This document shows, piece after piece, positions 1 to 64,000 of a stretch of 64,000 bases of DNA. How positions within the stretch are numbered: the stretch's first letter is position 1; every line of letters begins with the position of its first letter. This DNA is from an uncultured Bacilli bacterium. GTDB lineage: Bacteria; Bacillota_I; Bacilli_A; RF39; UBA660. A program made the translations under genes and the position numbers. The stretch covers positions 23,037 through 87,036 of the forward strand of contig CANRCE010000001.1 in the NCBI GenBank assembly GCA_947629035.1, written 5' to 3'. The notes beneath the pieces are model-generated. The model did no database searches. It worked only from the letters and a program-made list of their open reading frames with translations, and was not told the DNA's origin.

Positions 1-614
1 ATCATAACCAAGACCCTAGCCAAATAATTTATAAACAATAGCTCTGAAATAGCATTAATTTGTAGAACACCCATATAGCTTACTACAGAAAAAATTACAC
101 TATCAATAACCATAATTAATGCCGAAGTAAGACATCTATCTATTCTATCAGTACTTCCAATTGGCTTAATAAAATTATAAACAGATTCCGTAACTACAAT
201 ATCTAAAATCACTGTTACAACAGTAGCAATTAAAATACGATAATTACCTAAAAATAACATTCTTATATTAATACCTATCACATCATCTACTGAAGACTCA
301 TAAATACTGCCTAAAATTAACATAATAGAAATAAATAAACTACTAAAAATTAACGCTTTAATAAAATTGTATTTATCTTTCTTACCATATTTTTCTAAAA
401 TAATATAATAAATAGATATTATTGATATATAAGAAATAATATTTAAATTAAGATTAAAAATCCCTAAACTTATAATCTTAAACGATGATACTATATTTAT
501 TCCAACCATCAATATCATTAAAAATAATAATCCTTCTTTATCAAATAATTTATGTACAAAGAAAATACTAAACATACTAATTATCATAAAAATTAGAAAC
601 AAAAGTAAATCCAT
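1..614 (-). CDS. Integral membrane protein, 5' end complete and 3' end truncated by the window edge; possibly VUT/YhhQ (DUF165)-type transporter
   Basis: Reverse-strand ORF starting ATG at 612-614 with RBS AGAGGGTG upstream; translation MDLLLFLIFMIISMF... is strongly hydrophobic and multi-TM. Not in the ORF track because it runs off the window. Confidence 0.4.
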   Translation of the reverse strand, partial: MDLLLFLIFMIISMFSIFFVHKLFDKEGLLFLMILMVGINIVSSFKIISLGIFNLNLNIISYISIISIYYIILEKYGKKDKYNFIKALIFSSLFISIMLILGSIYESSVDDVIGINIRMLFLGNYRILIATVVTVILDIVVTESVYNFIKPIGSTDRIDRCLTSALIMVIDSVIFSVVSYMGVLQINAISELLFINYLARVLVM

Positions 615-820
615 AATAACACCCTCTTTAATTCCATAATTATTATATCATATTTTTTTAAGATACAAAATATTTTTTAACTTTTTTATATAAACATTAA
701 TATTTTCTATACTTTACTTATAATACGATACATAAAAATTATTTTTAATTCGTATAATTTTCAATATTTTAAATAAACTTTTAATTGTTTTTTATAAGTT
801 TTTTATTAATATTATGAACC

Positions 821-1348
821 TTAATTATTTGTTAAAAAATCTAAATCAGTTAATTTATTAATTATTTTAATATAATCTAAATCTTTAGTATCAACAAAAT
901 TTAAATCTTTTGCTTTGTTTAACATCTCTAATAGTTCATCATAATAGTTTTCAAAATTATAAATTATTATTTTTTTACCATCATCCATGTTTCTTCGATT
1001 TTCTAAAATAGATAATAATTCACCTAAACTACCAATTCCTCCTGGTAAAATTAAAAATAAATCTGATTCATTATAAATTTTTTGAGTTCTATCAAAAGTA
1101 TCAACTGTTACTAATTTTTTGTCACAAAAAATATTTTCTAAACATTGTTTATAATGTTCATTTACTATTGCTATTATTTTTCGATTGTTTTCTTTAAATA
1201 TTTTATAACATACTCCCATCATTCCATTAGTGTCTGCTCCAAAGACCAAATCATTATTCTTTGATATTTTAGTACAAATATCACTAGTTAATTTAAAATA
1301 TTTTTTATCAATATTATTTTTTGAACTACAGCCTATAAATATTCTCAT
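821..1348 (-). CDS. LOG family protein (cytokinin riboside 5'-monophosphate phosphoribohydrolase-like, TIGR00730)
   Basis: 175 aa with the PGGxGxxxE signature (LPGGIGSLGELLSILE) and the overall LOG/'lysine decarboxylase-like' layout. Confidence 0.75.
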   Translation of the reverse strand: MRIFIGCSSKNNIDKKYFKLTSDICTKISKNNDLVFGADTNGMMGVCYKIFKENNRKIIAIVNEHYKQCLENIFCDKKLVTVDTFDRTQKIYNESDLFLILPGGIGSLGELLSILENRRNMDDGKKIIIYNFENYYDELLEMLNKAKDLNFVDTKDLDYIKIINKLTDLDFLTNN

Positions 1349-1428
1349 ATTTTTTTACTCCTTAATTTTTAATTTTAACATTATAAGTATAGCAAAGTTT
1401 TAAAAAAAAATAAAGTTATTAACAAAAA

Positions 1429-1455
1429 ATCATAAAACTGATTTAGTCTTATGAT
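1429..1455 (-). terminator. Rho-independent terminator hairpin (ATCATAA...TTATGAT) with an A-run on the + strand (T-run on the - strand) after the DUF2229 gene pair
   Basis: Inverted repeat seen directly; flanking A6 on the + strand gives a U-tract for - strand transcripts. Confidence 0.5.
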
Positions 1456-1465
1456 TTAATGTTTA

Positions 1466-2530
1466 TTATTTATTTTTCTTATCCAATATCATATCATAAA
1501 AAGCTTCTAATCTAGTATCGACGCCTACTTCATTATCTTGAGCATCAAAACTAAAGTAAATAATAGGCATACCGTAATCTTCACTAACTTTAGCCAAGAT
1601 GGGCATAGCATTTATTTCAGGAGTACAGCCAAAACTTTTTATATGAATAATTCCATCATAACCCTCTTGAGCAAGTTGATAAGATAACACTACACTTTCT
1701 GTTGCATCTGCTCCAAGATGATACTTTAAATATTTTTTGCCTTTTTTTAAAAGATGTGGTAGTTTAAATTTTTTTACAATTAATAAATAAGTAAGTGTTG
1801 TAAATCTTTTAACTTCAATTCCCATATTTGCTAGTTTCGTTTCAATATTATAGGAACAAAATGGTTCCATAATTGAATAAAGTTCTCCTACTATAGCAAC
1901 TTTAAGGTGATTTTTTGGCTTATTTATCTTACAGTTGTTATATTTCTTTTTATATTTAAAATAAATTTTAATAAGTTTAATAAATCCAATTTTACCTTTT
2001 ATTTCTTCAAAAAACTCATTTTGAATTTTTTTGAAGCTACCTTTTTCTACTTCAAATCCCATATTTTCTCTTATATTTTTACCTAGGCTATCCATTATTA
2101 TTATCATCGTAATGGTATTTATTAAGTAATAAAAGTATTTAAAAATATTTAATTTTTTATTAATTTTTTTTGCATATTTATAAATATTTATAATAGAAAC
2201 ATGATTATCTTTTATAAAATTTACAAATTCAAAATCATAACCTAAATTTCTTAAAATTTCTTCTTGAAGTTCAGCATAATATCCATAACGGCATCCTCCA
2301 CCAGCTTGTAAAATGACATTTGCTCCCATATTTAAGCTTTCAATGAAATTTCCTAAATTATATTTGAAAGGAACACATACAAAATCAGGAGAATATTTAC
2401 TTCCTATTTCAATTGTTTTTCTTGTTATAAAAGGGGGGATAATAACTTCACATTTTGTTATTTTTTTTATTAGATAACTTATTGGAATATAGTAATCTCC
2501 CATATGGGGAAAAGTAATTTTTTTATTCAT
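1466..2530 (-). CDS. 2-hydroxyacyl-CoA dehydratase-like / CoA-activase-associated protein (DUF2229/HGD-D family)
   Basis: 354 aa. N-terminus ITFPHMGDYY...VCVPFKYNLGNF...QAGGGCRYGYY resembles the second member of the DUF2229 gene pairs of Firmicutes. Confidence 0.45.
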   Translation of the reverse strand: MNKKITFPHMGDYYIPISYLIKKITKCEVIIPPFITRKTIEIGSKYSPDFVCVPFKYNLGNFIESLNMGANVILQAGGGCRYGYYAELQEEILRNLGYDFEFVNFIKDNHVSIINIYKYAKKINKKLNIFKYFYYLINTITMIIIMDSLGKNIRENMGFEVEKGSFKKIQNEFFEEIKGKIGFIKLIKIYFKYKKKYNNCKINKPKNHLKVAIVGELYSIMEPFCSYNIETKLANMGIEVKRFTTLTYLLIVKKFKLPHLLKKGKKYLKYHLGADATESVVLSYQLAQEGYDGIIHIKSFGCTPEINAMPILAKVSEDYGMPIIYFSFDAQDNEVGVDTRLEAFYDMILDKKNK

Positions 2531-3443
2531 TATTACACCTACTTTTAATAATGTCTAAAAAGCTTTCTAATCTTGTCTCCAATCCTGCTTCTGCTGTTGA
2601 TTCATCAATAATAATATTTGTTATTGGAATATTTTTAATTTTTCTTAATATTAATTCATTAACAAGTGAATCTGGACCACAGGGAAAAGCTGTAACAAAA
2701 ATAATTCCATCAACTGCTTCTTTATAGTATGAAATAGCGCCAATTAATTCTTTAGAATATTTCCAATATAAAGTGTTAGATAAGTCTTTAGCATAAGAAA
2801 TAGCAATTTTACGTTCAAGTCTATCTGCAAATAAAACATCTACTTCTTCATGTTTAAAGAAGTTAATTATATTTTCTCCAATATATTTATCATAAATATT
2901 ATAAGGATGAGCTACAATTAAAATTTTTAAATTATTATTTCTAAGTATTTTCTTTTGACTATTCATAAGACTTACATTGTATTGTCTTTCTTTTCTTTTG
3001 GCTTTAAAATAAGATATTAATATTTTAAATATATTTTTATTAACTTTAAATCCTATTTTTAAAAAGGCAAAAAATTCATTATACCATTTTGTAAATTCTA
3101 AATTATAATCTAAAATATTGGCTAAAGGGAAAGTATTTTTTACAACATCATAAATACCATTAAATTTTACACATACTTTATCTTTTTTTCCATAGTCTGC
3201 TACTCTGGGAATTAATATATAATCGCATTTATCAATAAGGCTGTAAACATGTCCCATATATATTTTTGAAGCAAGGCAAGATTCATCAATTGAATACTTT
3301 TTACCGATTTCAACAATATCTTTATTAGTTTCAGGACTTAATATAATATTACAACCTAGCATTTCAAAAAAATTTTTCCATAATATATTATAACGATAAT
3401 ATAAAAATGCTCTAGGAATTCCAATTTTTATTTTTTTTCTCAT
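2523..3443 (-). CDS. 2-hydroxyacyl-CoA dehydratase-like / CoA-activase-associated protein (DUF2229/HGD-D family)
   Basis: 306 aa. IGIPRAFLYYRY..LWKNFFEMLGC.IILSP.TNK.I...G......DESCLASK...GHV..L..KCDYILIPRV matches the characteristic DUF2229 N-terminal block. Overlaps the downstream paralog by 8 nt. Confidence 0.5.
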   Translation of the reverse strand: MRKKIKIGIPRAFLYYRYNILWKNFFEMLGCNIILSPETNKDIVEIGKKYSIDESCLASKIYMGHVYSLIDKCDYILIPRVADYGKKDKVCVKFNGIYDVVKNTFPLANILDYNLEFTKWYNEFFAFLKIGFKVNKNIFKILISYFKAKRKERQYNVSLMNSQKKILRNNNLKILIVAHPYNIYDKYIGENIINFFKHEEVDVLFADRLERKIAISYAKDLSNTLYWKYSKELIGAISYYKEAVDGIIFVTAFPCGPDSLVNELILRKIKNIPITNIIIDESTAEAGLETRLESFLDIIKSRCNNE

Positions 3444-3486
3444 TGTATCACCTAGAAAAATATATGCTTGTACTAAAAAAAAAGAA

Positions 3487-3924
3487 CTAGTTTTCTAATT
3501 CTTCATCATCGACAATTGTCAAATCAGCATAGTCATCATCATCAAAATCATCATCTGTAATGGTATCATAATCATCAATATTATCTTCAAGTTCTTCTTC
3601 TTCAAAATCTTCTTCTAGTTCTTCTTCCTCTTCATCATTACTTTCTTCATAAATATCATCCATCTCAATTTTTACTGCATGATTAGCTTTCAAATCCCAA
3701 TTTCCATTTTCTAATAAAATAAAGTCTTTTGATGTCGTAAGTGATTGAAAAAAGTCTGCGATTTTTTCTTGATATTCATTATCACTTAAGCCTAGCAAGT
3801 TACATACTTCTTTAAACAAAGAAGATGTATTCATTGTTGTTTTATTTTCTTCTAAATACATTTGGGCAATCTTCGTATAAGATAAAAGTTCAAGTTCTTC
3901 TTTAGGTATTTTATTTAATTTCAT
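3487..3924 (-). CDS. rpoE: DNA-directed RNA polymerase delta subunit
   Basis: 145 aa. N-terminal HARE-HTH-like domain (ELLSYTKIAQMYLEE...) followed by a long poly-acidic D/E tail, the typical Firmicute RpoE architecture. Confidence 0.8.
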   Translation of the reverse strand: MKLNKIPKEELELLSYTKIAQMYLEENKTTMNTSSLFKEVCNLLGLSDNEYQEKIADFFQSLTTSKDFILLENGNWDLKANHAVKIEMDDIYEESNDEEEEELEEDFEEEELEDNIDDYDTITDDDFDDDDYADLTIVDDEELEN

Positions 3925-3934
3925 ATTTTTCCTC

Positions 3935-5554
3935 CTACATTTCCTCTCTAGGAATTATTCCTATTAAATTCAAAGCATTATTTATAACAATCTTAATTGC
4001 CGTTAAAAGTGCAATTTTGTCTTTAGTATATTCAACATCATCAGTAATTATTTTAACATTAGCATAATAAGAATGAAATAGACTAGCAAGTTCATAAACG
4101 TAATTAGCAATCAAATGTGGTAATCCCTTTTCTCCAGCCACTTTAACCACATCCTCAAAGGCACATAGTTTATTCAAAATAATATATGTATTAGCATCAC
4201 AAATAGTGCTATATTTTAAATTATCTAAATCTCCCTTATAGCTTTTTAAAATAGAAGATATTCTAGCATTAGCATATTCAATATAGTAAATAGGATTATC
4301 ATTAGATTGACTTGTAGCTAAATCTAGGTCAAAATCCATTTGTGTATCAATACTATGAGCAACAAAGAAAAATCTTGCAGCATTTATACCAACATCATCA
4401 ATTAATTCCATTAACGTATAAGTTTTTCCTGTTCTTTTGCTAAGCTTTAACTCTTGATTATCTTTAATTAATCTAACCATCTGAAGTATTTTTACCTCTA
4501 ACTTATTAGTATCATAACCTAACATAGATAAAGAACCTTTCAATCTATTAATATATCCATGATGATCAGCTCCAAATACATCAATCATTTTATCAAAGCC
4601 TCTTTCATATTTATCAATATGATACGCAATATCGGGCATAAGATAAGTATAGTTACCATCATTTTTAATAAGTACTCTATCTTTCTCATCACCATACGCC
4701 GTAGTTTTTAACCATAAAGCTCCATCTTCAATATAGCAATTACCACTGTTTTTTAATTTGGTTAATGTATTATCAACAATTCCTCGATCATATAATGATT
4801 GTTCACTCGTAAAAACTTCATAATTAACTCTAAAAGTATCCAAATCGTGTTTAATTTGATCTAATAATATATCCAATCCTTCTTTTTTAAAAAATGAAAT
4901 ATCACAATCAAGTTTATTATCTTTATAATAAGAATAAATTTTTTTAGCTATTTCAATTATTTCTTTACCATGATAACCATCTTCAGGTAAATTACAATCT
5001 AATCCACATAACTCTTTATATCTTTCTTTTATAGATATACCAAGATTATTCATTTGATTACCAGCATCATTAATGTAATATTCTCTGACTACATCATAAC
5101 CAATAAAATTTAAAATTCGTGCTAGGCTATCACCATAAACAGCTCCTCTACCATGGCCTATATGTAAAATACCAGTTGGATTAGCACTTACAAATTCTAA
5201 ATTTATTTTTTTATTTTTCCCAATGTCGCATCGACCATAATCATTTTTCATCATTAAGATTTTATCTAATGTCTTTAATAAATAACTAGGACTTATAGTA
5301 AAATTAATGAAACCTGGCATAGCAACCTCAACATTACAAACAACGTCACTATCAATATTATCTTTAATTAAATTAGCAATTTCCATTGGACTTTTGTGTA
5401 AATTTTTAGCCATAACTAAAGCAATATTACTAGCATAATCACCATGATTTTTATCTTTACATATATCAATAGTAATTTCACTTTCTAAAAAGTTTATATC
5501 CAATTTAACTAAACTACATTTTATGATATGTCTTAACTCATCTTTTATACTCAT
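3935..5554 (-). CDS. argS: Arginyl-tRNA synthetase
   Basis: 539 aa. Class I HIGH motif (SANPTGILHIGHGRGAVYGD), ArgRS length and C-terminal anticodon-binding end ...IIPREEM. Confidence 0.95.
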   Translation of the reverse strand: MSIKDELRHIIKCSLVKLDINFLESEITIDICKDKNHGDYASNIALVMAKNLHKSPMEIANLIKDNIDSDVVCNVEVAMPGFINFTISPSYLLKTLDKILMMKNDYGRCDIGKNKKINLEFVSANPTGILHIGHGRGAVYGDSLARILNFIGYDVVREYYINDAGNQMNNLGISIKERYKELCGLDCNLPEDGYHGKEIIEIAKKIYSYYKDNKLDCDISFFKKEGLDILLDQIKHDLDTFRVNYEVFTSEQSLYDRGIVDNTLTKLKNSGNCYIEDGALWLKTTAYGDEKDRVLIKNDGNYTYLMPDIAYHIDKYERGFDKMIDVFGADHHGYINRLKGSLSMLGYDTNKLEVKILQMVRLIKDNQELKLSKRTGKTYTLMELIDDVGINAARFFFVAHSIDTQMDFDLDLATSQSNDNPIYYIEYANARISSILKSYKGDLDNLKYSTICDANTYIILNKLCAFEDVVKVAGEKGLPHLIANYVYELASLFHSYYANVKIITDDVEYTKDKIALLTAIKIVINNALNLIGIIPREEM

Positions 5555-5946
5555 AAATAATCACTCATTTCTATTTTGTATTCATATATATTATCAGTTT
5601 CCTTAACCATATATACAATTTCAATTAAATTATCTTTCTTTATTAAAGATATTGTTTTTATATTAAGCTCTAAATTAACACCATTTTCTTTTAACAAATA
5701 TTGCGTTATTGTATCTTTATTTTCTTTAAAAATCAAAATATTTTTAAACTCTTTGTTTTCTCTTATTAATATAATTTCATCATCATTTAGATGAATTGTA
5801 TTTTTTATATCATCTTCTTTATAAGTAATCTTATTTTTTTCTTTTATAGCAATGGTATCAATATCAAAGCATTCTCTTTCTTCATTATTTTTTAAATATC
5901 CTTTTATCCTTATTTTTATTTTAAAAACCTCCCAACATAATTTCAT
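5551..5946 (-). CDS. DUF1934 (YwiB-like) protein, co-operonic with argS
   Basis: 131 aa, overlaps the argS start by 4 nt. Conserved ywiB-argS gene order in Bacilli/Clostridia. Confidence 0.55.
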   Translation of the reverse strand: MKLCWEVFKIKIRIKGYLKNNEERECFDIDTIAIKEKNKITYKEDDIKNTIHLNDDEIILIRENKEFKNILIFKENKDTITQYLLKENGVNLELNIKTISLIKKDNLIEIVYMVKETDNIYEYKIEMSDYL

Positions 5947-6054
5947 CAGACATTATACCACAAGTTTTATAAAAATAAAACTTATATTTTAACTTTTTTT
6001 GCAAATAATATTTAATACTTGAAATATTTATATATTTAATAAGGATTATATGGG

Positions 6055-8037
6055 GTGAAGAAAATGAAATTTTTAAAAAAAAGTGTCAAGTTATTTATTA
6101 TTTCATTAAGTTTATTTATACTAGCTAATATAGGATTATATATATATTGTATACTTACACCAAAAATGGAAATTAATAAAGCCCAAAGTTATTACCTTTA
6201 TGATAAGGATAAAGAATTAATTTTTGATAACAACGATGATTGGATAAATTTAGAGGATATAAGTCCTTATTTAATAGATGCTACAATTAGTGCTGAAGAT
6301 AAATTTTTCTATAAACATATAGGTTTTGATTATTTACGAATTGCCAAAGCTGTATTAGTAAATATCATAAATCATAATAAATCAGAAGGAGCATCTACGA
6401 TAACTCAACAATATGCAAGAAATCTCTTTTTAAATTTTGATAAAACCTGGTCTCGAAAATTAGATGAAGCTTTACTTGCTTTTGAACTAGAAACTCATTA
6501 TAGCAAAGATGAAATTTTAGAGGGCTATCTTAATACCATAAATTATGGAGGTATATTTGGTATTGAAAATGCATCTTGGTACTATTTTAATAAATCAGCA
6601 AGTGATTTAACTTTAGCAGAGGCTTCCATGCTAGCAGGTATACCACAAAGTCCCTCAAATAATTCACCATTAAAAAATCCTGATAATGCTAAAAATAGAC
6701 AACAAGTGGTTCTTCATCTTATGAAAAAAAATAAGAAAATAACTGAACAAGAATATCAAAATGCTCTTAATACAACTCTAACTTATACAAGTCAAAACAA
6801 TGATAGTAATTTGAGTAGTCTTATGTACTTTAAAGATGCTGTAATTGATGAGTTAAAAGGTATTGATGTTATACCAGATTCCTTAATTGAAACTGGAGGA
6901 CTTCGTGTTTATACAACTTTAGATGTTAAAGCACAAGAAAGTTTAGAAGCAGCATTTAAAACTTACCTTACTTCTGATACTGAAATTCAAACTTCTGGTA
7001 TCATGATAGATCCTAATACAGGAGGAGTATTAGCCTTAATCGGGGGAAATGATTATAATAAAAGTCAATACAATAGGGCAATATATGCCAAAAGACAAGT
7101 TGGATCGACAATGAAACCACTTTTATATTATACTGCTTTAGAAAGTGGTTTTACATCTGCTTCAACTTTTACTAGTGAAAAAACAACTTTTACTTTTTCC
7201 CAAGATCAGACTTATAGCCCTAACAATTATAATGATACATATGCCCAAGGTCCTCTATCGATGGGAGCTGCTATTTCTTATTCTGATAATATCTATGCTG
7301 TTAAAACTCATCTTTTTCTTGGCGAAGATATGCTTGTAGCAACGGGAAAAAGGCTTGGTATAACTAGTCAATTAGATCCTGTTCCCTCACTTGCTCTTGG
7401 AACTGAAGAAATAAGTTTAATTGAAATGGCAACAGCTTATGCTAGCTTTGCTAATCTAGGATATAAGGTAAATAGTCATTTTATTACTAAAGTTGAAGAC
7501 AGCAAAGGAAATATTTTATATGAATATGATGAAGATAAAGATAATGTCCTAAATTCAAGCCTTGTCTATATTTTAAATGAAATGTTAACCTATACCTACG
7601 ATAGTGCATTCATCGATTATAATTATCCTACTGTGATAAGTCTTTTGCCAAAAATTACAAATAAGTATTCCATAAAGACAGGAACTACAGATACCGATAT
7701 GTGGATATTAGGTTATAATAAGGATGTTGTCGTTGGTATTTGGAACGGCTATGATGATAATAGAACAATATCTAGTAAAGATTATGGCTATCATAAAAAT
7801 ATTTGGATAGACACAATTGAAAGTTACTTAAAAGATAAAGATACAAGCTGGTATAAAACTCCAGATAATGTTGTTGGCGTAATGGTAAATCCTATCACAG
7901 GAAAAATAGCGACTGATGCTGATGAAAAAACCAAAGTATTTTATTTTATTAAAGGAACTGAACCTACAATTAATAATAATAGAGATCTTGAAGCAGCCTT
8001 TAAAGAAGACAATAATAAAGAAGATAAAAAAGAATAA
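6055..8037 (+). CDS. Class A penicillin-binding protein (bifunctional glycosyltransferase/transpeptidase, PBP1A-like)
   Basis: 660 aa. N-terminal TM anchor; GT51 motifs (EDKFFYKHIGFD, GASTITQQYARN); transpeptidase SxxK (STMKP), SxN (SYSDN), KTG (KTGTT). Start is ambiguous (GTG 6055 or ATG 6064). Confidence 0.9.
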   Translation: MKKMKFLKKSVKLFIISLSLFILANIGLYIYCILTPKMEINKAQSYYLYDKDKELIFDNNDDWINLEDISPYLIDATISAEDKFFYKHIGFDYLRIAKAVLVNIINHNKSEGASTITQQYARNLFLNFDKTWSRKLDEALLAFELETHYSKDEILEGYLNTINYGGIFGIENASWYYFNKSASDLTLAEASMLAGIPQSPSNNSPLKNPDNAKNRQQVVLHLMKKNKKITEQEYQNALNTTLTYTSQNNDSNLSSLMYFKDAVIDELKGIDVIPDSLIETGGLRVYTTLDVKAQESLEAAFKTYLTSDTEIQTSGIMIDPNTGGVLALIGGNDYNKSQYNRAIYAKRQVGSTMKPLLYYTALESGFTSASTFTSEKTTFTFSQDQTYSPNNYNDTYAQGPLSMGAAISYSDNIYAVKTHLFLGEDMLVATGKRLGITSQLDPVPSLALGTEEISLIEMATAYASFANLGYKVNSHFITKVEDSKGNILYEYDEDKDNVLNSSLVYILNEMLTYTYDSAFIDYNYPTVISLLPKITNKYSIKTGTTDTDMWILGYNKDVVVGIWNGYDDNRTISSKDYGYHKNIWIDTIESYLKDKDTSWYKTPDNVVGVMVNPITGKIATDADEKTKVFYFIKGTEPTINNNRDLEAAFKEDNNKEDKKE

Positions 8038-8093
8038 AATTTTTATTGGCTAAATTAATTGATTTTGTTATAATTACCTAAAGAGGTGATTAT

Positions 8094-8519
8094 ATGTTTA
8101 AATTAGGAAAATTAGAAAATACAACTAATGAAAAAATAACAATTATCAACAATAAAAGTGAAAATTCTTATGAATATCTTACTTTTAACATTGAAGGTCA
8201 AGTTAAAGATGATAGTTTTTGTTTTTCTTTTAATCTTAATTGTAATCCAAAAAAACTTTTAGAAGTCAAAAAGGCAAGTGAAGTTGATTTTAAAAAATAT
8301 ATCGATACTTCTTCTATTAGCTTTTCAAAAATAAATTCTAAAAAAGAAAAAATTAAAGATGATAATATCATATCTCAACTAACATTAACAAGATTATATG
8401 ATACAAGATATCTCATTCATCTAAATTTCTTTGTTTATTTAAGTGATACCAAAGAATATTATTCATCTCTCATTGGTTTTAGATTTAATTTAGATAATTA
8501 TTTAAAAAAGACCAGTTAA
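8094..8519 (+). CDS. Hypothetical protein
   Basis: 141-aa ORF with no recognisable motifs. Its position after the PBP gene and an RBS-like AGAGGTG upstream support coding. Confidence 0.4.
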   Translation: MFKLGKLENTTNEKITIINNKSENSYEYLTFNIEGQVKDDSFCFSFNLNCNPKKLLEVKKASEVDFKKYIDTSSISFSKINSKKEKIKDDNIISQLTLTRLYDTRYLIHLNFFVYLSDTKEYYSSLIGFRFNLDNYLKKTS

Positions 8520-8545
8520 AGTAAATTATTTTCTATTTACTTCAA

Positions 8546-9277
8546 TTAGTCTTTTTTCTTTATAAATATATATCTATCTTTTCCACTTAAATCCTTGTCG
8601 ATAATAACTTCAATATTATCAAGATACTTATGGGCCATACGTTTAATATCCAAAGCCTGTTTATAACCAATTTCAAAAGCTATTAAAAAATTATCTTTTA
8701 AATATTTTTTAATGTTTTTTAATATTTCATCATAATAATATAAACCATTATTTTTAGCATATAAAGCAATATGGGGTTCATTGTTTTTAACAACATCCAT
8801 AATTTCTTCATCATATGAAAGATAAGGGGGATTAGAAATGATAATATCAAAAACGCCATTAATATTAGAAAACAAATCACTTTGAACAAAAGTTATATCT
8901 GTATAATTATTTTTAGCATTTTCCTTTGCGACTGTTAAAGCTTCAGGCGATATATCACTTGCAACTACCGTACAATCTAATTTTTTTTTAAGAGTTATCG
9001 CAATTGCTCCACTACCAGTACCAATATCTAAAATACTAATTTTTTCTTTAAACATTTTTTTAGCAAAATTTATTGTTTTTTCCACAAGCGTTTCTGTTTC
9101 AAAACGAGGAATTAAGACATTTTTATTAACTATTAATTTATTTCCATAAAAATCAACATTACCCACAATATATTGAATAGCTTCACCATTTTTTAACCTT
9201 AAGATTGCCTCTTCTAAATCATTATTATCAAGATTTTTTTTTAAATACTCAATGTCTTTTGGAGTTACTGTTGACAT
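8546..9277 (-). CDS. prmC: Release factor glutamine N5-methyltransferase
   Basis: 243 aa. SAM-binding DIGTGSGAIA and catalytic NPPY (ISNPPYL). Immediately downstream of prfA. Confidence 0.9.
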   Translation of the reverse strand: MSTVTPKDIEYLKKNLDNNDLEEAILRLKNGEAIQYIVGNVDFYGNKLIVNKNVLIPRFETETLVEKTINFAKKMFKEKISILDIGTGSGAIAITLKKKLDCTVVASDISPEALTVAKENAKNNYTDITFVQSDLFSNINGVFDIIISNPPYLSYDEEIMDVVKNNEPHIALYAKNNGLYYYDEILKNIKKYLKDNFLIAFEIGYKQALDIKRMAHKYLDNIEVIIDKDLSGKDRYIFIKKKD

Positions 9278-9513
9278 TTTTTTATTAACTCCTTTACTTT
9301 ATCTTTATCTTGATATTCTTTATCAGATAACATAAAAATGCTAACATCTATTACTTCATAATGTTTAGTTTCCGTTTTACACTTATAACAGTATAAATCT
9401 TTTATATGAGAAACTCCTCTAGATTTTTTACTTTGTCGAAAAATAGTATCAACATTTCCACATTCTAAACAAACTAAATCACTACGATATATATTATTAT
9501 TTCTCATTACCAC
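9265..9513 (-). CDS. Small zinc-ribbon protein (C4; L33-like cysteine pattern) embedded in the prfA-prmC operon
   Basis: 82 aa. CLEC...CYKC (CxxC-x23-CxxC). Overlaps the prfA stop and the prmC start, suggesting translational coupling. The pattern CxECGxxxx...YCxKCKxxTxHxE resembles ribosomal protein L33. Confidence 0.5.
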   Translation of the reverse strand: MVMRNNNIYRSDLVCLECGNVDTIFRQSKKSRGVSHIKDLYCYKCKTETKHYEVIDVSIFMLSDKEYQDKDKVKELIKKCQQ

Positions 9514-10562
9514 TCAGCAAGCTTTCTTTTTTGATCTTCATTAATTAAGGCATCAATGACAATTCCTAAATCGCCATCCATAATTCGATCTAAATTCATT
9601 GAAGTAAATCCTATTCTATGATCTGTAAGTCTATTTTGTGGATAATTATATGTTCTTATCTTTTCACTTCTATCGCCTGTACCTATTTTACTACGTCTTT
9701 CTTTTCCAAGGGCTTCTTCTTGCTCTTTTTGTTTTAAATCATATAGTCTAGCTTTTAATATTTTAAAAGCCATTTCTTTATTTTTAATTTGGCTTCGCTC
9801 TGTTTGAGAATAAACAATAATACCAGTGGGAATGTGAGTTAATCTAACAGCGCTATCAGTCGTATTTACTCCCTGTCCTCCACAGCCACTACTACGTGTG
9901 ATATCTATTCTAACTTCTGATTCATCTAGTTCGAATTCAAATTCTTCAACTTCTGGCATTACAAGTACTGTTGCCGTTGAAGTATGAACACGACCTTGAC
10001 TTTCTGTCGCAGGAACTCTTTGTACTCTATGTGAGCCACTTTCATATTTAAGTTTTGAATAAGCACCCTCACCTTTTACCATAAAAGATAGATTGGAAAA
10101 ACCACCAGCGCTTCCTTCTTCACTACTTAATATTTCAATTTTAAACCCACAATTATTAGCATATTTTTGATACATATCAAATAAATCACCTGCAAAAATA
10201 TTAGCTTCATCACCACCTGCTGCTCCTCTAATTTCTACAATAACATTTTTTTCATCATTTGGATCATGAGGAAGTAACATAATTTGTAATTTAGAATTTA
10301 ACTCTTGTTCTTTTTTTTCTAAATTATCCATCTCTTCACGGGCAAAATTTGCCATTTCTTTATCTTGTAGCATTTCTTTACAAGCTTCAATATCTTCTTT
10401 TACTTTTTTATATTCAGAATAAACTTTAACAATTTCTTCCAATGTTCTTTGTTCCCTACCAAGCTCTGTCATTTTTTTTATATCACTAATTACTTCAGGT
10501 TTAGTAAGTTCTTCAGTAATTTCATTATATTTTTTTACTGTAGCTTCCAATCTATCTATCAT
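9507..10562 (-). CDS. prfA: Peptide chain release factor 1
   Basis: 351 aa. RF1-specific PATES-type tripeptide (RVQRVPATESQGRVHTS) and GGQ motif (SSGCGGQGVNTTDSAVRLTHIPTG). Confidence 0.95.
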   Translation of the reverse strand: MIDRLEATVKKYNEITEELTKPEVISDIKKMTELGREQRTLEEIVKVYSEYKKVKEDIEACKEMLQDKEMANFAREEMDNLEKKEQELNSKLQIMLLPHDPNDEKNVIVEIRGAAGGDEANIFAGDLFDMYQKYANNCGFKIEILSSEEGSAGGFSNLSFMVKGEGAYSKLKYESGSHRVQRVPATESQGRVHTSTATVLVMPEVEEFEFELDESEVRIDITRSSGCGGQGVNTTDSAVRLTHIPTGIIVYSQTERSQIKNKEMAFKILKARLYDLKQKEQEEALGKERRSKIGTGDRSEKIRTYNYPQNRLTDHRIGFTSMNLDRIMDGDLGIVIDALINEDQKRKLAEW

Positions 10563-10768
10563 ATTATCCCTCTTTCTTTTTAATATTATATACTAAAAAG
10601 AGTAAAATTTAAAGTAAAAATTTAAAAATCAAAAAAATATTGATTTAAAATTCTAATTTAATATTTAAAACTAAAATTAATAGTATTTATTTTTCTTTAC
10701 CAAGAAAAAAATAAAATGAAAGACTTGAAATATTAATATTAACATTTTCTAAATAACTTGTTATTATA

Positions 10769-10787
10769 ACAAACATATGTTATCATA
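10769..10787. promoter_or_regulatory. Imperfect palindrome AACATATGTT overlapping the dinB promoter -10; candidate LexA/SOS (Cheo-type) operator
   Basis: caAACATATGTTat versus the Cheo box CGAACATATGTTCG: the central 10 bp are identical and the outer G/C of each half-site is mismatched. It lies about 20 bp upstream of the dinB start and overlaps TATCATAAT. Confidence 0.3.
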
Positions 10788-10806
10788 ATTATATGAGGTG
10801 GGTAGC

Positions 10807-12000
10807 ATGGAAAGAATTGTCTTACATATTGATGTCAATAATGCTTTTTTATCATGGACAGCTGTTGATATGTTAAATAAAGGAAGTAAAGTAGACATCA
10901 GAAATAGATATGCTATTATTGGGGGAGATGAGACACTACGTCGTGGTATTGTTTTAGCTAAAAGTAATCCATGTAAACAAAAAGGAGTAGTAACTGCAGA
11001 GCCTATTTATATGGCAAGAAGAAAATGTCCTTATTTAGAAATATATAAACCAAATCATGAGTTATATCGTAAGTATTCTAATTTAATGTATAATTACTTA
11101 CTACAATATACTAATGTAATTGAAAGGTATTCAATTGATGAATGTTTTTTAGAATATACCGATATTGAACATTTAAATGGAGATCCCATAAAATTTGCTT
11201 ATAAAATTAAAGATGAAATTTACAAACTATTTGGTTTTACCGTAAATATTGGTGTTGCTAATAATAAGCTTTGTGCAAAAATGGCTTCTGATTTTTCAAA
11301 ACCTAATAAAGTACATACTCTTTTTCATAATGAAATAGAAACTAAAATGTGGCCCTTAAAAGTATCTGATTTATTTATGATTGGGAAAAAAACTGCTACT
11401 AAACTTCAAAATTTAAAAATTGAAACTATATATGATTTAGCTCATACTGATATAAACTTTCTAGAAAAGCATTTTAAAAATATGGGAATACTTATGTACA
11501 ATTATGCCAATGGTATTGATGATTCTAAAGTTGAATATGAATATGAAAATCCTAAAAGTGTCTCTACTTCAACAGTCCTTCCTTTTAATTATTCAGATAA
11601 AAATGAAATTAATCATATTCTAAGGGAACTAGCGCAAGAAACTGGTAAAAGATTACGTCAAAAAAAACTTTATGCCAACAATATTAGTATTTGGATAAAA
11701 TATAGTGACTTTACCAAAATAAGCAAGCAAGAAAAATTAGAAAATAGCATTAATACTGATAATGATATATATAATATTGCTACCAATTTATTTAATAAAA
11801 TCTGGAATGAAGAAAAAATAAGAGCTTTATGTGTTGGTGTAAGTGAATTATCAGAGACAAAAATAACTCAACTTTCTATCTTTGATACTAATAAAAATAT
11901 CCAAAATGATAGACTACAAGAGACAATTGATGAAATAAGAGATAAATTCGGAGACAACATTTTAATTTATGCAAATGATAGACTTAAGAAAAAGAAATAA
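10807..12000 (+). CDS. dinB: Y-family DNA polymerase IV
   Basis: N-terminus MERIVLHIDVNNAFLSWTAV..., catalytic IDECFLEYT, and little-finger domain. The track ORF begins at GTG 10798, but ATG 10807 with RBS GAGGTG 6 nt upstream is the likely start. Confidence 0.9.
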   Translation: MERIVLHIDVNNAFLSWTAVDMLNKGSKVDIRNRYAIIGGDETLRRGIVLAKSNPCKQKGVVTAEPIYMARRKCPYLEIYKPNHELYRKYSNLMYNYLLQYTNVIERYSIDECFLEYTDIEHLNGDPIKFAYKIKDEIYKLFGFTVNIGVANNKLCAKMASDFSKPNKVHTLFHNEIETKMWPLKVSDLFMIGKKTATKLQNLKIETIYDLAHTDINFLEKHFKNMGILMYNYANGIDDSKVEYEYENPKSVSTSTVLPFNYSDKNEINHILRELAQETGKRLRQKKLYANNISIWIKYSDFTKISKQEKLENSINTDNDIYNIATNLFNKIWNEEKIRALCVGVSELSETKITQLSIFDTNKNIQNDRLQETIDEIRDKFGDNILIYANDRLKKKK

Positions 12001-12054
12001 TTTAGATACTTTTTCTTTTTTTCATGTTATAATTATAAGGAAAGAAGGTACAAG

Positions 12055-14211
12055 ATGAATACAACCATTATAGGAGAAATTGCCAACAATTTAAATATTA
12101 AAGTATATCAAGTCGAAAGTGTTTTAAAATTATTGGAAGAAGGAAATACAATTCCTTTCATTGCAAGATATCGTAAAGAAGTAACTGGAAATCTTGATGA
12201 AGAACAAATAAGAAGTATAAATGAAGTTTATGAATATCAAGTCAATCTTTTAAAAAGAAAAGAAGATGTTATAAGATTAATTGAAGAAAAAGGTCTACTT
12301 ACTGATGAATTAAAAAATGACATTATGAAATGTGAAAAACTAGTGGAAGTTGAAGATTTATACCGACCATTTAAAGAAAAAAAGAAAACTAAAGCCACCG
12401 AAGCCATTAAAAATGGGCTTGAGCCACTAGCTAAAATACTTATGAGTTTTAAAGATAATATTGATATAAATGAAATAGCTTCTAAATATATAAATGAAAA
12501 TATAAAAACTATCGAAGAGGCTATTATTGGTGCAAAATATATTATTGCTGAATGGATAAGTGATAATGCTAATTATAGAAAATGGATTCGTAATAATATA
12601 TTAGCTCATGGAACAATTAACTCAAAAATTAAAAAAAATGCTAAAGATGATGAGAAAACTTATGAAATGTACTATGATTATAGTGAAAACATTAAATATA
12701 TAAAACCTCATCGTATTTTAGCTCTAAATCGTGGGGAAAAAGAAAATATTTTAACAGTTAATATTAAAGCAGATGATGACTATATTTTAAACTTTCTTCA
12801 AAATAAAATTATTAAAAATGAAAATAGTCCTTGTACTAATTATGTAAAAGATGCAATTTTGGATAGTTATAAAAGATTAATTTTTCCAAGTATCGAACGG
12901 GAAGTAAGAAGTGAATTGAAAGATACTGCTGAAGTTCAAGCTATTGATATTTTCAGTAAAAATTTAGAAAAATTGCTTCTTACTCCACCAATGAAAGAAA
13001 AAATAGTTTTAGGACTCGATCCAGCTTATCGTACTGGTTGTAAACTAGCTGTTATCGATGGAACATCAAAAGTTTTAGATATTTCTGTTATCTATCCTCA
13101 TGAGCCTAAAAATATGTGGAATGAAGCTAAAGACAAACTAAAAGAATTAATTAAAAAATATGACATTGATATTATTGCTATTGGTAATGGTACAGCTTCT
13201 CGTGAAAGTGAAAAACTTGTCGCTGAAGTTATTAGTGAATATAAAGATAAAAAGCTTGAGTATATTATTGTAAGTGAAGCTGGTGCTAGTGTTTATTCTG
13301 CTTCAAAACTAGCTATCTCTGAATTTCCTAATCTTCATGTCGAAGAGCGTAGCGCTATTAGTATTGCTCGAAGACTTCAAGATCCATTAAATGAATTAGT
13401 TAAAATTGATAGTAAAAGTATTGGGGTAGGACAATATCAACATGATGTCAACCAAAAAAATTTAAATGAATCATTGGATTTTGTAGTTTCTAAAGTTGTT
13501 AACAATGTAGGGGTAAATGTCAATACTGCCTCACCTTCAATCTTAAAATATGTTTCTGGTTTAACTAAAAGTGTTATCGATAATTTGATTAAATATCGTG
13601 AAGCTAATGGTAAATTTTTATCTCGTGAAGATTTAAAAAAAGATAAGCTTTTGAAAGATAAAACTTATGAACAAGCTATCGGGTTCTTAAGGATTGTCGA
13701 TGGAAGCAATCAACTAGATAAAACATCTATTCATCCTGAGAGTTATGATAAGACTTTAAAGTTACTTGCAAATAATAATTTAACTATCGATGATATTGGA
13801 ACAAAGAAGTTAATCGATAAATTAGAAAAACTAAATCTTGAAGAATATGCTAAAAATAATGACATTGATATTTATACTCTTGAAGATATAATTAAGTGTT
13901 TAAAACAACCTAATCGTGATTATCGTGATAATTATCCAAAACCATTATTAAAAAGTAATATTCTTAAAATAGAAAATTTAACAAAAGGAATGAAACTTGA
14001 GGGAACTGTAAGAAATGTTGTCGATTTTGGTGTTTTTATCGATATTGGCTTAAAAAATGATGGTCTAGCTCATATTTCTAAACTTACTGATAAATATATT
14101 AAACATCCTATGGAGGTTGTTAACGTTGGTGATATTGTGACTTGCTATGTCGATGATATTTTCTATGATAAAAACAAAGTTAGTTTAAGTCTAATAGATC
14201 CTAATAAATAA
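12055..14211 (+). CDS. tex: Transcription accessory protein Tex (S1 RNA-binding domain protein)
   Basis: 718 aa. N-terminal Tex HTH, central YqgF/RuvC-like and HhH domains, C-terminal S1 domain (GMKLEGTVRNVVDFGVFIDIG...AHISKL). Confidence 0.9.
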   Translation: MNTTIIGEIANNLNIKVYQVESVLKLLEEGNTIPFIARYRKEVTGNLDEEQIRSINEVYEYQVNLLKRKEDVIRLIEEKGLLTDELKNDIMKCEKLVEVEDLYRPFKEKKKTKATEAIKNGLEPLAKILMSFKDNIDINEIASKYINENIKTIEEAIIGAKYIIAEWISDNANYRKWIRNNILAHGTINSKIKKNAKDDEKTYEMYYDYSENIKYIKPHRILALNRGEKENILTVNIKADDDYILNFLQNKIIKNENSPCTNYVKDAILDSYKRLIFPSIEREVRSELKDTAEVQAIDIFSKNLEKLLLTPPMKEKIVLGLDPAYRTGCKLAVIDGTSKVLDISVIYPHEPKNMWNEAKDKLKELIKKYDIDIIAIGNGTASRESEKLVAEVISEYKDKKLEYIIVSEAGASVYSASKLAISEFPNLHVEERSAISIARRLQDPLNELVKIDSKSIGVGQYQHDVNQKNLNESLDFVVSKVVNNVGVNVNTASPSILKYVSGLTKSVIDNLIKYREANGKFLSREDLKKDKLLKDKTYEQAIGFLRIVDGSNQLDKTSIHPESYDKTLKLLANNNLTIDDIGTKKLIDKLEKLNLEEYAKNNDIDIYTLEDIIKCLKQPNRDYRDNYPKPLLKSNILKIENLTKGMKLEGTVRNVVDFGVFIDIGLKNDGLAHISKLTDKYIKHPMEVVNVGDIVTCYVDDIFYDKNKVSLSLIDPNK

Positions 14212-14257
14212 AATTAGTTAAAGTAATGTTATAATATTCTAGAAAGGTCGTGAAAAT

Positions 14258-15013
14258 ATGGGTAGTAACAAATCGGGTTTTAAAAATGAGACAGATATTA
14301 TTACTTGTCTATCAAATAAAAAATTCGAAGAACTAAATGATAATCTTAAAAGATTTATTCTATTTTTATTTCCACAAGTTAAAGAAAATGATTTAATAAA
14401 ATGTTATAACGGTAAAGCTAGACAAAAACCAGATATTGTAATTGATATAAAAGGGGTAATTAAAAGAATTAGTGTAAAAAAAGGAAATGGTAATTCGGTT
14501 CATCAAGAGGAAATCAGTTTATTTATGAATTTTTTAACAACTCTTGATATACCAGAAGATGTAAAAATAGAATTATTAAAATATCATTGGGGTGATGGTA
14601 CAACTGATGGTTCTGGGGAAAATAGAATTTCTAGTGCAGAATATAAAAAAGAACATAAAAATGAAATGCAGTTAATTAATAAAGAGTTAAATAAAAAATC
14701 AATATTAATAAAACTTATTACAAGAATATTATTTAAAGGTAGTAATGATGACGGTGATGAAGCTGATGCTATTTATTATGGAGATATAAATGAAGGGCAT
14801 TGGGCAGATAAAGATGAAATAATTAATTATATTATAAATAATAATTTTAATTTAAATTCTCTTCACTTTGGACCACTTACTTATCAGGCTTGGAATAGGT
14901 GCTTAAACTTTAATCCTAAAACAGAAAATAGAAGATATATTATGCAAGTTAAATGGGGCTCTATAGAAAAAGATTTAAAGAATATTGAAAAGGAGCGTAT
15001 TGAAAGTGAATAG
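14258..15013 (+). CDS. Candidate restriction endonuclease subunit 1 of a two-MTase Type II R-M system (hypothetical; inferred from context)
   Basis: 251 aa with no match to housekeeping families. Carries a possible PD-(D/E)xK-like stretch, KPDIVIDIKGVIKRISVKKG. It is convergent with and directly adjacent to two tandem m5C MTase genes. Its stop overlaps the start of the next ORF. Confidence 0.35.
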   Translation: MGSNKSGFKNETDIITCLSNKKFEELNDNLKRFILFLFPQVKENDLIKCYNGKARQKPDIVIDIKGVIKRISVKKGNGNSVHQEEISLFMNFLTTLDIPEDVKIELLKYHWGDGTTDGSGENRISSAEYKKEHKNEMQLINKELNKKSILIKLITRILFKGSNDDGDEADAIYYGDINEGHWADKDEIINYIINNNFNLNSLHFGPLTYQAWNRCLNFNPKTENRRYIMQVKWGSIEKDLKNIEKERIESE

Positions 15014-15833
15014 AGGTACACACTCTGGTGATTTAGCAGAAATAGAATTTGTTAAAAGATTCAATTCTCAAAAAAATAATCAAGATTTTGATTTCTACAT
15101 TAAAGATTTAGGTATTGAAGAATTAAATGATATTTATATGGTAAGAGTTACAACTAAACAATATTCAAAATTATCTCACCAAACAGTTATGACAAGAGCA
15201 GACACATACTTAATTAATTCAAAAGATCAATTGATAAACAAATTATTATATGAAAATGACTATTATTTAGATGAAAATATGTTAATTAATAATCATATAA
15301 ATTATTCATCAATAGATTACAGTGGAATATCTGTAAAAATGTCCGATTCAAGTAAATTTCAAATTTTAAAATTAACACCTGATAGTTTTAAAAATTTATT
15401 TGGCGAATATGAACTAGGAGCAGGTGCAAGTATATATTGCCTAAAGCAAAATGAAATAGAAAAAAATGATTCAGTATTTATTGGTTGGAAGACAACCAAA
15501 GATAAAGTTATTAATAGATATAAGAATGATATTCCTGATTTAATTAAGTTAAATGAAAATATTAGTGTAATTGAACAAATAAAAATATATAAAGAATTAA
15601 AAGAATTTTCTAATAAAAGAATTGCAGAAATAATAAATAATGATAGTCACTTAAAAGAAATAATATTTAATGGCTATCATATATATGAGCAACCATATTC
15701 GGCAAGTTACTTCTATAAAGGTGGTAAAATAAAAAAACTAAATTATATTCCATTTACTGTAACAACAGGATCTGGTCGCAGTAACGGAAATTTTACTATT
15801 GTTTTAAAACCTAAAAATGAAACTGTTGATTAG
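15006..15833 (+). CDS. Candidate restriction endonuclease subunit 2 (hypothetical; inferred from context)
   Basis: About 276-282 aa. Possible starts are TTG 14985, TTG 15000 and GTG 15006, with RBS AAAGGAG at 14988-14994. Overlaps the end of the upstream ORF, suggesting translational coupling. The stretch SGDLAEIEFVKRF might be a degenerate nuclease motif. No housekeeping homology recognised. Confidence 0.35.
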   Translation: MNRGTHSGDLAEIEFVKRFNSQKNNQDFDFYIKDLGIEELNDIYMVRVTTKQYSKLSHQTVMTRADTYLINSKDQLINKLLYENDYYLDENMLINNHINYSSIDYSGISVKMSDSSKFQILKLTPDSFKNLFGEYELGAGASIYCLKQNEIEKNDSVFIGWKTTKDKVINRYKNDIPDLIKLNENISVIEQIKIYKELKEFSNKRIAEIINNDSHLKEIIFNGYHIYEQPYSASYFYKGGKIKKLNYIPFTVTTGSGRSNGNFTIVLKPKNETVD

Positions 15834-15871
15834 TTTCATTTTTTTATTTAAAGTAAATATATAAATATAAA

Positions 15872-16834
15872 TTATTCAATCTCTTTGTTTAGTATATCAA
15901 CTAAATGTTTAGAAATATATTCTAAAATTGGTATAATAACACTATTACCAATTTGTTTATAGGCTTGAGCTCCAGTACCAATTTTATAATTATCAGGGTA
16001 TCCCATTAGCTTTAAGCATTCCTTTTCAGTTAGTTTTCTATTTAATTCTACTACTACTGGAACATTATTTCCTCCAGTACCCATTTTGGCAGTTAAACAG
16101 GGTGAAATACCATTTGATCTAAATTGACATCTTGAAGGTCTTATTTCATATGCTAAAGTATATTTAGAACTTTTTTCTTTTACTTTATTAATATGAGCTT
16201 GAATATTCTTTTTACATGTATCACTTATGATATAATCATCATAAGTATTTTTAGTATCTATAATATCATCATAAGTATATAATAATAATTTTTTTGGTGG
16301 AAAAATTTCATTTATATTTAGATTTATATTTAAATCTTTTCTAATTCCTACGCAATACCATCTTTCTCTACTTTGTGGTATTCCATAATCACTAGCATTT
16401 AAAACTTTATAAACGAAATCATATCCTAATTCATTCAACATATTTAAAATAACTTTTAAAGTTTCTCCTTTATCATGATTAGTTAATCCTTTAACATTTT
16501 CTAATATAAAAGCTTTTGGTTGTTTTTCTCTAAGTATTCTTGCAACTTCAAAAAACATTATTCCTCTTGTATCTTCAAAACCTAATCTTTTTCCAGCTAT
16601 TGAAAATGATTGACAAGGAAATCCACCACATAAGATATCAAAATCAGGAATATCTTTAGCTGCGATTTTGGTAATATCACCACTAGGATGTTGCCCAAAA
16701 TTATTTTCATAAACTTTACAAACAGCTTCATCTATGTCAGAACTAAAAACGCATTTGCATTTTTGTTTTTCTAAAGCTATTCTAAATCCACCAAGTCCAC
16801 AAAATAAATCAATGAATTTTAAATTTTTACTCAT
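15872..16834 (-). CDS. DNA (cytosine-5)-methyltransferase, second of a tandem pair
   Basis: 320 aa. Motif I FIDLFCGLGGF, motif IV GGFPCQSFSIAGKRLGFEDTRG, motif VI ENVKGL. Overlaps the upstream MTase stop by 8 nt. Confidence 0.9.
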   Translation of the reverse strand: MSKNLKFIDLFCGLGGFRIALEKQKCKCVFSSDIDEAVCKVYENNFGQHPSGDITKIAAKDIPDFDILCGGFPCQSFSIAGKRLGFEDTRGIMFFEVARILREKQPKAFILENVKGLTNHDKGETLKVILNMLNELGYDFVYKVLNASDYGIPQSRERWYCVGIRKDLNINLNINEIFPPKKLLLYTYDDIIDTKNTYDDYIISDTCKKNIQAHINKVKEKSSKYTLAYEIRPSRCQFRSNGISPCLTAKMGTGGNNVPVVVELNRKLTEKECLKLMGYPDNYKIGTGAQAYKQIGNSVIIPILEYISKHLVDILNKEIE

Positions 16835-17909
16835 CTATAAATTCCATTAATTTATTTATTATTTCAGTAATAACAGGTGGACTAACTGCATTACCAGATT
16901 GTTTATATAATTGAGTATCGCTCATTTTATTTTTTTGAATATTATCAGTAAATTTACTATCAAATCCTTGAATTCTTAATGTCTCTAATGGAGTTAATTT
17001 TCTTATATAATACTCATCTTTTTCTTTAAATATAATTTTAGGGCTATCTGATCTAGCTAAAAGTGTTGGAGATATTCCATAAATAGAATAAACTCTTCTT
17101 TGCCTATCTAAATCATTGTGAACATCTCTTGGAAGAGTAAATTCTTTTATTATTTTATTATTAGTTTTTTTAGAAAGTTCATTTTTATTTAAATTATCAA
17201 TAAATTTTCTAACTTTATCAGAATTTAAGTAATATTTTTTAGCTACATTTATTTCTAATATATTTTTTATATATGTCTTTTTATTGTGCATTTCAATTAA
17301 ATTGAAAAAATTCATTGTTTTTAATTTATTTTCATTGGCCCAATTCTTAATAGAAGTTACCATTGAATTTCTTTTATCAGGAACAAATTTTTCAACTTCA
17401 TGATTTAATATACCAACTATATATGTTCTTTCTCGACTTTGGGGAACACCAGCTTCGTTTGAATTAATTATTGTAATATCAAAAGTGTAACCGCAATCCG
17501 AAATATTCTTAAGAATAGTTTTTATTGTATTTCCATTATCATGGCTTATTAAATTTTTTACATTTTCTAAAAATAAATATTTTGGTTTTTTAGTTTTTAT
17601 AATTCTAATAACATCAAAAAATAATGTTCCTCTGATGTCTTTAAAACCTTGCTGCTTACCTGCAACAGAAAATGATTGACAAGGAAATCCACCACATAAT
17701 AAATCATGATCAGGAATATCGTTTTCGTTTATCTTTTTTATGTCTTTGTGCATATTGTTAATTGGAAAATTATAGCTAAAAGTCATTGTTGCATATTTAT
17801 CAATTTCTGATGCAAAAACAAGTTCATAATCCATTTTTGATTTTTTAAATCCTTGTTCAAAGCCACCAATTCCTGAAAACAAAGAAACAACTCTAAACTT
17901 TTTTTTCAT
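16827..17909 (-). CDS. DNA (cytosine-5)-methyltransferase, first of a tandem pair
   Basis: Motif I VVSLFSGIGGF, motif IV GGFPCQSFSVAGKQQGFKDIRG, motif VI ENVKNL. The track ORF extends to 17966, but ATG 17909 (MKKKFRVVSLF) has RBS AAAGGAG 8 nt upstream and is the likely start. Confidence 0.9.
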   Translation of the reverse strand: MKKKFRVVSLFSGIGGFEQGFKKSKMDYELVFASEIDKYATMTFSYNFPINNMHKDIKKINENDIPDHDLLCGGFPCQSFSVAGKQQGFKDIRGTLFFDVIRIIKTKKPKYLFLENVKNLISHDNGNTIKTILKNISDCGYTFDITIINSNEAGVPQSRERTYIVGILNHEVEKFVPDKRNSMVTSIKNWANENKLKTMNFFNLIEMHNKKTYIKNILEINVAKKYYLNSDKVRKFIDNLNKNELSKKTNNKIIKEFTLPRDVHNDLDRQRRVYSIYGISPTLLARSDSPKIIFKEKDEYYIRKLTPLETLRIQGFDSKFTDNIQKNKMSDTQLYKQSGNAVSPPVITEIINKLMEFIDE

Positions 17910-18136
17910 GGCTTTTCTCCTTTCTAAAAAAATATAATATCTTTTTTCTAATAAATATTTTATCATATATAATTTTAAAAATCCGCAATTTTAACAAAAA
18001 AACAAAAAAAATATCTTTATTATTATAATTATGATAAATTAAAACAAAATTAAAAGGACTGTTCCCCATTTTAATTAGGTTACAATCCTTAAATAATTAA
18101 ACTGTCCAACTTTTTGGTTTCAGTCCAAATGAAATC

Positions 18137-19600
18137 TTATATTAATGTTACTATTAATAATATTACAAATATTAAAATAAATAGTCCTACAACAAATCTC
18201 CAGATGTATTTAATCCATGTCGTATATGGTACATCTAAATAAGTAAGAGCAAAAATCAACATAATACTTGTTGGAGCAATTAGTGATACTAACCCATATA
18301 AACTTTGGAAAGCAAGTGCCAATACTGGTAGTATTGATTCATCTGTTATTGCTGTAATAATAGGTGTAAATATTCCTGCTGCCACATAGTATAGATCAGT
18401 ATATAATAAACTACCTAACATTGAAATTAGTGAACTAATTACAATGTTTAATCCCATTTTTGTTCCACTTGCATTGGTAATCAAAGTTTCTAAGAATCCA
18501 TTGTTGTATGAACAAATAAGTATTGTATAAGCAAGGGCAATCATTAAGGCTACTGGTACCATTTTTTTGAAACCTTCAATAAATCCATCAATTGCATCAT
18601 CAAATTTAATTTTGTAAACAAACTTAATTAATAATCCAAAGAAGATTAAGATTATTGTAGGTACCATAAAATTGCCTAGATTTCCCCAATTTCCAAAAGC
18701 ATACATATTAGCAAATATTAAATTATTAAAGACAGGAAATTCCTTAAATTTCAATCCAAATAACTTAAATTCAGGAATGCTAAGACCTGTTAACCAAGTA
18801 TGGAAATTTTCAAATACGTCAATTCCAAACAAATTAGACCATGGGATTAATCCTAGAATTAATAGTACTAAAACAATGCTTAAGATTACAATCATTGGCC
18901 ATGTTTTTATTTCTTTATAGTTACCTTTTACTTCTGCAATCATAACATCTTGATTATCGTTTAATTCATATTTTACTTTCTTATTTTCAACATTTTTTAT
19001 GTATCTTAGACAGAAGAAGATTAAGAATCCTACTGCTAAAACTAATAATAAAATTTTAGGGAATAAATTAGCATATTGCTCTATTCCTGTTAAATCCTCA
19101 AAAGTACTAATAGTGTATCCATAAGAGCTTGCAGGATCTCTAAATGTTGTAAATATGCCTCCGATAAAACCTACTAATATTGCTATTACTGTTGATGATA
19201 TTGCTACTAACTTATCATATCCCAATAGTAAAATAATTGATATTGCAAATGGTACAAATATAAGTAGTGGCATAGTCATTCCAGTAAGTGATGCAAGTAG
19301 AGCAAAGATAATTATTGTTCCAATTACAAATTCTTTACTTTTACCTTTTACTTTAGTAACAATTGTATCTAATAATTTTTTGTAAGCCCCTGTTTTATTT
19401 AAAATACCATAGAAAGCTCCAATTACTAGAATAAATACTAATGTGTCAAAAAAGTAATAAAATGCTTGGACATAATTAATGGCAATATCTCCGATAGCAA
19501 GATATGATGTTTCTCCTTGTCTTCCTGCGATAAACCAACTAGTTAGAACTAATAATCCTAAAAGTATTAAACTAACTTTAAACAAACTATGTTTTTTCAT
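18137..19600 (-). CDS. Polytopic membrane transporter (YfcC/DcuC-like anaerobic carrier family, tentative)
   Basis: 487 aa and more than 10 predicted TM segments. The N-terminus resembles YfcC-family proteins. The family call is from gestalt only. Confidence 0.45.
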   Translation of the reverse strand: MKKHSLFKVSLILLGLLVLTSWFIAGRQGETSYLAIGDIAINYVQAFYYFFDTLVFILVIGAFYGILNKTGAYKKLLDTIVTKVKGKSKEFVIGTIIIFALLASLTGMTMPLLIFVPFAISIILLLGYDKLVAISSTVIAILVGFIGGIFTTFRDPASSYGYTISTFEDLTGIEQYANLFPKILLLVLAVGFLIFFCLRYIKNVENKKVKYELNDNQDVMIAEVKGNYKEIKTWPMIVILSIVLVLLILGLIPWSNLFGIDVFENFHTWLTGLSIPEFKLFGLKFKEFPVFNNLIFANMYAFGNWGNLGNFMVPTIILIFFGLLIKFVYKIKFDDAIDGFIEGFKKMVPVALMIALAYTILICSYNNGFLETLITNASGTKMGLNIVISSLISMLGSLLYTDLYYVAAGIFTPIITAITDESILPVLALAFQSLYGLVSLIAPTSIMLIFALTYLDVPYTTWIKYIWRFVVGLFILIFVILLIVTLI

Positions 19601-19687
19601 TATAACCTCCTCATGCTAATTATATCACATTTTTTACCAATTTTATCTTTTTTTTGTACTTAATTATTATTTTTTATAAACAAATTA

Positions 19688-19713
19688 AAAAGTAGTAAAA
19701 ATTATACTACTTT
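19688..19713 (-). terminator. Terminator hairpin downstream of lysS
   Basis: AAAGTAGTA-aaaatta-TACTACTTT inverted repeat 18 nt after the lysS stop. Confidence 0.45.
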
Positions 19714-19731
19714 CTAAACAAAATTATTTTA

Positions 19732-21204
19732 TTATTTGTTTGTTACTTTCTTCATTTGTGGGAATAAGACAACATCTCTTACTGAAGCCTGATTAAATAT
19801 AATCATCATAAGTCTATCTATTCCAAATCCCAATCCTGAAATTGGAGGCATTCCTTGTTCCATGGCAAGTAAGAAGTCTTCATCTAATTCCATAGTTTCA
19901 TCATCACCTTGAGCTTTAGCTTTTAATTGATCCTCAAAATTTTGTCTTTGAATAACAGGATCAACTAATTCAGAATAAGCTTTGCATAGTTCTGTTTTAC
20001 AAACAAGAACTTGAAAAACATCGATAATACGATTATCTTTATCATTTCTTCTAGCTAATGGTATTAAAACTGCAGGATAGTTATAGATAATTGTAGGTTC
20101 TATAATTTTCTCTCTTATTAATTTTTTATAACAAAAATCTATAATTTGGCTTAATGATTTATATTCTTCTAAATCAGCATAAGTAAATAGACCTTTTTCA
20201 ACAATTTTTTTCTTTAATTCTTGAGGGTCATCAATACTTAAAAAGTCAAAGCCATATATTTTTTGCATTTCTTCAACATAATTTATTCTTTTCCAATTGT
20301 CTTCACCAAAATCAATTTTATGTCCTTGATATTCAATTGTAGTACTTCCTATTAATTCCATAAGAAGTCCTCTTATAAACTTTTTATAAAACTTTATATT
20401 GTCTTCAAAATTCCAATAAGAAGCATACCACTCAACTTGAGTAAATTCTTGTAAATGTTCTGAATCCATGCCCTCATTTCTAAAACATTTTGCTACTTCA
20501 TATACACGATCAAAACCTCCAGCAATACATTGCTTTAGATAAGTTTCTGGCGCTATTCTTAAATTACAATCAATGTCTAGAGCATTATGATGGGTATAAA
20601 AAGGTCTTGCAGAAGCACCACATACGGCATTTTGTAATATTGGCGTTTCGACTTCTAAAAAACCATTTTCTCCTAAAAATCGATGAATATATGAATATAG
20701 TTTACTTCTTCCTAAAAAGACTTTTCTTGTATCTTCATTCATTATTAAGTCAACGTATCTTTGTCGATATTTCATTTCAACATCAGTTAATCCATGAAAT
20801 TTTTCAGGAAGAGGTCTTAATGCTTTACCTAAAAATTCAAAATTATGGGCTCTTAAAGTTTTTTCTCCAGTTTGTGTAGTAAAAATTTCACCAGTTGCCC
20901 CAATAAAATCACCAGTATCTATTTGTTTTTTGAAAAATTCATAGGCTTCTTCTCCTACTTCATCAATTTTTATCTCAAGTTGCATATCTCCTTCGATATC
21001 TCGAATACGAATAAAGCTTAACTTACCCATTTTTCGCATGAAAACAATTCGACCTGCTAAACTTACATTATCAGTTCCATCAGCAAGTAATTTAGCATCC
21101 TTTAGTGAGTGTGTTTTTTCAAATCTTTCAGGATAAGGATTGCAAAATTGTCTTATTTTATCTATTTTTTCTATCCTTACTAATTCTTGTTCTGCTCTTT
21201 GCAT
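19732..21204 (-). CDS. lysS: Lysyl-tRNA synthetase (class II)
   Basis: 490 aa. N-terminal NPYPERFEKTH LysRS signature, OB-fold anticodon domain, class II motifs including GLGFGIDRLMMI (motif 3). Confidence 0.9.
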   Translation of the reverse strand: MQRAEQELVRIEKIDKIRQFCNPYPERFEKTHSLKDAKLLADGTDNVSLAGRIVFMRKMGKLSFIRIRDIEGDMQLEIKIDEVGEEAYEFFKKQIDTGDFIGATGEIFTTQTGEKTLRAHNFEFLGKALRPLPEKFHGLTDVEMKYRQRYVDLIMNEDTRKVFLGRSKLYSYIHRFLGENGFLEVETPILQNAVCGASARPFYTHHNALDIDCNLRIAPETYLKQCIAGGFDRVYEVAKCFRNEGMDSEHLQEFTQVEWYASYWNFEDNIKFYKKFIRGLLMELIGSTTIEYQGHKIDFGEDNWKRINYVEEMQKIYGFDFLSIDDPQELKKKIVEKGLFTYADLEEYKSLSQIIDFCYKKLIREKIIEPTIIYNYPAVLIPLARRNDKDNRIIDVFQVLVCKTELCKAYSELVDPVIQRQNFEDQLKAKAQGDDETMELDEDFLLAMEQGMPPISGLGFGIDRLMMIIFNQASVRDVVLFPQMKKVTNK

Positions 21205-21208
21205 TTTA

Positions 21209-21799
21209 TTACCTTCTTTCTTCGATTACTTCTGTTTTAGCTATTATATCTTGTAATCCACGTTTATCCTTTCTATATAGTATCATAAAGGCACTTACTA
21301 TTATTAAAATTTCTTCGATTGTTGCAAGAAAATTATATCCTATAAAATAAATATTTTTATTTAATAAATTTATAAAGATGATATTAAATAAACCCGAAAT
21401 AATACTATAAATAATTATACTTCTTAATATTATTGCCTTAATACTTGGCGCTTCTTTAGTTTCTTTATCTACTATTTTTATTTTTAATAATTTTTTACCT
21501 ATGCTTTGACCTTTATTTAGATAAGTAAAGACTATATAGTATCCAATAGTTATTACACAGCTTATTATATTTACCATAATATTTTCTTTTTGAATTGAAT
21601 ATGTTAAATCTTTTGTTTGTGATAAATAATCATCAATGGTTACTTCTCCTTCCATATAATCATTCATAACATTGGATAGTTGCTCTTCATAGTCTTTGGT
21701 ATTCGTATTAATTCCTGCTGAAATAGTAGTAGAGATTAATAATACTAATATTAAGTCTATGATATAAGCCATTAATCTTTTAAAAAATCCTGCATTCAT
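21209..21799 (-). CDS. RDD family membrane protein
   Basis: 196 aa. N-terminal AGFFKRLMAYIIDLILV RDD-domain signature and three TM segments. Confidence 0.7.
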   Translation of the reverse strand: MNAGFFKRLMAYIIDLILVLLISTTISAGINTNTKDYEEQLSNVMNDYMEGEVTIDDYLSQTKDLTYSIQKENIMVNIISCVITIGYYIVFTYLNKGQSIGKKLLKIKIVDKETKEAPSIKAIILRSIIIYSIISGLFNIIFINLLNKNIYFIGYNFLATIEEILIIVSAFMILYRKDKRGLQDIIAKTEVIEERR

Positions 21800-21820
21800 T
21801 TTTTCATCTCCTCACAATTA

Positions 21821-22810
21821 TTATATACTATTTTCTATTTCTTTTAAATAGTTATTTAGAATTATTTTTAATTCTTCTTTGCTCTTAGCCTTGAAACAAA
21901 CATTTTTTATTTCTTGAGAGTGAGGTATTTTTTTTAAATACCAAGCAATATGGCTACGCATTTCTAAAATAGCTAATCTTTCTTCTTTAAATTGTAATAA
22001 ATAGTCTAAATGCTTTTGACACATCTTTATTCTATCTTGATATGTTGGTGGGGGTAATTTAATACCTTTTTCAAGATAAGTTACGATATCTCTTATTAAC
22101 CAAGGATTTCCTAGTGATCCTCTTCCAATCATAATAGCATCTACCTTGGTATATTCTAGCATGTGAATAGCACTTTCAATATCTATTATATCACCATTAC
22201 CAATTACAGGAATTTTAACACTTTCTTTTACTTGCTTTATGATATCTAGATCTACTTTTCCACTATATCCTGCTTTTCTTGTTCGGCCATGAATAGTTAT
22301 AGCTTTAGCTCCTGCTTGCTCACATATTTTAGCTACTTCAGAAGCATTAATGCTATTCTCATCCCAACCACTTCTTATTTTAACAGTTACAGGAATTGAA
22401 ACTGCTTTTACAACAGCACTTACAATTTCTTTTATTTTTTGAGGATTTTTTAATAAACCTGAACCTGCTTCTGATTTTATAGCTACTTTGGGTACGGGAC
22501 ATCCCATATTTATATCAATTATTTTAACGTTATACTCTTTTTGTAATATTATTGCTGCTTGAGCTAAAGTTTTTTCATTTGAACCAAATAATTGAACAGC
22601 AATGGGAATATTGATTTTATCAAAACCTATTAGCATATCTTTAGTCTTTTTATTATCTCTTACAATACCCTCGGCACTTATTAGTTCAGTTATGGCATAA
22701 GATACGCCCATTTCTTCGCATATTTTAATATAAGCTGGATTAGATACCCCTGCCATGGGAGCTAAAACAACTGGATTTTTAAATTTTATATTTCCAATAC
22801 TAAAAGACAT
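21821..22810 (-). CDS. dusB: tRNA-dihydrouridine synthase
   Basis: 329 aa. FKNPVVLAPMAGVSN..., TIM-barrel FMN site IDINMGCPVPKV. Keeps the dusB-lysS adjacency seen at the end of the B. subtilis folate operon. Confidence 0.85.
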   Translation of the reverse strand: MSFSIGNIKFKNPVVLAPMAGVSNPAYIKICEEMGVSYAITELISAEGIVRDNKKTKDMLIGFDKINIPIAVQLFGSNEKTLAQAAIILQKEYNVKIIDINMGCPVPKVAIKSEAGSGLLKNPQKIKEIVSAVVKAVSIPVTVKIRSGWDENSINASEVAKICEQAGAKAITIHGRTRKAGYSGKVDLDIIKQVKESVKIPVIGNGDIIDIESAIHMLEYTKVDAIMIGRGSLGNPWLIRDIVTYLEKGIKLPPPTYQDRIKMCQKHLDYLLQFKEERLAILEMRSHIAWYLKKIPHSQEIKNVCFKAKSKEELKIILNNYLKEIENSI

Positions 22811-22814
22811 ATAA

Positions 22815-23669
22815 TCACTTCACAATCTCATAAAATTCTTGAGGCGTTTTAGCTTCAATAGTTACTAATTTATTAGTTCTTGGATCAACAAATTCTAAAA
22901 GATTAGCATGTAACATAAGACGACATTTGGTTTTATCATGATATTTTTTATCTCCTAAAATTGGAGTATTATTTTCACTAAAATGAACTCTTATTTGATT
23001 TCTTCTTCCTGTCAAAATATTTACTTGTAAGAGAGTATATTTTTTTCCTGTTTTTAATACTTTATATTCAGTTATAGCTTCTTTACCATCTTTTGTTTTA
23101 GAAGAATATACAATTCCATTTTTATTTTCTTTTAAATAACTATGAAAAATGCCCTCTTTTTTTATTTTACCGTTTATAACAGCAATATAATTTCTTTTTT
23201 TGACAATTTTATTCCAATTGTCTTGAAAAAGATGTTTAATTTTCTCTGATTTGGCAAACATTAAAACTCCAGAAGTTTCTTCATCTAAACGATGAATTGT
23301 AAATAAATAAGTATTTGGTTCTTTACTTCTTACATATTCTCTTACCATTTTAAATGCTGTTATATTTTTTTCTTTTTTATTTGCTATTGATAATAAACCA
23401 CTTGGTTTATTAATGGCAATAATATCACTATCTTCATATAATATTTCTAAATCATTATTTATTTTTCTATTACCGTAATATATAACTATATTATCATTTA
23501 CTTCTAATACATGGTTTGCTTTAGTAATAATTTTATTATTTACTTCAATCATTTCATATTTTAAATATTGTTTAATTTTATTTTTAGATAAATCTTTTTT
23601 TTTCATTATTAAATAATCTAATAATGGAAGTGATTTTTCTACAATAAAAGTTTCTTTCTTTAAATTCAT
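22815..23669 (-). CDS. RluA-family pseudouridine synthase (RluD-like)
   Basis: 284 aa. S4-like N-terminus and catalytic HRLDEETSGVLMFAK motif. Confidence 0.8.
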   Translation of the reverse strand: MNLKKETFIVEKSLPLLDYLIMKKKDLSKNKIKQYLKYEMIEVNNKIITKANHVLEVNDNIVIYYGNRKINNDLEILYEDSDIIAINKPSGLLSIANKKEKNITAFKMVREYVRSKEPNTYLFTIHRLDEETSGVLMFAKSEKIKHLFQDNWNKIVKKRNYIAVINGKIKKEGIFHSYLKENKNGIVYSSKTKDGKEAITEYKVLKTGKKYTLLQVNILTGRRNQIRVHFSENNTPILGDKKYHDKTKCRLMLHANLLEFVDPRTNKLVTIEAKTPQEFYEIVK

Positions 23670-23767
23670 GATAACTCCTTTTTAATTTTTCTTTATTTTA
23701 TCATAATTTTATTAAAAAATAAATATTTAATTTTTTTAGAATATAGAAAAAAAACAGAATTATCTGT

Positions 23768-24469
23768 TTATTTCATTATTAATTTTTTTATTAAACTATT
23801 TCTTGATTCATAATCTTTAAAAGCATAAGTTTCTTTTATATATTCATCATAAAAATCCATTTGCTTTAATCCATCATACAATTCTTGTGATACACCAACA
23901 TACATATTGGCTTCTTCGTCAGTTAATTCATAAATTATTTTATTATCCCTTAATGTTGTTTCAAATTCTTTATTTTGATATTCTAAATATGGAGTATATA
24001 ATATAAAATTATTTGGTAATGAATAACCATGATTTTCTTTGACTAACAGTTTTGTTTGATCTTTATTATCACAAAAAATACTATTATATTTAATTACTTG
24101 ATGATAATAATAGGCATCTTCAAGAGCAACGTAACCATCACTTATCTCATCATTTAATTTGACAATGTAATAATCATTTTCTTCTTTTATTTTATTTACA
24201 ATATTTTTATCATAACAATCTGTAAGTAAATTACAAACACTATAGCCTTTTGGTACTTTATAACCTATCGTTTTATCATCTAAAGTTACAGGCTCTAATA
24301 ATTTCCAAACTCTATTTTCTTCATTAGAATATACTTGTTCATGAATGATATTTTCTTTGTATCTTTTTTGTATTGGATTTACTTCACTTTTTATTGATAC
24401 AAAACCTATAATAGCTAAAGCAAATGCAGTTATTTGTTTTTTTCTTTTATTATTAATTGAATCTAACAT
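23768..24469 (-). CDS. Hypothetical membrane-anchored protein
   Basis: Track ORF is 260 aa. ATG at 24469 (MLDSINNKRKK...) has a strong RBS GGGAGG 8 nt upstream, giving a 233-aa product with one N-terminal TM. Confidence 0.45.
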   Translation of the reverse strand: MLDSINNKRKKQITAFALAIIGFVSIKSEVNPIQKRYKENIIHEQVYSNEENRVWKLLEPVTLDDKTIGYKVPKGYSVCNLLTDCYDKNIVNKIKEENDYYIVKLNDEISDGYVALEDAYYYHQVIKYNSIFCDNKDQTKLLVKENHGYSLPNNFILYTPYLEYQNKEFETTLRDNKIIYELTDEEANMYVGVSQELYDGLKQMDFYDEYIKETYAFKDYESRNSLIKKLIMK

Positions 24470-24600
24470 TTTTAATACCTCCCTTTTTTCGAATACATAT
24501 TTTATAACAAATAGTTGCATTTTGTCAAGTTTAGATAAAAAATATATCATTGCTTTAGATCAATTTAAGATTTAAAAAATATAGACTTTTTGCCTATATT

Positions 24601-25035
24601 TTATTTATGATATGTTTCATTATTTAATATTTTAAAACTACGATAAATTTGCTCTAATAACATTACTCTAAATAGTTGATGAGGAAAAGTTAATTTGGAA
24701 AATGATAGTGCATAGTTACTTATTTTTTTTATGTCTTCATGTAATCCTAATGAACTTCCGATAATAAAGGTAATATTAAAGTGGGTTATAAATATTTTAT
24801 CTAATTTACAAGCAAGCTCTAGTGATGAAATTGCTTGCCCTTCAATTTCTAAAGTTATAATATAATCTTTTTTATCTATTTTTTTTAATATATTATCTTT
24901 TTCATCTTCTAAATTACTATCTAATACTTCAATTATTTCTATTTTATGATATTTATTTATTCTTTTTAAATAATCCTCTATTGCTTGTTTTAAATATTGT
25001 TCTTTAATTTTACCTACACATATTATTTTTATCAT
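24601..25035 (-). CDS. rlmH: 23S rRNA (pseudouridine1915-N3)-methyltransferase
   Basis: 144 aa. MIKIICVGKIK...YLKRI..Y..IEIIEV N-terminus and C-terminal TFPHQLFRVMLLEQIYRSFKILNNETYHK, both typical RlmH (SPOUT). Confidence 0.85.
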   Translation of the reverse strand: MIKIICVGKIKEQYLKQAIEDYLKRINKYHKIEIIEVLDSNLEDEKDNILKKIDKKDYIITLEIEGQAISSLELACKLDKIFITHFNITFIIGSSLGLHEDIKKISNYALSFSKLTFPHQLFRVMLLEQIYRSFKILNNETYHK

Positions 25036-25790
25036 ACCTCTACAACTTCCGTTTCTTTATTTTGATGAGCAATTATTATATTATCTACTTTTTTGCCTTC
25101 ACTATTTAATCTATCAAGTAAAGTATTTAATGCTAAACTTTCAGTATTATTTTCTTCTGATAAATGAGCTAACATGATACATTTAGTATTTTTTCCAGTA
25201 AATTCTGCTAGATATTTAGAGGAGTCATAATTTGATAAATGCCCTTTATCAGATAAAATTCTTTTCCTTGTTTCATATGGATAACTACTGTTATTTAACA
25301 TTTCAATATCATGATTAGATTCCATAATATATACATTACGATTTTTTAAAATTTCAAAATATTTTCTATTAATATATCCTGTATCAGTAATATATACAAT
25401 TGATGAATCGTTATTATTTACAATAAAGCCTATCGAATCATTGGTATCATGGGAGGTTTTTATGATATCAATACTTAAATCTTTTATTTTTATATTATCA
25501 CTATCTATTAATTCATAATTAAACTCATAATCAAAATCAGGTAACATTTTCGAAGTTATATATACTTTTGTATGATGTTTTTTATAGAATACTTTTAATC
25601 CTTTAACATGATCACTATGAGTATGGGTTATTAAGATAGCATCTAAATTATTTGGTTCAACATTTAATCCTTTTAATTTTTCCACTACATATTTATAACT
25701 ATTACCAATATCTATAAGAATTTTGGCATTTTTAGTTTCAATATAAGTAGTATTGCCTTTACTACCACTTGATAAAACTATTACTTTCAT
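25032..25790 (-). CDS. walJ: MBL-fold metallo-hydrolase, YycJ/WalJ-like
   Basis: 252 aa. MKVIVLSSGSKGNTTYIE..., HxHxDH motif (ITHTHSDHVKG). Lies between the helicase-proximal M23 gene and rlmH, as yycJ does in Bacilli. Confidence 0.7.
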   Translation of the reverse strand: MKVIVLSSGSKGNTTYIETKNAKILIDIGNSYKYVVEKLKGLNVEPNNLDAILITHTHSDHVKGLKVFYKKHHTKVYITSKMLPDFDYEFNYELIDSDNIKIKDLSIDIIKTSHDTNDSIGFIVNNNDSSIVYITDTGYINRKYFEILKNRNVYIMESNHDIEMLNNSSYPYETRKRILSDKGHLSNYDSSKYLAEFTGKNTKCIMLAHLSEENNTESLALNTLLDRLNSEGKKVDNIIIAHQNKETEVVEV

Positions 25791-27295
25791 TTATACAAAT
25801 TAAGTGGATTCATCGTTGAACCATAAGCTGAACCTACAAAAACACCAAAATGTAAATGCGTTCCAGCATATGGGTTAGCTGAAGATGGTACTGGATCAAC
25901 ATCACCAGTATTACCCATTGTGCCAATTTTTTGACCTCTCTCTACAGTTTGACCAACGTTTACACTAATAGTATTCATGTGCATATATATTGTATAGTAT
26001 CCTCCGATATTATGATTTATTAGGACAAAATTTCCTTGTGCTCCATTACATTTTACATAACCTGGAGTACATCCTGTTCCTATTCTTTCTACTGTTCCAT
26101 TATTAGCAGCATATATATTTGAACCGAAACCAGTTCCCGAAATATCAATCGCTGCGTGGAATGATCCCCATCTCCATTCATAACCAGTTGTTAATACATA
26201 AGGTCTCTCTGTTGGCCATGCCCAATATGATAAATCGGCAACATTTGGTACATAACGATCTCCTTTTACAACAACTCTATTTACTGCAGGTTTAATTTCT
26301 GTTGCACTTACGTTAGTTGAATCAGCAAGTTGACCATTTATATATTGATATTTTCTTACTACTTGGTAAAGTCCATTTTCACCTTCTCTTAAAGTTTCTT
26401 CTTGGCCTATTACTTTAGTACTATCATATTGTATTTCAGTATCAAAAGCTCTTTCTTCTTCTTCAACACTATGAATATCCACAACAATACTTATAATGGG
26501 ATCAATTAAATCAACTACTACTTCTTGACCTTCATATAATAAATTATTTTCACTTGATAAATCTAAATTGGCTATTAGAAATTCTTTAACATTTAATTTA
26601 TTATTATTAGCAACTTCTTCGATAGTTTCTCCTTCCTTAACGATGTAGGTGTTTCTATCTTTGGTTGTTCCATATAATAAATATTTAGTTAATTCATCAA
26701 CATCAGTGAATATTTTTTCATCAGTGGAAATATAATTTTCTTTATATGTTACTTTTTCTAACATATCAATATTTTCAATTAAACTTCCAGTGTCTTTTAT
26801 TTCCTCTTGGGTGCCATTCATAAAATTATTGTAATCTTCACTATCTACAAAGACATTAATTGTTTTTTCTAAAGCTTCATCAAAAATATCTTTAGATAAA
26901 ACATTTATTATTTTGTCTTCTTTATCTTCTTCATTACTTTTTATGGTTATTGTATATCCCTTTATAGTAAATTTTTTGTTTGCTATAATTTTTGTATATA
27001 CATAATCATTACTATCAACTTTATTATTATAAGTTACAACTTTTTTTAATTCTACTCCTTTAGGTGTATAAACTGTATTTACTTGATAACGTTGTTTGAT
27101 TACTTCTTCTTTTTCATTAATGAATTCTTCGAAATCTTCTTTTGAAGAAACTGTTCCTATAACTTGACCATCTAGATATACTTTATATACTGTTATAGGA
27201 TCTTTATTATCTTTAGTATTGAATCCTAAAAGAAAGATTGATAAGCCTATGATAATTGTTGTAATTATCATAGAAATACTCCATTTAGTTTGCAC
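25787..27295 (-). CDS. M23 family metallopeptidase with N-terminal TM and LysM-like domain
   Basis: 502 aa. C-terminal LytM signature (HxxxD..., GTHLHFGVFVGS). A LysM-like segment (KEGETIEEVANNNKLNVKEFLIANLDL) lies upstream. Confidence 0.8.
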   Translation of the reverse strand: MQTKWSISMIITTIIIGLSIFLLGFNTKDNKDPITVYKVYLDGQVIGTVSSKEDFEEFINEKEEVIKQRYQVNTVYTPKGVELKKVVTYNNKVDSNDYVYTKIIANKKFTIKGYTITIKSNEEDKEDKIINVLSKDIFDEALEKTINVFVDSEDYNNFMNGTQEEIKDTGSLIENIDMLEKVTYKENYISTDEKIFTDVDELTKYLLYGTTKDRNTYIVKEGETIEEVANNNKLNVKEFLIANLDLSSENNLLYEGQEVVVDLIDPIISIVVDIHSVEEEERAFDTEIQYDSTKVIGQEETLREGENGLYQVVRKYQYINGQLADSTNVSATEIKPAVNRVVVKGDRYVPNVADLSYWAWPTERPYVLTTGYEWRWGSFHAAIDISGTGFGSNIYAANNGTVERIGTGCTPGYVKCNGAQGNFVLINHNIGGYYTIYMHMNTISVNVGQTVERGQKIGTMGNTGDVDPVPSSANPYAGTHLHFGVFVGSAYGSTMNPLNLYK

Positions 27296-28628
27296 TATTT
27301 ACCACTTCCTTTTTTAACGATAAGAAAGTCGATGTTTGCTTTTTAAATAATAAATCGATTGTCTTACATGGTCCATTACGATGTTTTAAAATAATAAGCT
27401 CAATTGGTATTGGAACTTCATCATTTGTTGTTTCATCTGCTTTAGGATTATGTAGAGCTGCTACAATATCGGCATCTTGCTCTATTGCTCCAGATTCTCT
27501 TAAATCACTAAGTACTGGTTTCTTATCTTCTCTTTTTTCAACATTTCTTGACAATTGTGATAAAGCTATTACAGGAACTTCTAATTCTAAAGCCATTGTT
27601 TTTAAATTTCTTGAAATTTCAGATACTTCTTGCTGTCTTGAACCAGAATATCTACTTGAAGAATCAATTAACTGTAAATAATCAATGATTACTAATCCCA
27701 GTCCTTCGCCTTGAGTTGCTAATCTTCGACATTTAGCTTTAATTTCAGCTGGAGTTACACTACCAGCATCATGAAAATAAATATTAGTATCGGCAAGTTG
27801 GCTAATAGCTTCATTTACTCGACGCCAATCTTCATTTTCCATTCTTCCTGTTTGAAGTTTTTTATTATCAATTTGTCCTAGTGAACTTATCATTCTTGAA
27901 ATTAGTTGTTCGGCTGGCATTTCTAGCGAAAAGATAGCAATATTTTTTTTAGTTGTTTTAGCTGCTGCCATTCCTACATTTAGAGCAAACGCTGTTTTAC
28001 CAACGGCAGGTCTAGCTGCAATTACAATAAGTTGAGTTGGATGTAATCCTTCAGTTAGAGCATCTAAATCTCCAAGACCAGTAGTTAGCCCTGTTAATTT
28101 TCCTTTATTTTTAGCTAGCATTTCTAAATCTTCTTGAGTTTTACTTAAAACCTCTTGAATGCTTCGAAAACTAGTTGTTCTTCTTAATTTTGTAATATTT
28201 AAAATATTTCTTTCGGCTTCGTCGATAGTATTACTCACATCAGATTCAGGATCTGATGCTTTAGTTACTATTTGGGTAGCTACTTCAATCATTCTTCTTA
28301 AAGTATATTTTTCATAAACTTTATTTATATAATATTCAATATTTGCCCCAGTTGCTACACTATCAGTAATTTCATTTAAATATTCTACTCCCCCAATTTG
28401 ACTTAATAAATTTCTATTTACTAATTCAGATACAACAGTATCTATTTCAACCGGTTGCTTACTTTCGTAGAGATCTTTTATTACTTCAAATAATTTAGCA
28501 TGACTATCTAAATAAAATAACTCTTTTTGCACCTCTTCGCAGGCTTTTTGAAGAGAATCTTTAGACCAAAAAAGAGATCCTAAAAGAGCTTTTTCGGCTT
28601 CGATATTTTTGGGCATTTCTTTATTCAC
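27285..28628 (-). CDS. dnaB: Replicative DNA helicase (DnaB family)
   Basis: 447 aa. Walker A ARPAVGKTAFALN, RecA-like C-terminal domain, DnaB N-terminal domain. Confidence 0.95.
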   Translation of the reverse strand: MNKEMPKNIEAEKALLGSLFWSKDSLQKACEEVQKELFYLDSHAKLFEVIKDLYESKQPVEIDTVVSELVNRNLLSQIGGVEYLNEITDSVATGANIEYYINKVYEKYTLRRMIEVATQIVTKASDPESDVSNTIDEAERNILNITKLRRTTSFRSIQEVLSKTQEDLEMLAKNKGKLTGLTTGLGDLDALTEGLHPTQLIVIAARPAVGKTAFALNVGMAAAKTTKKNIAIFSLEMPAEQLISRMISSLGQIDNKKLQTGRMENEDWRRVNEAISQLADTNIYFHDAGSVTPAEIKAKCRRLATQGEGLGLVIIDYLQLIDSSSRYSGSRQQEVSEISRNLKTMALELEVPVIALSQLSRNVEKREDKKPVLSDLRESGAIEQDADIVAALHNPKADETTNDEVPIPIELIILKHRNGPCKTIDLLFKKQTSTFLSLKKEVVNSAN

Positions 28629-28639
28629 AGTAAAATCAC

Positions 28640-29083
28640 CTACTTCTTTTCTAATTTTATTTTTAAATTAGCATTTACTTTTTTATGAAGAATTACTTCA
28701 ATGTCATAATAACCTAATGAAGAAATAGGGGTTTTTATATTTATATTTTTCTTATCAATATTATAACCTAATTTCGATAATTCTTCTTCAATTTGTTTTG
28801 AGGAAATACTTCCAAAGACTTTATCATTTTTACCACAGGTAACTTTAAATATTAATGTTTCTTTTTCTATTTTTTCTTTAATATTGTTTGCTTCTTTAAT
28901 TAGTGCTTCCTCTTTTTTAGCATTATTTTTTAAATCTTCATTTAATTTTTCACCACTTGTTTTTGTATATTTAACAGCATAACCATTTTTAATTAAAAAG
29001 TTTGTAGCATAACCATCACTTACTTCTTTTACTTCATTTACTTTTCCTTGTTTTTTTAAATCTTTTATAAATATTACTTTCAT
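28640..29083 (-). CDS. rplI: 50S ribosomal protein L9
   Basis: 147 aa. [14 protein letters not shown]...V.DGYA.NFLI L9 N-terminal signature. Confidence 0.9.
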
Positions 29084-29349
29084 ATCTCTACCACCCTTTG
29101 TAATAAATATTATACAATATATTTTTATACTTGTCTAGAAAGCTCTAAAAAAAAGAAGACAAATATTTTAAAATAATAAACAATAATCTAGAAATTAAAT
29201 ATAATAATACTAAATTAATCTATAATTTTTGGTATATGAAAATAGACAAAAAATCATTAAAAAAAATAGCTTTTTCACTTCTTTAAAATTAGTTATTAAG
29301 CTATTTTATTATTTAATAATTTTTTTACTTTCTACTTTTTATATGATTG

Positions 29350-30684
29350 TTATTTTAATGTTTTGAATTTTCTTAAAGCAAGATAGATTCCAAAACCAAC
29401 TAATATTATTGATATTACTATAAATATAATATTTTGACCTGTATTACTCTTTGTATTTTCCATATTATTTTTATCTAATGTTAAATAAATTGATGAGCCT
29501 TCTTTTAAATCACTAAAATCTACAGTTTTATCATTATCAGCACTGGTATAAAAACCTGTTAAGTTATCAGTTGGTTGTAAATTTAGCGATGATTTTAATT
29601 CTTCTTTTAATAAAGATACATTTTCACTTTTTGAATAATCTCTTGTTGGTACATCTAATTGTGTTTTTTGACCATCTAAAATAACATTTAATTTCATAGT
29701 AGGTACTAAACTTCCTGATTTAAAATTACTATCTACACTTTTTACAGCACTTTCATTATATTTTACTGTACCAATACTAGATTCCCCTTTTGCATTTTTT
29801 ACTGTTGCTAATTTTAAATTAGAAACGTTTCCTCCGGTTATATTTAAATTAGCTTTTTCAACAGTTGCATTTGCTGGTGTTCCAACATAAACGGTATCTA
29901 TTTTACCATCACTTATTGTAATACTCGCATCGCCATTTGCACCACGCATTCCATGTTGAACATTGGTAATTGTTCCTCCAGTTATATCAAGAGTTGAATT
30001 TCCTGTGTAACCATTTACTCCTCCAGGAATAGCAAATCCATAAGTACCTCCACTTACTTTAACAGTTGCGCCTTTAGTGTAACTAATTCCTTCTCCTCCA
30101 CCATAAATGGCACTTACTTTATTTGCACTTTTTGTGGTTACTCCAGTTCCACCTGTTACTGTTACATTAGCATTTTCTACTATAGTTGGAGAATTTTTAG
30201 CATCAGATGAATACCAAGTTTTAGCATCATCATCTTTTATAAAAGATGCAGCTCCTCCTCCACAAATATCTCCTGATAATGTTCCACCTTTTACAATGAC
30301 ATTAGAAGTTTTTACTTTACTTTTATGTAATCCTCCTCCGAAAATATTATTTACTTTACCATTTTCCATTGTTATTGAAGTAGTTGGTATTTCCTTTTCA
30401 TTATTATGAGCACCACCAAATACATTAACATTATCATCTACTACTTGGCTACCACCTTTCCAAGTAATTAATGTTTTTCCATTATCCGTAGTTATTACAA
30501 TTGGAACACCATTAGCAAAAAATAACTTATTAACACTATCATAACATGGAATTCCAATTTCTGTACTTGCACCACATACTTTGGCATCGTTACCAGTTGC
30601 TTCTGTTGTTGAGGCTTTAACATTTAAAGATGCTGTTGCCATTAAACAAATAGATATAAATAAAAATATAATCTTCTTTTTCAT
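29350..30684 (-). CDS. Cell-surface protein with Gly-rich beta-helix-like repeats, N-terminal signal peptide and C-terminal TM anchor
   Basis: 444 aa. Signal peptide MKKKIIFLFISICLMATASLNVKA. Many G-G-x/T-x-T-G-G repeats (VTVTGGTGVT, VKVSGGTYGF, ITGGTITNV, ITGGNVSNL). C-terminal hydrophobic anchor IIFIVISIILVGFGIYLAL-RKFK. Confidence 0.55.
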   Translation of the reverse strand: MKKKIIFLFISICLMATASLNVKASTTEATGNDAKVCGASTEIGIPCYDSVNKLFFANGVPIVITTDNGKTLITWKGGSQVVDDNVNVFGGAHNNEKEIPTTSITMENGKVNNIFGGGLHKSKVKTSNVIVKGGTLSGDICGGGAASFIKDDDAKTWYSSDAKNSPTIVENANVTVTGGTGVTTKSANKVSAIYGGGEGISYTKGATVKVSGGTYGFAIPGGVNGYTGNSTLDITGGTITNVQHGMRGANGDASITISDGKIDTVYVGTPANATVEKANLNITGGNVSNLKLATVKNAKGESSIGTVKYNESAVKSVDSNFKSGSLVPTMKLNVILDGQKTQLDVPTRDYSKSENVSLLKEELKSSLNLQPTDNLTGFYTSADNDKTVDFSDLKEGSSIYLTLDKNNMENTKSNTGQNIIFIVISIILVGFGIYLALRKFKTLK

Positions 30685-30769
30685 ACTTTCCTCCTCTTTT
30701 TATTTACACTTAAATATATGTAAATAAAAAGAAAATTATTTAAAAAAAGAAGTAGATATTTCTACTTAC

Positions 30770-30985
30770 TTATTTAGTATATGGTATAAAAGCCATAAAT
30801 CTAGCTAATTTTACTTGATTTGCAACATGTCTTTGATGTTTAGCACATGTTCCAGTAAATCTTCTTGGTAATATTTTTCCACTATCACCAATATATTTGG
30901 AAATAACTTCTACGTTCTTATAATCTACTGGTTTTCCTAAACACATATGACATACTTTTTTTCTTTTTTTACGAAATTCTGCCAT
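30770..30985 (-). CDS. rpsR: 30S ribosomal protein S18
   Basis: 71 aa. KVCHMCLGKP.DYKNVE...Y....GKILPRR.TG.CAKHQR, canonical S18. Confidence 0.95.
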   Translation of the reverse strand: MAEFRKKRKKVCHMCLGKPVDYKNVEVISKYIGDSGKILPRRFTGTCAKHQRHVANQVKLARFMAFIPYTK

Positions 30986-31000
30986 ATTCTTTCCTCCTTT

Positions 31001-31459
31001 TTAAAATGGTAAATCATTGTCACTTATTTCAATAGTTTGACCAAATGTTTCAAAAGGATCTTTTTCCATCGTAACTGTTTCTGGTGCCATTTCCTCATCC
31101 ATAATTGGAGGTTGTGGCATCATATCTATTGATCCATTAGCATTTTTAGATTCTAAGAATTGAACACTTTGAGCTATTACTTCAGTAACATAAACTTTTT
31201 TACCATCTTTATCATCATAATTTCTTGTTTGAATTCTACCATCTACTGATATTAAACTTCCTTTATGCATGTATTTAGCTAAATTTTCTGCTGTCTTATC
31301 CCATGTTACAACAGGAATAAAATCAGCTTCTCTTTGTCCTTGTTGATTAGTGAAAGTTCTATTTATAGCGACAGTAAATTGGCATACTGCTCTTCCACTA
31401 GTAGTATGTCTTAAATCAGGTTCTTTTGTTAATCTTCCTACTAAACTTACTCTATTCAT
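31001..31459 (-). CDS. ssb: Single-stranded DNA-binding protein
   Basis: 152 aa. OB-fold N-terminus MNRVSLVGRLTKEPDLR; acidic C-terminal tail ending DLPF. Confidence 0.9.
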   Translation of the reverse strand: MNRVSLVGRLTKEPDLRHTTSGRAVCQFTVAINRTFTNQQGQREADFIPVVTWDKTAENLAKYMHKGSLISVDGRIQTRNYDDKDGKKVYVTEVIAQSVQFLESKNANGSIDMMPQPPIMDEEMAPETVTMEKDPFETFGQTIEISDNDLPF

Positions 31460-31468
31460 ATCTTACTC

Positions 31469-31759
31469 CTATTCTTCGATATTTAAGACTAAATGTCTTA
31501 TAACATTTTCATTTATTCTAGCAAGACGGTCAAATTCTTTAACAGCCTTATCATCTTTTGCTTCAATGTTATAAAGGTAGTAATAACCAGATTTTTGCTT
31601 TTTAATTTCATAAGCTAACTCTCTTTGTCCTAATTCTTTAGATAATGTTATTTTAGCTTTGTTATCAGTTAAACTCTTTTCTAAAGTTTTTACTGTATTT
31701 TTTACTACAGTATCTTCAACATCAGTTCTTACTATAAACATAATTTCATATGTTTTCAT
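31469..31759 (-). CDS. rpsF: 30S ribosomal protein S6
   Basis: 96 aa. MKTYEIMFIVR...; rpsF-ssb-rpsR order conserved. Confidence 0.9.
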   Translation of the reverse strand: MKTYEIMFIVRTDVEDTVVKNTVKTLEKSLTDNKAKITLSKELGQRELAYEIKKQKSGYYYLYNIEAKDDKAVKEFDRLARINENVIRHLVLNIEE

Positions 31760-31784
31760 CTTTACACCTCCTTTTGGTCTTATG

Positions 31785-31826
31785 GCCTAATGATTTAGGC
31801 AAGGAGCTTCTCGCTCTTTTTGTATT
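31785..31826 (-). promoter_or_regulatory. rpsF 5' leader with hairpin (GCCTAA-tgat-TTAGGC) downstream of a -10 (TATAAT at about 31823-31828 on the - strand); candidate S6:S18 autoregulatory leader
   Basis: Hairpin and -10 seen directly. Structured rpsF leaders bound by the S6:S18 complex are established in many bacteria. Confidence 0.3.
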
Positions 31827-32080
31827 ATAGCAAAATTTTCTTATAAAGTAAAGATAAATTTGCAATTTATTATATTAGCTTTTAAATAAATTTATTACAA
31901 TTATAATTTTAAAAGATAGAAACAAAGTTCCTATCTTAAAGATGAAGTTTGACTAGTTATTTTTTTTTTTGCATTTACACTAAATTCATCATATTCAACT
32001 ACATGAAAAGGAATAGTGGTTTCTTTTCTAACTTTATATTGTCTAATCATCATTAATAGTGATATAATTTAAAGTGGGAA

Positions 32081-32680
32081 GTGAATTTTTTTATGAATTG
32101 TAGTAAATGTAAAAAGAAAAATATTAAAAAAGCTAATTATTGTAAATTTTGTGGTAATAAATTTAGTCAAGAAGAAAGAGAAGAAGCTTATAATAAAGGA
32201 TTTGTTGCTAAACTTAAAAAAATTAAAAAATGGTATGAATTATGTAGTTTAAAAGTAATTACAGATAATATTATATTTAAAATTATTATTCTTTTAGTTG
32301 TTATTGGTATTGGTTTTTATAATTTTTTTGCAGTTGGTAAAAGTGATAATTTAACAATTATAGATAATAATATTTACGATGTTACATATAATGAAAAATT
32401 AGATGAATATTATGTTGTAATTATAAATAATGAAAACGAAGATGCCTTAAGATTGGCTTTGGATTTATATATTCCAAGTAAAGTAGATTGTTTAAATTTA
32501 AAATATTATGATGAAAATAATAAAAATATAAGTAGTGAAGAGTTTAAAACTACTGATGAAATAATACTTACTGCTAATACGGTTTCTAATAATTATTATA
32601 TAATTAGTGATAAAAATGATAGTGAAAATAAAATAAAGGTATTTGTATATTATGATAAAAGGGTAGATGGCAATGAATAA
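32081..32680 (+). CDS. Zinc-ribbon membrane protein (N-terminal CxxC-x13-CxxC, single TM, extracytoplasmic C-domain), family member 1
   Basis: 199 aa. CSKCKKKN...CKFCGNKF, then TM IIFKIIILLVVIGIGFYNFF. Confidence 0.5.
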   Translation: MNFFMNCSKCKKKNIKKANYCKFCGNKFSQEEREEAYNKGFVAKLKKIKKWYELCSLKVITDNIIFKIIILLVVIGIGFYNFFAVGKSDNLTIIDNNIYDVTYNEKLDEYYVVIINNENEDALRLALDLYIPSKVDCLNLKYYDENNKNISSEEFKTTDEIILTANTVSNNYYIISDKNDSENKIKVFVYYDKRVDGNE

Positions 32681-33332
32681 AATTTATTGTATTTACTGTG
32701 GAAAAGAAAATAATATTAAAGATAAGAAATGTAAAAATTGTAAAAAAAATCTTAAGGCTCACGATTTTGAACTTCTTAAATTTATTGGAAAAGAGGTTAA
32801 AGATGATTCTAAAGAAAAGTTTATTGATTACATTTTTGAATTTATAAAGAATTTATTTGTAAAACATGTATATGGTATTATTTTATCTTTATCTATTGTG
32901 GTTGCTGTTGGTAGTACAGTTTTAAATTTGACTAATAATAATGAAGGATATAATGGAAAAATTACAAATGAAAAATATTCATTTAATAAAATGGATGATG
33001 AAACTATGATTTTAGGTTGCTGGCATAATAGTGGCTTTATTTATGGAGGAGAGGAAGCTAATACTTATTTTAAATTTGATAATGTACTAACTGTTGCTAC
33101 AGGTAATCGGTTTTATCATGATTATTTTTCCTTATCTTACTTTTTCTATGATGATTCTCAAAGCAAAGGTGTAAAATATCTTGGATCTGAAAATTGGGAT
33201 CAAGATGATTTTATTGGAGTTTTTAATTGGAAAGATTATGATACTTTTTATTTAGAGGCTCTTGATGATACTTATTATTTTAATAGGATTGATTGTAATG
33301 ATATGCCTAATCGGGATGAATGGTTTAGTTAA
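32667..33332 (+). CDS. Zinc-ribbon membrane protein, family member 2 (conserved N-module, variable C-domain)
   Basis: 221 aa. YCIYCGKEN...CKNCKK, TM GIILSLSIVVAVGSTVLNL. The first ~105 aa are almost identical to the next gene. Alternative start ATG 32673. Confidence 0.55.
   Translation: MAMNKIYCIYCGKENNIKDKKCKNCKKNLKAHDFELLKFIGKEVKDDSKEKFIDYIFEFIKNLFVKHVYGIILSLSIVVAVGSTVLNLTNNNEGYNGKITNEKYSFNKMDDETMILGCWHNSGFIYGGEEANTYFKFDNVLTVATGNRFYHDYFSLSYFFYDDSQSKGVKYLGSENWDQDDFIGVFNWKDYDTFYLEALDDTYYFNRIDCNDMPNRDEWFS
32679..32988 (+). repeat. Direct repeat copy A (~310 bp) spanning the 5' module of zinc-ribbon gene 2
   Basis: Near-identical to 33368-33677; only a handful of substitutions visible. Confidence 0.8.
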
Positions 33333-33361
33333 TATATAAAATTTAAGAAAAGAGGTTAGAA

Positions 33362-34024
33362 ATGAGTAAAATTTATTGTATTTATTGTGGAAAAGAAAAT
33401 AATATTAAAGATAAGAAATGTAAAAGTTGTAAAAAAAATCTTAAGGCTCACGATTTTGAACTTCTTAAATTTATTGGAAAAGAGGTTAAAGATGATTCTA
33501 AAGGAAAGTTTATTGATTACATTTTTGAATTTATAAAGACTTTATTTACAAAACATGTATATGGTGTTGTTTTATCTTTATCTGTTGTTGTTGCAGCTGG
33601 TAGTACAGTTTTAAATTTGACTAATAATAATGAAGGATATAATGAAAAAATTACAAATGAAAAATATTCATTTAATGAAGTTGAAGATAGTCTTAAATTT
33701 GTAGGATGTTGGGCTGGAACTAATGAATATGAAAAAGATACAATTTGGTATCGAAAATTTTATCTTGATGGTCGAGTTTCTTCGATAACTATAACTAATA
33801 ATAATGCTTCTGATGAAAATAATGCTTATTATAATATTGTTACAGGTTATGGTGATAATACTTATAAGCATTTACATTTTTATATGGACCCTTCTCATAA
33901 GGAAGTTGAAGTTCAAACTTTTCCCTTTACATTTGTTGATAATAATACTTTTAGATATGGTGAATTAAATTATTATGAATTTTTATATAAAAGGATAGAT
34001 TGTAAGGATTTTCCAAGTAATTAA
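33362..34024 (+). CDS. Zinc-ribbon membrane protein, family member 3 (conserved N-module, variable C-domain)
   Basis: 220 aa. The N-terminal ~105 aa are ~95% identical to member 2 at the nucleotide level (33368-33677 vs 32679-32988). The C-terminal domain is unrelated in sequence but both end in ...RIDCxDxP. Confidence 0.55.
   Translation: MSKIYCIYCGKENNIKDKKCKSCKKNLKAHDFELLKFIGKEVKDDSKGKFIDYIFEFIKTLFTKHVYGVVLSLSVVVAAGSTVLNLTNNNEGYNEKITNEKYSFNEVEDSLKFVGCWAGTNEYEKDTIWYRKFYLDGRVSSITITNNNASDENNAYYNIVTGYGDNTYKHLHFYMDPSHKEVEVQTFPFTFVDNNTFRYGELNYYEFLYKRIDCKDFPSN
33368..33677 (+). repeat. Direct repeat copy B (~310 bp) spanning the 5' module of zinc-ribbon gene 3
   Basis: Near-identical to 32679-32988. 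Confidence 0.8.
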
Positions 34025-34061
34025 AAAAAATAAAACTTTATTTGATATAGAGTTTTATTTT

Positions 34062-34853
34062 TTATAAAGATTTTTTCTTTGCTTTTTTTATTACTATATA
34101 TATAATGGTTAAGATGATACCAATAATTATGTAGGTATAACCAACAGTTTTAAATAGTGATGTATTAATGTTTAAAGCTGTTGCACTAGTATTATTTGTT
34201 ATATATGTTGATACAAGACCTATGATATTTACAAGTCCAAAGGTTAGTAGTATGCCTGATATTAACAAAGGTAGTGATATATATAATAACATTTTAGATA
34301 TACTTTTTTGAACTAAAGCTATAACTATACATATTAAGATACTGCTTATTAATAATATGTATCTTAAAGTGTTAGATTTTAAAAAATTATATATATTTAA
34401 GATAACTGTAATTTTATTATCTGTATCATTATTAATATTATTTTTTATTTCATTATAGGTTTGATTTATGTTACTATTTTGTATTTCTTCTTTTAAATTA
34501 TCAATATTTTCTTCGGTATATCCATATTCTTTTAATACATCTTTATTTTCTTCTAATATGTTATTGATATCATAAGCTATATCAATATTTTCATTATTTA
34601 TAATTGCCTCAAAATATTTGGAAATCATATTTTCAATATCTTTATTATTCTTAATTTTTTCTTTTATTTCTGATATTTTCTCTTCATTAACATTATCTAT
34701 TTTGATATTATCAATAACATTGTTTATTTCTTCTTTTACAATGCTATTGCTAAATGTTTTTATAAGCATATCATGAATGCCAATATTAATTGATAGAATC
34801 ATTAAAATTATTGTTAAGATTATACTTAAAAGTATACAAATAAATTTTTTCAT
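34062..34853 (-). CDS. Hypothetical membrane protein (N-terminal signal-anchor, coiled-coil middle, C-terminal multi-TM)
   Basis: 263 aa. N-terminus MKKFICILLSIILTIILMILSIN; central E/K/N-rich predicted coiled coil; C-terminal hydrophobic segments. Confidence 0.45.
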   Translation of the reverse strand: MKKFICILLSIILTIILMILSINIGIHDMLIKTFSNSIVKEEINNVIDNIKIDNVNEEKISEIKEKIKNNKDIENMISKYFEAIINNENIDIAYDINNILEENKDVLKEYGYTEENIDNLKEEIQNSNINQTYNEIKNNINNDTDNKITVILNIYNFLKSNTLRYILLISSILICIVIALVQKSISKMLLYISLPLLISGILLTFGLVNIIGLVSTYITNNTSATALNINTSLFKTVGYTYIIIGIILTIIYIVIKKAKKKSL

Positions 34854-34866
34854 ATTTAACTTTTTA

Positions 34867-36663
34867 TTAATTACCTTTCTTATTTATTAAATTTTTAAAT
34901 TCATCAATCATTTTATCAAAGTAATCAATTGCTTCTTCGATTACTTCTTTTTTGGTTAAATCAACTTTGGCTAATTTTAATGATTCAATTGGACTTAATT
35001 TACTTCCTGATTTTAGGAAATTCTTATAATCTTCGATGGCATTTTCTTCTTTATTTATAATTCTGTTGGCTATATAAGTTGCTGCTGATAATCCTGTGGC
35101 ATATTTATATACATAAAAATCATAATAGAAATGAGGTATTCTTAACCATTCATATCTTATTTTATCATCAATGACGACATTTTTACCAAAATATTTTTGA
35201 TTTAGTTTATAGTATTCTTCTGATAATAAATCACTTGTTAATATTTGATTATTTTCTACTAAAGAGAAGGCTTTTTCTTCAAATTCAGCAAACATTGTTT
35301 GACGATAAATTGTTGATTTATATAATGATAATAATTTATCTAATATATATAATTTTTCTTTTTTATCTTTAGAATTAACTAACATATAGTTAGCTAATAA
35401 TAATTCATTTACTGTTGAAGCTACTTCGGCAACAAAGATGGTATAATCTCCATAGATATATTCATTATTATTTCTAGCATAATAGCTGTGCATTGAATGT
35501 CCTGATTCATGGGCTAGGGTGGATATATCTGAATATTTCTTCTCATAATTAAGTAATATGTAAGGATAGGTTAGGTATGATCCTCCAGAATAAGCTCCAC
35601 TTCGCTTTCCTTTATTAGGATATACGTCTACCCATCTTTTTTCGTAACCTTCTTTTAAGATGGAAATGTAATCATCACCAAGGATAGCTAGAGCTTTTAA
35701 TACTATATCTTGTGCTTGTTCATAAGAATAATCTTTACTTTCGATATTGACTAGTGGTGTATAAATATCATATAAATGTAATTGTTTTAATCCTAGTATT
35801 TCTTTTTTCATATCATAGTATTTATAAATAATATCTAACCTAGAATTTATTGTTTTTACTAAATTGTCATATATTTCTCTAGTTACTTCATCTGGAAAGA
35901 CTAACATATCAATAATAGAATTATAATTTCTAATTTTACTTAAGGCATATAATTCATTTATATAACCATTTAAAGTGGAAGTAAAGGTGTTTTTAAAATT
36001 AGCATAACTATCATATAAAGTATTAAAAGCATTCTTTCTTACATTTCTGTTTTTTGATTCGATATAAATTGCATAATTACTATCGGTTAGTTGAACTACT
36101 TTTTTATTTTCATCTTTTATTTTACCTAATGTTAAATCTGAATCTTTTAAGACTTCATAATTTTCTGAACTTTGATTAAATACTTTACTTAAATCAGATA
36201 ATAATTGTTCTTGTTTTTCATCTAAAGTATGTGATTTATATCGATAAATTCTTTTTAAAATTGTTTCATATTTTTGTAATGGCTCATAGTCCTGATAATA
36301 TTTTTCAATTGTACTATAATCTAGAGTTAATAATTTTGGTTTTATAAAGGATATGGTTTTTTCATATTCTTCATAAAGGTTTTTGGCTTTTCCTCTTAAT
36401 TGTTGAGCTTTTGAATTTATTGTTTCTTCATCATAGTAAAGATTAGTATATACGTATAATTTTTCTAAAATCATTGAGGTTTTGGCATCTAATTCTAATA
36501 ATTCATATAGTAATTTAGCACTTTTTAAAAATGTATTTTCATAACTTTTTATTTTTGAAAATTGGTTGGTAATAAAATTATAATCTTTTTTAAATTCATC
36601 ACTATTTTTATAAATAGCTTCTAAATTCCATTTGTACTTCTTTTCTATATTGTTTCGATTCAT
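34867..36663 (-). CDS. pepF: Oligoendopeptidase F (M3B family)
   Basis: HExxH zinc site (LAHESGHSMHSYY) and M3 length. The likely start is the second Met (MNRNNIEKKYKWNLE) at 36663, directly after the ychF stop at 36674; the track ORF begins 15 codons earlier. Confidence 0.9.
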   Translation of the reverse strand: MNRNNIEKKYKWNLEAIYKNSDEFKKDYNFITNQFSKIKSYENTFLKSAKLLYELLELDAKTSMILEKLYVYTNLYYDEETINSKAQQLRGKAKNLYEEYEKTISFIKPKLLTLDYSTIEKYYQDYEPLQKYETILKRIYRYKSHTLDEKQEQLLSDLSKVFNQSSENYEVLKDSDLTLGKIKDENKKVVQLTDSNYAIYIESKNRNVRKNAFNTLYDSYANFKNTFTSTLNGYINELYALSKIRNYNSIIDMLVFPDEVTREIYDNLVKTINSRLDIIYKYYDMKKEILGLKQLHLYDIYTPLVNIESKDYSYEQAQDIVLKALAILGDDYISILKEGYEKRWVDVYPNKGKRSGAYSGGSYLTYPYILLNYEKKYSDISTLAHESGHSMHSYYARNNNEYIYGDYTIFVAEVASTVNELLLANYMLVNSKDKKEKLYILDKLLSLYKSTIYRQTMFAEFEEKAFSLVENNQILTSDLLSEEYYKLNQKYFGKNVVIDDKIRYEWLRIPHFYYDFYVYKYATGLSAATYIANRIINKEENAIEDYKNFLKSGSKLSPIESLKLAKVDLTKKEVIEEAIDYFDKMIDEFKNLINKKGN

Positions 36664-36673
36664 ATATCCTCCT

Positions 36674-37774
36674 TTATATATTAAATCTAAAATGACAAAT
36701 ATCTCCATCTTGTACTAAATAATCTTTTCCTTCAATTCTTACTTTTCCATTATCTCTTACTTTTAATTCATCTTGATATTTTACTAAATCATCATAGCTC
36801 ATAACTTCGGCTTTTATAAAACCTTTTTCAAAATCACTATGAATAATTCCAGCACATTCTTTTGCTTTCATTCCTAGTTTAAAAGTCCACGCTCTTACTT
36901 CATCAGTTCCTACGGTAAAAAAGGTGGCAAGTCCAAGTAGGGAATAAGTCTTTCTAATTAATTGATCTAATCCACTTTCTTTGATATTTAATTCTTGTAA
37001 AAATATTTCTTTTTCTTCTTCAGATAAATCTGCTAACTCACTTTCAATTTTAGCACAAATAATGACAGTTTCACTTTGTTCTTTATTGGCATAATCGACT
37101 ACTTGTTTTATATATTGGTTATTTTCATTATTTATTTCTTTTTCTTCAACGTTAGCTACATATATAATGGGTTTTATAGTAATTAAATTATAAGGTGATA
37201 ATATTTTTCTTTCTTCAGCATCAAAGGATAATCTTCGAAGAGGTATGTTTTTTTCTAGACTATCTTTTACTTTCTGCAATAATTCTATTTCTTTTAATTC
37301 TTTTTTATCTTTAGTCATCATTGCTTTTTTACCTATGCGATTAAGACGATTTTCTATTATTTCTAAATCTGATAGTATTAATTCAATGTTTATAACTTCA
37401 ATATCACGGATGGGATCAACATTGCCATCAACATGAATTATATTATTATCTTCAAAACAGCGAACTACTTCCACGATAGCATCAACGCCTCTTATGTGTG
37501 ATAGGAATTTGTTACCTAATCCTTCTCCTTTTGATGCTCCTTTGACAAGACCTGCGATATCTGTAAATTCATAAGTTGTGGGAATTGTCCTTTTGGGTTT
37601 ATACATATTTTCTAATACTTCGACTCTCTTATCTGGTACACTTACTATTCCTACATTAGGATCTATTGTCGCAAAAGGATAATTGGCTGCTAAAATATTT
37701 TTCTTCGTAATGGCATTAAATAAAGTTGACTTCCCAACATTAGGAAGTCCAACAATACCTGCAGTTAAACTCAT
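36674..37774 (-). CDS. ychF: Ribosome-binding ATPase YchF (Obg-family GTPase)
   Basis: 366 aa. G1 [20 protein letters not shown]-terminal domain. Confidence 0.95.
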
Positions 37775-37789
37775 ATTTTCATCTTCTTT

Positions 37790-39337
37790 CTATAACATTA
37801 CATTAGCATTTATACCAAGTGGAATACCAATGATATAAAAGGCTAAAATTATAAGTAACCATAAGATGCTAAAGGCAATAGTATAAGGTACCATTAAAGA
37901 TATAGCATCAGTTATAGTTATAACATCATTTTTTCTTTTATCGTATATTTGTAAAAATCCTATTAGAATAACAAAATAAACAAATAGGGGAGTTATTCCT
38001 TTAGTGGCAGAATCGGCTGCTCTAAATACGGCTTGGGTAAATTCTGGAGTTAAGGAACTTTGCATGAACATTGGAATGATTACTGGTGATAAGATTGCCC
38101 ATTTTGTTGAAGCTACAGGCACAAATATATTGCATATAAGGACTATTAAGAAAGTTACTAATACTAATAATAATCCTGTTAATTCTAAATTACTTAATAA
38201 TTCAGATAATGATGCTATTATAAAGATTCCAATATTTGTTTGTTTAAATATTAAGCAAAATTGAGCTGCAAAGAAAATTAATACTAATATTGAAGCTACA
38301 TCTTTTAAATAATAGCTCATACTGTCTACTAAATCACGATTATTTTTAATGCTTTTGGTTCTTAGGCCATAAATAAATCCTGATACAATTAAAAGTCCAC
38401 TAAAAATAGCTACTACTCCTTGACTAAAATAAGAATTTGCTCCAAATAATTGATCAACATAACTTTTATCTTTTAAATATAGAAGTAGTCCTGAAAATGG
38501 TAGTCCTGGTGTTATACAATATATTAATATAAGAATAATTACTAATGATACTAATAATGATAATACTACGCCTTTTTTCTCTTTTATGGTAAGTTCTTGT
38601 TCATTATTTGGTTCTTCGGCATCAAAAGTGTATCTTCCTAATTTTGGTATTATGTACTTTTCCGTAATAATCATTCCTAAATAAGCAATCAAAAGAGTAC
38701 TAATTATCATAAAAAATATGTTTCCTTGTAATGATACTTCATAACTCTTATCTAATATTGATGTTGCACTTTTAGTATATGAAATTAAACTTCCATCTAA
38801 ACCATTTGTAATAAGACCTGCTCCATAGCCAAAAGTAATTCCTGCAAAAGCTGCACATATTCCTGCAGAGGGATGTCGTCCTAAATTCATAAAAAGAATG
38901 GCTGCAAGTGGTATTAAAATTACATATCCTACTTCATAAAACATTGAAGATATAACACCAACTAGTACAACTAAAAAGGTTAAAGTTTTTTTGGAAACTT
39001 TAGATTTAATCATTTTAAATAGAGCATTTAAAAATCCTGACTTATAAGCAACTCCAACTCCCAATAAACCTATTATTAATGTTCCAAGTGGAGCAAAATT
39101 CAATAGGTTAGAAAGCATATTACTTATTAAGTATTGTAGTCCTGTTCTATTAAATAAATTGGTAATTGTTACTATTTGAGTTTCTAAATCACCTGTTATG
39201 GCGTTCACACTATAGTAGCTTGCTTCTAAATGAAGAATGCTACCAATACTACTTATTATCATTATAATAAGTGTCAAAATTAAAAATACTAATGCAGGAT
39301 GCAACCTTACATGTTGTTTATTTTTCTTCATCATCAA
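37790..39337 (-). CDS. AbgT-family transporter (p-aminobenzoyl-glutamate/antimetabolite transporter family)
   Basis: 515 aa. RLHPALVFLILTL..., FAPLGTLIIGLLGVGVAYKSGF, GRHPSAGICAAFAGITFGYGAGL blocks typical of AbgT/MtrF. Confidence 0.7.
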   Translation of the reverse strand: MMMKKNKQHVRLHPALVFLILTLIIMIISSIGSILHLEASYYSVNAITGDLETQIVTITNLFNRTGLQYLISNMLSNLLNFAPLGTLIIGLLGVGVAYKSGFLNALFKMIKSKVSKKTLTFLVVLVGVISSMFYEVGYVILIPLAAILFMNLGRHPSAGICAAFAGITFGYGAGLITNGLDGSLISYTKSATSILDKSYEVSLQGNIFFMIISTLLIAYLGMIITEKYIIPKLGRYTFDAEEPNNEQELTIKEKKGVVLSLLVSLVIILILIYCITPGLPFSGLLLYLKDKSYVDQLFGANSYFSQGVVAIFSGLLIVSGFIYGLRTKSIKNNRDLVDSMSYYLKDVASILVLIFFAAQFCLIFKQTNIGIFIIASLSELLSNLELTGLLLVLVTFLIVLICNIFVPVASTKWAILSPVIIPMFMQSSLTPEFTQAVFRAADSATKGITPLFVYFVILIGFLQIYDKRKNDVITITDAISLMVPYTIAFSILWLLIILAFYIIGIPLGINANVML

Positions 39338-39512
39338 CCACCTTTTTTAGCTTTTTATTAAATTCAATTCGAGGTAACATAATCGTTCTATCACAATTTA
39401 AACATTTAATTTTTATATCTGTTCCTACTCTTGTTATTTGCCATCTGTTCGTTCCACAAGGATGGTCTTTTTTCATAATTACAATGCTACCTAATTTATA
39501 ATTTTTATCCAT
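39318..39512 (-). CDS. DUF951 (YyzM-like) small protein
   Basis: 64 aa. KLGSIV.MKKDHPCG.N.W.I.R.G.DIKIKC..C.R, the DUF951 pattern. Found next to ychF in Bacilli. Confidence 0.7.
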   Translation of the reverse strand: MDKNYKLGSIVIMKKDHPCGTNRWQITRVGTDIKIKCLNCDRTIMLPRIEFNKKLKKVVDDEEK

Positions 39513-39594
39513 AATATTCCTTTCTTTAAATTAATTATATCATATTTTTTTACTTTGTAGAATATAATAAGATGAAAATTTATATTTTATTAAC

Positions 39595-39623
39595 TTGACT
39601 TTAAACATCTTAACTAATATAAT
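39595..39623 (+). promoter_or_regulatory. Consensus sigma-A promoter (TTGACT-17-TATAAT) for rnpA-yidC-jag
   Basis: TTGACT at 39595-39600, 17-nt spacer, TATAAT at 39618-39623, about 27 nt upstream of the rnpA start. Confidence 0.6.
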
Positions 39624-39649
39624 ATGTTTTATATAAGGGATGTGGATTA

Positions 39650-39988
39650 ATGAAAAAAGAGAGAATAATTAGAAAGGGTCTTGAATTTACAGATATTATA
39701 AATAATGGTAAATATGTAAGTAATGCTTTTTATTCAATTTATTATATAAACAAAAAAGAAACTCTTAATAGATTTGGTATTTCTGTTCCTAAAAAAATCG
39801 GACATGCCGTAGTAAGAAATAAAATTAAGAGACAATTAAAAAGTATTATTAATAGCGATAAAAATAGTATACAAAACGACTTTGATTATGTTATAATAGT
39901 TAGGAAAGGTTTATTAGATTTAAATTATTTTGATCGTCAACAAAATTTTTTTAAACTAATGAAAAAAATAGGTGATGCTAATGAATAA
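39650..39988 (+). CDS. rnpA: Ribonuclease P protein component
   Basis: 112 aa. RL.....F..V...G..VSN.F; GISVPKKIGHAVVRNKIKRQLK RNR-motif region. Confidence 0.85.
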   Translation: MKKERIIRKGLEFTDIINNGKYVSNAFYSIYYINKKETLNRFGISVPKKIGHAVVRNKIKRQLKSIINSDKNSIQNDFDYVIIVRKGLLDLNYFDRQQNFFKLMKKIGDANE

Positions 39989-40880
39989 GAAAAAAATAGG
40001 TATATTAATGATTTGTTTATTGTTATTATCTGGTTGTACTAAAACTTTAAAAGATAGTGATAATAAGATTGTAAAAAATGAAATAACTGGTCAAAATTTA
40101 ACAGAAAATGTTGTATGTAGACCTACGAATGAAGAAGTTTTAAAATTGTATGAAGATAATAAAGTTGATTTATCTAAATTACCAGAATGTGAAGATTTTA
40201 CTCCAATTACTACTTATGAAAGTATTTGGACAAGTTTCTTTGTAAAACCATTAGCTTGGGTAATTATTAAAATTGGTAATTTGGTTAATAGTTATGGCTT
40301 ATCTATAATTATTACTTGCTTACTTATTAGGTTAGCTTTATTTCCTGTTACTAAAAAAACAGCAATACAATCGGAAAATATGCAAAAAGCTCAACCTGAA
40401 CTTCAAAGATTAGAAAAGAAATATGCTAATAAGACTTCTCAAGAAGATCAAACTAAAAAAGCTCAAGAAATGATGATGATTTATCAAAAGTATCATATTA
40501 ATCCTATTTCTGGTTGTTTACTAGCTTTTGTACAAATTCCTTTATTATTTGCTTTTTTAGAAGCAATCAATAGAACACCTGCGATATTTGAAAATAAGTT
40601 CTTATCTCTTCATATGGGAACAACAATAACAGTTGGTATTTCAAATGGTAACTGGTGGTATTTACTTTTATTAGTTTTGATAATGGCTACGACTTATATT
40701 TCGTTTAGAAAGACTTTAAAAGATCAATCAGCTGCTGCTCAACAGATGAAATTTACAATTTATTTTATGCTTGTAATTATTTTAATTGCTTCATTTAGTT
40801 TACCTGTTGCTTTAGGTATTTATTGGATAACATCTAGTTTGTTTACAATATTACAAAATTTATGGGTTGAAAGAAGGTAA
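39981..40880 (+). CDS. yidC: YidC/Oxa1-family membrane protein insertase (lipoprotein type, SpoIIIJ/YqjG-like)
   Basis: Lipobox LLLLSGC; 60-kDa-IMP conserved core. Possible starts are GTG 39972, ATG 39975 and ATG 39981; overlaps the rnpA stop. Confidence 0.85.
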   Translation: MNKKKIGILMICLLLLSGCTKTLKDSDNKIVKNEITGQNLTENVVCRPTNEEVLKLYEDNKVDLSKLPECEDFTPITTYESIWTSFFVKPLAWVIIKIGNLVNSYGLSIIITCLLIRLALFPVTKKTAIQSENMQKAQPELQRLEKKYANKTSQEDQTKKAQEMMMIYQKYHINPISGCLLAFVQIPLLFAFLEAINRTPAIFENKFLSLHMGTTITVGISNGNWWYLLLLVLIMATTYISFRKTLKDQSAAAQQMKFTIYFMLVIILIASFSLPVALGIYWITSSLFTILQNLWVERR

Positions 40881-41493
40881 TATGATGAAGAAAAATTATT
40901 ATGAGGCTAAAAGTTTAGATGATGCTAAAAGTAAAGCTTTAGAGGAACTTAATTTAAATGAAGAAGATGTTATTATAAACATTGTCGAAGAAAAAAATTC
41001 TTTGTTAAAGAAAAATGTAAAAATTGAAGTTATAACTATTAATGATATTATTAATTATTTAAAAGAAGTTATTAATGATATTATGAAACTTATGGGTGTA
41101 GAAGTTAATCTTGAAGTAAGAAGAAGAGATAATAATATTTCTATAAAGCTTTTTTCTAATAATAATGCTATCTTAATTGGTAAAAATGGAAGAACTATAT
41201 CAGCATTACAGTTATTATTAAGACAGATGGTTAATAATCAAACCAAAAATCATGTTTCAATTGTTTTAGATGTAGAAAATTATAAAGAAAAAAAGATGAA
41301 AAATATCGAATATTTAGCTAAAAAAATTGCTAGGGAAGTTGCTAAAAGTAAAGTAGAGGTAAAATTAGATAGTATGAATTCTTATGAAAGAAGAATTGTT
41401 CATAGCATACTTTCTGATAATAAATATGTCTATACAGAGAGTGTAGGGGAAGAGCCTAATCGTTGTGTGGTAATAAAACCAAAAGAAGATTAA
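40867..41493 (+). CDS. jag: Jag/KhpB RNA-binding protein (KH + R3H domains)
   Basis: 208 aa. R3H motif (MNSYERRIVHSILSD). Follows yidC as in the conserved rnpA-yidC-jag unit. Confidence 0.8.
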   Translation: MKEGNMMKKNYYEAKSLDDAKSKALEELNLNEEDVIINIVEEKNSLLKKNVKIEVITINDIINYLKEVINDIMKLMGVEVNLEVRRRDNNISIKLFSNNNAILIGKNGRTISALQLLLRQMVNNQTKNHVSIVLDVENYKEKKMKNIEYLAKKIAREVAKSKVEVKLDSMNSYERRIVHSILSDNKYVYTESVGEEPNRCVVIKPKED

Positions 41494-41518
41494 GTTCTTT
41501 TTTTATGCGTAAAAAAAA

Positions 41519-41549
41519 CACTTAATTAATGTTATCTTTCAATTAAGTG
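41519..41549. terminator. Hairpin terminator (CACTTAATT-13nt-AATTAAGTG) between convergent jag and mreB
   Basis: Perfect 9-bp stem seen directly. The preceding A8 gives a U-tract for the - strand (mreB) transcript. Confidence 0.55.
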
Positions 41550-42521
41550 TAAATTATCTAATAATACTCCTGTTCCTTCAGCTACACAAGTAAGTGGACT
41601 TTCTGCTATGAATACAGGGACTTTTAATTCTTGAGATAATAATTCACTAAAGCCATCAATCATAGCTCCTCCTCCGGTTAGCACTATTCCTTTATCGATA
41701 ATGTCTGCTGATAGTTCTGGAGGGGTTTGTTCTAATATTCCTTTTACAGCATGAATTATGGTATAAATACTTTCTCTTAAAGCTTCTTCTACTTCATCAG
41801 AGGTTAATGTTATTGTATGGGGAAGTCCTGTAACTAAATCTCTTCCTCTTACTTCCATCTTTTCAGATTTTGAACCTGGATATACTGTTCCAATTGCTAT
41901 TTTAATTTCTTCAGCTGTTCGCTCTCCTACTAGTAATTTATATTTATCTTTTATATATTTTACAATATCATTATCAAATGTATTTCCAGCAATTCTAATG
42001 GAAGTACTGTTTACGATACCACCAAGAGATAAAATAGCTATATCTGTCGTTCCTCCTCCAATGTCTATTACCATATTACCACTTGGTTTTGATATATCCA
42101 TTCCTGCTCCAATTGAGGCTACTTTTGGTTCTTCTTCAAGAAAGACTTTTTTAGCTCCTGTTCGTTCAGCTGCTTCTTTGATGGCATTTTTTTCTACTTG
42201 GGTTATGTTTGATGGGCAACAAATTAATATTCTTGGTCTTGATAAAAAATTCTTCCCATTTACTTTTTTTATGAAATAGTTTAACATCAATTCTGTTGTT
42301 TCAAAATCGGCAATTACTCCATCTTTCATAGGTTTTATAGCTTTTACTTTTCCTGGTGTTCTTCCTAACATTTCATGAGCTTCGATACCTACGGCTAATG
42401 GTTTTTTAGTTTCACTATCAATTGCTACAACGCTTGGCTCATTTAAAACTATGCCTTGTCCTTTTATATATATTAATACATTTGCTGTTCCTAAATCTAT
42501 TCCAATATCTTTGTTAAACAT
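41532..42521 (-). CDS. mreB: Rod-shape-determining actin homolog MreB/Mbl
   Basis: 329 aa. MFNKDIGIDLGTANVLIY.KG.GIVLNEPSVVAI, DIGGGTTDIA phosphate-2 motif. Adjacent to spoIIID as mbl is in B. subtilis. Confidence 0.9.
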   Translation of the reverse strand: MFNKDIGIDLGTANVLIYIKGQGIVLNEPSVVAIDSETKKPLAVGIEAHEMLGRTPGKVKAIKPMKDGVIADFETTELMLNYFIKKVNGKNFLSRPRILICCPSNITQVEKNAIKEAAERTGAKKVFLEEEPKVASIGAGMDISKPSGNMVIDIGGGTTDIAILSLGGIVNSTSIRIAGNTFDNDIVKYIKDKYKLLVGERTAEEIKIAIGTVYPGSKSEKMEVRGRDLVTGLPHTITLTSDEVEEALRESIYTIIHAVKGILEQTPPELSADIIDKGIVLTGGGAMIDGFSELLSQELKVPVFIAESPLTCVAEGTGVLLDNLHLIER

Positions 42522-42574
42522 TATGTCACCGTCCTTATGCTTATTTTACCATAATTTAGTATTTTTTTATAGCT

Positions 42575-42832
42575 TTAATTGGCATTTTTTTCTAAAAATT
42601 TATTTCGTGTCGACTCTCCACCTCTTATGTGCCTTATATCAAGATGATACTTTAATATTTTTGACACTTTAGTATACAGATTATTGTCTAATTCTTGTAA
42701 TCTTTCACTTAAATCTTTATGAACTGTACTTTTACTTACTTTAAAATTTTTAGCAACTTCACGAATAGTTTTTGATGTTGTAAGTATATAATTGCTTTCA
42801 TCTAATACTCTTTTTGTTATTTTTTTATTCAT
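42575..42832 (-). CDS. spoIIID: Sporulation transcriptional regulator SpoIIID
   Basis: 85 aa. ...KT.REVAKNFKVSKSTVHKDL.ERL...........V..IL.YH..IRHIRGGESTRNKF..., very close to B. subtilis SpoIIID (HTH). Confidence 0.8.
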   Translation of the reverse strand: MNKKITKRVLDESNYILTTSKTIREVAKNFKVSKSTVHKDLSERLQELDNNLYTKVSKILKYHLDIRHIRGGESTRNKFLEKNAN

Positions 42833-42890
42833 TTAAATTCCCCTTTATAAATTATATTGCTTAAATTTACCTTTTATTACTTTTAAAAAA

Positions 42891-42905
42891 AGGCAAACTA
42901 TGCCT
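42891..42905 (-). terminator. Short terminator hairpin (AGGCA-aacta-TGCCT) overlapping the stop of the M23 gene, with an A-run upstream
   Basis: Inverted repeat seen. It would isolate the spoIIID promoter region. Confidence 0.35.
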
Positions 42906-43554
42906 GTAATTCTTCTGGGGTTTTATTATAACAATTTTCAGGATTTAATATTTTGCCTTGATAATATATTTCAAAATGAAGATGATTTCCTAAATCTTTA
43001 TTAATGTTTGATGTTCCACTTTGACCAATTACTTGTCCTTGAATAATTGTATCATCTACTTTAACAGATACATTTGATAGACTTTGATATACACTAATTA
43101 ATTCATTATTGTGTCTTATTTCTACGATTGTTCCCAAAATATCATCTTCTTTTACATCAATTACTGTTCCATCTAGGATACTAACTACATCAAAATTATC
43201 TTGATAAGCATAGTCTATTCCTGAATTTTGCATATAAGTATTTTCATAATAGATAATTGATTTTTCTTGTTCAGATGCATCTTTTTCATAATCATAGAAA
43301 TTTTTAGCTATATATACTTCATTATTTTGATATGGTCTTATAATGGTTACTGTTGTATTTATTACTGGTAAGTAATCATTTTTTTCAACAATTTCACTAT
43401 CTACATATTCTAGGTTTTCTTCTTTCTTAAAAAGTGAAGTGTTGCTTACTAATCTTTCTATAAAATACATACCTATTACGAATACAATAACACTTACTGC
43501 ATACATCATTGGAACTACAAATGGTTTTAATTTTCTTTTTGTCATTTTTTTCAC
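42898..43554 (-). CDS. Membrane-anchored M23/LytM-domain protein, SpoIIQ-like
   Basis: 218 aa. N-terminal TM; C-terminal LytM motifs (HLHFEIYYQGKILNP). Located between spoIID and spoIIID, exactly as spoIIQ (CD0125) is in Clostridioides difficile. Confidence 0.55.
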   Translation of the reverse strand: MKKMTKRKLKPFVVPMMYAVSVIVFVIGMYFIERLVSNTSLFKKEENLEYVDSEIVEKNDYLPVINTTVTIIRPYQNNEVYIAKNFYDYEKDASEQEKSIIYYENTYMQNSGIDYAYQDNFDVVSILDGTVIDVKEDDILGTIVEIRHNNELISVYQSLSNVSVKVDDTIIQGQVIGQSGTSNINKDLGNHLHFEIYYQGKILNPENCYNKTPEELQA

Positions 43555-43594
43555 CTCTACTTTAAGTATTGGCTAAAATATGATTTTATATACA

Positions 43595-44521
43595 TTAATT
43601 TTTTATTTTTTTTATGGTTGTTCCTGTATAATAATGTTTTAATATTTCATCATAGGTATAACCAGCTTTAGCCATTCCTAAAGCTCCATATTGACTCATT
43701 CCAACACCATGGCCATAACCTTTTGTTTCAATTATAACATTCGAACCTGATTGTATCATTTTAAAATCTGTTGATTTTAATCCTAACTTATTATATACAT
43801 CTGTTCCTTCGAAAAGTTGATCATTTATTTTTAAACTTAATATTCGGTTAGTGTTACTTCTTTTTACTATTTGTACTTTTAAAGTATCTTGATATTTTAA
43901 ATTTAATTTTTGATAAAAATCTTTTAGGGATATAGTTGTTTTTTGGTTAAATGCTTCAGATGTTTCTTCATCCCAAAAGGATTCTACACTTTTTAAATAT
44001 GGTAAGTCTAGATTAAAAACTAATTCAACATTTTCAGTATAGCCATTACTAGTTGAAAAAAACAAGGCATCAATTACTTCATCATTATAGACTAAATATT
44101 CATCAATTGTTTCATTTACAGCTTTTCTTAATTTATTTATATTTTTTACATAATTACTCTGCCATGCTTCTTTTAAATAATCATTATCTAAATATACTTG
44201 ATTCATTACACTATCTACGACATCATAGTCATTATCTTTATTATATTCAATTCTTTTTAAAACATAACTTCTAGCTGCTACTGCTTGAGCTTTTAGTGCT
44301 TCGATTTCAAAATAAACTGGCATTTCTCCTGCTAAAACACCTACAATATATTCTTCTAATGGTATTGTTTCTATTGTGTTTTTATCTAATCTTTTTACTC
44401 TTACGTTTAAATTATTAACATATTTTAATTGAATTTCTTTTGTTTGTACTGTTTTGACAAAGGTTACAATAAAAAAAGGTACTAAAACTATTGTAAAGGT
44501 TAATATTATTATTTTTTTCAT
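43595..44521 (-). CDS. spoIID: Stage II sporulation protein D (SpoIID/LytB family)
   Basis: 308 aa. EEYIVGVLAGEMPVYFEIEALKAQAVAARSY, FFSTSNGYTE, GYGHGVGMSQYGALGMAKAGYTYDEILKHYYTGT, the full SpoIID signature set. Confidence 0.85.
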   Translation of the reverse strand: MKKIIILTFTIVLVPFFIVTFVKTVQTKEIQLKYVNNLNVRVKRLDKNTIETIPLEEYIVGVLAGEMPVYFEIEALKAQAVAARSYVLKRIEYNKDNDYDVVDSVMNQVYLDNDYLKEAWQSNYVKNINKLRKAVNETIDEYLVYNDEVIDALFFSTSNGYTENVELVFNLDLPYLKSVESFWDEETSEAFNQKTTISLKDFYQKLNLKYQDTLKVQIVKRSNTNRILSLKINDQLFEGTDVYNKLGLKSTDFKMIQSGSNVIIETKGYGHGVGMSQYGALGMAKAGYTYDEILKHYYTGTTIKKIKN

Positions 44522-44615
44522 TTTATCACCAATTTCTGTTATAATTATAGTTGATAAAATTTAAAATATTTGTCTTTTTTTGCTTAAAAAATAAATAATT
44601 TTTAATAGCTTTTAA

Positions 44616-44645
44616 TAAAAAAAATTCATGCTTGGTACATGAATT
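44616..44645 (-). terminator. Terminator (A8 + AATTCATG-cttggta-CATGAATT) downstream of rpiB/small ORF
   Basis: 8-bp perfect stem preceded by an A-run on the + strand (U-tract for the - strand transcript). Confidence 0.55.
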
Positions 44646-44842
44646 TAGGTTAAATTAAAATTATAAAAATCATATATAAAATTTGTAAGTAAATAGGAAA
44701 TACTTAATACTAAAATTACATAAAATACTCGTGCTTGATATGTTTTGTTTTTTTTAAATATTTGATTTAAATTTATACTATCTACACTGTATACTACTAG
44801 TGGTAGACAAATTACATATAAAATTAGTTTAAGCATTTTCAA
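44645..44842 (-). CDS. Small hydrophobic protein (two TM), hypothetical
   Basis: 65 aa. Overlaps the rpiB stop by 14 nt. Strongly hydrophobic. Confidence 0.3.
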   Translation of the reverse strand: MKMLKLILYVICLPLVVYSVDSINLNQIFKKNKTYQARVFYVILVLSISYLLTNFIYDFYNFNLT

Positions 44843-45278
44843 TATCCTTTATTTTATTATTTCTTCTTATATAACGGTCAATATTAGAAAATGGTGTTTC
44901 TATGAAAGTCATAACTATTTGTTTAGTTAATTCTTCACTTAAATCTTCAGATAAAGCTAGAGCATTGGCATTATTATGTGATTTGGATAAAGCTGCTTCT
45001 GAAGTAGTGCTTACTTTGGCACAATAAACTTTTTTCATTTTATTTAAGATAATGCTCATACCTATTCCTGTACCACAGATTGCAATTCCTAAATCTACTT
45101 CTTTATCTTGAATTGCTTTACCTAATTTCTCGGCATAATCTGGAAAATCTACGGAATTTCTATTCTCTGTTCCATAATCTTTTACTTTATATCCTTGATT
45201 AATTAAATATTCTTTTAAATATTCTTTTGTTGTAAAACCATGATGATCATTTGTTAATCCTATTCTCAATTTTATCAC
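44829..45278 (-). CDS. rpiB: Ribose-5-phosphate isomerase B (RpiB/LacAB family)
   Basis: 149 aa. IGL.NDHHGF..KE......L...GY.V.D.G, GIAICGTGIGMSIILNK. Confidence 0.8.
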   Translation of the reverse strand: MIKLRIGLTNDHHGFTTKEYLKEYLINQGYKVKDYGTENRNSVDFPDYAEKLGKAIQDKEVDLGIAICGTGIGMSIILNKMKKVYCAKVSTTSEAALSKSHNNANALALSEDLSEELTKQIVMTFIETPFSNIDRYIRRNNKIKDIENA

Positions 45279-45325
45279 TTCCTAATTCTAGTATATCACA
45301 AATAATTTGTTTTTTAGAAAAAAAA

Positions 45326-45345
45326 AGAAACTTTACGCTGTTTCT
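45326..45345 (-). terminator. Terminator hairpin (AGAAAC...GTTTCT) overlapping the rpmE stop, with an A-run on the + strand
   Basis: Seen directly; U-tract for the - strand transcript. Confidence 0.45.
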
Positions 45346-45551
45346 TTGTCAAATCCATATTTTTTATTAAATTTATCTACTTGGCCTTTTCTTGTTCCTG
45401 TACTTTGTTTTCCAGTATAGAATGGATGACACATATTACAAGTATCTATTGGCATTGTATCTGCTTTTAAAGTTGATTTGGCAATAATTTCATTACCACA
45501 AGCACATACAAATTTTGTTTCAGTAGATTCTGGATGAATATTTGCTTTCAT
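45333..45551 (-). CDS. rpmE: 50S ribosomal protein L31 (zinc-ribbon type)
   Basis: Start placed at MKANIHPE... (ATG 45551); the track ORF begins 11 codons upstream. CACGN...CNMCHPFYTG. Confidence 0.85.
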   Translation of the reverse strand: MKANIHPESTETKFVCACGNEIIAKSTLKADTMPIDTCNMCHPFYTGKQSTGTRKGQVDKFNKKYGFDKETA

Positions 45552-45611
45552 TTTTCTCCTCCTTCGCCATGACATAAATGTCATAGTAATTTAATTACAA
45601 GTAGTATTATA

Positions 45612-46304
45612 TCAATAATTTTTTATTTTTTCAACAATTATTTGTGAAATTTTTTGATATCCATTATTATTTGGTATAAAATTAATAGAATTTTCAAAAA
45701 ATATTGGATTATTATCAAATATTTTAGCTAAATCTATATATTCAAAACCTTCTTCCATAACTAATTCTTTTAGTTCGTAATTGATATAAGAAAATATATC
45801 TTGATTTTTTCCTGTTACATTATAATATCCTAAAACAAATACTTTTTTGTGATTAAATTTGTTGATGTGTTCTAATAATTCTTTCATATCAATTAACATT
45901 TCATTCATATAACTATATATATTATCGGTATTAGTTGTTATTTTATAATAAAGTTCATTCATTCCTACAGATAGTGTTATAATATCTGCTTGTTTTAATA
46001 ATCTATTTAATGATATTTCTTGTCCATCAACAGTTTTTGTTTCATTATATTCAATTATTCTAATCAAATCGGTTATACGATAATTATTATTAGCAAAGGT
46101 CTTACTATAACCTTTTAATTTTTTATTTTCAGAAATATAATCTTTTATATAATCACTAAAACCGTATCCAATAGCTTGTTTTTGATTAGTTCCAAGAGCT
46201 AAAGAATCTCCAATTGAAATGTAATATATATCATCATTTACAGTATATTTATATATAACATAACACGATAAAAAAAGAATTAATATTAATAGAACTTTTT
46301 TCAA
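45612..46304 (-). CDS. SGNH/GDSL-family hydrolase, secreted or membrane-anchored
   Basis: 230 aa. Signal/TM, then the ISIGDSLALG block containing the GDSL/SGNH 'GDS' motif. Confidence 0.65.
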   Translation of the reverse strand: MKKVLLILILFLSCYVIYKYTVNDDIYYISIGDSLALGTNQKQAIGYGFSDYIKDYISENKKLKGYSKTFANNNYRITDLIRIIEYNETKTVDGQEISLNRLLKQADIITLSVGMNELYYKITTNTDNIYSYMNEMLIDMKELLEHINKFNHKKVFVLGYYNVTGKNQDIFSYINYELKELVMEEGFEYIDLAKIFDNNPIFFENSINFIPNNNGYQKISQIIVEKIKNY

Positions 46305-46329
46305 GTTTTACACCTCTAATTAAGTATAT

Positions 46330-47580
46330 TTATATTAATTCTATTTTAGCACCAATGTTTTGTAACTTTGTAACGATATCATCATAACCTCTTAATATAT
46401 AATGAATTTCATCAATTGTTGTAATACCTTCGGCTAGTAGACCACAAATTATCATAGATGCTCCTCCTCGTAAATCGGTGGCACTTACTTCTTTACCATA
46501 TAATTTTGTTTTTCCATTAATGATTGCTTTTTTATTATCTTTAACTTCAATATTGGCTCCCATTTTATTAGTTTCTTTTATATTTTGAAATCTATTTTCA
46601 TATATTGTTTCTATAACAGTACTAATTCCTTCACATTGAGTTAAAAAGGGAATTATTAGCTGTTGTAAATCAGTTGGAAAACCTGGATATTCTTGGGTTT
46701 TTATATTAATTGCTTTATATTCTTTTACTTCTTTTACTACTATATTATCATCGTTTATTTGTAATTGTACTCCAGCTTCGATTAATTTAGAAGTTAAAGA
46801 TTCTATATGTGATGGAATTATCTTTGATATTTTTAAATTTTTTCCTAATAACGATGCTAGTATTAAATAGGTTCCTGCTTCAATACGATCTGGTATTACT
46901 TCAATAAAGCAACTGTGTAGGTAATCAACACCTTCAATAGTTATTGTTCCGGTTCCAGCACCTTTTATTTTAGCTCCCATATTATTTAAAAAAGTGGCTA
47001 TATTTACTATTTCAGGTTCTTTAGCTGCATTTTTGATAACTGTTTTTCCTTGGGCTTTTACAGCTGCTAACATAATATTGATTGTAGCTCCAACACTAGG
47101 AATATCTAAATATATTTTATTTCCTTTTAGTTCATCAGCTTCAATTAAAAAATAATTATCTTTTTCTAATATTTTAGCTCCAAGAGCTTTAAAGCCTTTT
47201 AGATGTAAATTAATTGGTCGTTTTCCAATAGAGCATCCTCCGGGAAAATACATTTCTATTTTCTTATATTTTCCTAATAATGCTCCCATAAAATAATAAG
47301 AAGCTCTCAATTTTTTTGATAAATTTTCGGGGATTTTTTTATTTATAACATTGTGAGAATCTATTTTTACAATATTGTCTTGTCTTGTAACTTTGGCATT
47401 TAAGTGGGTAAGAATTTCCTCTAAAGCTTGAACATCTGATATATTTGGAACATTAGCTATAGTTACCTGTTCATCACATAAAATTGCTGCTGGTATTAAT
47501 GCTACAGCACTATTTTTAGCTCCACTTATGGTTATATTACCACTTAATAGATGACCTCCTTCAATTTTTATTTTAGACAT
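46330..47580 (-). CDS. murA: UDP-N-acetylglucosamine 1-carboxyvinyltransferase
   Basis: 416 aa. MSKIKIEGG..L.G.I.ISGAKNSAVALIPAAIL and catalytic Cys loop (PGGCSIGKRPI). Confidence 0.95.
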   Translation of the reverse strand: MSKIKIEGGHLLSGNITISGAKNSAVALIPAAILCDEQVTIANVPNISDVQALEEILTHLNAKVTRQDNIVKIDSHNVINKKIPENLSKKLRASYYFMGALLGKYKKIEMYFPGGCSIGKRPINLHLKGFKALGAKILEKDNYFLIEADELKGNKIYLDIPSVGATINIMLAAVKAQGKTVIKNAAKEPEIVNIATFLNNMGAKIKGAGTGTITIEGVDYLHSCFIEVIPDRIEAGTYLILASLLGKNLKISKIIPSHIESLTSKLIEAGVQLQINDDNIVVKEVKEYKAINIKTQEYPGFPTDLQQLIIPFLTQCEGISTVIETIYENRFQNIKETNKMGANIEVKDNKKAIINGKTKLYGKEVSATDLRGGASMIICGLLAEGITTIDEIHYILRGYDDIVTKLQNIGAKIELI

Positions 47581-47690
47581 AAGATTCCTCCTTTTTTATT
47601 ATATGGATTTGTCTTTTTTTTGTTAAAATTCAATAGGTAATAATAATTGTATAATGATATGCGAAGAAAGTCAATAACTAGTTAAGTGTT

Positions 47691-48236
47691 TTAACGAAAA
47701 AAATATATTATTGATAGGATTATGAGAATTATTCCTCCAAATATTGTGGAGATTTTCCCAAATTTTTCATTTAATTTATTTCCTAATTTTAATCCTAAAT
47801 AAGTAAATAAAAAACTTACTATAGAAAAAATTAAAGATACCTCTAAATAATTACTATTGATAGCTTTTAATCCTATTCCAGTAGTTAAACTATCAATACT
47901 AACCGATAATCCAAATAAAAAAAATCCTGGTATAGATAATAATAGTTTTTCTTCTTTTTCTTTTAAGCTCGATATTATCATTTCTAATCCAATTAATAAA
48001 AATATGATAGAGACAATAATACTTACATTGATAATTAAATATTTAGTTATTAAATTGCCAAAGAATAATCCGATTAGTGGCATTATAAAATGGTAACATC
48101 CAACGATGGTGGATAATGTCAATTCCTTTTTTAAATTAAAATTTTGGGTTCCATATACTAAACTTAAAGAAAAAGCATCCATACTTAAGCTTACACCGAT
48201 TAATAAAGTCATAAAAAAAACTTTCATATTTTTCAC
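47691..48236 (-). CDS. MntP/YtaF-type (DUF204) membrane protein, putative Mn efflux
   Basis: 181 aa. LSMDAFSLSL N-terminal motif and its internal repeat (SVSIDSLTTG). Confidence 0.6.
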   Translation of the reverse strand: MKNMKVFFMTLLIGVSLSMDAFSLSLVYGTQNFNLKKELTLSTIVGCYHFIMPLIGLFFGNLITKYLIINVSIIVSIIFLLIGLEMIISSLKEKEEKLLLSIPGFFLFGLSVSIDSLTTGIGLKAINSNYLEVSLIFSIVSFLFTYLGLKLGNKLNEKFGKISTIFGGIILIILSIIYFFR

Positions 48237-48260
48237 CTAGTTAATATTATGAGAGTTTTT

Positions 48261-48782
48261 TTAAAATATTTTTGATAATGTTTCTTTTATCCAAGATTTA
48301 TATTCTACTTCTTCGTAATTTTCTGCTTCCATAAGACATAATGGAGGAAATAAAACACACCACCAATTATCTCCTTTAGCTTCTCCGATTGATACAACTA
48401 ATGATTCATAATAACCTTCTTCATATGTTACTCCTTTATATATTTTTTTAGGAAAATAATTTTGACCATAATTTAAAGTATAATTTTTATCGTAATTATT
48501 ATTTTTAAAAATATTATTAATATTTTCATCAATGGTTGATAAATTATTTTGTAAGATTAATCTTGCTTCTTGAATTGTTTTAACATCTTTTAATAATTGA
48601 TAAGTATTTTCTTCTAAATAATCTTTTACCATTCTTTTTATTACGATATCTTCTGTATTGTTGCTATTAGGAATTACTCTTAATCTAATTGAAGTTTCTG
48701 GAATTATTATGGTATCAGCTTTTGTTTCATTATATACTAAAAATATTGATAATATTGCTAATATGATAATAATTTTTTTCAA
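48261..48782 (-). CDS. spoIIR: Stage II sporulation protein R
   Basis: 173 aa. IRLRVIPNSNNTEDIVIKRMVKDYL... and C-terminal GEAKGDNWWCVLFPPLCLME, the SpoIIR signature. Confidence 0.8.
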   Translation of the reverse strand: MKKIIIILAILSIFLVYNETKADTIIIPETSIRLRVIPNSNNTEDIVIKRMVKDYLEENTYQLLKDVKTIQEARLILQNNLSTIDENINNIFKNNNYDKNYTLNYGQNYFPKKIYKGVTYEEGYYESLVVSIGEAKGDNWWCVLFPPLCLMEAENYEEVEYKSWIKETLSKIF

Positions 48783-48833
48783 AAAATATCACCCTTTCAT
48801 TTTGTTATGGGTGATATTTAAATATTTTATTCA

Positions 48834-50378
48834 TTATTTTTCAATTTTTATAATTATTTGATATTCTTTTTCTAAATCCATTTCATTTATAGTTATCGTT
48901 TTGCCACTATTTTCTATTTTAGATACAACCTCACGAATTGATGATATAGCATCATTTAAGTTATTATTTGACTGACCATTACTGATTGGTTCAACTGGTG
49001 GTTGCAATTCTGGTGACACTACTGGTGTAGGTTCAATATTTATTGCTGATAATGGCTCTTCTTTAGGTGATGGCATTGTTGGTGCTTGTGGCGTGATTGG
49101 ATTTGTAATATCAATTATTGTAGGTTCTTGTGTGTTTGTTGACATGTTTGGCATGCTGTTATTTTGTGCCATTATAGGTGGTGTCATTGTTGGTTCAATA
49201 TTATTAGATTGTGATGAAAAACTTGGAATTGGACTTGGAACTACTGGCTCAACTGGGATATTTGGCAGTACTATTTGAGCATTAGGTATTGGTCCTTGTT
49301 GAGTTGGTGTTTGACTAGCTCCAATTGGTTCAGGCATCACAGGCATTTGAATTGTATTTACATTTGGTTGGGGTGTTGACTGTGGCATAGGATTTTGTAA
49401 TGAAGCTTCATTATTTTGATTCATTCCTGGTGCTTGTGGTACTGTAAAATTCATATTTACTGTTTCATTTTCAAGTGGCTTATTAAAATTTGAAGCCTCA
49501 CTTGGTTGTGCTACTGGTTGATTTACCATATTATTTTGTTCTTGATTCATATCTATTATCTCCTCTTTTCTATCTTCAATTAAAGGTTCAACATCATTAA
49601 AGACATTTGAATTTGTATCATATATATTTAAATCATTTAAAGCAAATTTTACGTTATTATTTATTGAATTATTAGTTAATGAAATAGCTTCATTTAAATC
49701 ATTTAGATTAACTGTATTATTATTTGTTCCTTCAAGTGGATCTATTATTGTTTCTTGATTACTATCTTGATTTTGTTTTAACAAAGACTTAATATAGTCT
49801 TCAGTTGCTTTTACATTTAATTTTTGAGATATTATTTTATTTAATACTTCTTTTTGTTTATTTTCATCAGATAGTTGCAATAAGCTTCTTGCATGTCGTT
49901 CTGATATTTCATTATTCATTAGTGAATCCTGAATTTCTTTAGGTAATTTTAATAATCTTAATTTGTTGGCAATACTACTTTGTGATTTGCCTATTTTTTG
50001 TGATAAATCTTCCTGTTTTAAATTTCCTAAATTCATTAAATTTTGATATGCCCTAGCTTCTTCGATAGCATTTAAATCTTTTCGTTCGAGATTTTCTATT
50101 AATGCTAATGAAGCACTAGTAATATCATCTACTTCATTTACTATTACTGGTACTTCTTTTAATCCTGCAATAATAGCAGCTTTATATCTTCTTTCTCCTG
50201 CAATGATTTCATATTTATCATTAATTTTTCTAACGGCTAGTGGTTGAATTATTCCATAATTTTTTATCGAAGTAGCTAATTCATTTAATTCTTCTTCATT
50301 AAATATCATCCTTGGTTGATATCTATTTGGTATTATGTTTTCAATTTTTATATATTCAATTTGCTTTGCCGTATTCAT
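48834..50378 (-). CDS. ParB/Noc-like DNA-binding protein with long P/Q/N-rich low-complexity C-terminal extension
   Basis: 514 aa. ParB N-domain (IIPNRYQPRMIFNEEELNEL..SIKNYGIIQPLAVRK...YEIIAGERRYKAA) and HTH (LSQKIGKSQSSIANKLRLLKLP), then ~250 aa of P/Q/N/T-rich sequence and a ~50-aa C-terminal segment. No parA/soj gene in the window. Confidence 0.75.
   Translation of the reverse strand: MNTAKQIEYIKIENIIPNRYQPRMIFNEEELNELATSIKNYGIIQPLAVRKINDKYEIIAGERRYKAAIIAGLKEVPVIVNEVDDITSASLALIENLERKDLNAIEEARAYQNLMNLGNLKQEDLSQKIGKSQSSIANKLRLLKLPKEIQDSLMNNEISERHARSLLQLSDENKQKEVLNKIISQKLNVKATEDYIKSLLKQNQDSNQETIIDPLEGTNNNTVNLNDLNEAISLTNNSINNNVKFALNDLNIYDTNSNVFNDVEPLIEDRKEEIIDMNQEQNNMVNQPVAQPSEASNFNKPLENETVNMNFTVPQAPGMNQNNEASLQNPMPQSTPQPNVNTIQMPVMPEPIGASQTPTQQGPIPNAQIVLPNIPVEPVVPSPIPSFSSQSNNIEPTMTPPIMAQNNSMPNMSTNTQEPTIIDITNPITPQAPTMPSPKEEPLSAINIEPTPVVSPELQPPVEPISNGQSNNNLNDAISSIREVVSKIENSGKTITINEMDLEKEYQIIIKIEK
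48986..49736 (-). repeat. Low-complexity (P/Q/N/T-rich) coding region within the ParB-like gene
   Basis: Compositionally biased translation (...PQAPGMNQNNEASLQNPMPQSTPQPNVNTIQMPVMPEP...). Confidence 0.6.
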
Positions 50379-50467
50379 ACTATATATCCCTTCCTATTCA
50401 TCTTATTATAATAATACAATAAAATTAAAACTTTTACAAGAAATTTTAATTATTTTCTGTAAAAGTT

Positions 50468-51169
50468 TTATAATTCTCTCTTTTTTATTTCATTATAGCT
50501 TCTTGGATAGGTTAAAGATGTTGGTTTTAATTTTTTATAACTTATTATTGTTCGAAGACTATTTTCTATAGGAAGCTTAAATATTTCTTTTTTTTCTTCA
50601 ATAATATTTAATTTTTGATAATAATTATCTATATTTTTAATTTCATTATCTATATTTCCTTTTAAACAGATAAAATTACCATTTACTTTTACTAGAGGTA
50701 TTCCATATTCAAGTAAATGTTTTAAAGGAGCTACTGCTCTAGATATGACAATATCAAATATTTCTCTTTTGGTTTTAGCATAATTTTCTATTCTATCATT
50801 TATTATTTTTACATCATTTAGTTTTAATGTTTGAGTTACTAATTGTAGAAAATTACATTTTTTTAGGGTAGCATCTATTAATGTTAATTTTATATTGGGA
50901 AAGACTATTTTTAAAACTAATCCTGGAAATCCAGCTCCTGTTCCTATATCGCATATACTTTGACTTTCTAGATTTATTATTTTAGTTGTTGTTATACTAT
51001 CATAAAAATGTTTTAAATATACTTCTTTTTCTTCAGTTATGGCTGTTAAGTTATATTTTTTATTTTCTTCTTTTAATAGATTGTAATAGATATCTAAATT
51101 TTCTAATTGTTCTTTTGTTAAAACTATTCCTAGTTTTTTTAATTCTTGAATAAATTCATCTTTACTCAT
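50468..51169 (-). CDS. rsmG: 16S rRNA (guanine527-N7)-methyltransferase
   Basis: 233 aa. GidB family SAM motif (ICDIGTGAGFPGLVLKIVFP). Follows mnmG. Confidence 0.85.
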   Translation of the reverse strand: MSKDEFIQELKKLGIVLTKEQLENLDIYYNLLKEENKKYNLTAITEEKEVYLKHFYDSITTTKIINLESQSICDIGTGAGFPGLVLKIVFPNIKLTLIDATLKKCNFLQLVTQTLKLNDVKIINDRIENYAKTKREIFDIVISRAVAPLKHLLEYGIPLVKVNGNFICLKGNIDNEIKNIDNYYQKLNIIEEKKEIFKLPIENSLRTIISYKKLKPTSLTYPRSYNEIKKREL

Positions 51170-53024
51170 TATAATACTTCCTTAAATATATTAATAATAT
51201 TGATATGTCTGCTGGATTTACACCACTTATTCTTAAAGCTTGAGCTATATTAAGAGGTCTTATTTTTTTTAATTTATCTCTTGCTTCGCTTGCTAAATTG
51301 GGAATTTTATCATAATCTATATCATTAGGTATTTGCTTTTCTTCATTTTTTAACATTTTTTGGGCTTCTCTTTCTACTTTAGTTATATAACCTGAATATT
51401 TTATTTGAATTTCTACTTCTTCGATTATATCATCAGTATATTTTAATTGTAGTTGATATTTATCTATTAAATTTTTTAAATTAATATTTGGATTTTTCAA
51501 ATATTCATATACTGAAATTCCAATTCGTTTTTTTTCACTATCTACAGTTATTTTGGTATTTTTTAACTCTGTAATTAATTTTTTTATATTTTCTTTTTTA
51601 ATTTGAAATTTTTGATATTGTTGTTCGTTTATTAATCCAACTTTATAACCATATTCTCTTAGTCTTAAATCAGCATTATCGTGGCGTAGTAAAAGACGAT
51701 ATTCTGCTCTAGAAGTTAGCATTCGATATGGCTCATTTGTTCCTTTGGTTACTAAATCATCAATTAATACACCAATGTAGGCTTCATTTCTTTTTAAAAT
51801 TAAAGGTTCTTTATTTTCTAAAGCCAAAGCTGCATTAATTCCTGCGATTAATCCTTGACATGCTGCCTCTTCATAGCCACTTGTTCCATTTATTTGACCT
51901 GCTGTATATAGATTTTTTATTATTTTATTTTCTAAAGTTGGCTTCATTTGTGTAGGATATATAGCATCATATTCAATGGCATAGGCATATTTTAATATTT
52001 TAGCATTTTCTAATCCTGGTAATGAATGTACCATTTTTTCTTGAATATTTTTAGGCATACTTGTTGAAAATCCTTGTAAATAAATATCATCATAGTATTT
52101 ACTTTCTGGTTCTAAAAATAATTGATGTTTTGGTTTATCAGAAAATCTAACAATTTTATCTTCGATAGATGGACAATATCTTGGTCCTACACCAGTTATA
52201 TCATTAAGTCCTCCATACATGCTTGATTTATTTAAATTATCTAAAATTATTTTTTTGGTTTCATCGGTCGTATATATTAGATAACATGGTTGTTGATTAT
52301 TTAGATCATAAGTGGCCTCTTCATCATGGGAAAAAGTATAATATTTGTTATCTCCATCTTCACGTTTTGCTTTACTAAAGTCTATAGTATCTCTTTTTAT
52401 TCTTGGTGGAGTACCTGTTTTTAATCTTAATATGTCAAGACCATATTTTTTTAAATTATCACTTAAATGAAGTGATGGTTTTTCATTATGTGGGCCACTT
52501 CTAGTACGAGTAGAACCTACTAAAATATCAGATTTTAGGTATGTTCCAGTAGTTAAAATTACAATATTACTAGTTATTTTTGTAAAATCATCTAAAATAA
52601 CACCTTTTACTTCTTTGTTTTCAACGATTAAATCTTCGACCATTGCTTCTTTTATTTCTAAATTTTTTTGATTCATTAATATTTCTTGCATAAATTTTGG
52701 ATAAGTTATCTTATCAGCTTGTGCTCTTAAAGATCTTACTGCTGGACCACTTGAACTGTTTAACATTTTCATCTGAAGTAAAGTAGCATCAGCAGCTTTT
52801 CCCATTTGACCTCCTAGAGCATCAATTTCTCTTACAATTATTCCTTTAGCAGATCCTCCAATTGAGGGATTGCATGGCATTGTTGCAATATTTGAAATTG
52901 ATGATGTTATTAGTAATGTTTTATGATTTTTTCTAGCTGAAGCTAGGGCTGCTTCACATCCTGCATGTCCTGCTCCAACGACAATTACTTCGTATTTATC
53001 TTTCACATTTATCACCTTTGTCAC
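51162..53024 (-). CDS. mnmG: tRNA uridine 5-carboxymethylaminomethyl modification enzyme MnmG (GidA)
   Basis: 620 aa. FAD-binding VIVVGAGHAGCEAALASAR. Confidence 0.95.
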   Translation of the reverse strand: MTKVINVKDKYEVIVVGAGHAGCEAALASARKNHKTLLITSSISNIATMPCNPSIGGSAKGIIVREIDALGGQMGKAADATLLQMKMLNSSSGPAVRSLRAQADKITYPKFMQEILMNQKNLEIKEAMVEDLIVENKEVKGVILDDFTKITSNIVILTTGTYLKSDILVGSTRTRSGPHNEKPSLHLSDNLKKYGLDILRLKTGTPPRIKRDTIDFSKAKREDGDNKYYTFSHDEEATYDLNNQQPCYLIYTTDETKKIILDNLNKSSMYGGLNDITGVGPRYCPSIEDKIVRFSDKPKHQLFLEPESKYYDDIYLQGFSTSMPKNIQEKMVHSLPGLENAKILKYAYAIEYDAIYPTQMKPTLENKIIKNLYTAGQINGTSGYEEAACQGLIAGINAALALENKEPLILKRNEAYIGVLIDDLVTKGTNEPYRMLTSRAEYRLLLRHDNADLRLREYGYKVGLINEQQYQKFQIKKENIKKLITELKNTKITVDSEKKRIGISVYEYLKNPNINLKNLIDKYQLQLKYTDDIIEEVEIQIKYSGYITKVEREAQKMLKNEEKQIPNDIDYDKIPNLASEARDKLKKIRPLNIAQALRISGVNPADISILLIYLRKYYNE

Positions 53025-53281
53025 TTTTTTTGAGTTACTGTTTTTTCATTTATAGCTTTATGTAATTCTAATTTTTTTTTGGCACTTTCGTTCATAAACT
53101 CTTCCTTGTATGGCATTTTGTTTATTTGAGTTAATATTATCATATAATAACTACTATCATCTTCGATATAACCAGCTTCATGATATGCAATATCCCAAGA
53201 ACCATATTTTCTTACAAATGGTTTTTCTTGCAATTTTTTATCAGTTACATTTTGATAATTTGAACTCATTTTTAAATCCAT
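53021..53281 (-). CDS. Small hypothetical protein inserted between mnmE and mnmG
   Basis: 86 aa. 10-nt gap after mnmE and a 4-nt overlap with the mnmG start, so an operon position. No motif recognised. Confidence 0.4.
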   Translation of the reverse strand: MDLKMSSNYQNVTDKKLQEKPFVRKYGSWDIAYHEAGYIEDDSSYYMIILTQINKMPYKEEFMNESAKKKLELHKAINEKTVTQKK

Positions 53282-53291
53282 AACTTACCTC

Positions 53292-54647
53292 CTACTTTCC
53301 TAAACAAAATCTTGAAAATAATTCATCAATTAATTCATCTGTATAAGTTTGTCCAATTATTTCACCAAGATGATTCCATGCTTCTTTTAATTCTAGCTCA
53401 ATCATGTCAATAGGACTATTATTATCAATATTTTCTTTTGCAGATTTTATATTTTCGTTAGCTTTTTTTAGTAATGATATACTTCTTGCATTTGATAGAT
53501 AAGTTAAATCTTGTGTTTCTATTTTATTTAAATTAAACATTCTTTTTATTTCTTCTAGTACTGCATCAATGCCAATATTATTTTTAATACTTATTTCTAT
53601 GACTTTTTCATTGATATTTAATTTTTTTTCTAAATCTATTTTATTGATAATGATAATGTGATTTTTATTTTTTATTAAATCTAGTAATTTTTTATCTTCA
53701 AAAGCCAATGGTTCATTGTTATTTAATAATAATAAAACTAAATCTGATTTTTTTATAATTTCTATACTTTTTTCTACGCCAATTTGTTCTACGATATTAT
53801 CAGTCTGTCTAATACCTGCCGTGTCTATTATATTTAAGATGATACCATCTAGTGATATTTTTCCCTCAACTATATCCCTGGTTGTGCCTGCAATATCAGT
53901 AACTATTGCTTTATCTTCTTCTAGTAGGGCATTTAAAAGACTACTTTTTCCAACGTTAGGTCTTCCAATAATACCAACTTTTATACCATCATTTATTAAT
54001 TTTCCTGTTTCTGATTTTTTTATAATATTTTCAAGTTCTTGGTGAATTTTTTCTATTTTAGGTTTTATTGTCTTGGTTGTTACGACTTCAATGTCTTCAT
54101 ATTCTGGATAATCAATGTTTACTTCAATATTGGTTATTATTTCTATTAATTTATTTCGAAGATTTTTTATTAAATCTGATACTTTCCCACTTAATTGATT
54201 TATGGAAGCAGCTCTAGAAATATCTGTTTTAGCATTTATTAAATTCATAATACCATCGGCTTCAACTAAATCAATTCTTCCGTTTAAAAATGCTCTTTTG
54301 GTAAATTCCCCAGGTTCTGCTAAACGACAACCATTAATTAGTAATAATTCTAAAACTTTATTGGTTGTGGCTATACCACCATGACAATTTATTTCTACAA
54401 TATCTTCTTTGGTAAATGTTTTTGGAGCTTTCATTAATGATACTAAAACTTCATCAATAACATTATCATTATCCACAATATGGCCGTAGTGTATTGTATG
54501 ACTTTTTTGTTGTTGTAAATTTTTTCCCTTAAAAATACTATTCACTATACTTATAGAATTACTTCCACTTACTCTAATTATAGAAATAGCTCCAACTCCC
54601 AAGGCTGTGGATATGGCTGCAATTGTATCATTCATAATTCTAAACAT
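53292..54647 (-). CDS. mnmE: tRNA modification GTPase MnmE (TrmE)
   Basis: 451 aa. G-domain GRPNVGKSSLLNAL, DTAGIR, C-terminal CLGK. Confidence 0.95.
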   Translation of the reverse strand: MFRIMNDTIAAISTALGVGAISIIRVSGSNSISIVNSIFKGKNLQQQKSHTIHYGHIVDNDNVIDEVLVSLMKAPKTFTKEDIVEINCHGGIATTNKVLELLLINGCRLAEPGEFTKRAFLNGRIDLVEADGIMNLINAKTDISRAASINQLSGKVSDLIKNLRNKLIEIITNIEVNIDYPEYEDIEVVTTKTIKPKIEKIHQELENIIKKSETGKLINDGIKVGIIGRPNVGKSSLLNALLEEDKAIVTDIAGTTRDIVEGKISLDGIILNIIDTAGIRQTDNIVEQIGVEKSIEIIKKSDLVLLLLNNNEPLAFEDKKLLDLIKNKNHIIIINKIDLEKKLNINEKVIEISIKNNIGIDAVLEEIKRMFNLNKIETQDLTYLSNARSISLLKKANENIKSAKENIDNNSPIDMIELELKEAWNHLGEIIGQTYTDELIDELFSRFCLGK

Positions 54648-54684
54648 TCCTTTCTTTTTTTATATTTTAGCATAGTTCAAGAAA

Positions 54685-54708
54685 AAAAACTACAAAAAAG
54701 TAGTTTTT
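54685..54708 (-). terminator. Hairpin (AAAAACTAC-a6-GTAGTTTTT) immediately downstream of the rpmH stop
   Basis: Perfect 9-bp stem seen directly. T-rich on both arms, so it can terminate in either direction. Confidence 0.5.
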
Positions 54709-54710
54709 AA

Positions 54711-54833
54711 TTAAGCTGATAATTTTTTTCGACCTTTAGCTCTTCTTTTATTTAAAACATTTCCTTTTATTCTAGAGAAAAAGCCATGTTTCTTTGCTTT
54801 TTTTCTTTTATTTGGTTGATAAGTCCTTTTCAT
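54711..54833 (-). CDS. rpmH: 50S ribosomal protein L34
   Basis: Hand-translated 40-aa [43 protein letters not shown], a canonical L34. Too short for the supplied ORF track. Confidence 0.9.
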
Positions 54834-54932
54834 TTCTAACACCTCCAAAGTTAAATGCTCTTATATTATATAAGGTAATTTTTATAATGTCAAGCTTTTT
54901 TTAAAATTTAGCTATCTTTTTTTCTTATTTTT

Positions 54933-54941
54933 TGTTATAAT
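54933..54941 (+). promoter_or_regulatory. Extended -10 element (TGTTATAAT) upstream of the HerA-like ATPase gene
   Basis: TGnTATAAT at 54933-54941, with RBS AGGAAGGGA at 54951-54959 and ATG at 54966. Confidence 0.4.
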
Positions 54942-54965
54942 GATATAGAATAGGAAGGGATTTTT

Positions 54966-56726
54966 ATGTTCAAAGAAATACTTGCAATTAGTAAAAATTT
55001 TGCTTTAGTTAAAATTGAGGGTCAGATTAATGATGATCTTTTGAATTATAATGTTGTATTTGAAGAAGATAATAAAAAAATATTAGGAGAAATTGAAGAG
55101 ATTAATGATGGACAAGCTCGTATTACGTTTTTAGGAGAATTTCATGATGGAAAATATTATGATGGTATTATTCGAAAACCTAGCTTAAATGCCAAAATTA
55201 GAATTATTAACGAAGATGAACTTAAAGAATTAGTAGGAGCTAATGATAATCGAAGTATGATTTTAGGATTATCACCATTATATAATGATTTTCCTATTCA
55301 TATAAATATTAATGAAATGTTTAGTAATCATAGTGCTATTTTTGGTAACACTGGTAGTGGTAAAACTTACGGTGTAGCACGTTTTGTTCAAAATTTATTT
55401 CATATTGATGATAAAATTCCTTTTAATAGCAATATATTTATATTCAATAATACAGATGAATATGACAATGCTTTTAATAATTTAAATACGATTAATCCTA
55501 ATTTTAATTATAAAATCTTTACTACTAATACTAATCAAACAACGATACCAATTATAAAGTTACCTCTATGGCTTTTTAGTGTTGATGATTTTGCTAATTT
55601 ATTAGATGTAACTGAATATTCTCAAATTATGGTTATTGAAAAAACATTAAGTTATGTATCTTTATTTGCAAGGAATGATGAAGAGTCTCATCGTTATAAA
55701 AATCATTTAATTGCTAAAGCAATAATTAATGTTATGTATACTAATCAAACATCTGCTAGAATTCGTGACCAAATATTTTCAATTTTAACTGATTGTCATA
55801 CACCAGAACTTAATTTAGATGTTGAAGTTCCAGGTGTTGGATATACTAGAGAATTTCGTAAATGTTTTGATATAGATAGTCAAGGAGAATTTGTTGAAAG
55901 AATACTTATAACTGGCTATATAGCTCAATTTGTGGATAATAATACTAAATGGAATGAAGATTATGTACCTTGTTATTTTACAATGGATGATTTAGAAGTT
56001 GCTATGAATTTTGCTTTAATTTCTGAAGGACTTTTGTTAAATGAAAAGACTTCTTCAGAAGCGACTGCTTTAAAAGTTAAACTTCATACATTAAATAATA
56101 GTTCTAGTCGAAAGTTTTTTGAATATGATCGATTTATTAATATAAATGAATTTATTTCTGATTTAATATTAATAAATGGTAATAAAAGAGCACAGATTAT
56201 TAATTTTGTACTAGAAGATATCGATGATAGATTTGCTAAAAATTTAGTAAAAATATATTCTAGAATACTTTTTAAATTTTCTAAATATTTACCAGATCGA
56301 GGAGCTATGCCTATTCACATTATGTTAGAAGAAGCCCACAGATATGTTCAAAAAGATAATGATCTAAATATTTTAGGATATAATATTTTTGAAAGAATAG
56401 CTAAAGAAGGTAGAAAATTTGGACTGGTATTAGATTTAATTACTCAAAGACCTACTGAATTATCAGAAACTGTTATATCTCAATGTAGTAATTTTTTGAT
56501 TTTTAAAATAAATCATCCAACTGATTTAGAATATATAAGAAAAATGGTTCCTAATATAAGTAATGATGTTATAGAAAAACAAAAATCTCTTCAATCTGGT
56601 ACATGTGTAGCTTTTGGAAAAATGATGAAAATCCCTATGATTGTTAAAATGCAGCTTCCTGATCCTGAACCTCATAGTTCAAATGCTTCAATCTACGATA
56701 AGTGGATGATTGAGTGGAAAAAATAA
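54966..56726 (+). CDS. HerA/FtsK-superfamily ATPase (DUF87 'HerA-like helicase' domain), stand-alone
   Basis: 586 aa. N-terminal HAS-barrel-like segment (ILGEIEEINDGQARITFLGEF). Walker A GNTGSGKTYGV. Walker B/DEAH-like IHIMLEEAHRYV. Conserved LITQRPTELSETVISQCSNFLIFKINHP block typical of HerA-type ATPases. No TM segments. Confidence 0.65.
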   Translation: MFKEILAISKNFALVKIEGQINDDLLNYNVVFEEDNKKILGEIEEINDGQARITFLGEFHDGKYYDGIIRKPSLNAKIRIINEDELKELVGANDNRSMILGLSPLYNDFPIHININEMFSNHSAIFGNTGSGKTYGVARFVQNLFHIDDKIPFNSNIFIFNNTDEYDNAFNNLNTINPNFNYKIFTTNTNQTTIPIIKLPLWLFSVDDFANLLDVTEYSQIMVIEKTLSYVSLFARNDEESHRYKNHLIAKAIINVMYTNQTSARIRDQIFSILTDCHTPELNLDVEVPGVGYTREFRKCFDIDSQGEFVERILITGYIAQFVDNNTKWNEDYVPCYFTMDDLEVAMNFALISEGLLLNEKTSSEATALKVKLHTLNNSSSRKFFEYDRFININEFISDLILINGNKRAQIINFVLEDIDDRFAKNLVKIYSRILFKFSKYLPDRGAMPIHIMLEEAHRYVQKDNDLNILGYNIFERIAKEGRKFGLVLDLITQRPTELSETVISQCSNFLIFKINHPTDLEYIRKMVPNISNDVIEKQKSLQSGTCVAFGKMMKIPMIVKMQLPDPEPHSSNASIYDKWMIEWKK

Positions 56727-56784
56727 AATTATAATGTAAGGTATTTCAATGCTTTACATTTTTTTTACACAAATTCAACAGTCC

Positions 56785-56895
56785 TGTGGATAAAATTTGT
56801 CAACTATGTGGATTAAAAATTTTATTATAAATTTGTGGAAAACAAAAAAAATCCTTTTAAAATAATAACTTTTATTGTTGAAAACTTGTTGATAA
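56785..56895. promoter_or_regulatory. DnaA-box cluster upstream of dnaA (oriC / dnaA promoter region)
   Basis: TGTGGATAA (56785-56793) is the perfect reverse complement of TTATCCACA. TGTGGATTA (56807-56815), TGTGGAAAA (56834-56842) and TGTTGATAA (56887-56895) each carry one mismatch. All four are in the same orientation. Confidence 0.75.
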
Positions 56896-56987
56896 ATTGT
56901 TGATATCATTGTTTAAAGAAAAAAAATGCTAGACAAATACTTTTTTTGCGTTATAATAAAGTTATGAAGTTTAGGAGGCGATAGGAA

Positions 56988-58346
56988 TTGGATACATCTG
57001 TGATTTGGAATAATTTTCTTGAGAAGATAAAAGATAGACTTTCGCCTTTATCTTATGATTTGTGGTTTAAGGAAACATATTTATATAGTATGGATAATAG
57101 TACTGTAACTATTATTGTTCCATCAAAATTACATATTACTCATTTGGATGATAACTATAAAGATGATATTGTGGAAATATTTAGTTTATTAACAGGTAAT
57201 AACTATAATTTTGTTTTTAAATTAAAAGAAGATTTAGAACAAACTGTTGATGATAGTACTTTTTTAATTAAAGATGTTTCTAACAATATTCATCAAAATT
57301 CGATTAGTGCAAATTTAAACAGTGATTATACTTTTGAAAATTTTGTAGTAGGTGATAGTAATAAATTTGCTTTTACGGCTTCACGGGCTGTCGCTGAAAG
57401 ACCAGGAAAAGCATATAATCCTTTATTTTTATATGGAAAAAGTGGATTAGGTAAGACTCATCTTATGCAAGCTATTGGCAATTATATAATTCAAAATACT
57501 AATAAGAAAGTTTTATATATTTCAAGTGATCAATTTGTTAATGACTATATTTCGGCAGTTAGATCAAATGATGCAAATAATTTTGATAAAATTGATAGTT
57601 TTAAGCGAAAATATCGTGATATAGATGTTCTAATTATTGATGATATTCAGTTTCTAGGTAGTGCTACAAAAGGTCAAGAGGAATTTTTTCATACTTTTAA
57701 TGAATTATATAACTCAAATAAGCAAATAATTATTGCCTCTGATCGTTCTGTTGATGATTTGAAAATGTTAGAGAATCGATTGCTTACAAGATTTAATTCG
57801 GGTCTTACAGCAAATATAACACCACCTGATTTTGATTTGAGAATGAGTATTATTAGAAAAAAAATAATGTATCAAGAGTCGGCTTCGGATATTCCTGATA
57901 ATGTTATAGAATATATAGCTAATAATTTTGCTTCGGATGTAAGGCAATTATCTGGAGCAATTACTAGAGTATTTGCTTATTCATTAATGATGAATAAAGG
58001 AATTATAAATTTAGATATTGCAATTGAAGCTTTAAAAGATCAATTACATGATAAAGGAGTATATAAAAATGACATTCATAGGATTCAAAGAATCGTTTGT
58101 GATTACTTTAAAATAGAAATTGAGGATATAAAGGGTAAAAAAAGAAGTAAAAATATTAATTATCCTAGACAAATAGCTATTTATTTATGTAGAACATTAA
58201 CTACTGAATCTTTTCCTAAAATAGGAACTTATTTTGGAGGTCGTGATCATTCAACAATTATTAGTTCATATAAGAAGATATCTAATGAATTGAAAAAGAA
58301 TAATCAACTTCAAACTGTTATTGAGGAATTAAAGCAATCTATATAG
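56988..58346 (+). CDS. dnaA: Chromosomal replication initiator protein DnaA
   Basis: 452 aa. AAA+ Walker A GKSGLGKTHLMQAIGN, domain IV HTH. It appears to start with TTG (56988) 9 nt after RBS AGGAGG; no in-frame ATG is suitably placed. Confidence 0.95.
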   Translation: MDTSVIWNNFLEKIKDRLSPLSYDLWFKETYLYSMDNSTVTIIVPSKLHITHLDDNYKDDIVEIFSLLTGNNYNFVFKLKEDLEQTVDDSTFLIKDVSNNIHQNSISANLNSDYTFENFVVGDSNKFAFTASRAVAERPGKAYNPLFLYGKSGLGKTHLMQAIGNYIIQNTNKKVLYISSDQFVNDYISAVRSNDANNFDKIDSFKRKYRDIDVLIIDDIQFLGSATKGQEEFFHTFNELYNSNKQIIIASDRSVDDLKMLENRLLTRFNSGLTANITPPDFDLRMSIIRKKIMYQESASDIPDNVIEYIANNFASDVRQLSGAITRVFAYSLMMNKGIINLDIAIEALKDQLHDKGVYKNDIHRIQRIVCDYFKIEIEDIKGKKRSKNINYPRQIAIYLCRTLTTESFPKIGTYFGGRDHSTIISSYKKISNELKKNNQLQTVIEELKQSI

Positions 58347-58381
58347 TAACTAAACTGTTGATATATGTTAAATAAAATAAA

Positions 58382-58476
58382 TTATACACAAGTAATTGTG
58401 AAAAAAAAATCTTTATTTTATAAGAATTTATTTTACTTTTCCACAGTATGAACAGTGTAATAATAATAAATATTAA
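58382..58476. promoter_or_regulatory. dnaA-dnaN intergenic origin segment: DnaA boxes plus AT-rich unwinding element
   Basis: TTATACACA (58382-58390) and TTTTCCACA (58437-58445) are one-mismatch DnaA boxes. They are followed by the AT-run AATAATAATAAATATTAAAAG immediately before dnaN. Confidence 0.6.
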
Positions 58477-58496
58477 AAGAAAGAAGGTAATAGAAA

Positions 58497-59609
58497 ATGA
58501 ATTTTATAATTAAAAAAGATATTCTTTTAGAAAACTTAAATAATACTTCAAAAGCAATATCATCAAAAAATTTAATTCCAATATTGTCTGGAATAAAATT
58601 TGAATTAAAAGAGGATGGTTTATATTTATATGCAAGTGATACTGATGTTACTATAAGGACTTTTATAGATAAAAGTAAAATTACTGAAATAAAAGAACTA
58701 GGTAGTATTGTTATTGGTGGAAAATATATTGTAGATATAGTAAGAAAATTACCTGATACCGATATTAAATTTGAAGTTATTGATGGTTATAAAATGTTAA
58801 TTAGTACAGATAATACAGAATTTAATTTAAATGGTATTAATCCTTCAGAATTTCCAGATTTAGATTTAGAAATGACTAAAGAACCAATTATCTTAAATAC
58901 TGAAATATTTAAAACAATTATTAATCAAACTTATTTTGCAACTTCACAAAATGAATCTAGACCTTTATTAACAGGAATTAATTTTATTATAAGTAATAAT
59001 AAGCTAGAAGTTATGGCAACAGATTCTTATCGTTTATCAAAAAAAGAAATTACTTTAGATACAAATATCGAAAATGATATAAACGTTGTAATACCAGCAA
59101 AAAATTTGGTAGAATTATCGAAAATGATGGTTGATGATGATATATTAGAAATTCATTTATTTAATAATAAAGTATTATTTAAATATAAAAATATAATATT
59201 TTTATCAAGATTATTAAGTGGTGATTATCCTGCTACTGCCAAAATAATTCCAACTGAATTTATGATAAATATTACTTGTGATTTTTCAACTTTTTTTGAT
59301 ATGATAGATAGGGCATCATTACTTACTTCAGATAAAGATAAAAATATAATAAAATTAGAATTAACAACAGAAAATTTAATAGTATCATCAAATTCACCAG
59401 AAATTGGTAAAGTAGAAGAGAAAATAAAAATGCCTAGTGAGAAATCTATAAAAATATCTTTTAGTTCTAAATATATGTTAGAAGCTATAAAAAGCTTTAA
59501 TCAAGATACTATTACGATATGTATGAATGATGATAGTAGTCCAATTGTTATAAAGTCTTCAAAAGAACAGACATTAATTCAATTGGTATTACCAATAAAA
59601 ACTTATTAA
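58497..59609 (+). CDS. dnaN: DNA polymerase III beta sliding clamp
   Basis: 370 aa. MNFIIKKDILLENLNN.SKAISSKN.IPILSGIKFEL, three-domain clamp length. Confidence 0.9.
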   Translation: MNFIIKKDILLENLNNTSKAISSKNLIPILSGIKFELKEDGLYLYASDTDVTIRTFIDKSKITEIKELGSIVIGGKYIVDIVRKLPDTDIKFEVIDGYKMLISTDNTEFNLNGINPSEFPDLDLEMTKEPIILNTEIFKTIINQTYFATSQNESRPLLTGINFIISNNKLEVMATDSYRLSKKEITLDTNIENDINVVIPAKNLVELSKMMVDDDILEIHLFNNKVLFKYKNIIFLSRLLSGDYPATAKIIPTEFMINITCDFSTFFDMIDRASLLTSDKDKNIIKLELTTENLIVSSNSPEIGKVEEKIKMPSEKSIKISFSSKYMLEAIKSFNQDTITICMNDDSSPIVIKSSKEQTLIQLVLPIKTY

Positions 59610-59704
59610 AATATAAAATAAATAATAACAATTTTAGAAAAATAAAACCTAAAATTGTTTTTTATTTTTCTAAAAATAATATTTAAAAATTATAATTTTA
59701 ATTT

Positions 59705-59745
59705 TATTCGACATTATTTGACTTATTTCGACAAAATTGTATGAT
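59705..59745 (+). promoter_or_regulatory. Putative promoter of the comK-like gene (TTGACT-16-TATGAT) with flanking direct repeats TTCGACA
   Basis: TTGACT at 59718-59723 and TATGAT at 59740-59745. TTATTCGACA (59705-59714) and TATTTCGACA (59724-59733) are direct repeats about 19 bp apart. Confidence 0.35.
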
Positions 59746-59780
59746 TTAATAAAAAGTTAAGTGAGGGGGTGAAGTAGTTT

Positions 59781-60221
59781 ATGAAAAGTAATTATACAAT
59801 TAATGAGAATACTTATCTTATTTCACAAGAAGGACGTAAGAGATCAAAAACAAAAATAATTGAAGAAGAAGCAACTTTTTTTGTTAACAAGCAGTGTTTG
59901 GAAGTAATTGATGATAGTTGTACAAATTATGGTAGTAGTTTTATAGGACAAAAAGAAAATACTAAAAAATTATTGAATATAAATATAAAACCACCTATTG
60001 TTGTTGATAAAGTTAATACCTTAATTTTTTTTCCAACAGCAAGTCCTAAATCAACAGAATGTATATGGATATCATATAATAATTTAAAATCATATAAAAA
60101 GATGAATAAGATAACTCGTTTGACATTTAAAAATAATAAAATGTTTGATATTCCAGTTACTTATGAAATAATAGATAATCAAGTTACTAGATCAATAAAA
60201 TTAGAAAAAAAATGTCAATAA
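59781..60221 (+). CDS. comK: ComK-family competence transcription factor
   Basis: 146 aa. FFVNKQCLEVIDDSCTNYGSSFIGQKENT...IKPPIVVDKVNTLIFFPTASPKSTECIWISYNNL...ITRLTFKNNKMFDIPVTYEIIDNQVTRSIKL aligns block by block with B. subtilis ComK (CVFYVNMKPLQIVDRSCRFFGSSYAGRK...HKPPIMVDPSNQIFLFPTLSSTRPQCGWISH...TEVTFSNGKTMELPISYNSFENQVYRTAWL). Confidence 0.7.
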   Translation: MKSNYTINENTYLISQEGRKRSKTKIIEEEATFFVNKQCLEVIDDSCTNYGSSFIGQKENTKKLLNINIKPPIVVDKVNTLIFFPTASPKSTECIWISYNNLKSYKKMNKITRLTFKNNKMFDIPVTYEIIDNQVTRSIKLEKKCQ

Positions 60222-60410
60222 TTTGAAAGTAAATCTTATAAGTTATTATTAAAAATTAAATAGGTTCTTAATAATAAAAATTATGATGTAAAAAAAGAAA
60301 AAATCAATTGATTTTTCTTTTTTTTAAAGTAAATTTATGATATAATTATATTGTGTATAGGGATACTGACTTTAAAAAAGGTGATAAAATGAGCTATAAA
60401 ATTAAATTAA

Positions 60411-61502
60411 ATGAAAATAGAAACATTGAAACTTAAAAATTATCGAAATTATGAAGAGTTAGATATAAAACTTCATGAAAATTTAAATATTGTAATAGGA
60501 GATAATGCTCAAGGAAAAACAAATATATTAGAGTCAATTTATGTATTAGCTATAACTAAATCATTTCTATCTATTCCTGAAAAAAAAATGATAATGTTTA
60601 ATAAGGATTTTTTTAGAATAGAAGCAAATGTAATTAGTGATGGAGTGGAAAAAAAATTAGAAATAATTACGACACCATCGACTAAAAAAGTTAAAATTAA
60701 TAATCAAGAAATAAAAAGAATAGGAGATTATATTTCACATTTAAATGTCCTTTTATTTAACCCTGATAATATAAGGATGATAAAGGAAGGTCCTCATGTA
60801 AGAAGAAAATATTTAAATGTTGAAATAAGTCAATTAAATAATAAATATATTAATATTTTAAATGAATATAATATTATTTTAAAACAAAAAAACGAATTTT
60901 TAAAAATTATTAATGTTAATATTAAAAGTAATATCGATTATTTAGATATTTTAAATAGTAGACTTGTTGAAAAGGCTGTGGATATTTATAAATATCGAAA
61001 AAAATTTATTGATAGAATAAATAATAAGATAAGTGACATATTTAAAGTTATAGCAGGTTATGGAAATTTAAAATTATTATATATAAGTCAGGTAGATGAT
61101 GTAAATTCACAAGCTAATTTATTAGAAAAATTAAAAAAAAATTATCAAAAAGAGCTTAATTATAAAGTTAGTCTCATTGGTACACATAGAGATGATTTTC
61201 ATTTTATTTTAGATGATAAAGATATATCGTTGTATGGTTCACAAGGTCAACTTAGAGTGGCTATTCTTGCTCTTAAATTGGCAGAAGTGTCTATTTTTTA
61301 TGAAGATACTAATGAGAATCCTATATTATTATTAGATGATATATTTAGTGAATTGGATATAAATAAAAGAAATAAGTTAATTGAGTTATTAGATAATGAT
61401 GTTCAAACTATTATAACGACTACTGATTTACATTCAATTGATGAAAGATTAACAAAAAATGCTAAAATATTTAAGATATCTCAAGGTAAATTAGTGGATT
61501 AG
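60411..61502 (+). CDS. recF: DNA replication and repair protein RecF
   Basis: 363 aa. Walker A IVIGDNAQGKTNILESI, ABC signature/Walker B region LLLDDIFSELD. Confidence 0.9.
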   Translation: MKIETLKLKNYRNYEELDIKLHENLNIVIGDNAQGKTNILESIYVLAITKSFLSIPEKKMIMFNKDFFRIEANVISDGVEKKLEIITTPSTKKVKINNQEIKRIGDYISHLNVLLFNPDNIRMIKEGPHVRRKYLNVEISQLNNKYINILNEYNIILKQKNEFLKIINVNIKSNIDYLDILNSRLVEKAVDIYKYRKKFIDRINNKISDIFKVIAGYGNLKLLYISQVDDVNSQANLLEKLKKNYQKELNYKVSLIGTHRDDFHFILDDKDISLYGSQGQLRVAILALKLAEVSIFYEDTNENPILLLDDIFSELDINKRNKLIELLDNDVQTIITTTDLHSIDERLTKNAKIFKISQGKLVD

Positions 61503-61508
61503 GAGGGA

Positions 61509-63440
61509 ATGATGAAAATGGACAAGACAATGAATGAACATTATGATGCTTCGGATATTCAAGTATTGGAAGGATTAGAAGCAGTAAGAAAAAGACCAGG
61601 TATGTATATAGGCTCTACTAGTTCAAGAGGGCTTCATCACCTTGTTTGGGAAATAGTAGATAATGCTATTGATGAGGCTTTAGCTGGTTATTGTGATGAT
61701 ATAGAAATTATAGTTAATAAAGATGGTTCTGTTACTGTTAAAGATGATGGAAGAGGTATTCCTGTTGGAATTCATAATAAAACTGGAATTTCTACGGTTG
61801 AAACGGTTTATACGGTGCTACATGCTGGTGGAAAGTTTGGTGGAGGAGGATACAAAGTCTCTGGTGGTTTACATGGTGTTGGAGCCTCTGTTGTAAATGC
61901 TTTAAGTAAAAGAGTTGAGGTTACTGTTTATAAAGATGGAAAAATATATAATGCTAAATTTGCCAATGGTGGAAAAACAGTTCAACCACTAACAATAATT
62001 GGTGAATGTAGTATTGAACGTACTGGAACAACTGTTACTTTCTTACCTGATGATGAAATATTTAAAGAAACAACTACTTTTGATTATGAAATATTGAAAG
62101 CAAGATCAAGAGAATTAGCTTTTTTAAATAAAGGACTTAGGATTATATTGGTCGATGATCGTACTGGTGCTAAAGATACTTTTGTTTATGAAGGTGGAAT
62201 TATTGAATATGTTAGATTATTAAATCAAAATAAGACACCTATATTTGATGATATTATTTATGTGGAAGGAACGGAAGATGATGTTTCTATTGAAGTTGCT
62301 TTGCAATATAACGATGGATATAATAGTTCTATTTATTCGTTCGTTAATAATATAACAACTCCAGAAGGTGGAACTCATGAAGATGGGGTTAAAAATAGTC
62401 TTACACGAATTATAAATAATTATGCCAAAAATAGTAAAATGATGAAAGATAATGATGAGTCTTTAACTGGTGATGATGTACGTGAGGGTATTGTTATGAT
62501 TATTTCTGCAAAAGTACCTGAACCACAATTTGAAGGTCAAACGAAGACAAAACTTGGAAATAGTGAAGTTAGAAAAATTGCAGGTAATTTATTTGCTACA
62601 GAATTAGAAAGATATTTATTGGAACATCCTGATGAAGCTAAATTAATTGTTGAAAAAGCAATGACAGCTGCTAGAGCTAGAGTTGCAGCCAAAAAAGCTC
62701 GTGAATTAACAAGACGTAAAGGTGGATTAGAATTAACACAACAATGGGGAAAACTTACTGATTGTTCTTCAAAAGATGCTACTATATCAGAAATGTTTAT
62801 AGTTGAGGGTGATAGTGCTGCTGGTTCAGCTAAAACTGGTCGTGATCCTAAAACTCAAGCTATATTACCTATTCGTGGAAAAATATTAAATGTGGAAAAG
62901 GCAAGGTTAGATCGTATATTTGCTAATGAAGAAATTAGAACGATTATTACAGCACTTGGTACTGGTATAGGTGATGAATTTGACATTTCTAAATTGAGAT
63001 ATTATAAAATTATTATTATGACGGATGCTGATGTTGATGGAGCTCATATAAGAACATTATTATTAACATTATTTTACCGTTATTTTAAACCATTAATTGA
63101 AAACGGTCATATTTTTGCTGCTCAACCACCATTATATTCAATAAAGCATGGAAAAACTATAAAATATGTGTTAGATGATGAGGAAAGAGATGCTTATCTT
63201 GCTACATTACCTAGTAATACAAAATATGAAATTGGTCGTATGAAAGGTCTTGGTGAAATGGATCCTCATGAATTAAGGGAGACTACAATGAATATAGATA
63301 CGCGTGTTTTGAAGCAAATTGATTTGGAAGATGCTATGGCAGCAGATGAAGTATTTCCACTGTTAATGGGTGAAGAAGTAGAGCCAAGAAGAAAATTTAT
63401 CGAAGATAATGCTTTAAATGTTGTAAATCTTGATATATAG
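61509..63440 (+). CDS. gyrB: DNA gyrase subunit B
   Basis: 643 aa. GHKL ATPase motifs ([29 protein letters not shown]), Toprim EGDSAGGSAK, [12 protein letters not shown]. Confidence 0.97.
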
Positions 63441-63452
63441 GAGATGATAGTT

Positions 63453-64000
63453 GTGAATGAAACTGATAGAAAAGTAAATGTTAACATTGTAAATGAAATG
63501 AAAACATCATTTCTAGATTATTCGATGAGTGTCATAGTAGCTCGTGCAATACCAGATGTAAGAGATGGTTTAAAGCCTGTTCATCGAAGAGTACTATATA
63601 CTTTATTTGAAGAGGGAATGACACCTGATAAAAAACATCAAAAAAGTGCTAATGCTGTTGGTGCTGTAATGGGACATTATCATCCTCATGGTGATGCTGC
63701 AATTTACGATACAATGGTTAGAATGGCTCAAGATTTTACTTATCGTCATCCTTTAGTTGATGGTCATGGTAATTTTGGCTCAATTGATGGTGATAAGCCA
63801 GCAGCTAGTCGTTATACGGAGGCACGACTAGAGAAGATTTCAATGGAAATGCTTCGTGACTTAAATAAAGATACTGTTGATTTTATGGAAAACTACGATG
63901 GTCAAAGAAATGAACCAGTTGTTCTACCTAGTAGATTTCCTAATATATTGGTAAATGGAAATATGGGTATTGCAGTAGGTATGGCTACTAATATACCTCC
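63453..64000 (+). CDS. gyrA: DNA gyrase subunit A (5' part; continues beyond the window)
   Basis: Translation [49 protein letters not shown]...[16 protein letters not shown]...RYTEARL carries the active-site Tyr region. Start is GTG 63453 or ATG 63444. Confidence 0.95.

Follow-up and report, generated by a model that had tools for sequence, protein, structure and literature searches.

The 514-residue protein encoded beside rsmG in the window (the whole 64-kb stretch of DNA analyzed here, from an uncultured Bacilli bacterium) is a paralog of the Noc clade rather than a ParB/Spo0J protein. A first, sequence-only reading had called it “ParB/Noc-like”: the Noc half of that name was right, while the ParB half is contradicted by HMM comparisons, PDB matches, the QKKR specificity residues, the C-terminal domain, and synteny. 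In the current model, Noc tethers NBS DNA to the membrane by means of a CTP-released amphipathic helix at its N-terminus. Our reading as a whole, to which we assign a probability of about 0.72, is that this is a Noc of gut Bacilli, acting as an NBS-loaded, CTP-dependent clamp without ParA, and using short motifs in a long internal linker as its effector contacts.

The gene and its features are listed in Table 1. The same protein is encoded on a 90,147-bp NCBI contig. An in-frame TAG at 50394-50396, which overlaps the ribosome-binding site and lies 18 nt upstream of the ATG, rules out any N-terminal extension. Directly upstream lies rsmG (Pfam), as had been pointed out from the sequence, and oriC, with DnaA-box clusters at 56785-56895 and 58382-58445, is about 6.5 kb away. 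The gene occupies the ancestral rsmG-noc position close to oriC. Among the relatives, the commonest downstream neighbor of the long noc is a convergent PBP-like gene, missing in the window, and their neighborhoods yielded no candidate for a conserved partner gene beside noc.

Table 1. Features of the noc-like gene and its product (positions in the window; residues of the 514-aa protein).
Feature	Position	Strand	Description	Basis
noc-like gene	48834..50378	(-)	514 codons + TAA stop, 514 aa, ATG start	ORF listing
Ribosome-binding site	50388..50394	(-)	GGAAGGG, 9 nt 5′ of ATG	read from sequence
ParB/Srx-type N-terminal CTP-binding domain (predicted), residues 6-97	50088..50363	(-)		Pfam ParB_N, E = 2.6e-32
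HTH DNA-binding domain, residues 100-200	49779..50081	(-)		Pfam HTH_ParB, E = 1.5e-35
Recognition helix and neighbors, residues 129-161	49896..49994	(-)	Q132, K138, K143, R160 = QKKR	
Intrinsically disordered linker, residues 206-469	48972..49763	(-)	about 265 aa	AF2 pLDDT < 50, composition
Linker islands A + B, residues 222-270	49569..49715	(-)	TVNLNDLN and VKFALNDLNIYDTNSNVFNDVEPLIEDRKEE	alignment A1
FF-LEDE motif, degenerate copy, residues 296-313	49440..49493	(-)	SNFNKPLENETVNMNFTV	motif HMM
Noc-type C-terminal domain, residues 470-514	48837..48971	(-)	one helix + beta-hairpin	

Could this unusual length simply be an artefact of assembly or sequencing, with a frameshift or misjoin extending a ParB/Noc protein of about 280 aa? 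Length is the one point in favor of that explanation. The ORF listing reveals neither an internal stop nor a notable alternative-frame ORF, the C-terminal 45 aa are the Noc C-terminal domain itself, and the same layout recurs in the independent assemblies of 80 species-level genomes, as well as in more than 150 clusters. Because the whole architecture is conserved and the C-terminus is of Noc type, the frameshift fusion that had been envisaged at the outset is excluded, and the probability of an artefact of any kind is negligible.

AlphaFold2 and Pfam bear out the architecture initially described, a ParB N-domain and HTH followed by a disordered linker and a structured C-terminus: residues 4-205 are folded at pLDDT 80-96, and residues 470-511 form a helix and two strands at 86-93. 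In the N-domain, boxes I, II, and III, for which Noc has FQPR, GERRxRA, and ENLQR, read PNRYQPR, GERRYKA, and ENLERKDL, the ENLERK of box III having an E at the position where most members have a Q. The CTP-pocket residues Q20, G60, E61, R62, R63, and N95 are all present, and family alignments show them to be invariant or nearly so; the pocket thus looks intact, and CTP binding is predicted from this residue conservation. The HTH superposes on the Noc DBD-NBS complex 6y93 with a TM of 0.91-0.93 and an rmsd of 1.2-1.5 Å (Foldseek). Its QKKR residues were located by alignment to B. subtilis Noc 7ol9 (GKGQSTIANKLRLLKLP...TERHAR), in whose numbering the NBS-specificity residues of Noc are Q158, K164, K169, and R186 (Jalal 2020, PMC7383237); across the family, these positions are mostly Q-K-x-R. 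As for the C-terminus, it had been proposed to check whether it matches the ParB dimerization domain, and this check gives a domain of Noc type: in isolation, the last 42 aa match positions 214-255 of the 255 in TIGR04285 nucleoid_noc (E = 2.8e-4). E498, D500, and Y505 of this domain are invariant in alignment A1, and dimerization probably occurs through it.

The comparisons of the full-length protein lead in the same direction. Its top NCBIfam match is TIGR04285 nucleoid_noc, at 300.6 bits in two stretches separated by the linker insertion, slightly short of the curated Noc cut-off of 315 bits; it is because of such sub-cut-off scores that relatives appear in public records as “ParB/RepB/Spo0J family partition protein.” A phmmer search of the PDB ranks Noc (7ng0/7nfu, 207 bits; 7ol9, 191 bits) above Spo0J (6sdk, 166 bits), and the best Foldseek match is apo-Noc 7nfu (TM 0.81-0.83, rmsd 2.2-2.3 Å). 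The reciprocal test agrees, since the Spo0J of the related locus L011 scores 215 bits against 6sdk and 157 bits against Noc. With the long protein of that same locus, the window protein shares 62% identity, vs. 40% with the Spo0J there.

These results have to be set against the reading of the protein as a chromosomal ParB/Spo0J whose ParA was lost or lies just beyond the window, and which would serve SMC loading and segregation by binding parS near oriC, with a linker that tunes condensates. The ParB N-domain and HTH, the public name of the relatives, and the fact that this is the sole ParB-family gene within 64 kb around oriC all fit such a role. It is nevertheless very improbable: sequence, fold, and the reciprocal test put Noc ahead of Spo0J, and the specificity residues are QKKR vs. 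R...G in parS binders. At the parS-specific positions R173 and G201 (Caulobacter numbering), the window protein has Q and R, and the related-genome Spo0J reads GKSRSH...SMGHAR in these stretches. The ParA-binding motif of the ParB/Spo0J N-terminus is (L|F|I)G[KR]G(L|F|I) (PMC12704722), and LG[KR]GL is absent from the window protein and from the long proteins of the species-level set (0/81). All five Spo0J proteins extracted from class-B related loci (295-297 aa) carry LGKGL.

As first noted, soj/parA is indeed missing from the 64 kb: with B. subtilis Soj and the Soj of two relatives as queries, the best tblastn matches have E-values of 3.8 and 7.6, and the window holds no ParB-family gene other than the noc-like ORF. 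This is no anomaly, as no ParA partner is expected for a Noc-clade paralog. Fourteen related genomes hold a true soj-spo0J pair together with the same long protein. Eight related genomes have the order rsmG-noc(long)-soj-spo0J; six have rsmG-noc-spoIIR-mntP-murA, as in the window, with soj-spo0J about 8 kb off. Given the Noc-clade assignment and the separate soj-spo0J pair kept by relatives, an absent ParA neighbor tells little.

The search for DNA sites recommended alongside the sequence-only reading found neither kind in the window, with no parS at up to 3 mismatches, no NBS 16-mer (TATTTCCCGGGAAATA) at up to 4 mismatches, and no CCCGGG. Related loci totaling 1.35 Mb contain 13 perfect 16-bp NBS sites where 0.0003 are expected, 14 of the 20 CCCGGG occurrences lie inside NBS sites, and several NBS are found at the rsmG/noc junction. 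With an average of about one site every 100 kb in the relatives, finding none in 64 kb is nothing unusual, but it leaves the Noc reading with no DNA target in the window. A de novo scan of the window for GC-cored palindromes gave a single perfect 16-mer, located within the noc-like gene, with about 0.3 expected.

The N-terminus is where this protein parts from the Noc proteins described so far. Only 16 residues precede the PNRYQPR box, so that both a membrane-targeting helix and LG[KR]GL are missing. Aligned to Geobacillus Noc, residue 5 falls opposite residue 26; aligned to B. subtilis Noc, residue 6 falls opposite residue 29. The Noc N-terminal amphipathic helix (aa 1-10/15) is reported to be extremely conserved and necessary for function (PMC4331003, PMC8429893); B. 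subtilis Noc depends on it, although a heterologous amphipathic helix can substitute (Adams 2015). The helix has no counterpart in any of the species representatives (81/81), and in the top 150 clusters the match starts within the first residues, except for three that start at residues 14-38. Without this helix, there is no support for nucleoid occlusion through the established mechanism, and the idea of a “membrane tether with a spacer,” as originally worded, fails because the only known Noc tether is absent.

Between the two folded parts lies the linker, with a pLDDT below 50 over residues 208-468. The P/Q/N-rich disordered insertion reported from the sequence is confirmed, both by this score and by composition: compared with the window's 56 other ORFs, the linker has 15.1% Pro vs. 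2.4%, 7.9% Gln vs. 2.4%, 16.2% Asn vs. 7.7%, and 1.5% Lys vs. 9.9%. Proline peaks at 24 per 100 aa, where the rest of the window never exceeds 8. The first third is rich in N, D, and E and carries the conserved islands; the last two thirds (residues 290-470) are 20% Pro. Arg, Tyr, and Phe are nearly lacking in the linker. That composition, together with a net charge of -24, sits badly with the suggestion that the linker is “prion-like” or prone to condensation. Pfam and NCBIfam searches with the isolated linker returned no match.

Nor is the long form “uncommon,” as had been supposed. It occurs in 81 species-level genomes and, when sequences are clustered at 50% identity, in at least 150 clusters, with sizes from 329 to 821 aa. 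The 81 species-level proteins, a set of representatives that does not include the window's own genome, are 329-672 aa long with linkers of 84-427 aa, and every one of these linkers has a net negative charge, from -0.05 to -0.23 per residue. Most of the top 150 clusters at 50% identity range from 336 to 821 aa, the few shorter entries resembling fragments. The gut Bacilli concerned form a large clade, uncultured, AT-rich, and spore-forming, in which this architecture is the norm. No description of a Noc or ParB with a long disordered linker, or of a helix-less Noc, was found in the literature.

A long linker might still be idle, the product of mutational bias and replication slippage in an AT-rich genome, inserted into a plain Noc or one decaying after loss of its membrane helix. 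Asn-richness in its first third is what 25% GC would produce; its length varies about five-fold among species, most of it cannot be aligned among relatives (alignment A1), and two relatives (L020 and L076) have obvious tandem-repeat linkers. The DNA of the window's own linker contains no meaningful tandem repeats. Neutral drift remains unlikely nonetheless: the larger, Pro-rich part is coded at 36-39% GC in a genome with a background of 25%, contrary to the genome bias; acidity is universal; a return to a short linker is seen nowhere in the clade; short motifs keep a fixed order within otherwise divergent linkers; and the flanking domains, with 69 invariant columns in alignment A1, are under strong constraint.

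It is these motifs that attract attention. Islands A and B recur in the closest subclade with their order unchanged, and the highest hydrophobic moment of the linker falls within their stretch. The most widespread motif, FF-LEDE (family consensus NKFF[NP]xLEDExxNM), is kept where the remaining linker defies alignment. The motif HMM finds it in 31 of the 81 species representatives and in 34 of 141 further 50%-identity representatives, and among the ORFs of related loci it is restricted to the Noc-like proteins. The copy in the window protein lacks the FF pair and scores 13.3 bits (independent E = 2.5e-4). In AlphaFold2 models of the window protein and of P0106, a relative with a strong motif, the motifs do not dock on the folded domains and their helices are short, with pLDDT around 50.

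Could FF-LEDE be the missing membrane-targeting sequence, moved to a new place? The protein would then remain a classical CTP-switched tether between DNA and membrane, with its anchor on a long internal leash. The pattern [SN]-[RK]-F-F-x-hydrophobic-x-E-x-E resembles SRFFGLGEKE of B. subtilis Noc, the helical hydrophobic moments of the two are comparable (0.43 vs. 0.42), a short low-confidence helix is modeled at the P0106 motif, and a foreign amphipathic helix can take the place of the Noc N-terminus (Adams 2015). The resemblance is not statistically significant, however: the HMM does align to B. subtilis FSRFFGLG, with a negative score. Acidic residues flank FF-LEDE and a proline is often found inside, the motif is present in about 25-40% of the clade, and the AlphaFold2 model of the window protein, where the motif is degenerate, gives no structural support. 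A displaced Noc N-terminus is kept only as a minority hypothesis, with a low but appreciable probability.

Under the reading that we favor, a Noc working as a clamp with effector motifs in its linker, the following sequence of events can be proposed. A dimer would form through the C-terminal domain and nucleate on NBS, and CTP binding would then close it into a sliding clamp, as in Noc and ParB. Loaded at NBS and closed by CTP, such a clamp would require no ParA. Two acidic, Pro-rich tethers per dimer, of about 265 residues each, would link the DNA-binding body to the dimerization domain; they are probably long flexible spacers, making the clamp larger and looser and resisting non-specific DNA contact or self-association. 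We infer that the effector contact of the clamp is seated in the linker, where islands A and B and FF-LEDE may replace the lost N-terminal helix, their target being either the membrane or a division or replication protein. More specifically, the clade may have rebuilt nucleoid occlusion, with a helix-less Noc acting via its acidic tether and motifs that re-create membrane binding from an internal position or bring in a protein of division or replication; this remains a tentative proposal, and rather doubtful in its full form.

All the Noc homologues examined so far have the N-terminal helix, whereas this clade of gut Bacilli does without it. The head that reads NBS, the CTP pocket, and the dimerization domain are all retained, and a spacer is added that is acidic, under constraint, and furnished with conserved peptides; it measures 84-427 residues among the species-level proteins and is longer still in the largest clusters. 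The clade constitutes a natural experiment: it can show whether Noc can dispense with membrane tethering, move it elsewhere, or have protein contacts take its place, and how the length of the DBD-CTD linker affects a ParB-type clamp. If true, the linker-motif reading would mean that NBS-bound, CTP-gated clamps are linked to cell division in a mechanistically distinct way. On a practical level, scores below the cut-off combined with annotation as a partition protein would mislead any ParABS census in gut Bacilli.

How, then, does this protein compare with known systems? Its folded body is 48-52% identical to Noc of B. subtilis, Geobacillus thermoleovorans, and Staphylococcus aureus (7NFU, 7NG0, 7OL9, 6Y93), with a TM of 0.81-0.93. 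It shares with them the CTP-binding N-domain, the QKKR HTH, the C-terminal domain, the adjacency to rsmG, the lack of a ParA motif and, in genomes related to that of the window, canonical NBS sites. Unlike Noc, it lacks roughly 25 residues at the N-terminus, where Noc has its membrane-targeting amphipathic helix and helix alpha2, and it is not followed by soj-spo0J in the window. A 265-aa acidic region rich in Pro, Asn, and Gln, with short motifs, stands in place of the DBD-CTD connector, which is short in B. subtilis Noc (about 15-20 aa). ParB/Spo0J proteins (TIGR00180; 6SDK, 1VZ0, 6T1F) have the same fold and domain order, and presumably share the CTP-gated clamp chemistry and C-terminal dimerization; they differ in the LG[KR]GL motif, the specificity residues (here of NBS type), the adjacent parA, and the parS sites, and the true Spo0J of the lineage is a separate protein. 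The Noc N-terminal targeting sequence and FF-LEDE have in common a basic residue, the FF pair, a further hydrophobic residue, and a similar hydrophobic moment, but FF-LEDE lies inside the protein with an acidic run after it, frequently includes proline, and is degenerate in the window protein. Another sequence comparable to FF-LEDE is the C-terminal amphipathic membrane-targeting sequence of MinD in Firmicutes. Finally, the C-terminal linker and peptide of FtsZ offer a spacer hypervariable in length and constrained in composition, with a short conserved contact peptide; the analogy is architectural only, FtsZ being an unrelated protein and the spacer of the Noc-like protein being internal, between two folded domains.

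Within the ParB family, the 514-residue window protein falls in the Noc branch and not in the ParB/Spo0J branch. Its top NCBIfam match is TIGR04285 (nucleoid_noc), at 300.6 bits in two stretches, just under the curated cut-off of 315 bits, and a PDB sequence search scores Noc (7ng0 and 7nfu, 207 bits; 7ol9, 191 bits) above Bacillus subtilis Spo0J (6sdk, 166 bits). The nearest fold to the predicted structure is apo-Noc 7nfu (TM 0.81-0.83, rmsd 2.2-2.3 Å), and the predicted DNA-binding domain overlays the Noc-NBS complex 6y93 with an rmsd of 1.2-1.5 Å. ParB specificity is redirected from parS to NBS by four residues: Q158, K164, K169 and R186 in B. subtilis Noc, as against R, T, A and G in Caulobacter ParB (Jalal et al., 2020; PMC7383237). 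In the alignment, the window protein (GKSQSSIANKLRLLKLP...SERHAR) carries the complete QKKR set as Q132, K138, K143 and R160. The CTP-pocket residues are also kept in the family comparison, and the ParA-binding motif (L/F/I)G(K/R)G(L/F/I) is absent. At the related locus L011, which encodes both a long protein and a Spo0J, the window protein is 62% identical to the former and 40% to the latter; this Spo0J shows the reverse preference (PDB Spo0J 215 bits, Noc 157 bits).

Neither a second ParB nor a soj/ParA gene was found in the window, the queries for the latter being B. subtilis Soj and two Soj proteins from related genomes. The sequence-only reading of a ParB/Noc-like protein of this length and position, with a disordered P/Q/N-rich insertion and no local soj/parA, is thus borne out by the ORF listing, Pfam, AlphaFold2 and composition. 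That soj is not found beside the gene is no anomaly of this protein, because Noc has no ParA partner.

The binding sites are found in the relatives. Over 1.35 Mb of related loci, the perfect 16-bp NBS consensus TATTTCCCGGGAAATA occurs 13 times against 0.0003 expected, 14 of 20 CCCGGG occurrences lie within NBS sites, and there is no parS with fewer than two mismatches. Perfect sites are seen repeatedly in the same intergenic places (the rsmG/noc junction and ahead of mnmG or mnmE), an arrangement reminiscent of ParB genes with a parS of their own. The lineage therefore has a canonical Noc-NBS system, with the long protein as its Noc. The 64-kb origin window itself contains no CCCGGG and, with up to 4 mismatches to the 16-mer allowed, no NBS, nor has it one at the positions matching the relatives' conserved sites; this is compatible with chance, because the relatives carry about one site per 100 kb. 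The related locus L001 has a pair of parS-like sites (AGTTCCACGTGAAACA) some 9 kb beyond its noc-like gene, on the downstream side; as the DNA examined there shows neither soj nor spo0J, they hint at a ParB elsewhere in this relative.

A protein search picked out a family from gut MAGs whose members are 322-623 aa long and are named in their sources solely "ParB/RepB/Spo0J family partition protein," and a scan of species-representative genomes gave 80 related loci, all downstream of mnmG-rsmG wherever the contig extends that far. In eight genomes (class A) the genes run rsmG-noc(long)-soj-spo0J, the canonical order in Firmicutes. Six more (class B), including the complete chromosome CP091726.1, have rsmG-noc-spoIIR-mntP-murA as in the window, with soj-spo0J about 8 kb from noc and divergent from rnpA-yidC-jag; the five Spo0J proteins extracted, all of class B, are 295-297 aa long and carry KKALGKGLEELF. 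The remaining loci (class C) resemble the window in that neither soj nor a second parB was seen in the DNA examined, which spans up to 10 kb either side (less where contigs are short). Class B holds the window's closest relatives by MnmG score. Since its soj-spo0J goes with rnpA-yidC-jag, a block that the window also lacks (there, a HerA-like gene and then dnaA come after mnmE), the window says little on whether this genome has ParAB.

That HerA/DUF87-type ATPase (586 aa) adjoins the DnaA-box clusters of oriC, stands where the usual rpmH-rnpA-yidC-jag block is missing, and bears a weak likeness to anti-phage-associated HerA (151 bits; cut-off 850); the herA-dnaA adjacency also occurs in L005, L015 and L042. 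The place next to noc on its downstream side, or one gene farther on, which spoIIR-mntP-murA fill in the window, is occupied in about half of the 80 loci (L002-L005, L007, L022, L030, L037 and others) by a convergent class-A PBP-like gene (about 640-670 aa). Sporulation genes (spoIIQ-like, spoIID and spoIIR) flank the noc region, so endospore formation is probable in this 25% GC organism.

Coordinates of features in the window, the window protein and related loci
Feature	Position	Strand	Remarks
noc-like gene	48834..50378	minus	514 aa, ATG start
ParB_N	residues 6-97		Pfam
HTH_ParB	residues 100-200		Pfam
Folded N-terminal part	residues 4-205		pLDDT 80-96 (AlphaFold2)
Disordered region	residues 208-468		pLDDT <50 (AlphaFold2)
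C-terminal domain	residues 470-511		one helix + beta-hairpin, pLDDT 86-93 (AlphaFold2)
FF-LEDE motif copy	residues 296-313		NFNKPLENETVNMNF
Palindrome, perfect, 16 bp	49398-49413		TAATGAAGCTTCATTA
AT-rich inverted repeat, 12 bp	within 50411-50469		AAAACTTTTACA...TGTAAAAGTTTT
Promoter-like site	50439-50411		TTGTAA-17-TATTAT
spoIIQ-like, spoIID	42898-44521
spoIIR	48261-48782
HerA/DUF87-type ATPase	54966-56726	plus	between mnmE and dnaA
DnaA-box clusters	56785-56895, 58382-58445		oriC
Perfect NBS, rsmG/noc junction	L001 9833; L002 4389
Perfect NBS, recurring	L023 7313; L051 7324
Perfect NBS, recurring	about 5860-5945		L030, L051, L062, L069, L079
parS-like sites	L001 20658-20673, 20713-20728
Regions with repeat-built Noc linkers	L076 10001-11884; L020 9995-11800

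What this Noc lacks is its membrane anchor. In the Noc proteins examined by Adams et al. (2015; PMC4331003), the first ~15 residues are "extremely" conserved and all predicted to form amphipathic helices; removal of ten residues cost the protein both its membrane association and its function, a loss that a heterologous amphipathic helix could make good. The helix is activated by CTP (Jalal et al., 2021; PMC8429893). Aligned with those proteins, the window protein begins at a point corresponding to their residue 22-24. A ribosome-binding site (GGAAGGG) lies 9 nt upstream of its ATG and an in-frame TAG 18 nt upstream, so that a longer N-terminus is impossible. Across the clade, about 14-18 residues precede the PNRFQPR box, the few exceptions being artefacts of start codons placed too far upstream. 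When a library of 1.84 billion representatives was searched, each of the 150 best clusters (50% identity) outscored canonical Noc; most are 336-821 aa long, and the match begins within the first ten residues in nearly all (three exceptions, residues 14-38). With a short N-terminus in every member, the clade is thus a "headless" Noc, in which one defining functional feature fails: the window protein is a Noc by descent and by its DNA-reading head, but judged by the membrane anchor it would not count as a functional one.

The window gene is typical of its own lineage. The long protein had been thought uncommon, which is wrong here: all 81 species-level proteins have 329-672 aa (median 421) and net acidic linkers of 84-427 aa (median 176). 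Fusion of ParB to a downstream ORF by frameshift is excluded by the layout, repeated in 80 independent assemblies, and by the C-terminus, whose final 42 residues by themselves align with Noc-model positions 214-255 (of 255). Disorder was predicted by AlphaFold2 from a family alignment of 68 sequences. Linker composition is sharply unlike that of the window's other 56 ORFs (Pro 15.1% vs 2.4%, Gln 7.9% vs 2.4%, Asn 16.2% vs 7.7%, Lys 1.5% vs 9.9%), with a net charge of -24 and no Pfam or NCBIfam match. "Prion-like" does not suit this acidic region, which over residues 290-470 has 20% Pro and is nearly devoid of Arg, Tyr and Phe. The Pro-rich part is coded at 36-39% GC in a 25% GC genome, against mutational bias, and the DNA of the linker holds no real tandem repeat. 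The linker-coding part contains a palindrome unrelated to NBS or parS, of a GC-cored kind expected about 0.3 times by chance in the window. Upstream of noc, an inverted repeat overlaps the rsmG stop codon and is followed by a promoter-like site; such matches are no more numerous there than in shuffled sequence. Downstream, spoIIR is 51 bp away, with no terminator-like site between.

Linker sequence is mostly unalignable across the clade, save for short islands in fixed order. The most widespread, NKFF[NP]xLEDExxNM (FF-LEDE), was found with an HMM built from 24 instances in 31/81 species representatives and 34/141 further clusters, typically some 50-100 residues into the linker and later in some members. 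It is absent from non-Noc ORFs of related loci, and none of the 14 loci with soj-spo0J nearby has the strong motif; in class A proteins it takes a weaker form, KF[IV]N[FY]GEIDDD. The window's copy is a weak match (13.3 bits, E = 2.5e-4) missing the FF pair; the window's subclade shows good conservation of islands A (TVNLNDLN) and B (VKFALNDLNIYDTNSNVFNDVEPLIEDRKEE). In two relatives the linker is built of tandem peptide repeats: about a dozen near-identical 19-aa units of type EPVMPEFNFDVPATETPSV in L076, each with an F-N-F core resembling the FF-LEDE motif, and repeats of PEVPQAQEIPSTPAEPIM in L020, a pattern that suggests multivalent display of a short aromatic motif.

By analogy with established Noc/ParB behaviour, a dimer would load at NBS, bind CTP, close its N-domain gate and slide. 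Judging from the anatomy, two tethers of about 265 residues each would greatly enlarge and loosen the compartment between DNA-binding and C-terminal domains in comparison with known clamps; their acidic, Pro-rich composition should keep them extended and make them repel DNA and each other. The conserved linker peptides would be the best candidates for the contact behind the cellular effect, with membrane or protein, because the N-terminal anchor is gone. That the anchor was relocated, FF-LEDE acting as an internal membrane-targeting sequence, is unlikely: the motif recalls the B. subtilis Noc sequence SRFFGLGEKE in its pattern and by a hydrophobic moment of 0.43 against 0.42, but the similarity is not significant, the motif is flanked by acidic residues and often contains Pro, and AlphaFold2 gives only a helix at pLDDT about 50 in P0106, a relative with a strong motif, and nothing in the window protein.

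Our literature searches turned up no Noc described as lacking the membrane helix or as having a long disordered linker, and in a 2025 survey of the ParB-CTPase fold Noc is taken to keep the canonical architecture. The headless architecture, lineage-wide as it is, calls into question whether the Noc membrane switch is as universal as has been assumed, and it can be tested directly.

Follow-up and report, generated by a model that had tools for sequence, protein, structure and literature searches.

Organization of the rpmH-dnaA interval

In the window (the whole 64-kb stretch of DNA that was analysed), a gene encoding a HerA-family ATPase lies between rpmH and dnaA, with DnaA boxes following it on either side of dnaA. 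The features of the region are listed below, positions being those of the window.

54711-54833, minus strand: rpmH, ribosomal protein L34, 40 AA (ORF; Pfam Ribosomal_L34 on the identical gene in related loci L001 and L002)
54865-54893, minus strand: rpmH promoter-like site, TTGACA-17-TATAAT (12 of 12 positions, a consensus match only)
54933-54941, plus strand: putative herA promoter, extended -10 element TGtTATAAT
54952-54959, plus strand: putative herA ribosome-binding site, AGGAAGGG
54966-56726, plus strand: herA, orphan HerA-family ATPase, 586 AA, ATG start (ORF, profile, PDB and model evidence)
54966-55265, plus strand: N-terminal beta-barrel (HAS barrel), residues 1 to about 100 (AF2 strands, alignment)
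55344-55367, plus strand: Walker A motif GNTGSGKT, residues 127-134 (G127, G130, G132 and K133 invariant)
55578-56165, plus strand: helical-bundle insertion in the RecA-like core, residues about 205-400 (AF2 helices H206-H401)
56313-56345, plus strand: Walker B motif IHIMLEEAHRY, residues 450-460 (E455 and E456 invariant)
56733-56767, plus strand: intrinsic-terminator-like hairpin (12 bp, 56733-56760) followed by U8, directly 3' of the herA stop
56785-56895, minus strand: DnaA-box cluster of four boxes, upstream half of a bipartite oriC (at most one mismatch)
56930-56957, plus strand: dnaA promoter-like site, TAGACA-16-TATAAT (sequence scan)
56988-58346, plus strand: dnaA, TTG start (ORF; Pfam domains from orthologues)
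58382-58445, plus strand: two DnaA boxes in the dnaA-dnaN gap, downstream half of oriC (box scan)

The first-pass annotation had placed the gene between rpmH and dnaA, divergent from the former, and the ORF coordinates agree; the gap to rpmH is 117 bp. The promoter element and ribosome-binding site assigned to herA were read from the sequence. The hairpin past its stop codon folds with a dG of -11 kcal/mol (z-score -4.45; none of 200 shuffled sequences did as well), and was missed by a simple terminator scan because its stem is rich in A+T. With a putative promoter of its own and this terminator-like structure, herA appears to form a separate transcription unit. Its neighbours in the window are rpmH, mnmE and dnaA; between 50 and 64 kb every ORF is a housekeeping gene, and none encodes an integrase.

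Scanning with at most one mismatch allowed, for which the background in the window is 0.56 boxes per kb, DnaA boxes were detected at 56785, 56807, 56834 and 56887, all within the 261-bp gap between herA and dnaA, and none in the 117-bp gap between rpmH and herA, just as had been described earlier. Relatives carry from 2 to 12 boxes in the corresponding herA-dnaA gap, and no box was found upstream of herA in any of nine genomes, the window and eight relatives. The gene is a neighbour of oriC and lies outside it, adjoining the DnaA-box cluster on the rpmH side. Its original description as inserted inside the origin region is overstated, the gene lying outside the box cluster and being closed off by a putative terminator. 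Further along, 3 kb downstream, the interval between dnaN and recF is occupied by comK, both in the window and throughout the clade of relatives that share the origin context.

The encoded protein

Profile searches and structure prediction have upheld the initial assignment of the 586 AA product as a HerA-like (DUF87) ATPase with a HAS barrel and Walker A and B motifs. The HerA central domain (Pfam DUF87, PF01935) is matched at 68.2 bits against a cutoff of 23.2 (E = 1.5e-18), with FtsK_SpoIIIE (PF01580) falling below threshold at 19.7 bits against a cutoff of 24. The PADLOC HerA model PDLC04102 matches with an E-value of 5.9e-102 and 340 bits, over profile positions 94-640 only. Solved HerA chains in the PDB are recovered by sequence at E-values of 1e-40 to 1e-50, the best match with the family profile being a HerA of the HerA-DUF4297 type (E = 4.6e-50). 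Among NCBIfam models, that for CedD, a DNA-import ATPase of archaea, is matched weakly (E = 1e-14), with a score far under those of the HerA models, and the two HerA equivalogs are themselves matched well below their cutoffs (NF040937, 127 bits against 800; NF040819, 98 bits against 970).

An AF2 model built from a 60-sequence alignment spanning three clades has a pLDDT of 86.4; with 22 close homologues alone the value was 53. When that model was compared with the PDB using Foldseek, the best 50 matches were all HerA, with query-normalised TM-scores of 0.55-0.73. The strands of the barrel, E2 to E80, are modelled at a pLDDT of 77-91. Walker A is unbroken in 153 of 153 orthologues, as is the glutamate pair in the LEEAH segment of Walker B; the motifs being fully intact, the gene is not decaying. 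Two further motifs, ERIAKEGRK and QRP, are invariant in the orphans, and even in alignment with SIR2-type HerAs; they look like inter-subunit or pore-type basic motifs and are consistent with assembly into a ring. The window gene encodes an intact, stand-alone HerA-family P-loop ATPase, made up of a beta-barrel and a RecA-like core with an inserted helical bundle.

Many orthologues also have a disordered C-terminal tail that ends in an acidic/aromatic peptide; TDTG[VI]PL[VI] and ...DDxGFD[FE] are tail peptides of this family. Some orthologues are considerably longer (829-943 AA), and were considered as possible fusions to a partner enzyme; their extra C-terminal parts are of low complexity, without any Pfam domain, and the idea was dropped.

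Genomic context in related bacteria

A census of 155 related loci finds herA followed by dnaA in 32, all of them in the closest clade, whose members are at least 72% identical to the window protein. In 15 of these 32 rpmH lies directly upstream of herA, a count that includes as negatives some loci with too little upstream sequence to judge; in three others (L010, L012 and L014) rpmH has demonstrably been replaced by another gene. At least one member of the same clade, L009 (77% identity), is not followed by dnaA. About 120 orthologous loci, with proteins at 42-60% identity, lie away from both dnaA and rpmH. At this distance the order ftsY-ylxM-herA(-ffh) is seen in 59 loci and a gatCAB...herA...tcdA setting in 27, along with yqeG-yqeH-herA and other housekeeping contexts; in L022, herA starts 15 bp past ylxM. 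The neighbours found across the loci are rpmH, dnaA, ftsY, ylxM, ffh, gatCAB, tcdA, yqeG, yqeH, rarA and xerD. The position shifts between subclades, and the surroundings are housekeeping in every case.

The clade with the origin context branches from within the other orphan clades in a neighbour-joining (NJ) tree, and the position beside dnaA is therefore derived. The placement alongside oriC is a local rearrangement and no defining trait of the orphan HerA family. Considered as a possible component of oriC, the gene has DnaA boxes only downstream and takes the origin position in 32 of 155 loci, in one nested clade; the earlier suggestion that its position indicates its function is not supported by these findings. 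The first-pass annotation would have counted it against its reading had close relatives routinely carried the gene at this locus with a characterised function; they do carry it there routinely, with no function characterised. Within the clade at 72% identity or more, the linkage of herA, oriC and dnaA has outlived rearrangements that removed rpmH, and a local functional link is to that extent conceivable.

The gene is more strongly conserved than its replication neighbours. Compared with the proteins of the window, HerA averages 77.6% identity, DnaA 70.5% and DnaN 69.8%, and HerA exceeds both of the others in 30 of the 30 loci compared; its divergence correlates with that of DnaA (rho 0.60) and of DnaN (rho 0.50). 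In GC content (25.5%), GC3 (10%) and codon usage (r = 0.92) herA is like the genes around it. The best plasmid matches are at most 31% identical, and no full-length phage matches to the window protein were found. Taken together, conservation and synteny suggest a core gene that is vertically inherited.

Family relationships and partner genes

The carriers are chromosomes of gut Bacilli that are uncultured, low in GC and small in genome size, and whose records bear the names "Bacilli bacterium", "Tenericutes", Coprobacillus sp. CAG:605, Ca. Onthousia and Ca. Onthocola. An orthologue, at 47-78% identity, is present in at least 80 GTDB species representatives; with the protein P0133 as the sole query, scanning of metagenomes gave no matches. 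A search of the literature turned up nothing on a HerA at rpmH, dnaA or the origin, nor on stand-alone members like those of this family.

The orphan HerAs are monophyletic in 100 of 100 bootstraps of the NJ tree, with gut SIR2-partnered HerAs as their sister group. This is a distance tree, in which support is only 47% for the node uniting the orphans with all HerAs of the SIR2 type; in principle, descent from a SIR2-HerA system might run in the reverse direction, or the two might have a common ancestor. In SIR2-HerA systems herA is immediately preceded by the SIR2_2 gene, in most cases with an overlap. An HMM for the SIR2 partner found its target in all 18 outgroup loci having upstream sequence, directly upstream of herA. 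The same HMM gave no match anywhere in the 64-kb window, in L001-L088 or in L109-L172, and no SIR2 gene within 5-7 kb of herA across the 155 related loci.

No nuclease or DUF4297-like gene is found among the annotated immediate neighbours of the orphan herA loci, no NurA, Mre11 or Rad50 gene adjoins herA in the loci examined, and no nuclease gene recurs across the 155 loci. Across the window and the 155 related loci, the orphans have no partner enzyme of the usual kind nearby, which bears out the earlier remark, made for the window, that no partner gene is adjacent; an unlinked SIR2, nuclease or other partner may be encoded elsewhere in the genome. Two families of 265-305 AA encoded upstream of herA in the gatCAB context (c34 and c35) were rejected as candidates, being membrane or cell-wall-type proteins found in four loci each.

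Comparison with known HerA and FtsK-type ATPases

The nearest sequence group outside the orphans, sharing 25-38% identity along the entire length, consists of the HerAs of two-gene SIR2-HerA (Nezha-type) anti-phage systems, represented by PDLC04102 and by PDB entries 8wiv/8wld from Paenibacillus and 8j4u/8su9 from E. coli. The two groups have in common the plan of beta-barrel, RecA core and helical bundle, as well as Walker A and B, ERIAKEGRK and QRP. They differ in that the orphan has no SIR2_2 NADase gene upstream (in the window rpmH lies there, on the opposite strand), and in their setting: the orphan is vertical, slow-evolving and embedded in housekeeping operons, whereas SIR2-HerA is patchy and found in mobile surroundings. 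Bona fide members of PDLC04102 score 750-900 bits over positions 1-650 and lie beside SIR2_2 genes; the orphans score 245-370 bits and lack the first approximately 90 positions of the profile, so that they match this model only in part. In alignment with the SIR2-partnered HerAs, the orphan barrel, the counterpart of the one to which SIR2 docks, is shortened by three deletions. The domain plan of barrel, RecA core and helical bundle has been described for the Paenibacillus HerA, as has the docking of SIR2 onto the HerA barrel domains (PMC11472057). Judged by length and domain boundaries, the C-terminal arm of that 696 AA protein (PMC11472057) is missing in the orphan.

The HerA-DUF4297 type (PDB 9c1m, 8xau and 8ziq), a defence HerA paired with a Cap4-like nuclease, is matched with a Foldseek probability of 1.0 and shares a C-terminal PNPEP...W tail, but its sequence aligns only over residues 53-211 and 428-584, no DUF4297 gene is present among the identified immediate neighbours, all of which are housekeeping genes, and these HerAs lie farther away than the SIR2 type in the NJ tree (in a "far" group, to which they are putatively assigned). 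The HerA-NurA helicase of archaea and Deinococcus-Thermus (PDB 4d2i and 9x1m), which acts in DNA-end resection, has the same fold as the orphan and presumably shares its hexameric translocase chemistry, and both would be cases of a housekeeping, non-immune use of HerA. The orphan differs from it in scoring far under the NCBIfam equivalog cutoffs and in having no neighbouring NurA, Mre11 or Rad50. FtsK/SpoIIIE belongs with the orphan to the ASCE P-loop superfamily, and as a ring-shaped dsDNA pump with a housekeeping chromosomal role would be its most plausible functional analogue. The N-terminus of FtsK/SpoIIIE is a membrane domain, while that of the orphan is modelled as a beta-barrel; the orphan ends some 20 residues past the ATPase core, apparently leaving no room for the KOPS/SRS-reading gamma domain of FtsK.

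Possible role of the orphan HerA

The explanation that we favour, and consider reasonably probable, is that a HerA derived from a defence system has become a core chromosomal DNA motor, which came to lie next to oriC by a move in the window's clade. A single ancestor would have lost SIR2 and kept the ATPase as a core gene. By analogy with characterised HerAs, the protein would still be a ring-shaped, ATP-driven translocase of dsDNA; it would act in chromosome maintenance, that is in segregation, repair or recombination, and not in immunity. The move to a site beside the DnaA-box cluster, upstream of dnaA, would then have taken place in the window's clade.

The first-pass annotation had proposed, among other things, a solitary defence ATPase: an immune sensor of the SIR2-HerA type whose effector has been lost or is encoded elsewhere, and which either still defends the cell or is decaying. 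The relationship to the HerAs of SIR2-HerA operons, the closest outside the family, agrees with this, and in PADLOC and among PDB sequences it is again defence HerAs that match best. Patchy distribution and fast evolution are, however, typical of defence genes, and this one is conserved above DnaA and DnaN in every locus compared, with a divergence of the vertical type that tracks its neighbours; it is embedded in housekeeping operons, as where it follows ylxM so closely in L022, has native codon usage and no close plasmid or phage copies, and combines fully intact motifs with a trimmed SIR2-docking barrel and no SIR2 gene nearby. We regard a defence role as unlikely. That herA is mobile-element cargo recently acquired at the origin is a suggestion that might be made from the way it interrupts an rpmH-dnaA interval that is normally non-coding, and from the fact that HerA genes in general are common on plasmids. 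It is effectively refuted by the neighbour-like composition, by synteny, the arrangement recurring in many species at 72-90% identity, by the housekeeping ORFs without an integrase that surround it in the window, and by the absence of close plasmid or phage copies.

A role tied to the origin itself, in which the ATPase would work at oriC in initiation, unwinding or origin segregation and be located there for that purpose, would fit the 32 loci in which herA immediately precedes the DnaA-box cluster and dnaA and is read in the same direction as dnaA, and the keeping of this linkage after other genes had replaced rpmH; it would also suit HerA as a DNA motor, and an orphan family conserved like replication proteins. 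The remote position of the approximately 120 more distant orthologous loci, the derived state of the origin-context clade and the lack of dnaA downstream in L009 all speak against it, as do the absence of DnaA boxes upstream of herA in all nine genomes and the hairpin that would close the gene off transcriptionally; nor need the position of a gene equal the site where its product acts. Such a role seems quite unlikely. A HerA/FtsK-superfamily pump for DNA uptake or export, serving competence or cell-to-cell transfer, is brought to mind by the comK gene downstream in the origin-context clade, by comEA and comEC one gene past herA in L174, by two N_methyl pilin-like genes preceding it in L175, and by the weak match to CedD. 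The com associations, however, occur in a minority of contexts and are explained by ancestral Firmicute gene order, yqeG-yqeH adjoining the comE operon in Bacillus subtilis. Most loci (those in the ylxM, gat and c22 contexts) are without a nearby competence gene, no obvious membrane partner is seen in the neighbourhood, and the CedD model scores much lower than the HerA models; a transport function is accordingly considered very improbable.

Returning to the favoured explanation of a defence-derived core motor, a more specific form of it can be offered tentatively, as possible but rather less than probable: that the HerA of a SIR2-HerA system was domesticated once, in the ancestor of a large set of gut Bacilli with reduced genomes, as an essential chromosome-maintenance motor that is tethered through its tail. 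Such a motor might replace or supplement a function of the FtsK/SpoIIIE, RuvB or end-resection type, with the C-terminal tails of the orthologues tethering it to a hub protein of replication, repair or division. Domestication as an essential motor would explain both a constraint stronger than that on DnaA and the placement in core operons.

Bacterial HerA ATPases have mostly been read as subunits of two-gene immune systems that activate a bound effector (SIR2 or DUF4297), or as working with NurA in repair. Here a HerA motor is present without an effector nearby, apparently lineage-wide, slower-evolving than DnaA and in housekeeping operons. If the favoured explanation holds, it would be a clean case of an immune component becoming a core cellular gene, and would supply a new essential-gene candidate for very abundant uncultured gut bacteria. 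Position at oriC loses its value as a clue to function once distant orthologues are compared, and annotation of the Defence-finder type would mislabel the orphan family as immunity because of its PADLOC HerA match (E = 1e-102).

HerA identity and predicted structure

The window protein is an intact HerA without a partner; it belongs to the HerA family and presumably works like its members. Its central domain matches Pfam DUF87/HerA (68 bits, E 1.5e-18). At least ten PADLOC HerA models match it, the best being PDLC04102 (E 5.9e-102), and all of the solved HerA groups in the PDB were found with it (E 8e-40 from the single sequence, 4.6e-50 from a family profile). All NCBIfam HerA equivalogs are matched too, but only at about 100-150 bits against cutoffs of 800-970, so that it has no orthologue among the named HerAs. 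Structure prediction from close homologues only gave a pLDDT of 53; an alignment of 60 sequences from three clades gave a pLDDT of 86.4 and a pTM of 0.84. The features of the ORF and of the predicted model are:

54966-56726 (+): herA ORF, 586 codons without interruption
Residues 1 to ~100: N-terminal beta-barrel
Residues 127-134: Walker A, GNTGSGKT, in the RecA-like core
Residues ~205-400: inserted helical bundle
Residues 454-458: Walker B, LEEAH, in the RecA-like core

In the PDB, the 50 best matches found by Foldseek are without exception HerA chains, drawn from SIR2-HerA, DUF4297-HerA, HerA-NurA and Sulfolobus HerA. The first-pass annotation had proposed a HerA-like ATPase with a barrel and Walker A and B motifs, to be checked by HMM search and structure prediction; Pfam, PADLOC, the PDB, the model and Foldseek all agree with it. 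An FtsK/SpoIIIE identity was rejected, the FtsK_SpoIIIE Pfam match being below threshold.

Partner genes and descent

The nearest relatives of the orphan family -- HerAs of uncultured gut Bacilli that lack the usual partner gene -- are SIR2-HerA subunits. Each bona fide PDLC04102 member (750-900 bits, from Actinobacteria and Proteobacteria, often near integrases or conjugation genes) is directly preceded by a SIR2_2 gene. In the closest group outside the orphans, which shares 32-38% identity with the window protein and is drawn from gut and fermentation metagenomes, a 374-429-aa SIR2_2 gene overlaps the start of herA wherever upstream sequence is present. An HMM of these SIR2 partners finds 18 of 18 SIR2-partnered loci and has no match in the window's 64 kb or at any orphan locus, as expected from the earlier claim of a HerA with no adjacent partner; no recurrent nuclease, SIR2 or other effector gene was seen at any of the 155 orphan loci. 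Since the defining partner gene of each is absent, the orphans fall outside the SIR2-HerA, HerA-DUF4297 and HerA-NurA systems.

All 100 neighbour-joining bootstraps recover the orphan family as monophyletic; its sister is the gut SIR2-partnered HerAs, though support for the deeper node is only 47%. In alignment, the orphans lack three N-terminal barrel segments present in partnered HerAs; in the Paenibacillus SIR2-HerA structure it is the barrel domains that grip SIR2 (PMC11472057). Neither the ATPase motifs nor the basic ERIAKEGRK and QRP motifs vary anywhere in the two groups.

Conservation and inheritance

The window HerA belongs to a monophyletic, slowly evolving family of a gut Bacilli lineage. 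At 30 loci where herA, dnaA and dnaN could all be compared with the window, mean identity is 77.6% for HerA, 70.5% for DnaA and 69.8% for DnaN; HerA is the most conserved in all 30, and loci with a more divergent HerA tend also to have a more divergent DnaA (rho 0.60) and DnaN (rho 0.50). All 153 full-length orthologues keep an intact Walker A and the catalytic EE pair (17 read EESH, not EEAH). Plasmid-borne homologues reach 31% identity at most, and no full-length phage homologue was found. Given this conservation, the intact motifs and the absence of close plasmid or phage copies, orphan herA behaves as a core gene that is passed on vertically and kept under strong purifying selection, unlike a defence gene. 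The searchable literature yielded no account of a HerA in Bacilli that is both orphan and part of the core genome.

Among phages, the one match of note is to a protein annotated as large terminase subunit in Blautia phage Montmirail (ON453898.1, 9457-10107); it has 28.7% identity across residues 358-580, where the two share the ASCE motor core. One related locus (L040) carries a tandem duplicate of orphan herA as two adjacent ORFs of 616 and 584 aa. In a 943-aa homologue (P0129) both Walker motifs are degenerate (GNDGFGKS for A, IDNAH for B), which suggests that some lineages have an inactive HerA paralogue. Some 18-32 orthologues, mostly in the ylxM context described below, have disordered S/N/T/P-rich C-terminal tails of 60-430 residues (among them the HerAs of loci L055, L057, L059-L061, L065, L149 and L162 and the representative proteins P0122 and P0123), with repeated TDTG[VI]PL[VI] peptides and acidic ends such as ...DDNGFDEE, ...DDEGIDFE and ...DDTGVDFA. 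These ends resemble hub-binding tips such as that of SSB at its C-terminus. The window protein lacks such a tail.

Gene contexts in relatives

Very many homologues at 76-90% identity occur in gut metagenomes and in MAGs labelled 'Bacilli bacterium', in the order rpmH, divergent herA, dnaA, dnaN, comK, recF, gyrB, gyrA. An exhaustive representative search extends the family to about 30-50% identity, full-length at about 580-600 aa, with long low-complexity tails on some members. When one genome per GTDB species was scanned, at least 80 loci came up, those listed being all from uncultured gut Bacilli, 'Tenericutes', Coprobacillus sp. CAG:605, Ca. Onthousia or Ca. Onthocola; a metagenome scan added 64 more orphan loci. 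Marker genes were mapped onto 155 orphan loci:

59 of 155 loci: ylxM then herA, in the order ftsY - small membrane protein - ylxM - herA
32 of 155 loci: herA then dnaA, each with 72% identity or more to the window protein
27 of 155 loci: gatCAB ... herA ... tcdA
11 of 155 loci: herA then a predicted 800-aa ORF
5 of 155 loci: yqeG-yqeH-herA, a clade at 42-46% identity
Remaining loci: no assigned context, or flanks too short

The position of orphan herA is thus variable, always among housekeeping genes. In the ylxM context the ylxM-herA gap is as short as 15 bp, and ffh follows herA at no more than 400 bp in 3 loci; many others have it further downstream. The rpmH-dnaA arrangement, which it had been suggested to compare among relatives, is limited to the clade at 72% identity or above, and rpmH lies directly upstream in only 15 of the 32 herA-dnaA loci. 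The origin-context subclade is nested within other subclades of the neighbour-joining tree, so the position next to the origin is derived. In a related locus, L009 (HerA 77% identical), rpmH and herA are separated by an EssC-like 1542-aa gene, and herA is not followed by dnaA. The origin position is a trait of one subclade and is not fixed even there; an origin-centred interpretation finds only partial support.

The L009 1542-aa gene (974-5602, -) has, by eye, an FHA-like N-terminus as in type VII secretion EssC ATPases; downstream of its herA are carbamate kinase and other genes. In the SRP-operon context, ftsY and ylxM are repeatedly separated by a small ORF of about 100 aa, just upstream of ylxM-herA (locus L022, 5372-5701, and 20 others); by eye it is hydrophobic and probably a multi-pass membrane protein.

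Anatomy around oriC

The elements flanking herA in the window are:

54711-54833 (-): rpmH, divergent from herA, with a perfect match to a sigma-70-type promoter
54933-54941: putative extended -10 element of herA, TGtTATAAT, read from the sequence
56733-56767: terminator-like 12-bp hairpin and U8 directly after the herA stop codon
56785-56895: four DnaA boxes ahead of dnaA, downstream of the herA terminator

The putative ribosome-binding site reads AGGAAGGG. The hairpin has a dG of -11 kcal/mol (z -4.45 against shuffles). Two further DnaA boxes, likewise downstream of the terminator, lie between dnaA and dnaN, and none was found in the rpmH-herA gap; eight related genomes have 0 upstream of herA and 2-12 in the herA-dnaA gap, so the first-pass observation of a cluster only on the dnaA side extends to them. 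With its own putative promoter elements and terminator and with boxes only downstream, herA reads as a self-contained transcription unit that adjoins a bipartite oriC and does not lie within it. Of the proposed insertion inside the origin region, the position between rpmH and dnaA stands; the gene is, however, outside the DnaA-box cluster and separately terminated. Its composition is native (GC 25.5%, GC3 10%, codon usage r = 0.92 against neighbours).

Possible role

The reading that we favour, and consider reasonably probable, is a conserved partner-less HerA family that lost SIR2 a single time and kept the motor for a cellular job; the protein would still form an ATP-driven DNA-translocating ring, and that job may be chromosome maintenance. 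What the protein is and how it evolved stand on much firmer ground than what it does in the cell. The main attraction of the case is a HerA of the defence type turned core gene.

A solitary or remnant defence ATPase, which the ancestry supports, is unlikely in view of the conservation, the gene context and the absence of an effector. An accessory specific to the origin is quite unlikely: the local herA-oriC-dnaA linkage does outlast the loss of rpmH, but most orthologues are located elsewhere. A competence or DNA-transport motor, suggested by comK, comEA/comEC and pilin-like genes close by, seems very unlikely, such neighbours being found in some contexts only, and a recent mobile insertion at the origin, contradicted by both composition and synteny, is extremely improbable.

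Other features of the origin region

The window carries spoIIR, spoIID and mreB, which fits the mixture of sporulating and non-sporulating members in the uncultured orders RFN20, RF39 and ML615J-28 (PMC10868615). The window ParB (48834-50378, -) has 514 aa, of which about 300 form a low-complexity linker, rich in Q, N, P and S, that joins the HTH to the C-terminal end; parB is flanked by rsmG and spoIIR, with no parA/soj beside it. An 86-aa ORF between mnmE and mnmG (53021-53281, -) has no Pfam match and is missing from that position in the related loci L003-L007. A ComK-family gene (59781-60221, +; Pfam ComK E 4.6e-37) lies between dnaN and recF, as it does in all origin-context relatives, though ComK is only 37-67% identical; in Bacillus subtilis this position is that of yaaA/rlbA. 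The usual order rpmH-rnpA-yidC-jag-mnmE is kept in loci L003 (5800-7656), L011 and L013; in the window, rnpA, yidC and jag (39650-41493, +) lie 13 kb from rpmH on the opposite strand, a displacement that points to a local rearrangement to the left of the origin.

Follow-up and report, generated by a model that had tools for sequence, protein, structure and literature searches.

The locus raises the question of what a small ComK-like gene is doing between dnaN and recF, beside the origin of replication, and which factor controls it. In Bacillus, the usual occupant of this slot is yaaA; yaaA/rlbA is likewise a small gene in the same position of a dnaA-dnaN-X-recF-gyrB cluster, but it encodes an S4-domain protein of a family unrelated to ComK, and no remnant of an S4 domain is visible within positions 59610-60410. 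To our knowledge, work on ComK comes almost exclusively from Bacillus, Staphylococcus and Listeria, where the protein has about 190 aa, its gene lies far from the origin and its circuits are elaborate and species specific. In the literature, we found ComK linked neither to the dnaN-recF slot nor, in a relevant way, to Erysipelotrichia-like taxa. The features around the gene, within the 64-kb window (the whole stretch of DNA that was analysed, from an uncultured Bacilli bacterium), are collected in Table 1.

Table 1. Positions of genes and of putative control elements in the dnaA-gyrB region of the window
Feature	Position	Strand	Basis or remark
dnaA, beyond dnaN	56988..58346		Pfam domains from identical genes
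dnaN (DNA polymerase III beta clamp), upstream neighbour	58497..59609	+	370-aa ORF; identical gene of L001 has DNA_pol3_beta domains 1-3
Terminator-like hairpin (AACAATTTTAG / CTAAAATTGTT) followed by T-run, putative end of the dnaN transcript	59627..59669	+	Read from the sequence
Candidate 0A box 1 (distal), TTCGACA, reverse complement of TGTCGAA	59707..59713	+	Exact match
Candidate 0A box 2 (middle), TTTGACT, degenerate	59717..59723	+	Two mismatches; includes -35-like TTGACT ~21 nt upstream of the -10 hexamer
Candidate 0A box 3 (proximal), TTCGACA	59727..59733	+	Exact match; TG of the extended -10 follows 8 nt downstream
Extended -10 TGATTTAAT (TGnTTTAAT), putative sigma-A -10 of the ComK gene	59742..59750	+	Conservation across lineages; transcription start inferred
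Shine-Dalgarno GAGGGGG	59763..59769	+	G-rich purine run ahead of the start codon in 13 lineages
Gene of short-form ComK-family transcription factor	59781..60221	+	ATG start, 146 aa, stop included
Terminator-like A/T-rich hairpin followed by T-run, after the ComK gene	60294..60325	+	Fold and sequence
Putative recF promoter, extended -10 TGATATAAT	60338..60346	+	Conservation in relatives
recF, downstream neighbour	60411..61502	+	363-aa ORF starting MKIETLKLKNYRNYE; SMC_N / AAA domains
gyrB, beyond recF	61509..63440		Pfam domains from identical genes

A first-pass annotation had assigned the 146-aa ORF to the ComK family, and the profile search bears this out: the Pfam ComK model PF06338 matches with 127.5 bits (E 4.6e-37, cutoff 22.3), ORF residues 3-144 aligning with model positions 2-146 of 152, that is, over nearly its full length. 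The search was reported at E <= 10; an NCBIfam scan of the ORF at the same threshold matched zero families, and a naming look-up of the protein in the protein collection returned zero named entries. By BLASTP, the ORF shares 34% identity and 56% positives (E 2e-27) with the canonical-length ComK P0266 (192 aa), including the blocks IDxSCxxYGSSxxGxK, KPPIxVD, FPTxS, CxWIS and NQVxR. What is missing lies at the two ends. The ORF stops at the equivalent of residue ~153 of P0266, lacking the C-terminal ~40-aa tail of Bacillus-type ComK, and it also lacks the ~8-residue N-terminal extension, leaving the Pfam core only. Since the tail lies outside the Pfam model, its loss does not affect family membership. 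In B. subtilis ComK, a PF06338 protein of about 192 aa, the tail carries the FMLYPK-type recognition peptide for MecA/ClpCP, and post-translational control by MecA/ClpCP therefore probably does not apply to the short protein.

This short form is not peculiar to one genome. Proteins of the whole clade measure 145-157 aa, and among the 1713 cluster representatives (50% identity clustering) that match the ComK family, the top scores belong to the short forms of ~150 aa, and those of ~190 aa appear at about 1e-32; the ~150-aa forms are the majority among the best 150 of the 1713. Sixteen residues are invariant across relatives of 38-69% identity, and about one third of the identical residues are encoded by different codons in the relatives, a synonymous turnover which indicates that the frame has been kept by selection. 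The frame is unbroken in every lineage examined. These comparisons show the ORF to encode an intact, selectively maintained short form of the ComK transcription factor family, and the opposing possibility named in the first-pass annotation, a pseudogenised remnant, is very unlikely.

The AlphaFold (AF2) model of the protein is confident (pLDDT 93.8), and in fold comparison it comes closest to LytTR DNA-binding domains, namely those of S. pneumoniae ComE (4cbv), AgrA (3bs1) and 3d6w. Sequence identity to these domains is only 11-13%, a receiver domain is absent from short ComK, and the LytTR profile PF04397 gave no match to the ORF at E <= 10, PF06338 being the sole Pfam family reported. The likeness of the modelled protein to LytTR domains is thus one of predicted fold, not of family membership. 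A PDB sequence search with the ComK profile returned no solved structure of a ComK relative.

The position of the gene between dnaN and recF, already proposed in the first-pass annotation, was confirmed by coordinates and is widely shared. A short ComK gene of ~146-157 aa lies directly 3' of dnaN in 16/16 independent metagenomic lineages, whose ComK proteins range from 27 to 69% identity, and recF follows next in 14 of the 16, which are all those whose contig reaches downstream. The slot had been called unusual, and this holds relative to model organisms (B. subtilis comK itself lies at a distant locus), but not within the clade, where short comK is shown to be a fixed member of an origin-proximal dnaA-dnaN-[comK]-recF-gyrB cluster. 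The clade that carries it consists of uncultured, gut-associated Bacilli of ~25% GC. Genome and metagenome scans with a single peptide pattern from the ComK alignment, WISYNNL[KEL], gave only three loci, with the coarse taxon label 'Bacilli bacterium'; the MAGs come from goat colon and from Hadza gut.

The description of the host as an AT-rich sporeformer also held: window GC is about 25%, and the window encodes SpoIID (equivalog TIGR02870, 324 bits, above cutoff), SpoIIR (Pfam match, 128.9 bits) and a SpoIIQ-like M23 protein, so the host is taken to be a spore-former. Neither spo0A nor other classical Spo0A targets lie within the 64-kb window; that Spo0A is present, and that the motif described below is used elsewhere in the host genome, we only infer. 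Late competence genes were absent from the 60 ORFs of >= 100 aa in the window, an absence that says little, as the genome probably exceeds 1 Mb. An Rfam scan of the whole window gave no match.

The ComK gene appears, from its flanking signals, to be its own monocistronic transcription unit, given the hairpin and T-run that would end the dnaN transcript, the conserved extended -10 and the separate recF promoter. The dnaN-end hairpin region folds at z = -4.7 relative to shuffles, and a hairpin with T-run occupies the same place after dnaN in every relative. A consensus terminator scan of the region returned zero terminators because the scan demands at least three G-C pairs. At the other end, every relative retains TTTATG(A/G)TATAAT 3' of the ComK gene. 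In the 149-aa sub-clade, an obvious counterpart of the terminator-like hairpin that follows ComK is absent, and read-through into recF is therefore possible there. The purine run ahead of the start codon reads GGGGG in nearly all of the 13 lineages that show one (GGATGTGGG in L024), and was not seen in L021 and L027.

The first-pass annotation had given the gene its own promoter, TTGACT-16-TATGAT, at 59718-59745. No other sigma-70-like match in the region scores better, but such matches number 11 there against 12.8 +/- 3.8 in shuffles; given this lack of enrichment, the call taken alone is at chance level. Across lineages, what is conserved is a TGn followed by an A/T-rich -10-like hexamer, mostly TTTAAT, whose distance from box 3 is the same in 11/12 aligned lineages, the exception being L024, with TATAAT 1 nt closer to box 3 and without the TGn register. 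Since this extended -10, TGnTTTAAT, sits 5 nt further downstream than TATGAT and so leaves the -35-like box ~21 nt away, TTGACT-16-TATGAT is probably not the functional promoter geometry. The proposal of transcription signals of its own survives, and that of their geometry probably does not. No correctly spaced -35 accompanies the conserved extended -10.

Upstream of this -10 stands an array of TTCGACA repeats, which had been suggested as a regulator binding site, and the suggestion gains from comparison among relatives. Each promoter has one to three copies, head-to-tail, with a period of 10 bp (7 bp of box and 3 bp of spacer) that is exact in 12/12 multi-box promoters; counted upstream from the -10 hexamer, the boxes start at about 18, 28 and 38 nt, with gaps of about 11, 21 and 31 nt. 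Read on the other strand, the repeat is TGTCGAA, the core of the 0A box bound by Spo0A, which has kept its specificity between Bacillus and Clostridioides (PMC3485338), and Spo0A footprints tandem 0A boxes with a 3-bp separation (PMC2731898). Scored against the literature consensus, at least one same-orientation box with at most one mismatch lies within 100 nt of the ATG in 15/15 lineages, and at least two boxes lie at multiples of 10 bp in 13 of these 15; the 16th lineage, L027, has one perfect box. The distal phased box is conserved in 12 lineages, and the proximal box is the most conserved, reading (T/A)TCGACA in 11 of 12 three-box promoters. Only one element, a box at a distance of 21-22 nt from the -10, is present in 16/16 lineages, including the single-box promoters of L023 and L027.

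Box density is 17.7 per kb at comK promoters versus 1.1 per kb elsewhere in the same loci, a 16-fold enrichment. Only three other 10-bp pairs occur in 334 kb of strand sequence, and of the four other tandem pairs in the data, three lie upstream of dnaA, in the origin region. Among the 36 phased boxes of 12 lineages, 28 are within one mismatch of TTCGACA; the most conserved columns are the C, G and C positions contacted by Spo0A, and relative entropy is 1.50 bits in box columns versus 0.45 bits in flanking columns. Across the whole window, a triple-array PWM peaks at the comK site with 31.5, the runner-up site reaching 18.0 and the highest score among 20 shuffles being 17.3; this PWM was derived from these same promoters, the independent test being the literature 0A consensus. 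An OmpR/PhoB-type 'pho-box' reading of the repeats was dropped, since the repeats recur every 10 bp, not every 11 bp, and their core is an exact 0A box.

Known Spo0A targets provide close parallels. At spoIIG, a -35-like hexamer lies inside a 0A box about 21-22 nt from the -10, as it does here. The sigma-A promoters of abrB, phage phi29/Nf A2c and spoIIG share the TGTCGAA core, head-to-tail orientation and 3-bp spacer with the short-comK array (PMC2731898), which differs from them in having three phased candidate boxes that run into the spacer. In B. subtilis, Spo0A~P binds PcomK and gates competence (Mirouze et al. 2012, PMC3297582), so that there too a ComK promoter with several Spo0A boxes is tied to phosphorelay output. 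PcomK has five scattered, degenerate boxes with 1-2 mismatches each, among ComK boxes and a Rok-binding region (PMC3297582), whereas at short-comK promoters the boxes number one to three, are close to consensus and follow one another strictly head-to-tail, directly abutting the core promoter. K-boxes cannot be called at the short-comK promoter because AAAA-N5-TTTT is ubiquitous at 25% GC, leaving no statistical power.

On the strength of these promoter comparisons, it seems reasonably likely that Spo0A~P directly controls transcription of short ComK, and that it probably activates it. Phosphorylated Spo0A would act directly on the gene through the one to three promoter-proximal candidate 0A boxes, and we lean modestly towards activation over repression because the promoter has no usable -35, because box-to--10 distance and helical phase are rigidly conserved and because lineages without the proximal box retain the one ~21-22 nt from the -10, which is the geometry of the Spo0A-activated spoIIG promoter. 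As a counterpoint, the TATGAT of the first-pass annotation, taken as the -10, would give box 2 the normal place of a -35 (16-nt spacer) and put box 3 within the spacer, a more operator-like arrangement, and the transcription start is a predicted position. Judging by family membership and predicted fold, short ComK would then bind DNA through its LytTR-like beta fold and, upon entry of cells into the Spo0A-ON state, turn on a regulon in which genes for DNA uptake and recombination are the likeliest members.

The same boxes could instead form a Spo0A operator, through which Spo0A~P would silence the ComK-like gene at commitment to sporulation, the extended -10 driving constitutive or otherwise activated expression. 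An extended -10 can function without a -35, and the proximal box falls into the stretch that separates the -35 position from the -10, in which a bound protein usually occludes RNA polymerase. There is precedent in the repressive 0A box that overlaps the -35 (R1) of B. subtilis PcomK (PMC3297582) and in the 3-bp-spaced tandem boxes footprinted at the Spo0A-repressed A2c promoter of phage Nf (PMC2731898). Repression, however, would not need the rigid spacing and helical phasing seen here, and L021, L023 and L027 have lost the proximal, occluding box while retaining the one at 21-22 nt from the -10, a position like that of a class-II activator; we regard an operator as rather unlikely. Binding of the repeats by short ComK itself, in positive autoregulation, or by another regulator, with a coincidental match to the 0A box, is improbable. 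B. subtilis ComK activates its own promoter (PMC3297582), and the predicted fold resembles LytTR domains, typically binders of direct repeats. Against this, the motif has not changed among lineages whose ComK proteins are as little as 27% identical, which better fits an ultra-conserved factor like Spo0A. The known ComK site, AAAA-N5-TTTT, is moreover unlike TTCGACA. The published Spo0A site has the identical core (7/7) and the identical 3-bp spacing (PMC3485338, PMC2731898), and three of the four other tandem pairs lie upstream of dnaA, Spo0A being known to bind 0A boxes at the B. subtilis origin of replication (PMC2731898).

The dnaA-dnaN location would also suit a cluster of DnaA boxes, by which DnaA would control comK, either in the role of transcription factor or within an extended origin. 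DnaA boxes of the clade (TTATCAACA / TGTTGATAA, in arrays of 11-bp period) share the ACA end with the repeats, some of those in L011 read TTATCGACA, and the second- and third-best triple-array sites of the window lie upstream of dnaA. Yet only one of the 36 phased boxes is within one mismatch of TTATNCACA or the clade variant TTATCAACA, most having 2-4 mismatches, compared with 28 of 36 for TTCGACA; conservation does not extend to the TTAT prefix, G stands in place of C or A at the sixth position, and the boxes recur every 10 bp, compared with every 11 bp in the origin arrays. This reading was rejected on the mismatch counts, and we give it very little probability. Hardly credible, and already largely refuted, is the notion that the gene is a decaying remnant or that the repeats are overlapping -35-like hexamers in AT-rich DNA without a dedicated regulator. 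The chance frequency of sigma-70-like matches in the region and the resemblance of TTCGACA to TTGACA speak for it; the intact frames, invariant residues, synonymous turnover and confident predicted fold oppose decay, and the conservation of the central CG of the box, foreign to TTGACA, and the 16-fold box density oppose chance.

Returning to direct control by Spo0A~P, a broader proposal can be put forward tentatively: the short ComK of the dnaN-recF slot may be, in this uncultured clade of spore-forming gut Bacilli, an origin-linked early member of the Spo0A regulon, directly activated by Spo0A~P and not a classical competence switch, which would couple entry into sporulation or stationary phase to genes for DNA uptake, recombination or replication-related functions, without the MecA/ClpCP/ComS and Rok layers to which ComK is subject in B. 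subtilis.

These findings reveal a large, unstudied branch of short-form ComK proteins with a fixed address in the dnaA-dnaN-recF-gyrB cluster, whose promoter is simple, conserved and, as far as its motifs indicate, reads as a textbook Spo0A target. Whatever ComK does, its tandem-box promoter offers synthetic work a compact candidate for an element that responds to Spo0A. If control by Spo0A is true, the locus would offer a minimal, directly testable form of the link between Spo0A and ComK, which B. subtilis overlays with Rok, CodY, AbrB, DegU and MecA, and it would suggest that uncultured spore-forming gut Bacilli couple DNA uptake, or a ComK-driven programme, to entry into sporulation.

The 146-aa ORF that the first-pass annotation had assigned to the ComK family gave a significant match in the Pfam search proposed there (PF06338, 127.5 bits, E = 4.6e-37, model positions 2–146 of 152); NCBIfam models returned no match to it. 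The protein shares 34% identity over residues 1–144 (E = 2e-27) with P0266, a homologue of canonical ComK length (192 aa), and the blocks SCxxYGSS, KPPI, FPT and WIS are aligned between the two, which bears out the family assignment. The reading frame is unbroken in all lineages examined, 16 residues are invariant among the 13 sequences compared, and about one-third of the identical residues are encoded by differing codons between relatives. Together, these observations exclude a decaying remnant; neither of the outcomes that would have spoken against the assignment, a missing profile hit or absent late competence genes combined with a pseudogenized ORF, was found. The window gene thus encodes a genuine ComK of the short form and is intact; what was observed earlier, and how it was interpreted, is in essence right and can be made more precise. 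Bacillus-type ComK carries a C-terminal tail of ~40 residues that is absent from the window protein. As the MecA-recognition peptide sits in this tail, control of the short form is probably mainly transcriptional.

When 1.84 billion cluster representatives were searched exhaustively with a profile, 1713 ComK-family representatives were recovered, of which the best scoring are mostly 145–157 aa long, the ~190-aa Bacillus-type forms appearing first at ~1e-32. The homologues are all metagenomic. Genomic context was examined in every reachable lineage (n=16, ComK identity to the window protein 27–69%), comprising the window and its identical copies, the 69% relatives, a clade with 149-aa proteins, JGI contigs, homologues P0005, P0006 and P0011, and P0145, P0168 and P0194 from other 35%-identity clusters. 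The ComK gene lies directly 3' of dnaN in 16/16 lineages, where DnaN ends in L(V/I)LPI(K/R)TY before the stop, and recF comes next in 14 of the 16, that is, in all those whose contig continues. Two additional small ORFs separate dnaN and the ComK gene in lineage L026. The outer neighbours are DnaA upstream and GyrB downstream in the identical metagenomic copies. The position between dnaN and recF had thus been read correctly, but it is not unusual within this group: it is a clade-wide feature and not an accident.

Features of the ComK locus and sporulation genes in the window
Feature	Position	Strand	Remarks
spoIIQ-like M23 gene	42898-43551	-	adjacent to spoIID; beside mreB/mbl (41532-42521)
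spoIID	43595-44518	-	adjacent to spoIIQ-like gene; beside mreB/mbl
spoIIR	48261-48779	-	~8 kb from dnaA
dnaN	58497-59609	+	370-aa ORF; three DNA_pol3_beta domains in identical metagenomic copies
Hairpin and T-run after dnaN stop	59627-59669		region fold z = -4.7
Distal repeat	59707-59713		exact TTCGACA
Proximal repeat	59727-59733		exact TTCGACA
Extended -10, TGnTTTAAT	59742-59750		conserved across aligned promoters
Short-form ComK gene	59781-60221	+	ATG start, 146 aa, PF06338
A/T-rich hairpin and T-run after ComK gene	60294-60325		window
recF extended -10, TTTATGRTATAAT	60338-60346		conserved; recF's own promoter element
recF	60411-61502	+	363-aa ORF; SMC_N/AAA domains in identical metagenomic copies

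The hairpin and T-run 3' of the dnaN stop are present in every lineage. Promoters were aligned on the sole invariant downstream element; downstream of the −10 lie a GGGGG Shine-Dalgarno and then the start codon, and none of the aligned promoters has a TTGACA-like hexamer at 16–18 nt on the 5' side of the conserved −10. The promoter proposed in the first-pass annotation, TTGACT-16-TATGAT, is present at 59718-45, but sigma-70-like matches occur at chance frequency in this AT-rich region (11 observed versus 12.8 ± 3.8 expected, without enrichment), and TATGAT, which overlaps TGnTTTAAT with an upstream offset of 5 nt, shows little conservation in other lineages (e.g., TGTGCT), TGnTTTAAT being conserved instead. 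The hairpin and T-run following the ComK gene have no obvious counterpart in the 149-aa clade. Just 3' of the recF −10, a short conserved element reading GTATAGGGATAC (60355–60366), with variants GTAGAGGTGTAC, GTAGTGGTGTAC and GGTATAGGAGTAC, was found in the window, L007, L023, L024 and L027 and is missing from the 149-aa clade; this element may serve as an operator or form a small hairpin in the leader. Between the −10 and the Shine-Dalgarno, the ComK leaders of L017 (60–90) and L014 (4900–4935) contain, in one sub-clade, the palindromes CTGTCACG-N8-CGTGACAG and TGTCACGGATTAATGTGA, respectively, which are absent in the window and could be an additional operator or RNA hairpin.

Upstream of the −10, three 7-bp direct repeats with the consensus TTCGACA recur at an exact 10-bp period in 12 lineages. 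The last repeat is 8 nt from the TG (9 nt in L011 and L024, the latter without the TGn register). Eleven of the 36 phased boxes are perfect and 28 have at most one mismatch, the proximal box reads (T/A)TCGACA in 11 of the 12 lineages, and relative entropy is 1.50 bits in box columns versus 0.45 bits in the other upstream columns. Lineages L021, L023 and L027 have just one or two boxes, one helical turn further upstream, at 21–22 nt from the −10 hexamer, which is the place of the middle box in three-box promoters. When counting was based on the literature consensus of the 0A box (the Spo0A site) and not on the motif learned from these promoters, boxes with at most one mismatch reached a density of 17.7 per kb over the 130 nt preceding ComK genes, versus 1.1 per kb in the remainder of these loci. 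Only three other same-strand pairs with 10-bp spacing occur in 334 kb of strand sequence, and in a triple-array scan of the window with a matrix built from these promoters, the ComK array scored 31.5, the runner-up 18.0 and shuffles at most 17.3. The earlier suggestion that the TTCGACA repeats form a regulator site is therefore strengthened at the sequence level.

A PDB sequence search with the ComK profile found no solved structure of any ComK relative. The AlphaFold2 model, built with 44 homologues as input, was confident (mean pLDDT 93.8, pTM 0.89) and combines a beta-rich core with two helices at the centre and a long one at the C-terminus. Foldseek matched it to the LytTR proteins ComE of Streptococcus pneumoniae (4cbv), AgrA (3bs1) and 3d6w with probabilities of 0.87–1.0, weak E-values and TM of ~0.4–0.5. 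An independent 2026 preprint also groups ComK, RemA and AgrA-LytTR by fold (PMC13232269). The model supports a putative DNA-binding, LytTR-like mode of action. The resemblance is one of fold only and is not evidence for LytTR membership, which we rejected given an identity of 11–13% and the absence of a LytTR profile match.

On the complementary strand, TTCGACA reads exactly TGTCGAA. This is the 7-bp 0A-box core, in which Spo0A contacts the G and C positions base-specifically; the Spo0A proteins of Clostridioides difficile and Bacillus subtilis do not differ in specificity (PMC3485338). The best-conserved repeat columns (C3, G4 and C6) are the complements of the contacted positions, and the 7 + 3 bp head-to-tail layout is that published for tandem 0A boxes, pairs with 3-bp separation being footprinted by Spo0A (PMC2731898). 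Judged from the DNA, the repeats are a conserved tandem array whose sequence, spacing and conserved positions agree with those of the Spo0A operator. Action of Spo0A on a comK promoter has a direct precedent: at B. subtilis PcomK, Spo0A~P binds five degenerate boxes, activating and then repressing, and so sets the competence window (PMC3297582). The three other tandem pairs, one in each of three lineages, map to oriC upstream of dnaA, a location paralleled by the Spo0A-bound boxes at the B. subtilis origin (PMC2731898). Overlapping −35 hexamers would leave the conserved central CG of the repeats unexplained. Resemblance to DnaA boxes called for testing because some boxes of one lineage read TTATCGACA, yet DnaA is unlikely to read the array: the DnaA boxes of these genomes are TTATCAACA / TGTTGATAA in 11-bp-period arrays upstream of dnaA, whereas the repeats have a 10-bp period and an unconserved TTAT prefix, and only 1 of the 36 differs from TTATNCACA or TTATCAACA at no more than one position.

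It is also possible that the ComK-like protein binds its own promoter repeats, considering that B. subtilis ComK autoactivates (PMC3297582) and that the predicted fold resembles domains binding direct repeats. However, the DNA motif is unchanged while ComK proteins diverge to 27% identity, and its sequence and spacing coincide with those of a different, ultra-conserved factor. The known ComK recognition site, an A/T-tract motif, likewise argues against self-binding.

If TGnTTTAAT is taken as the −10, box positions are about −51/−45, −41/−35 and −31/−25. Spo0A bound to this array would, rather probably, activate the ComK promoter, a reading favoured by the missing correctly spaced −35, the rigidly conserved spacing and helical phase, and retention of the −41/−35 box. 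The reduced promoters keep this box, with a −35-like TTGAC(T/A) inside it ~21 nt from the −10. The layout here would fit Spo0A-activated sigma-A promoters of the spoIIG type; in spoIIG, 22 bp separate the −10 from a −35-like element that 0A boxes overlap. Repression by bound Spo0A is nevertheless quite possible, since the spacer contains the proximal box, promoters with an extended −10 can work without a −35, and the PcomK box overlapping the −35 is repressive in B. subtilis (PMC3297582).

The description of the host as an AT-rich sporeformer is supported by the window's GC content of ~25% and three sporulation genes: SpoIID exceeded the cutoff of the TIGR02870 equivalog (324 versus 234.75 bits), SpoIIR scored 128.9 bits with Pfam and 130.7 bits with TIGR02837, under the strict cutoff, and the SpoIIQ-like M23 protein encoded next to a sporulation gene scored 165 bits, below cutoff. 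In B. subtilis, spoIIR follows a rule of origin-proximal position, which the window gene matches. The gene content is that of a typical Firmicute origin region (trmE, gidA, gidB, parB, dnaA, dnaN, recF, gyrB, rnpA, yidC, jag, dnaB, rplI, ssb and ychF); an Rfam scan of the window detected no RNA genes. Related loci in species-representative genomes come from 'Bacilli bacterium' MAGs of goat colon and Hadza gut and from one 'Muribaculaceae' MAG, which is probably mis-binned. The L014 contig (CAZRJK010000007.1) is labelled 'uncultured Muribaculaceae bacterium' (Bacteroidota) and has the Firmicute order HerA-like/dnaA/dnaN/ComK/recF/gyrB; it is likely mis-binned or mislabelled.

Directly 5' of the dnaA promoter/oriC region, a gene for a HerA/FtsK-like ATPase of ~585 aa (54966–56726, +) matched Pfam DUF87, with NCBIfam HerA models far under their cutoffs. 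It has the same place in the clade (L014 70–1824, L025 5060–6820, L026 3594–5342, L016 116–1762); in relatives it is flanked by rpmH and dnaA, and such an insertion beside the origin is unusual. In relatives, rpmH-rnpA-yidC-jag-trmE-gidA are contiguous (L025 2899–4914, L026 1362–3533) and transcribed divergently to dnaA and the HerA-like gene, whereas in the window rnpA-yidC-jag (39650–41493, +) lie ~13 kb from trmE-gidA-gidB-parB on the opposite strand, which implies a putative local rearrangement near the origin. The oriC region of the window (56752–56904) has DnaA-box-like arrays, with a perfect TGTGGATAA at 56785–56793. Tandem 0A-type pairs (TTCGACA-N3-TTCGACT) occur in the oriC regions of L011 (1752–1768), L016 (1893–1909) and L026 (5457–5473), and several DnaA-type boxes of L011 have the sequence TGTCGATAA, which overlaps the 0A core. 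These features suggest that Spo0A and DnaA compete at the origin, a competition already described in B. subtilis. Elsewhere, two neighbouring genes for C-5 cytosine DNA methyltransferases (15872–16834 and 16827–17966, −) converge with two ORFs without Pfam match (14258–15013 and 14985–15833, +), and 14258–17966 is probably a restriction-modification module. Three consecutive ORFs of ~200–220 aa at 32081–34024 (+) matched no family, save for weak TcaA similarity at the N-terminus of the first; they lie in a block whose GC skew is strongly positive (+0.44), in contrast to the surroundings, where it has the opposite sign, and may be a small inserted element.

No late competence genes were found among the 60 annotated ORFs of at least 100 aa in the 64-kb window. 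The regulator may govern canonical competence or a different Spo0A-linked programme; the descriptive parts of the finding are solid.
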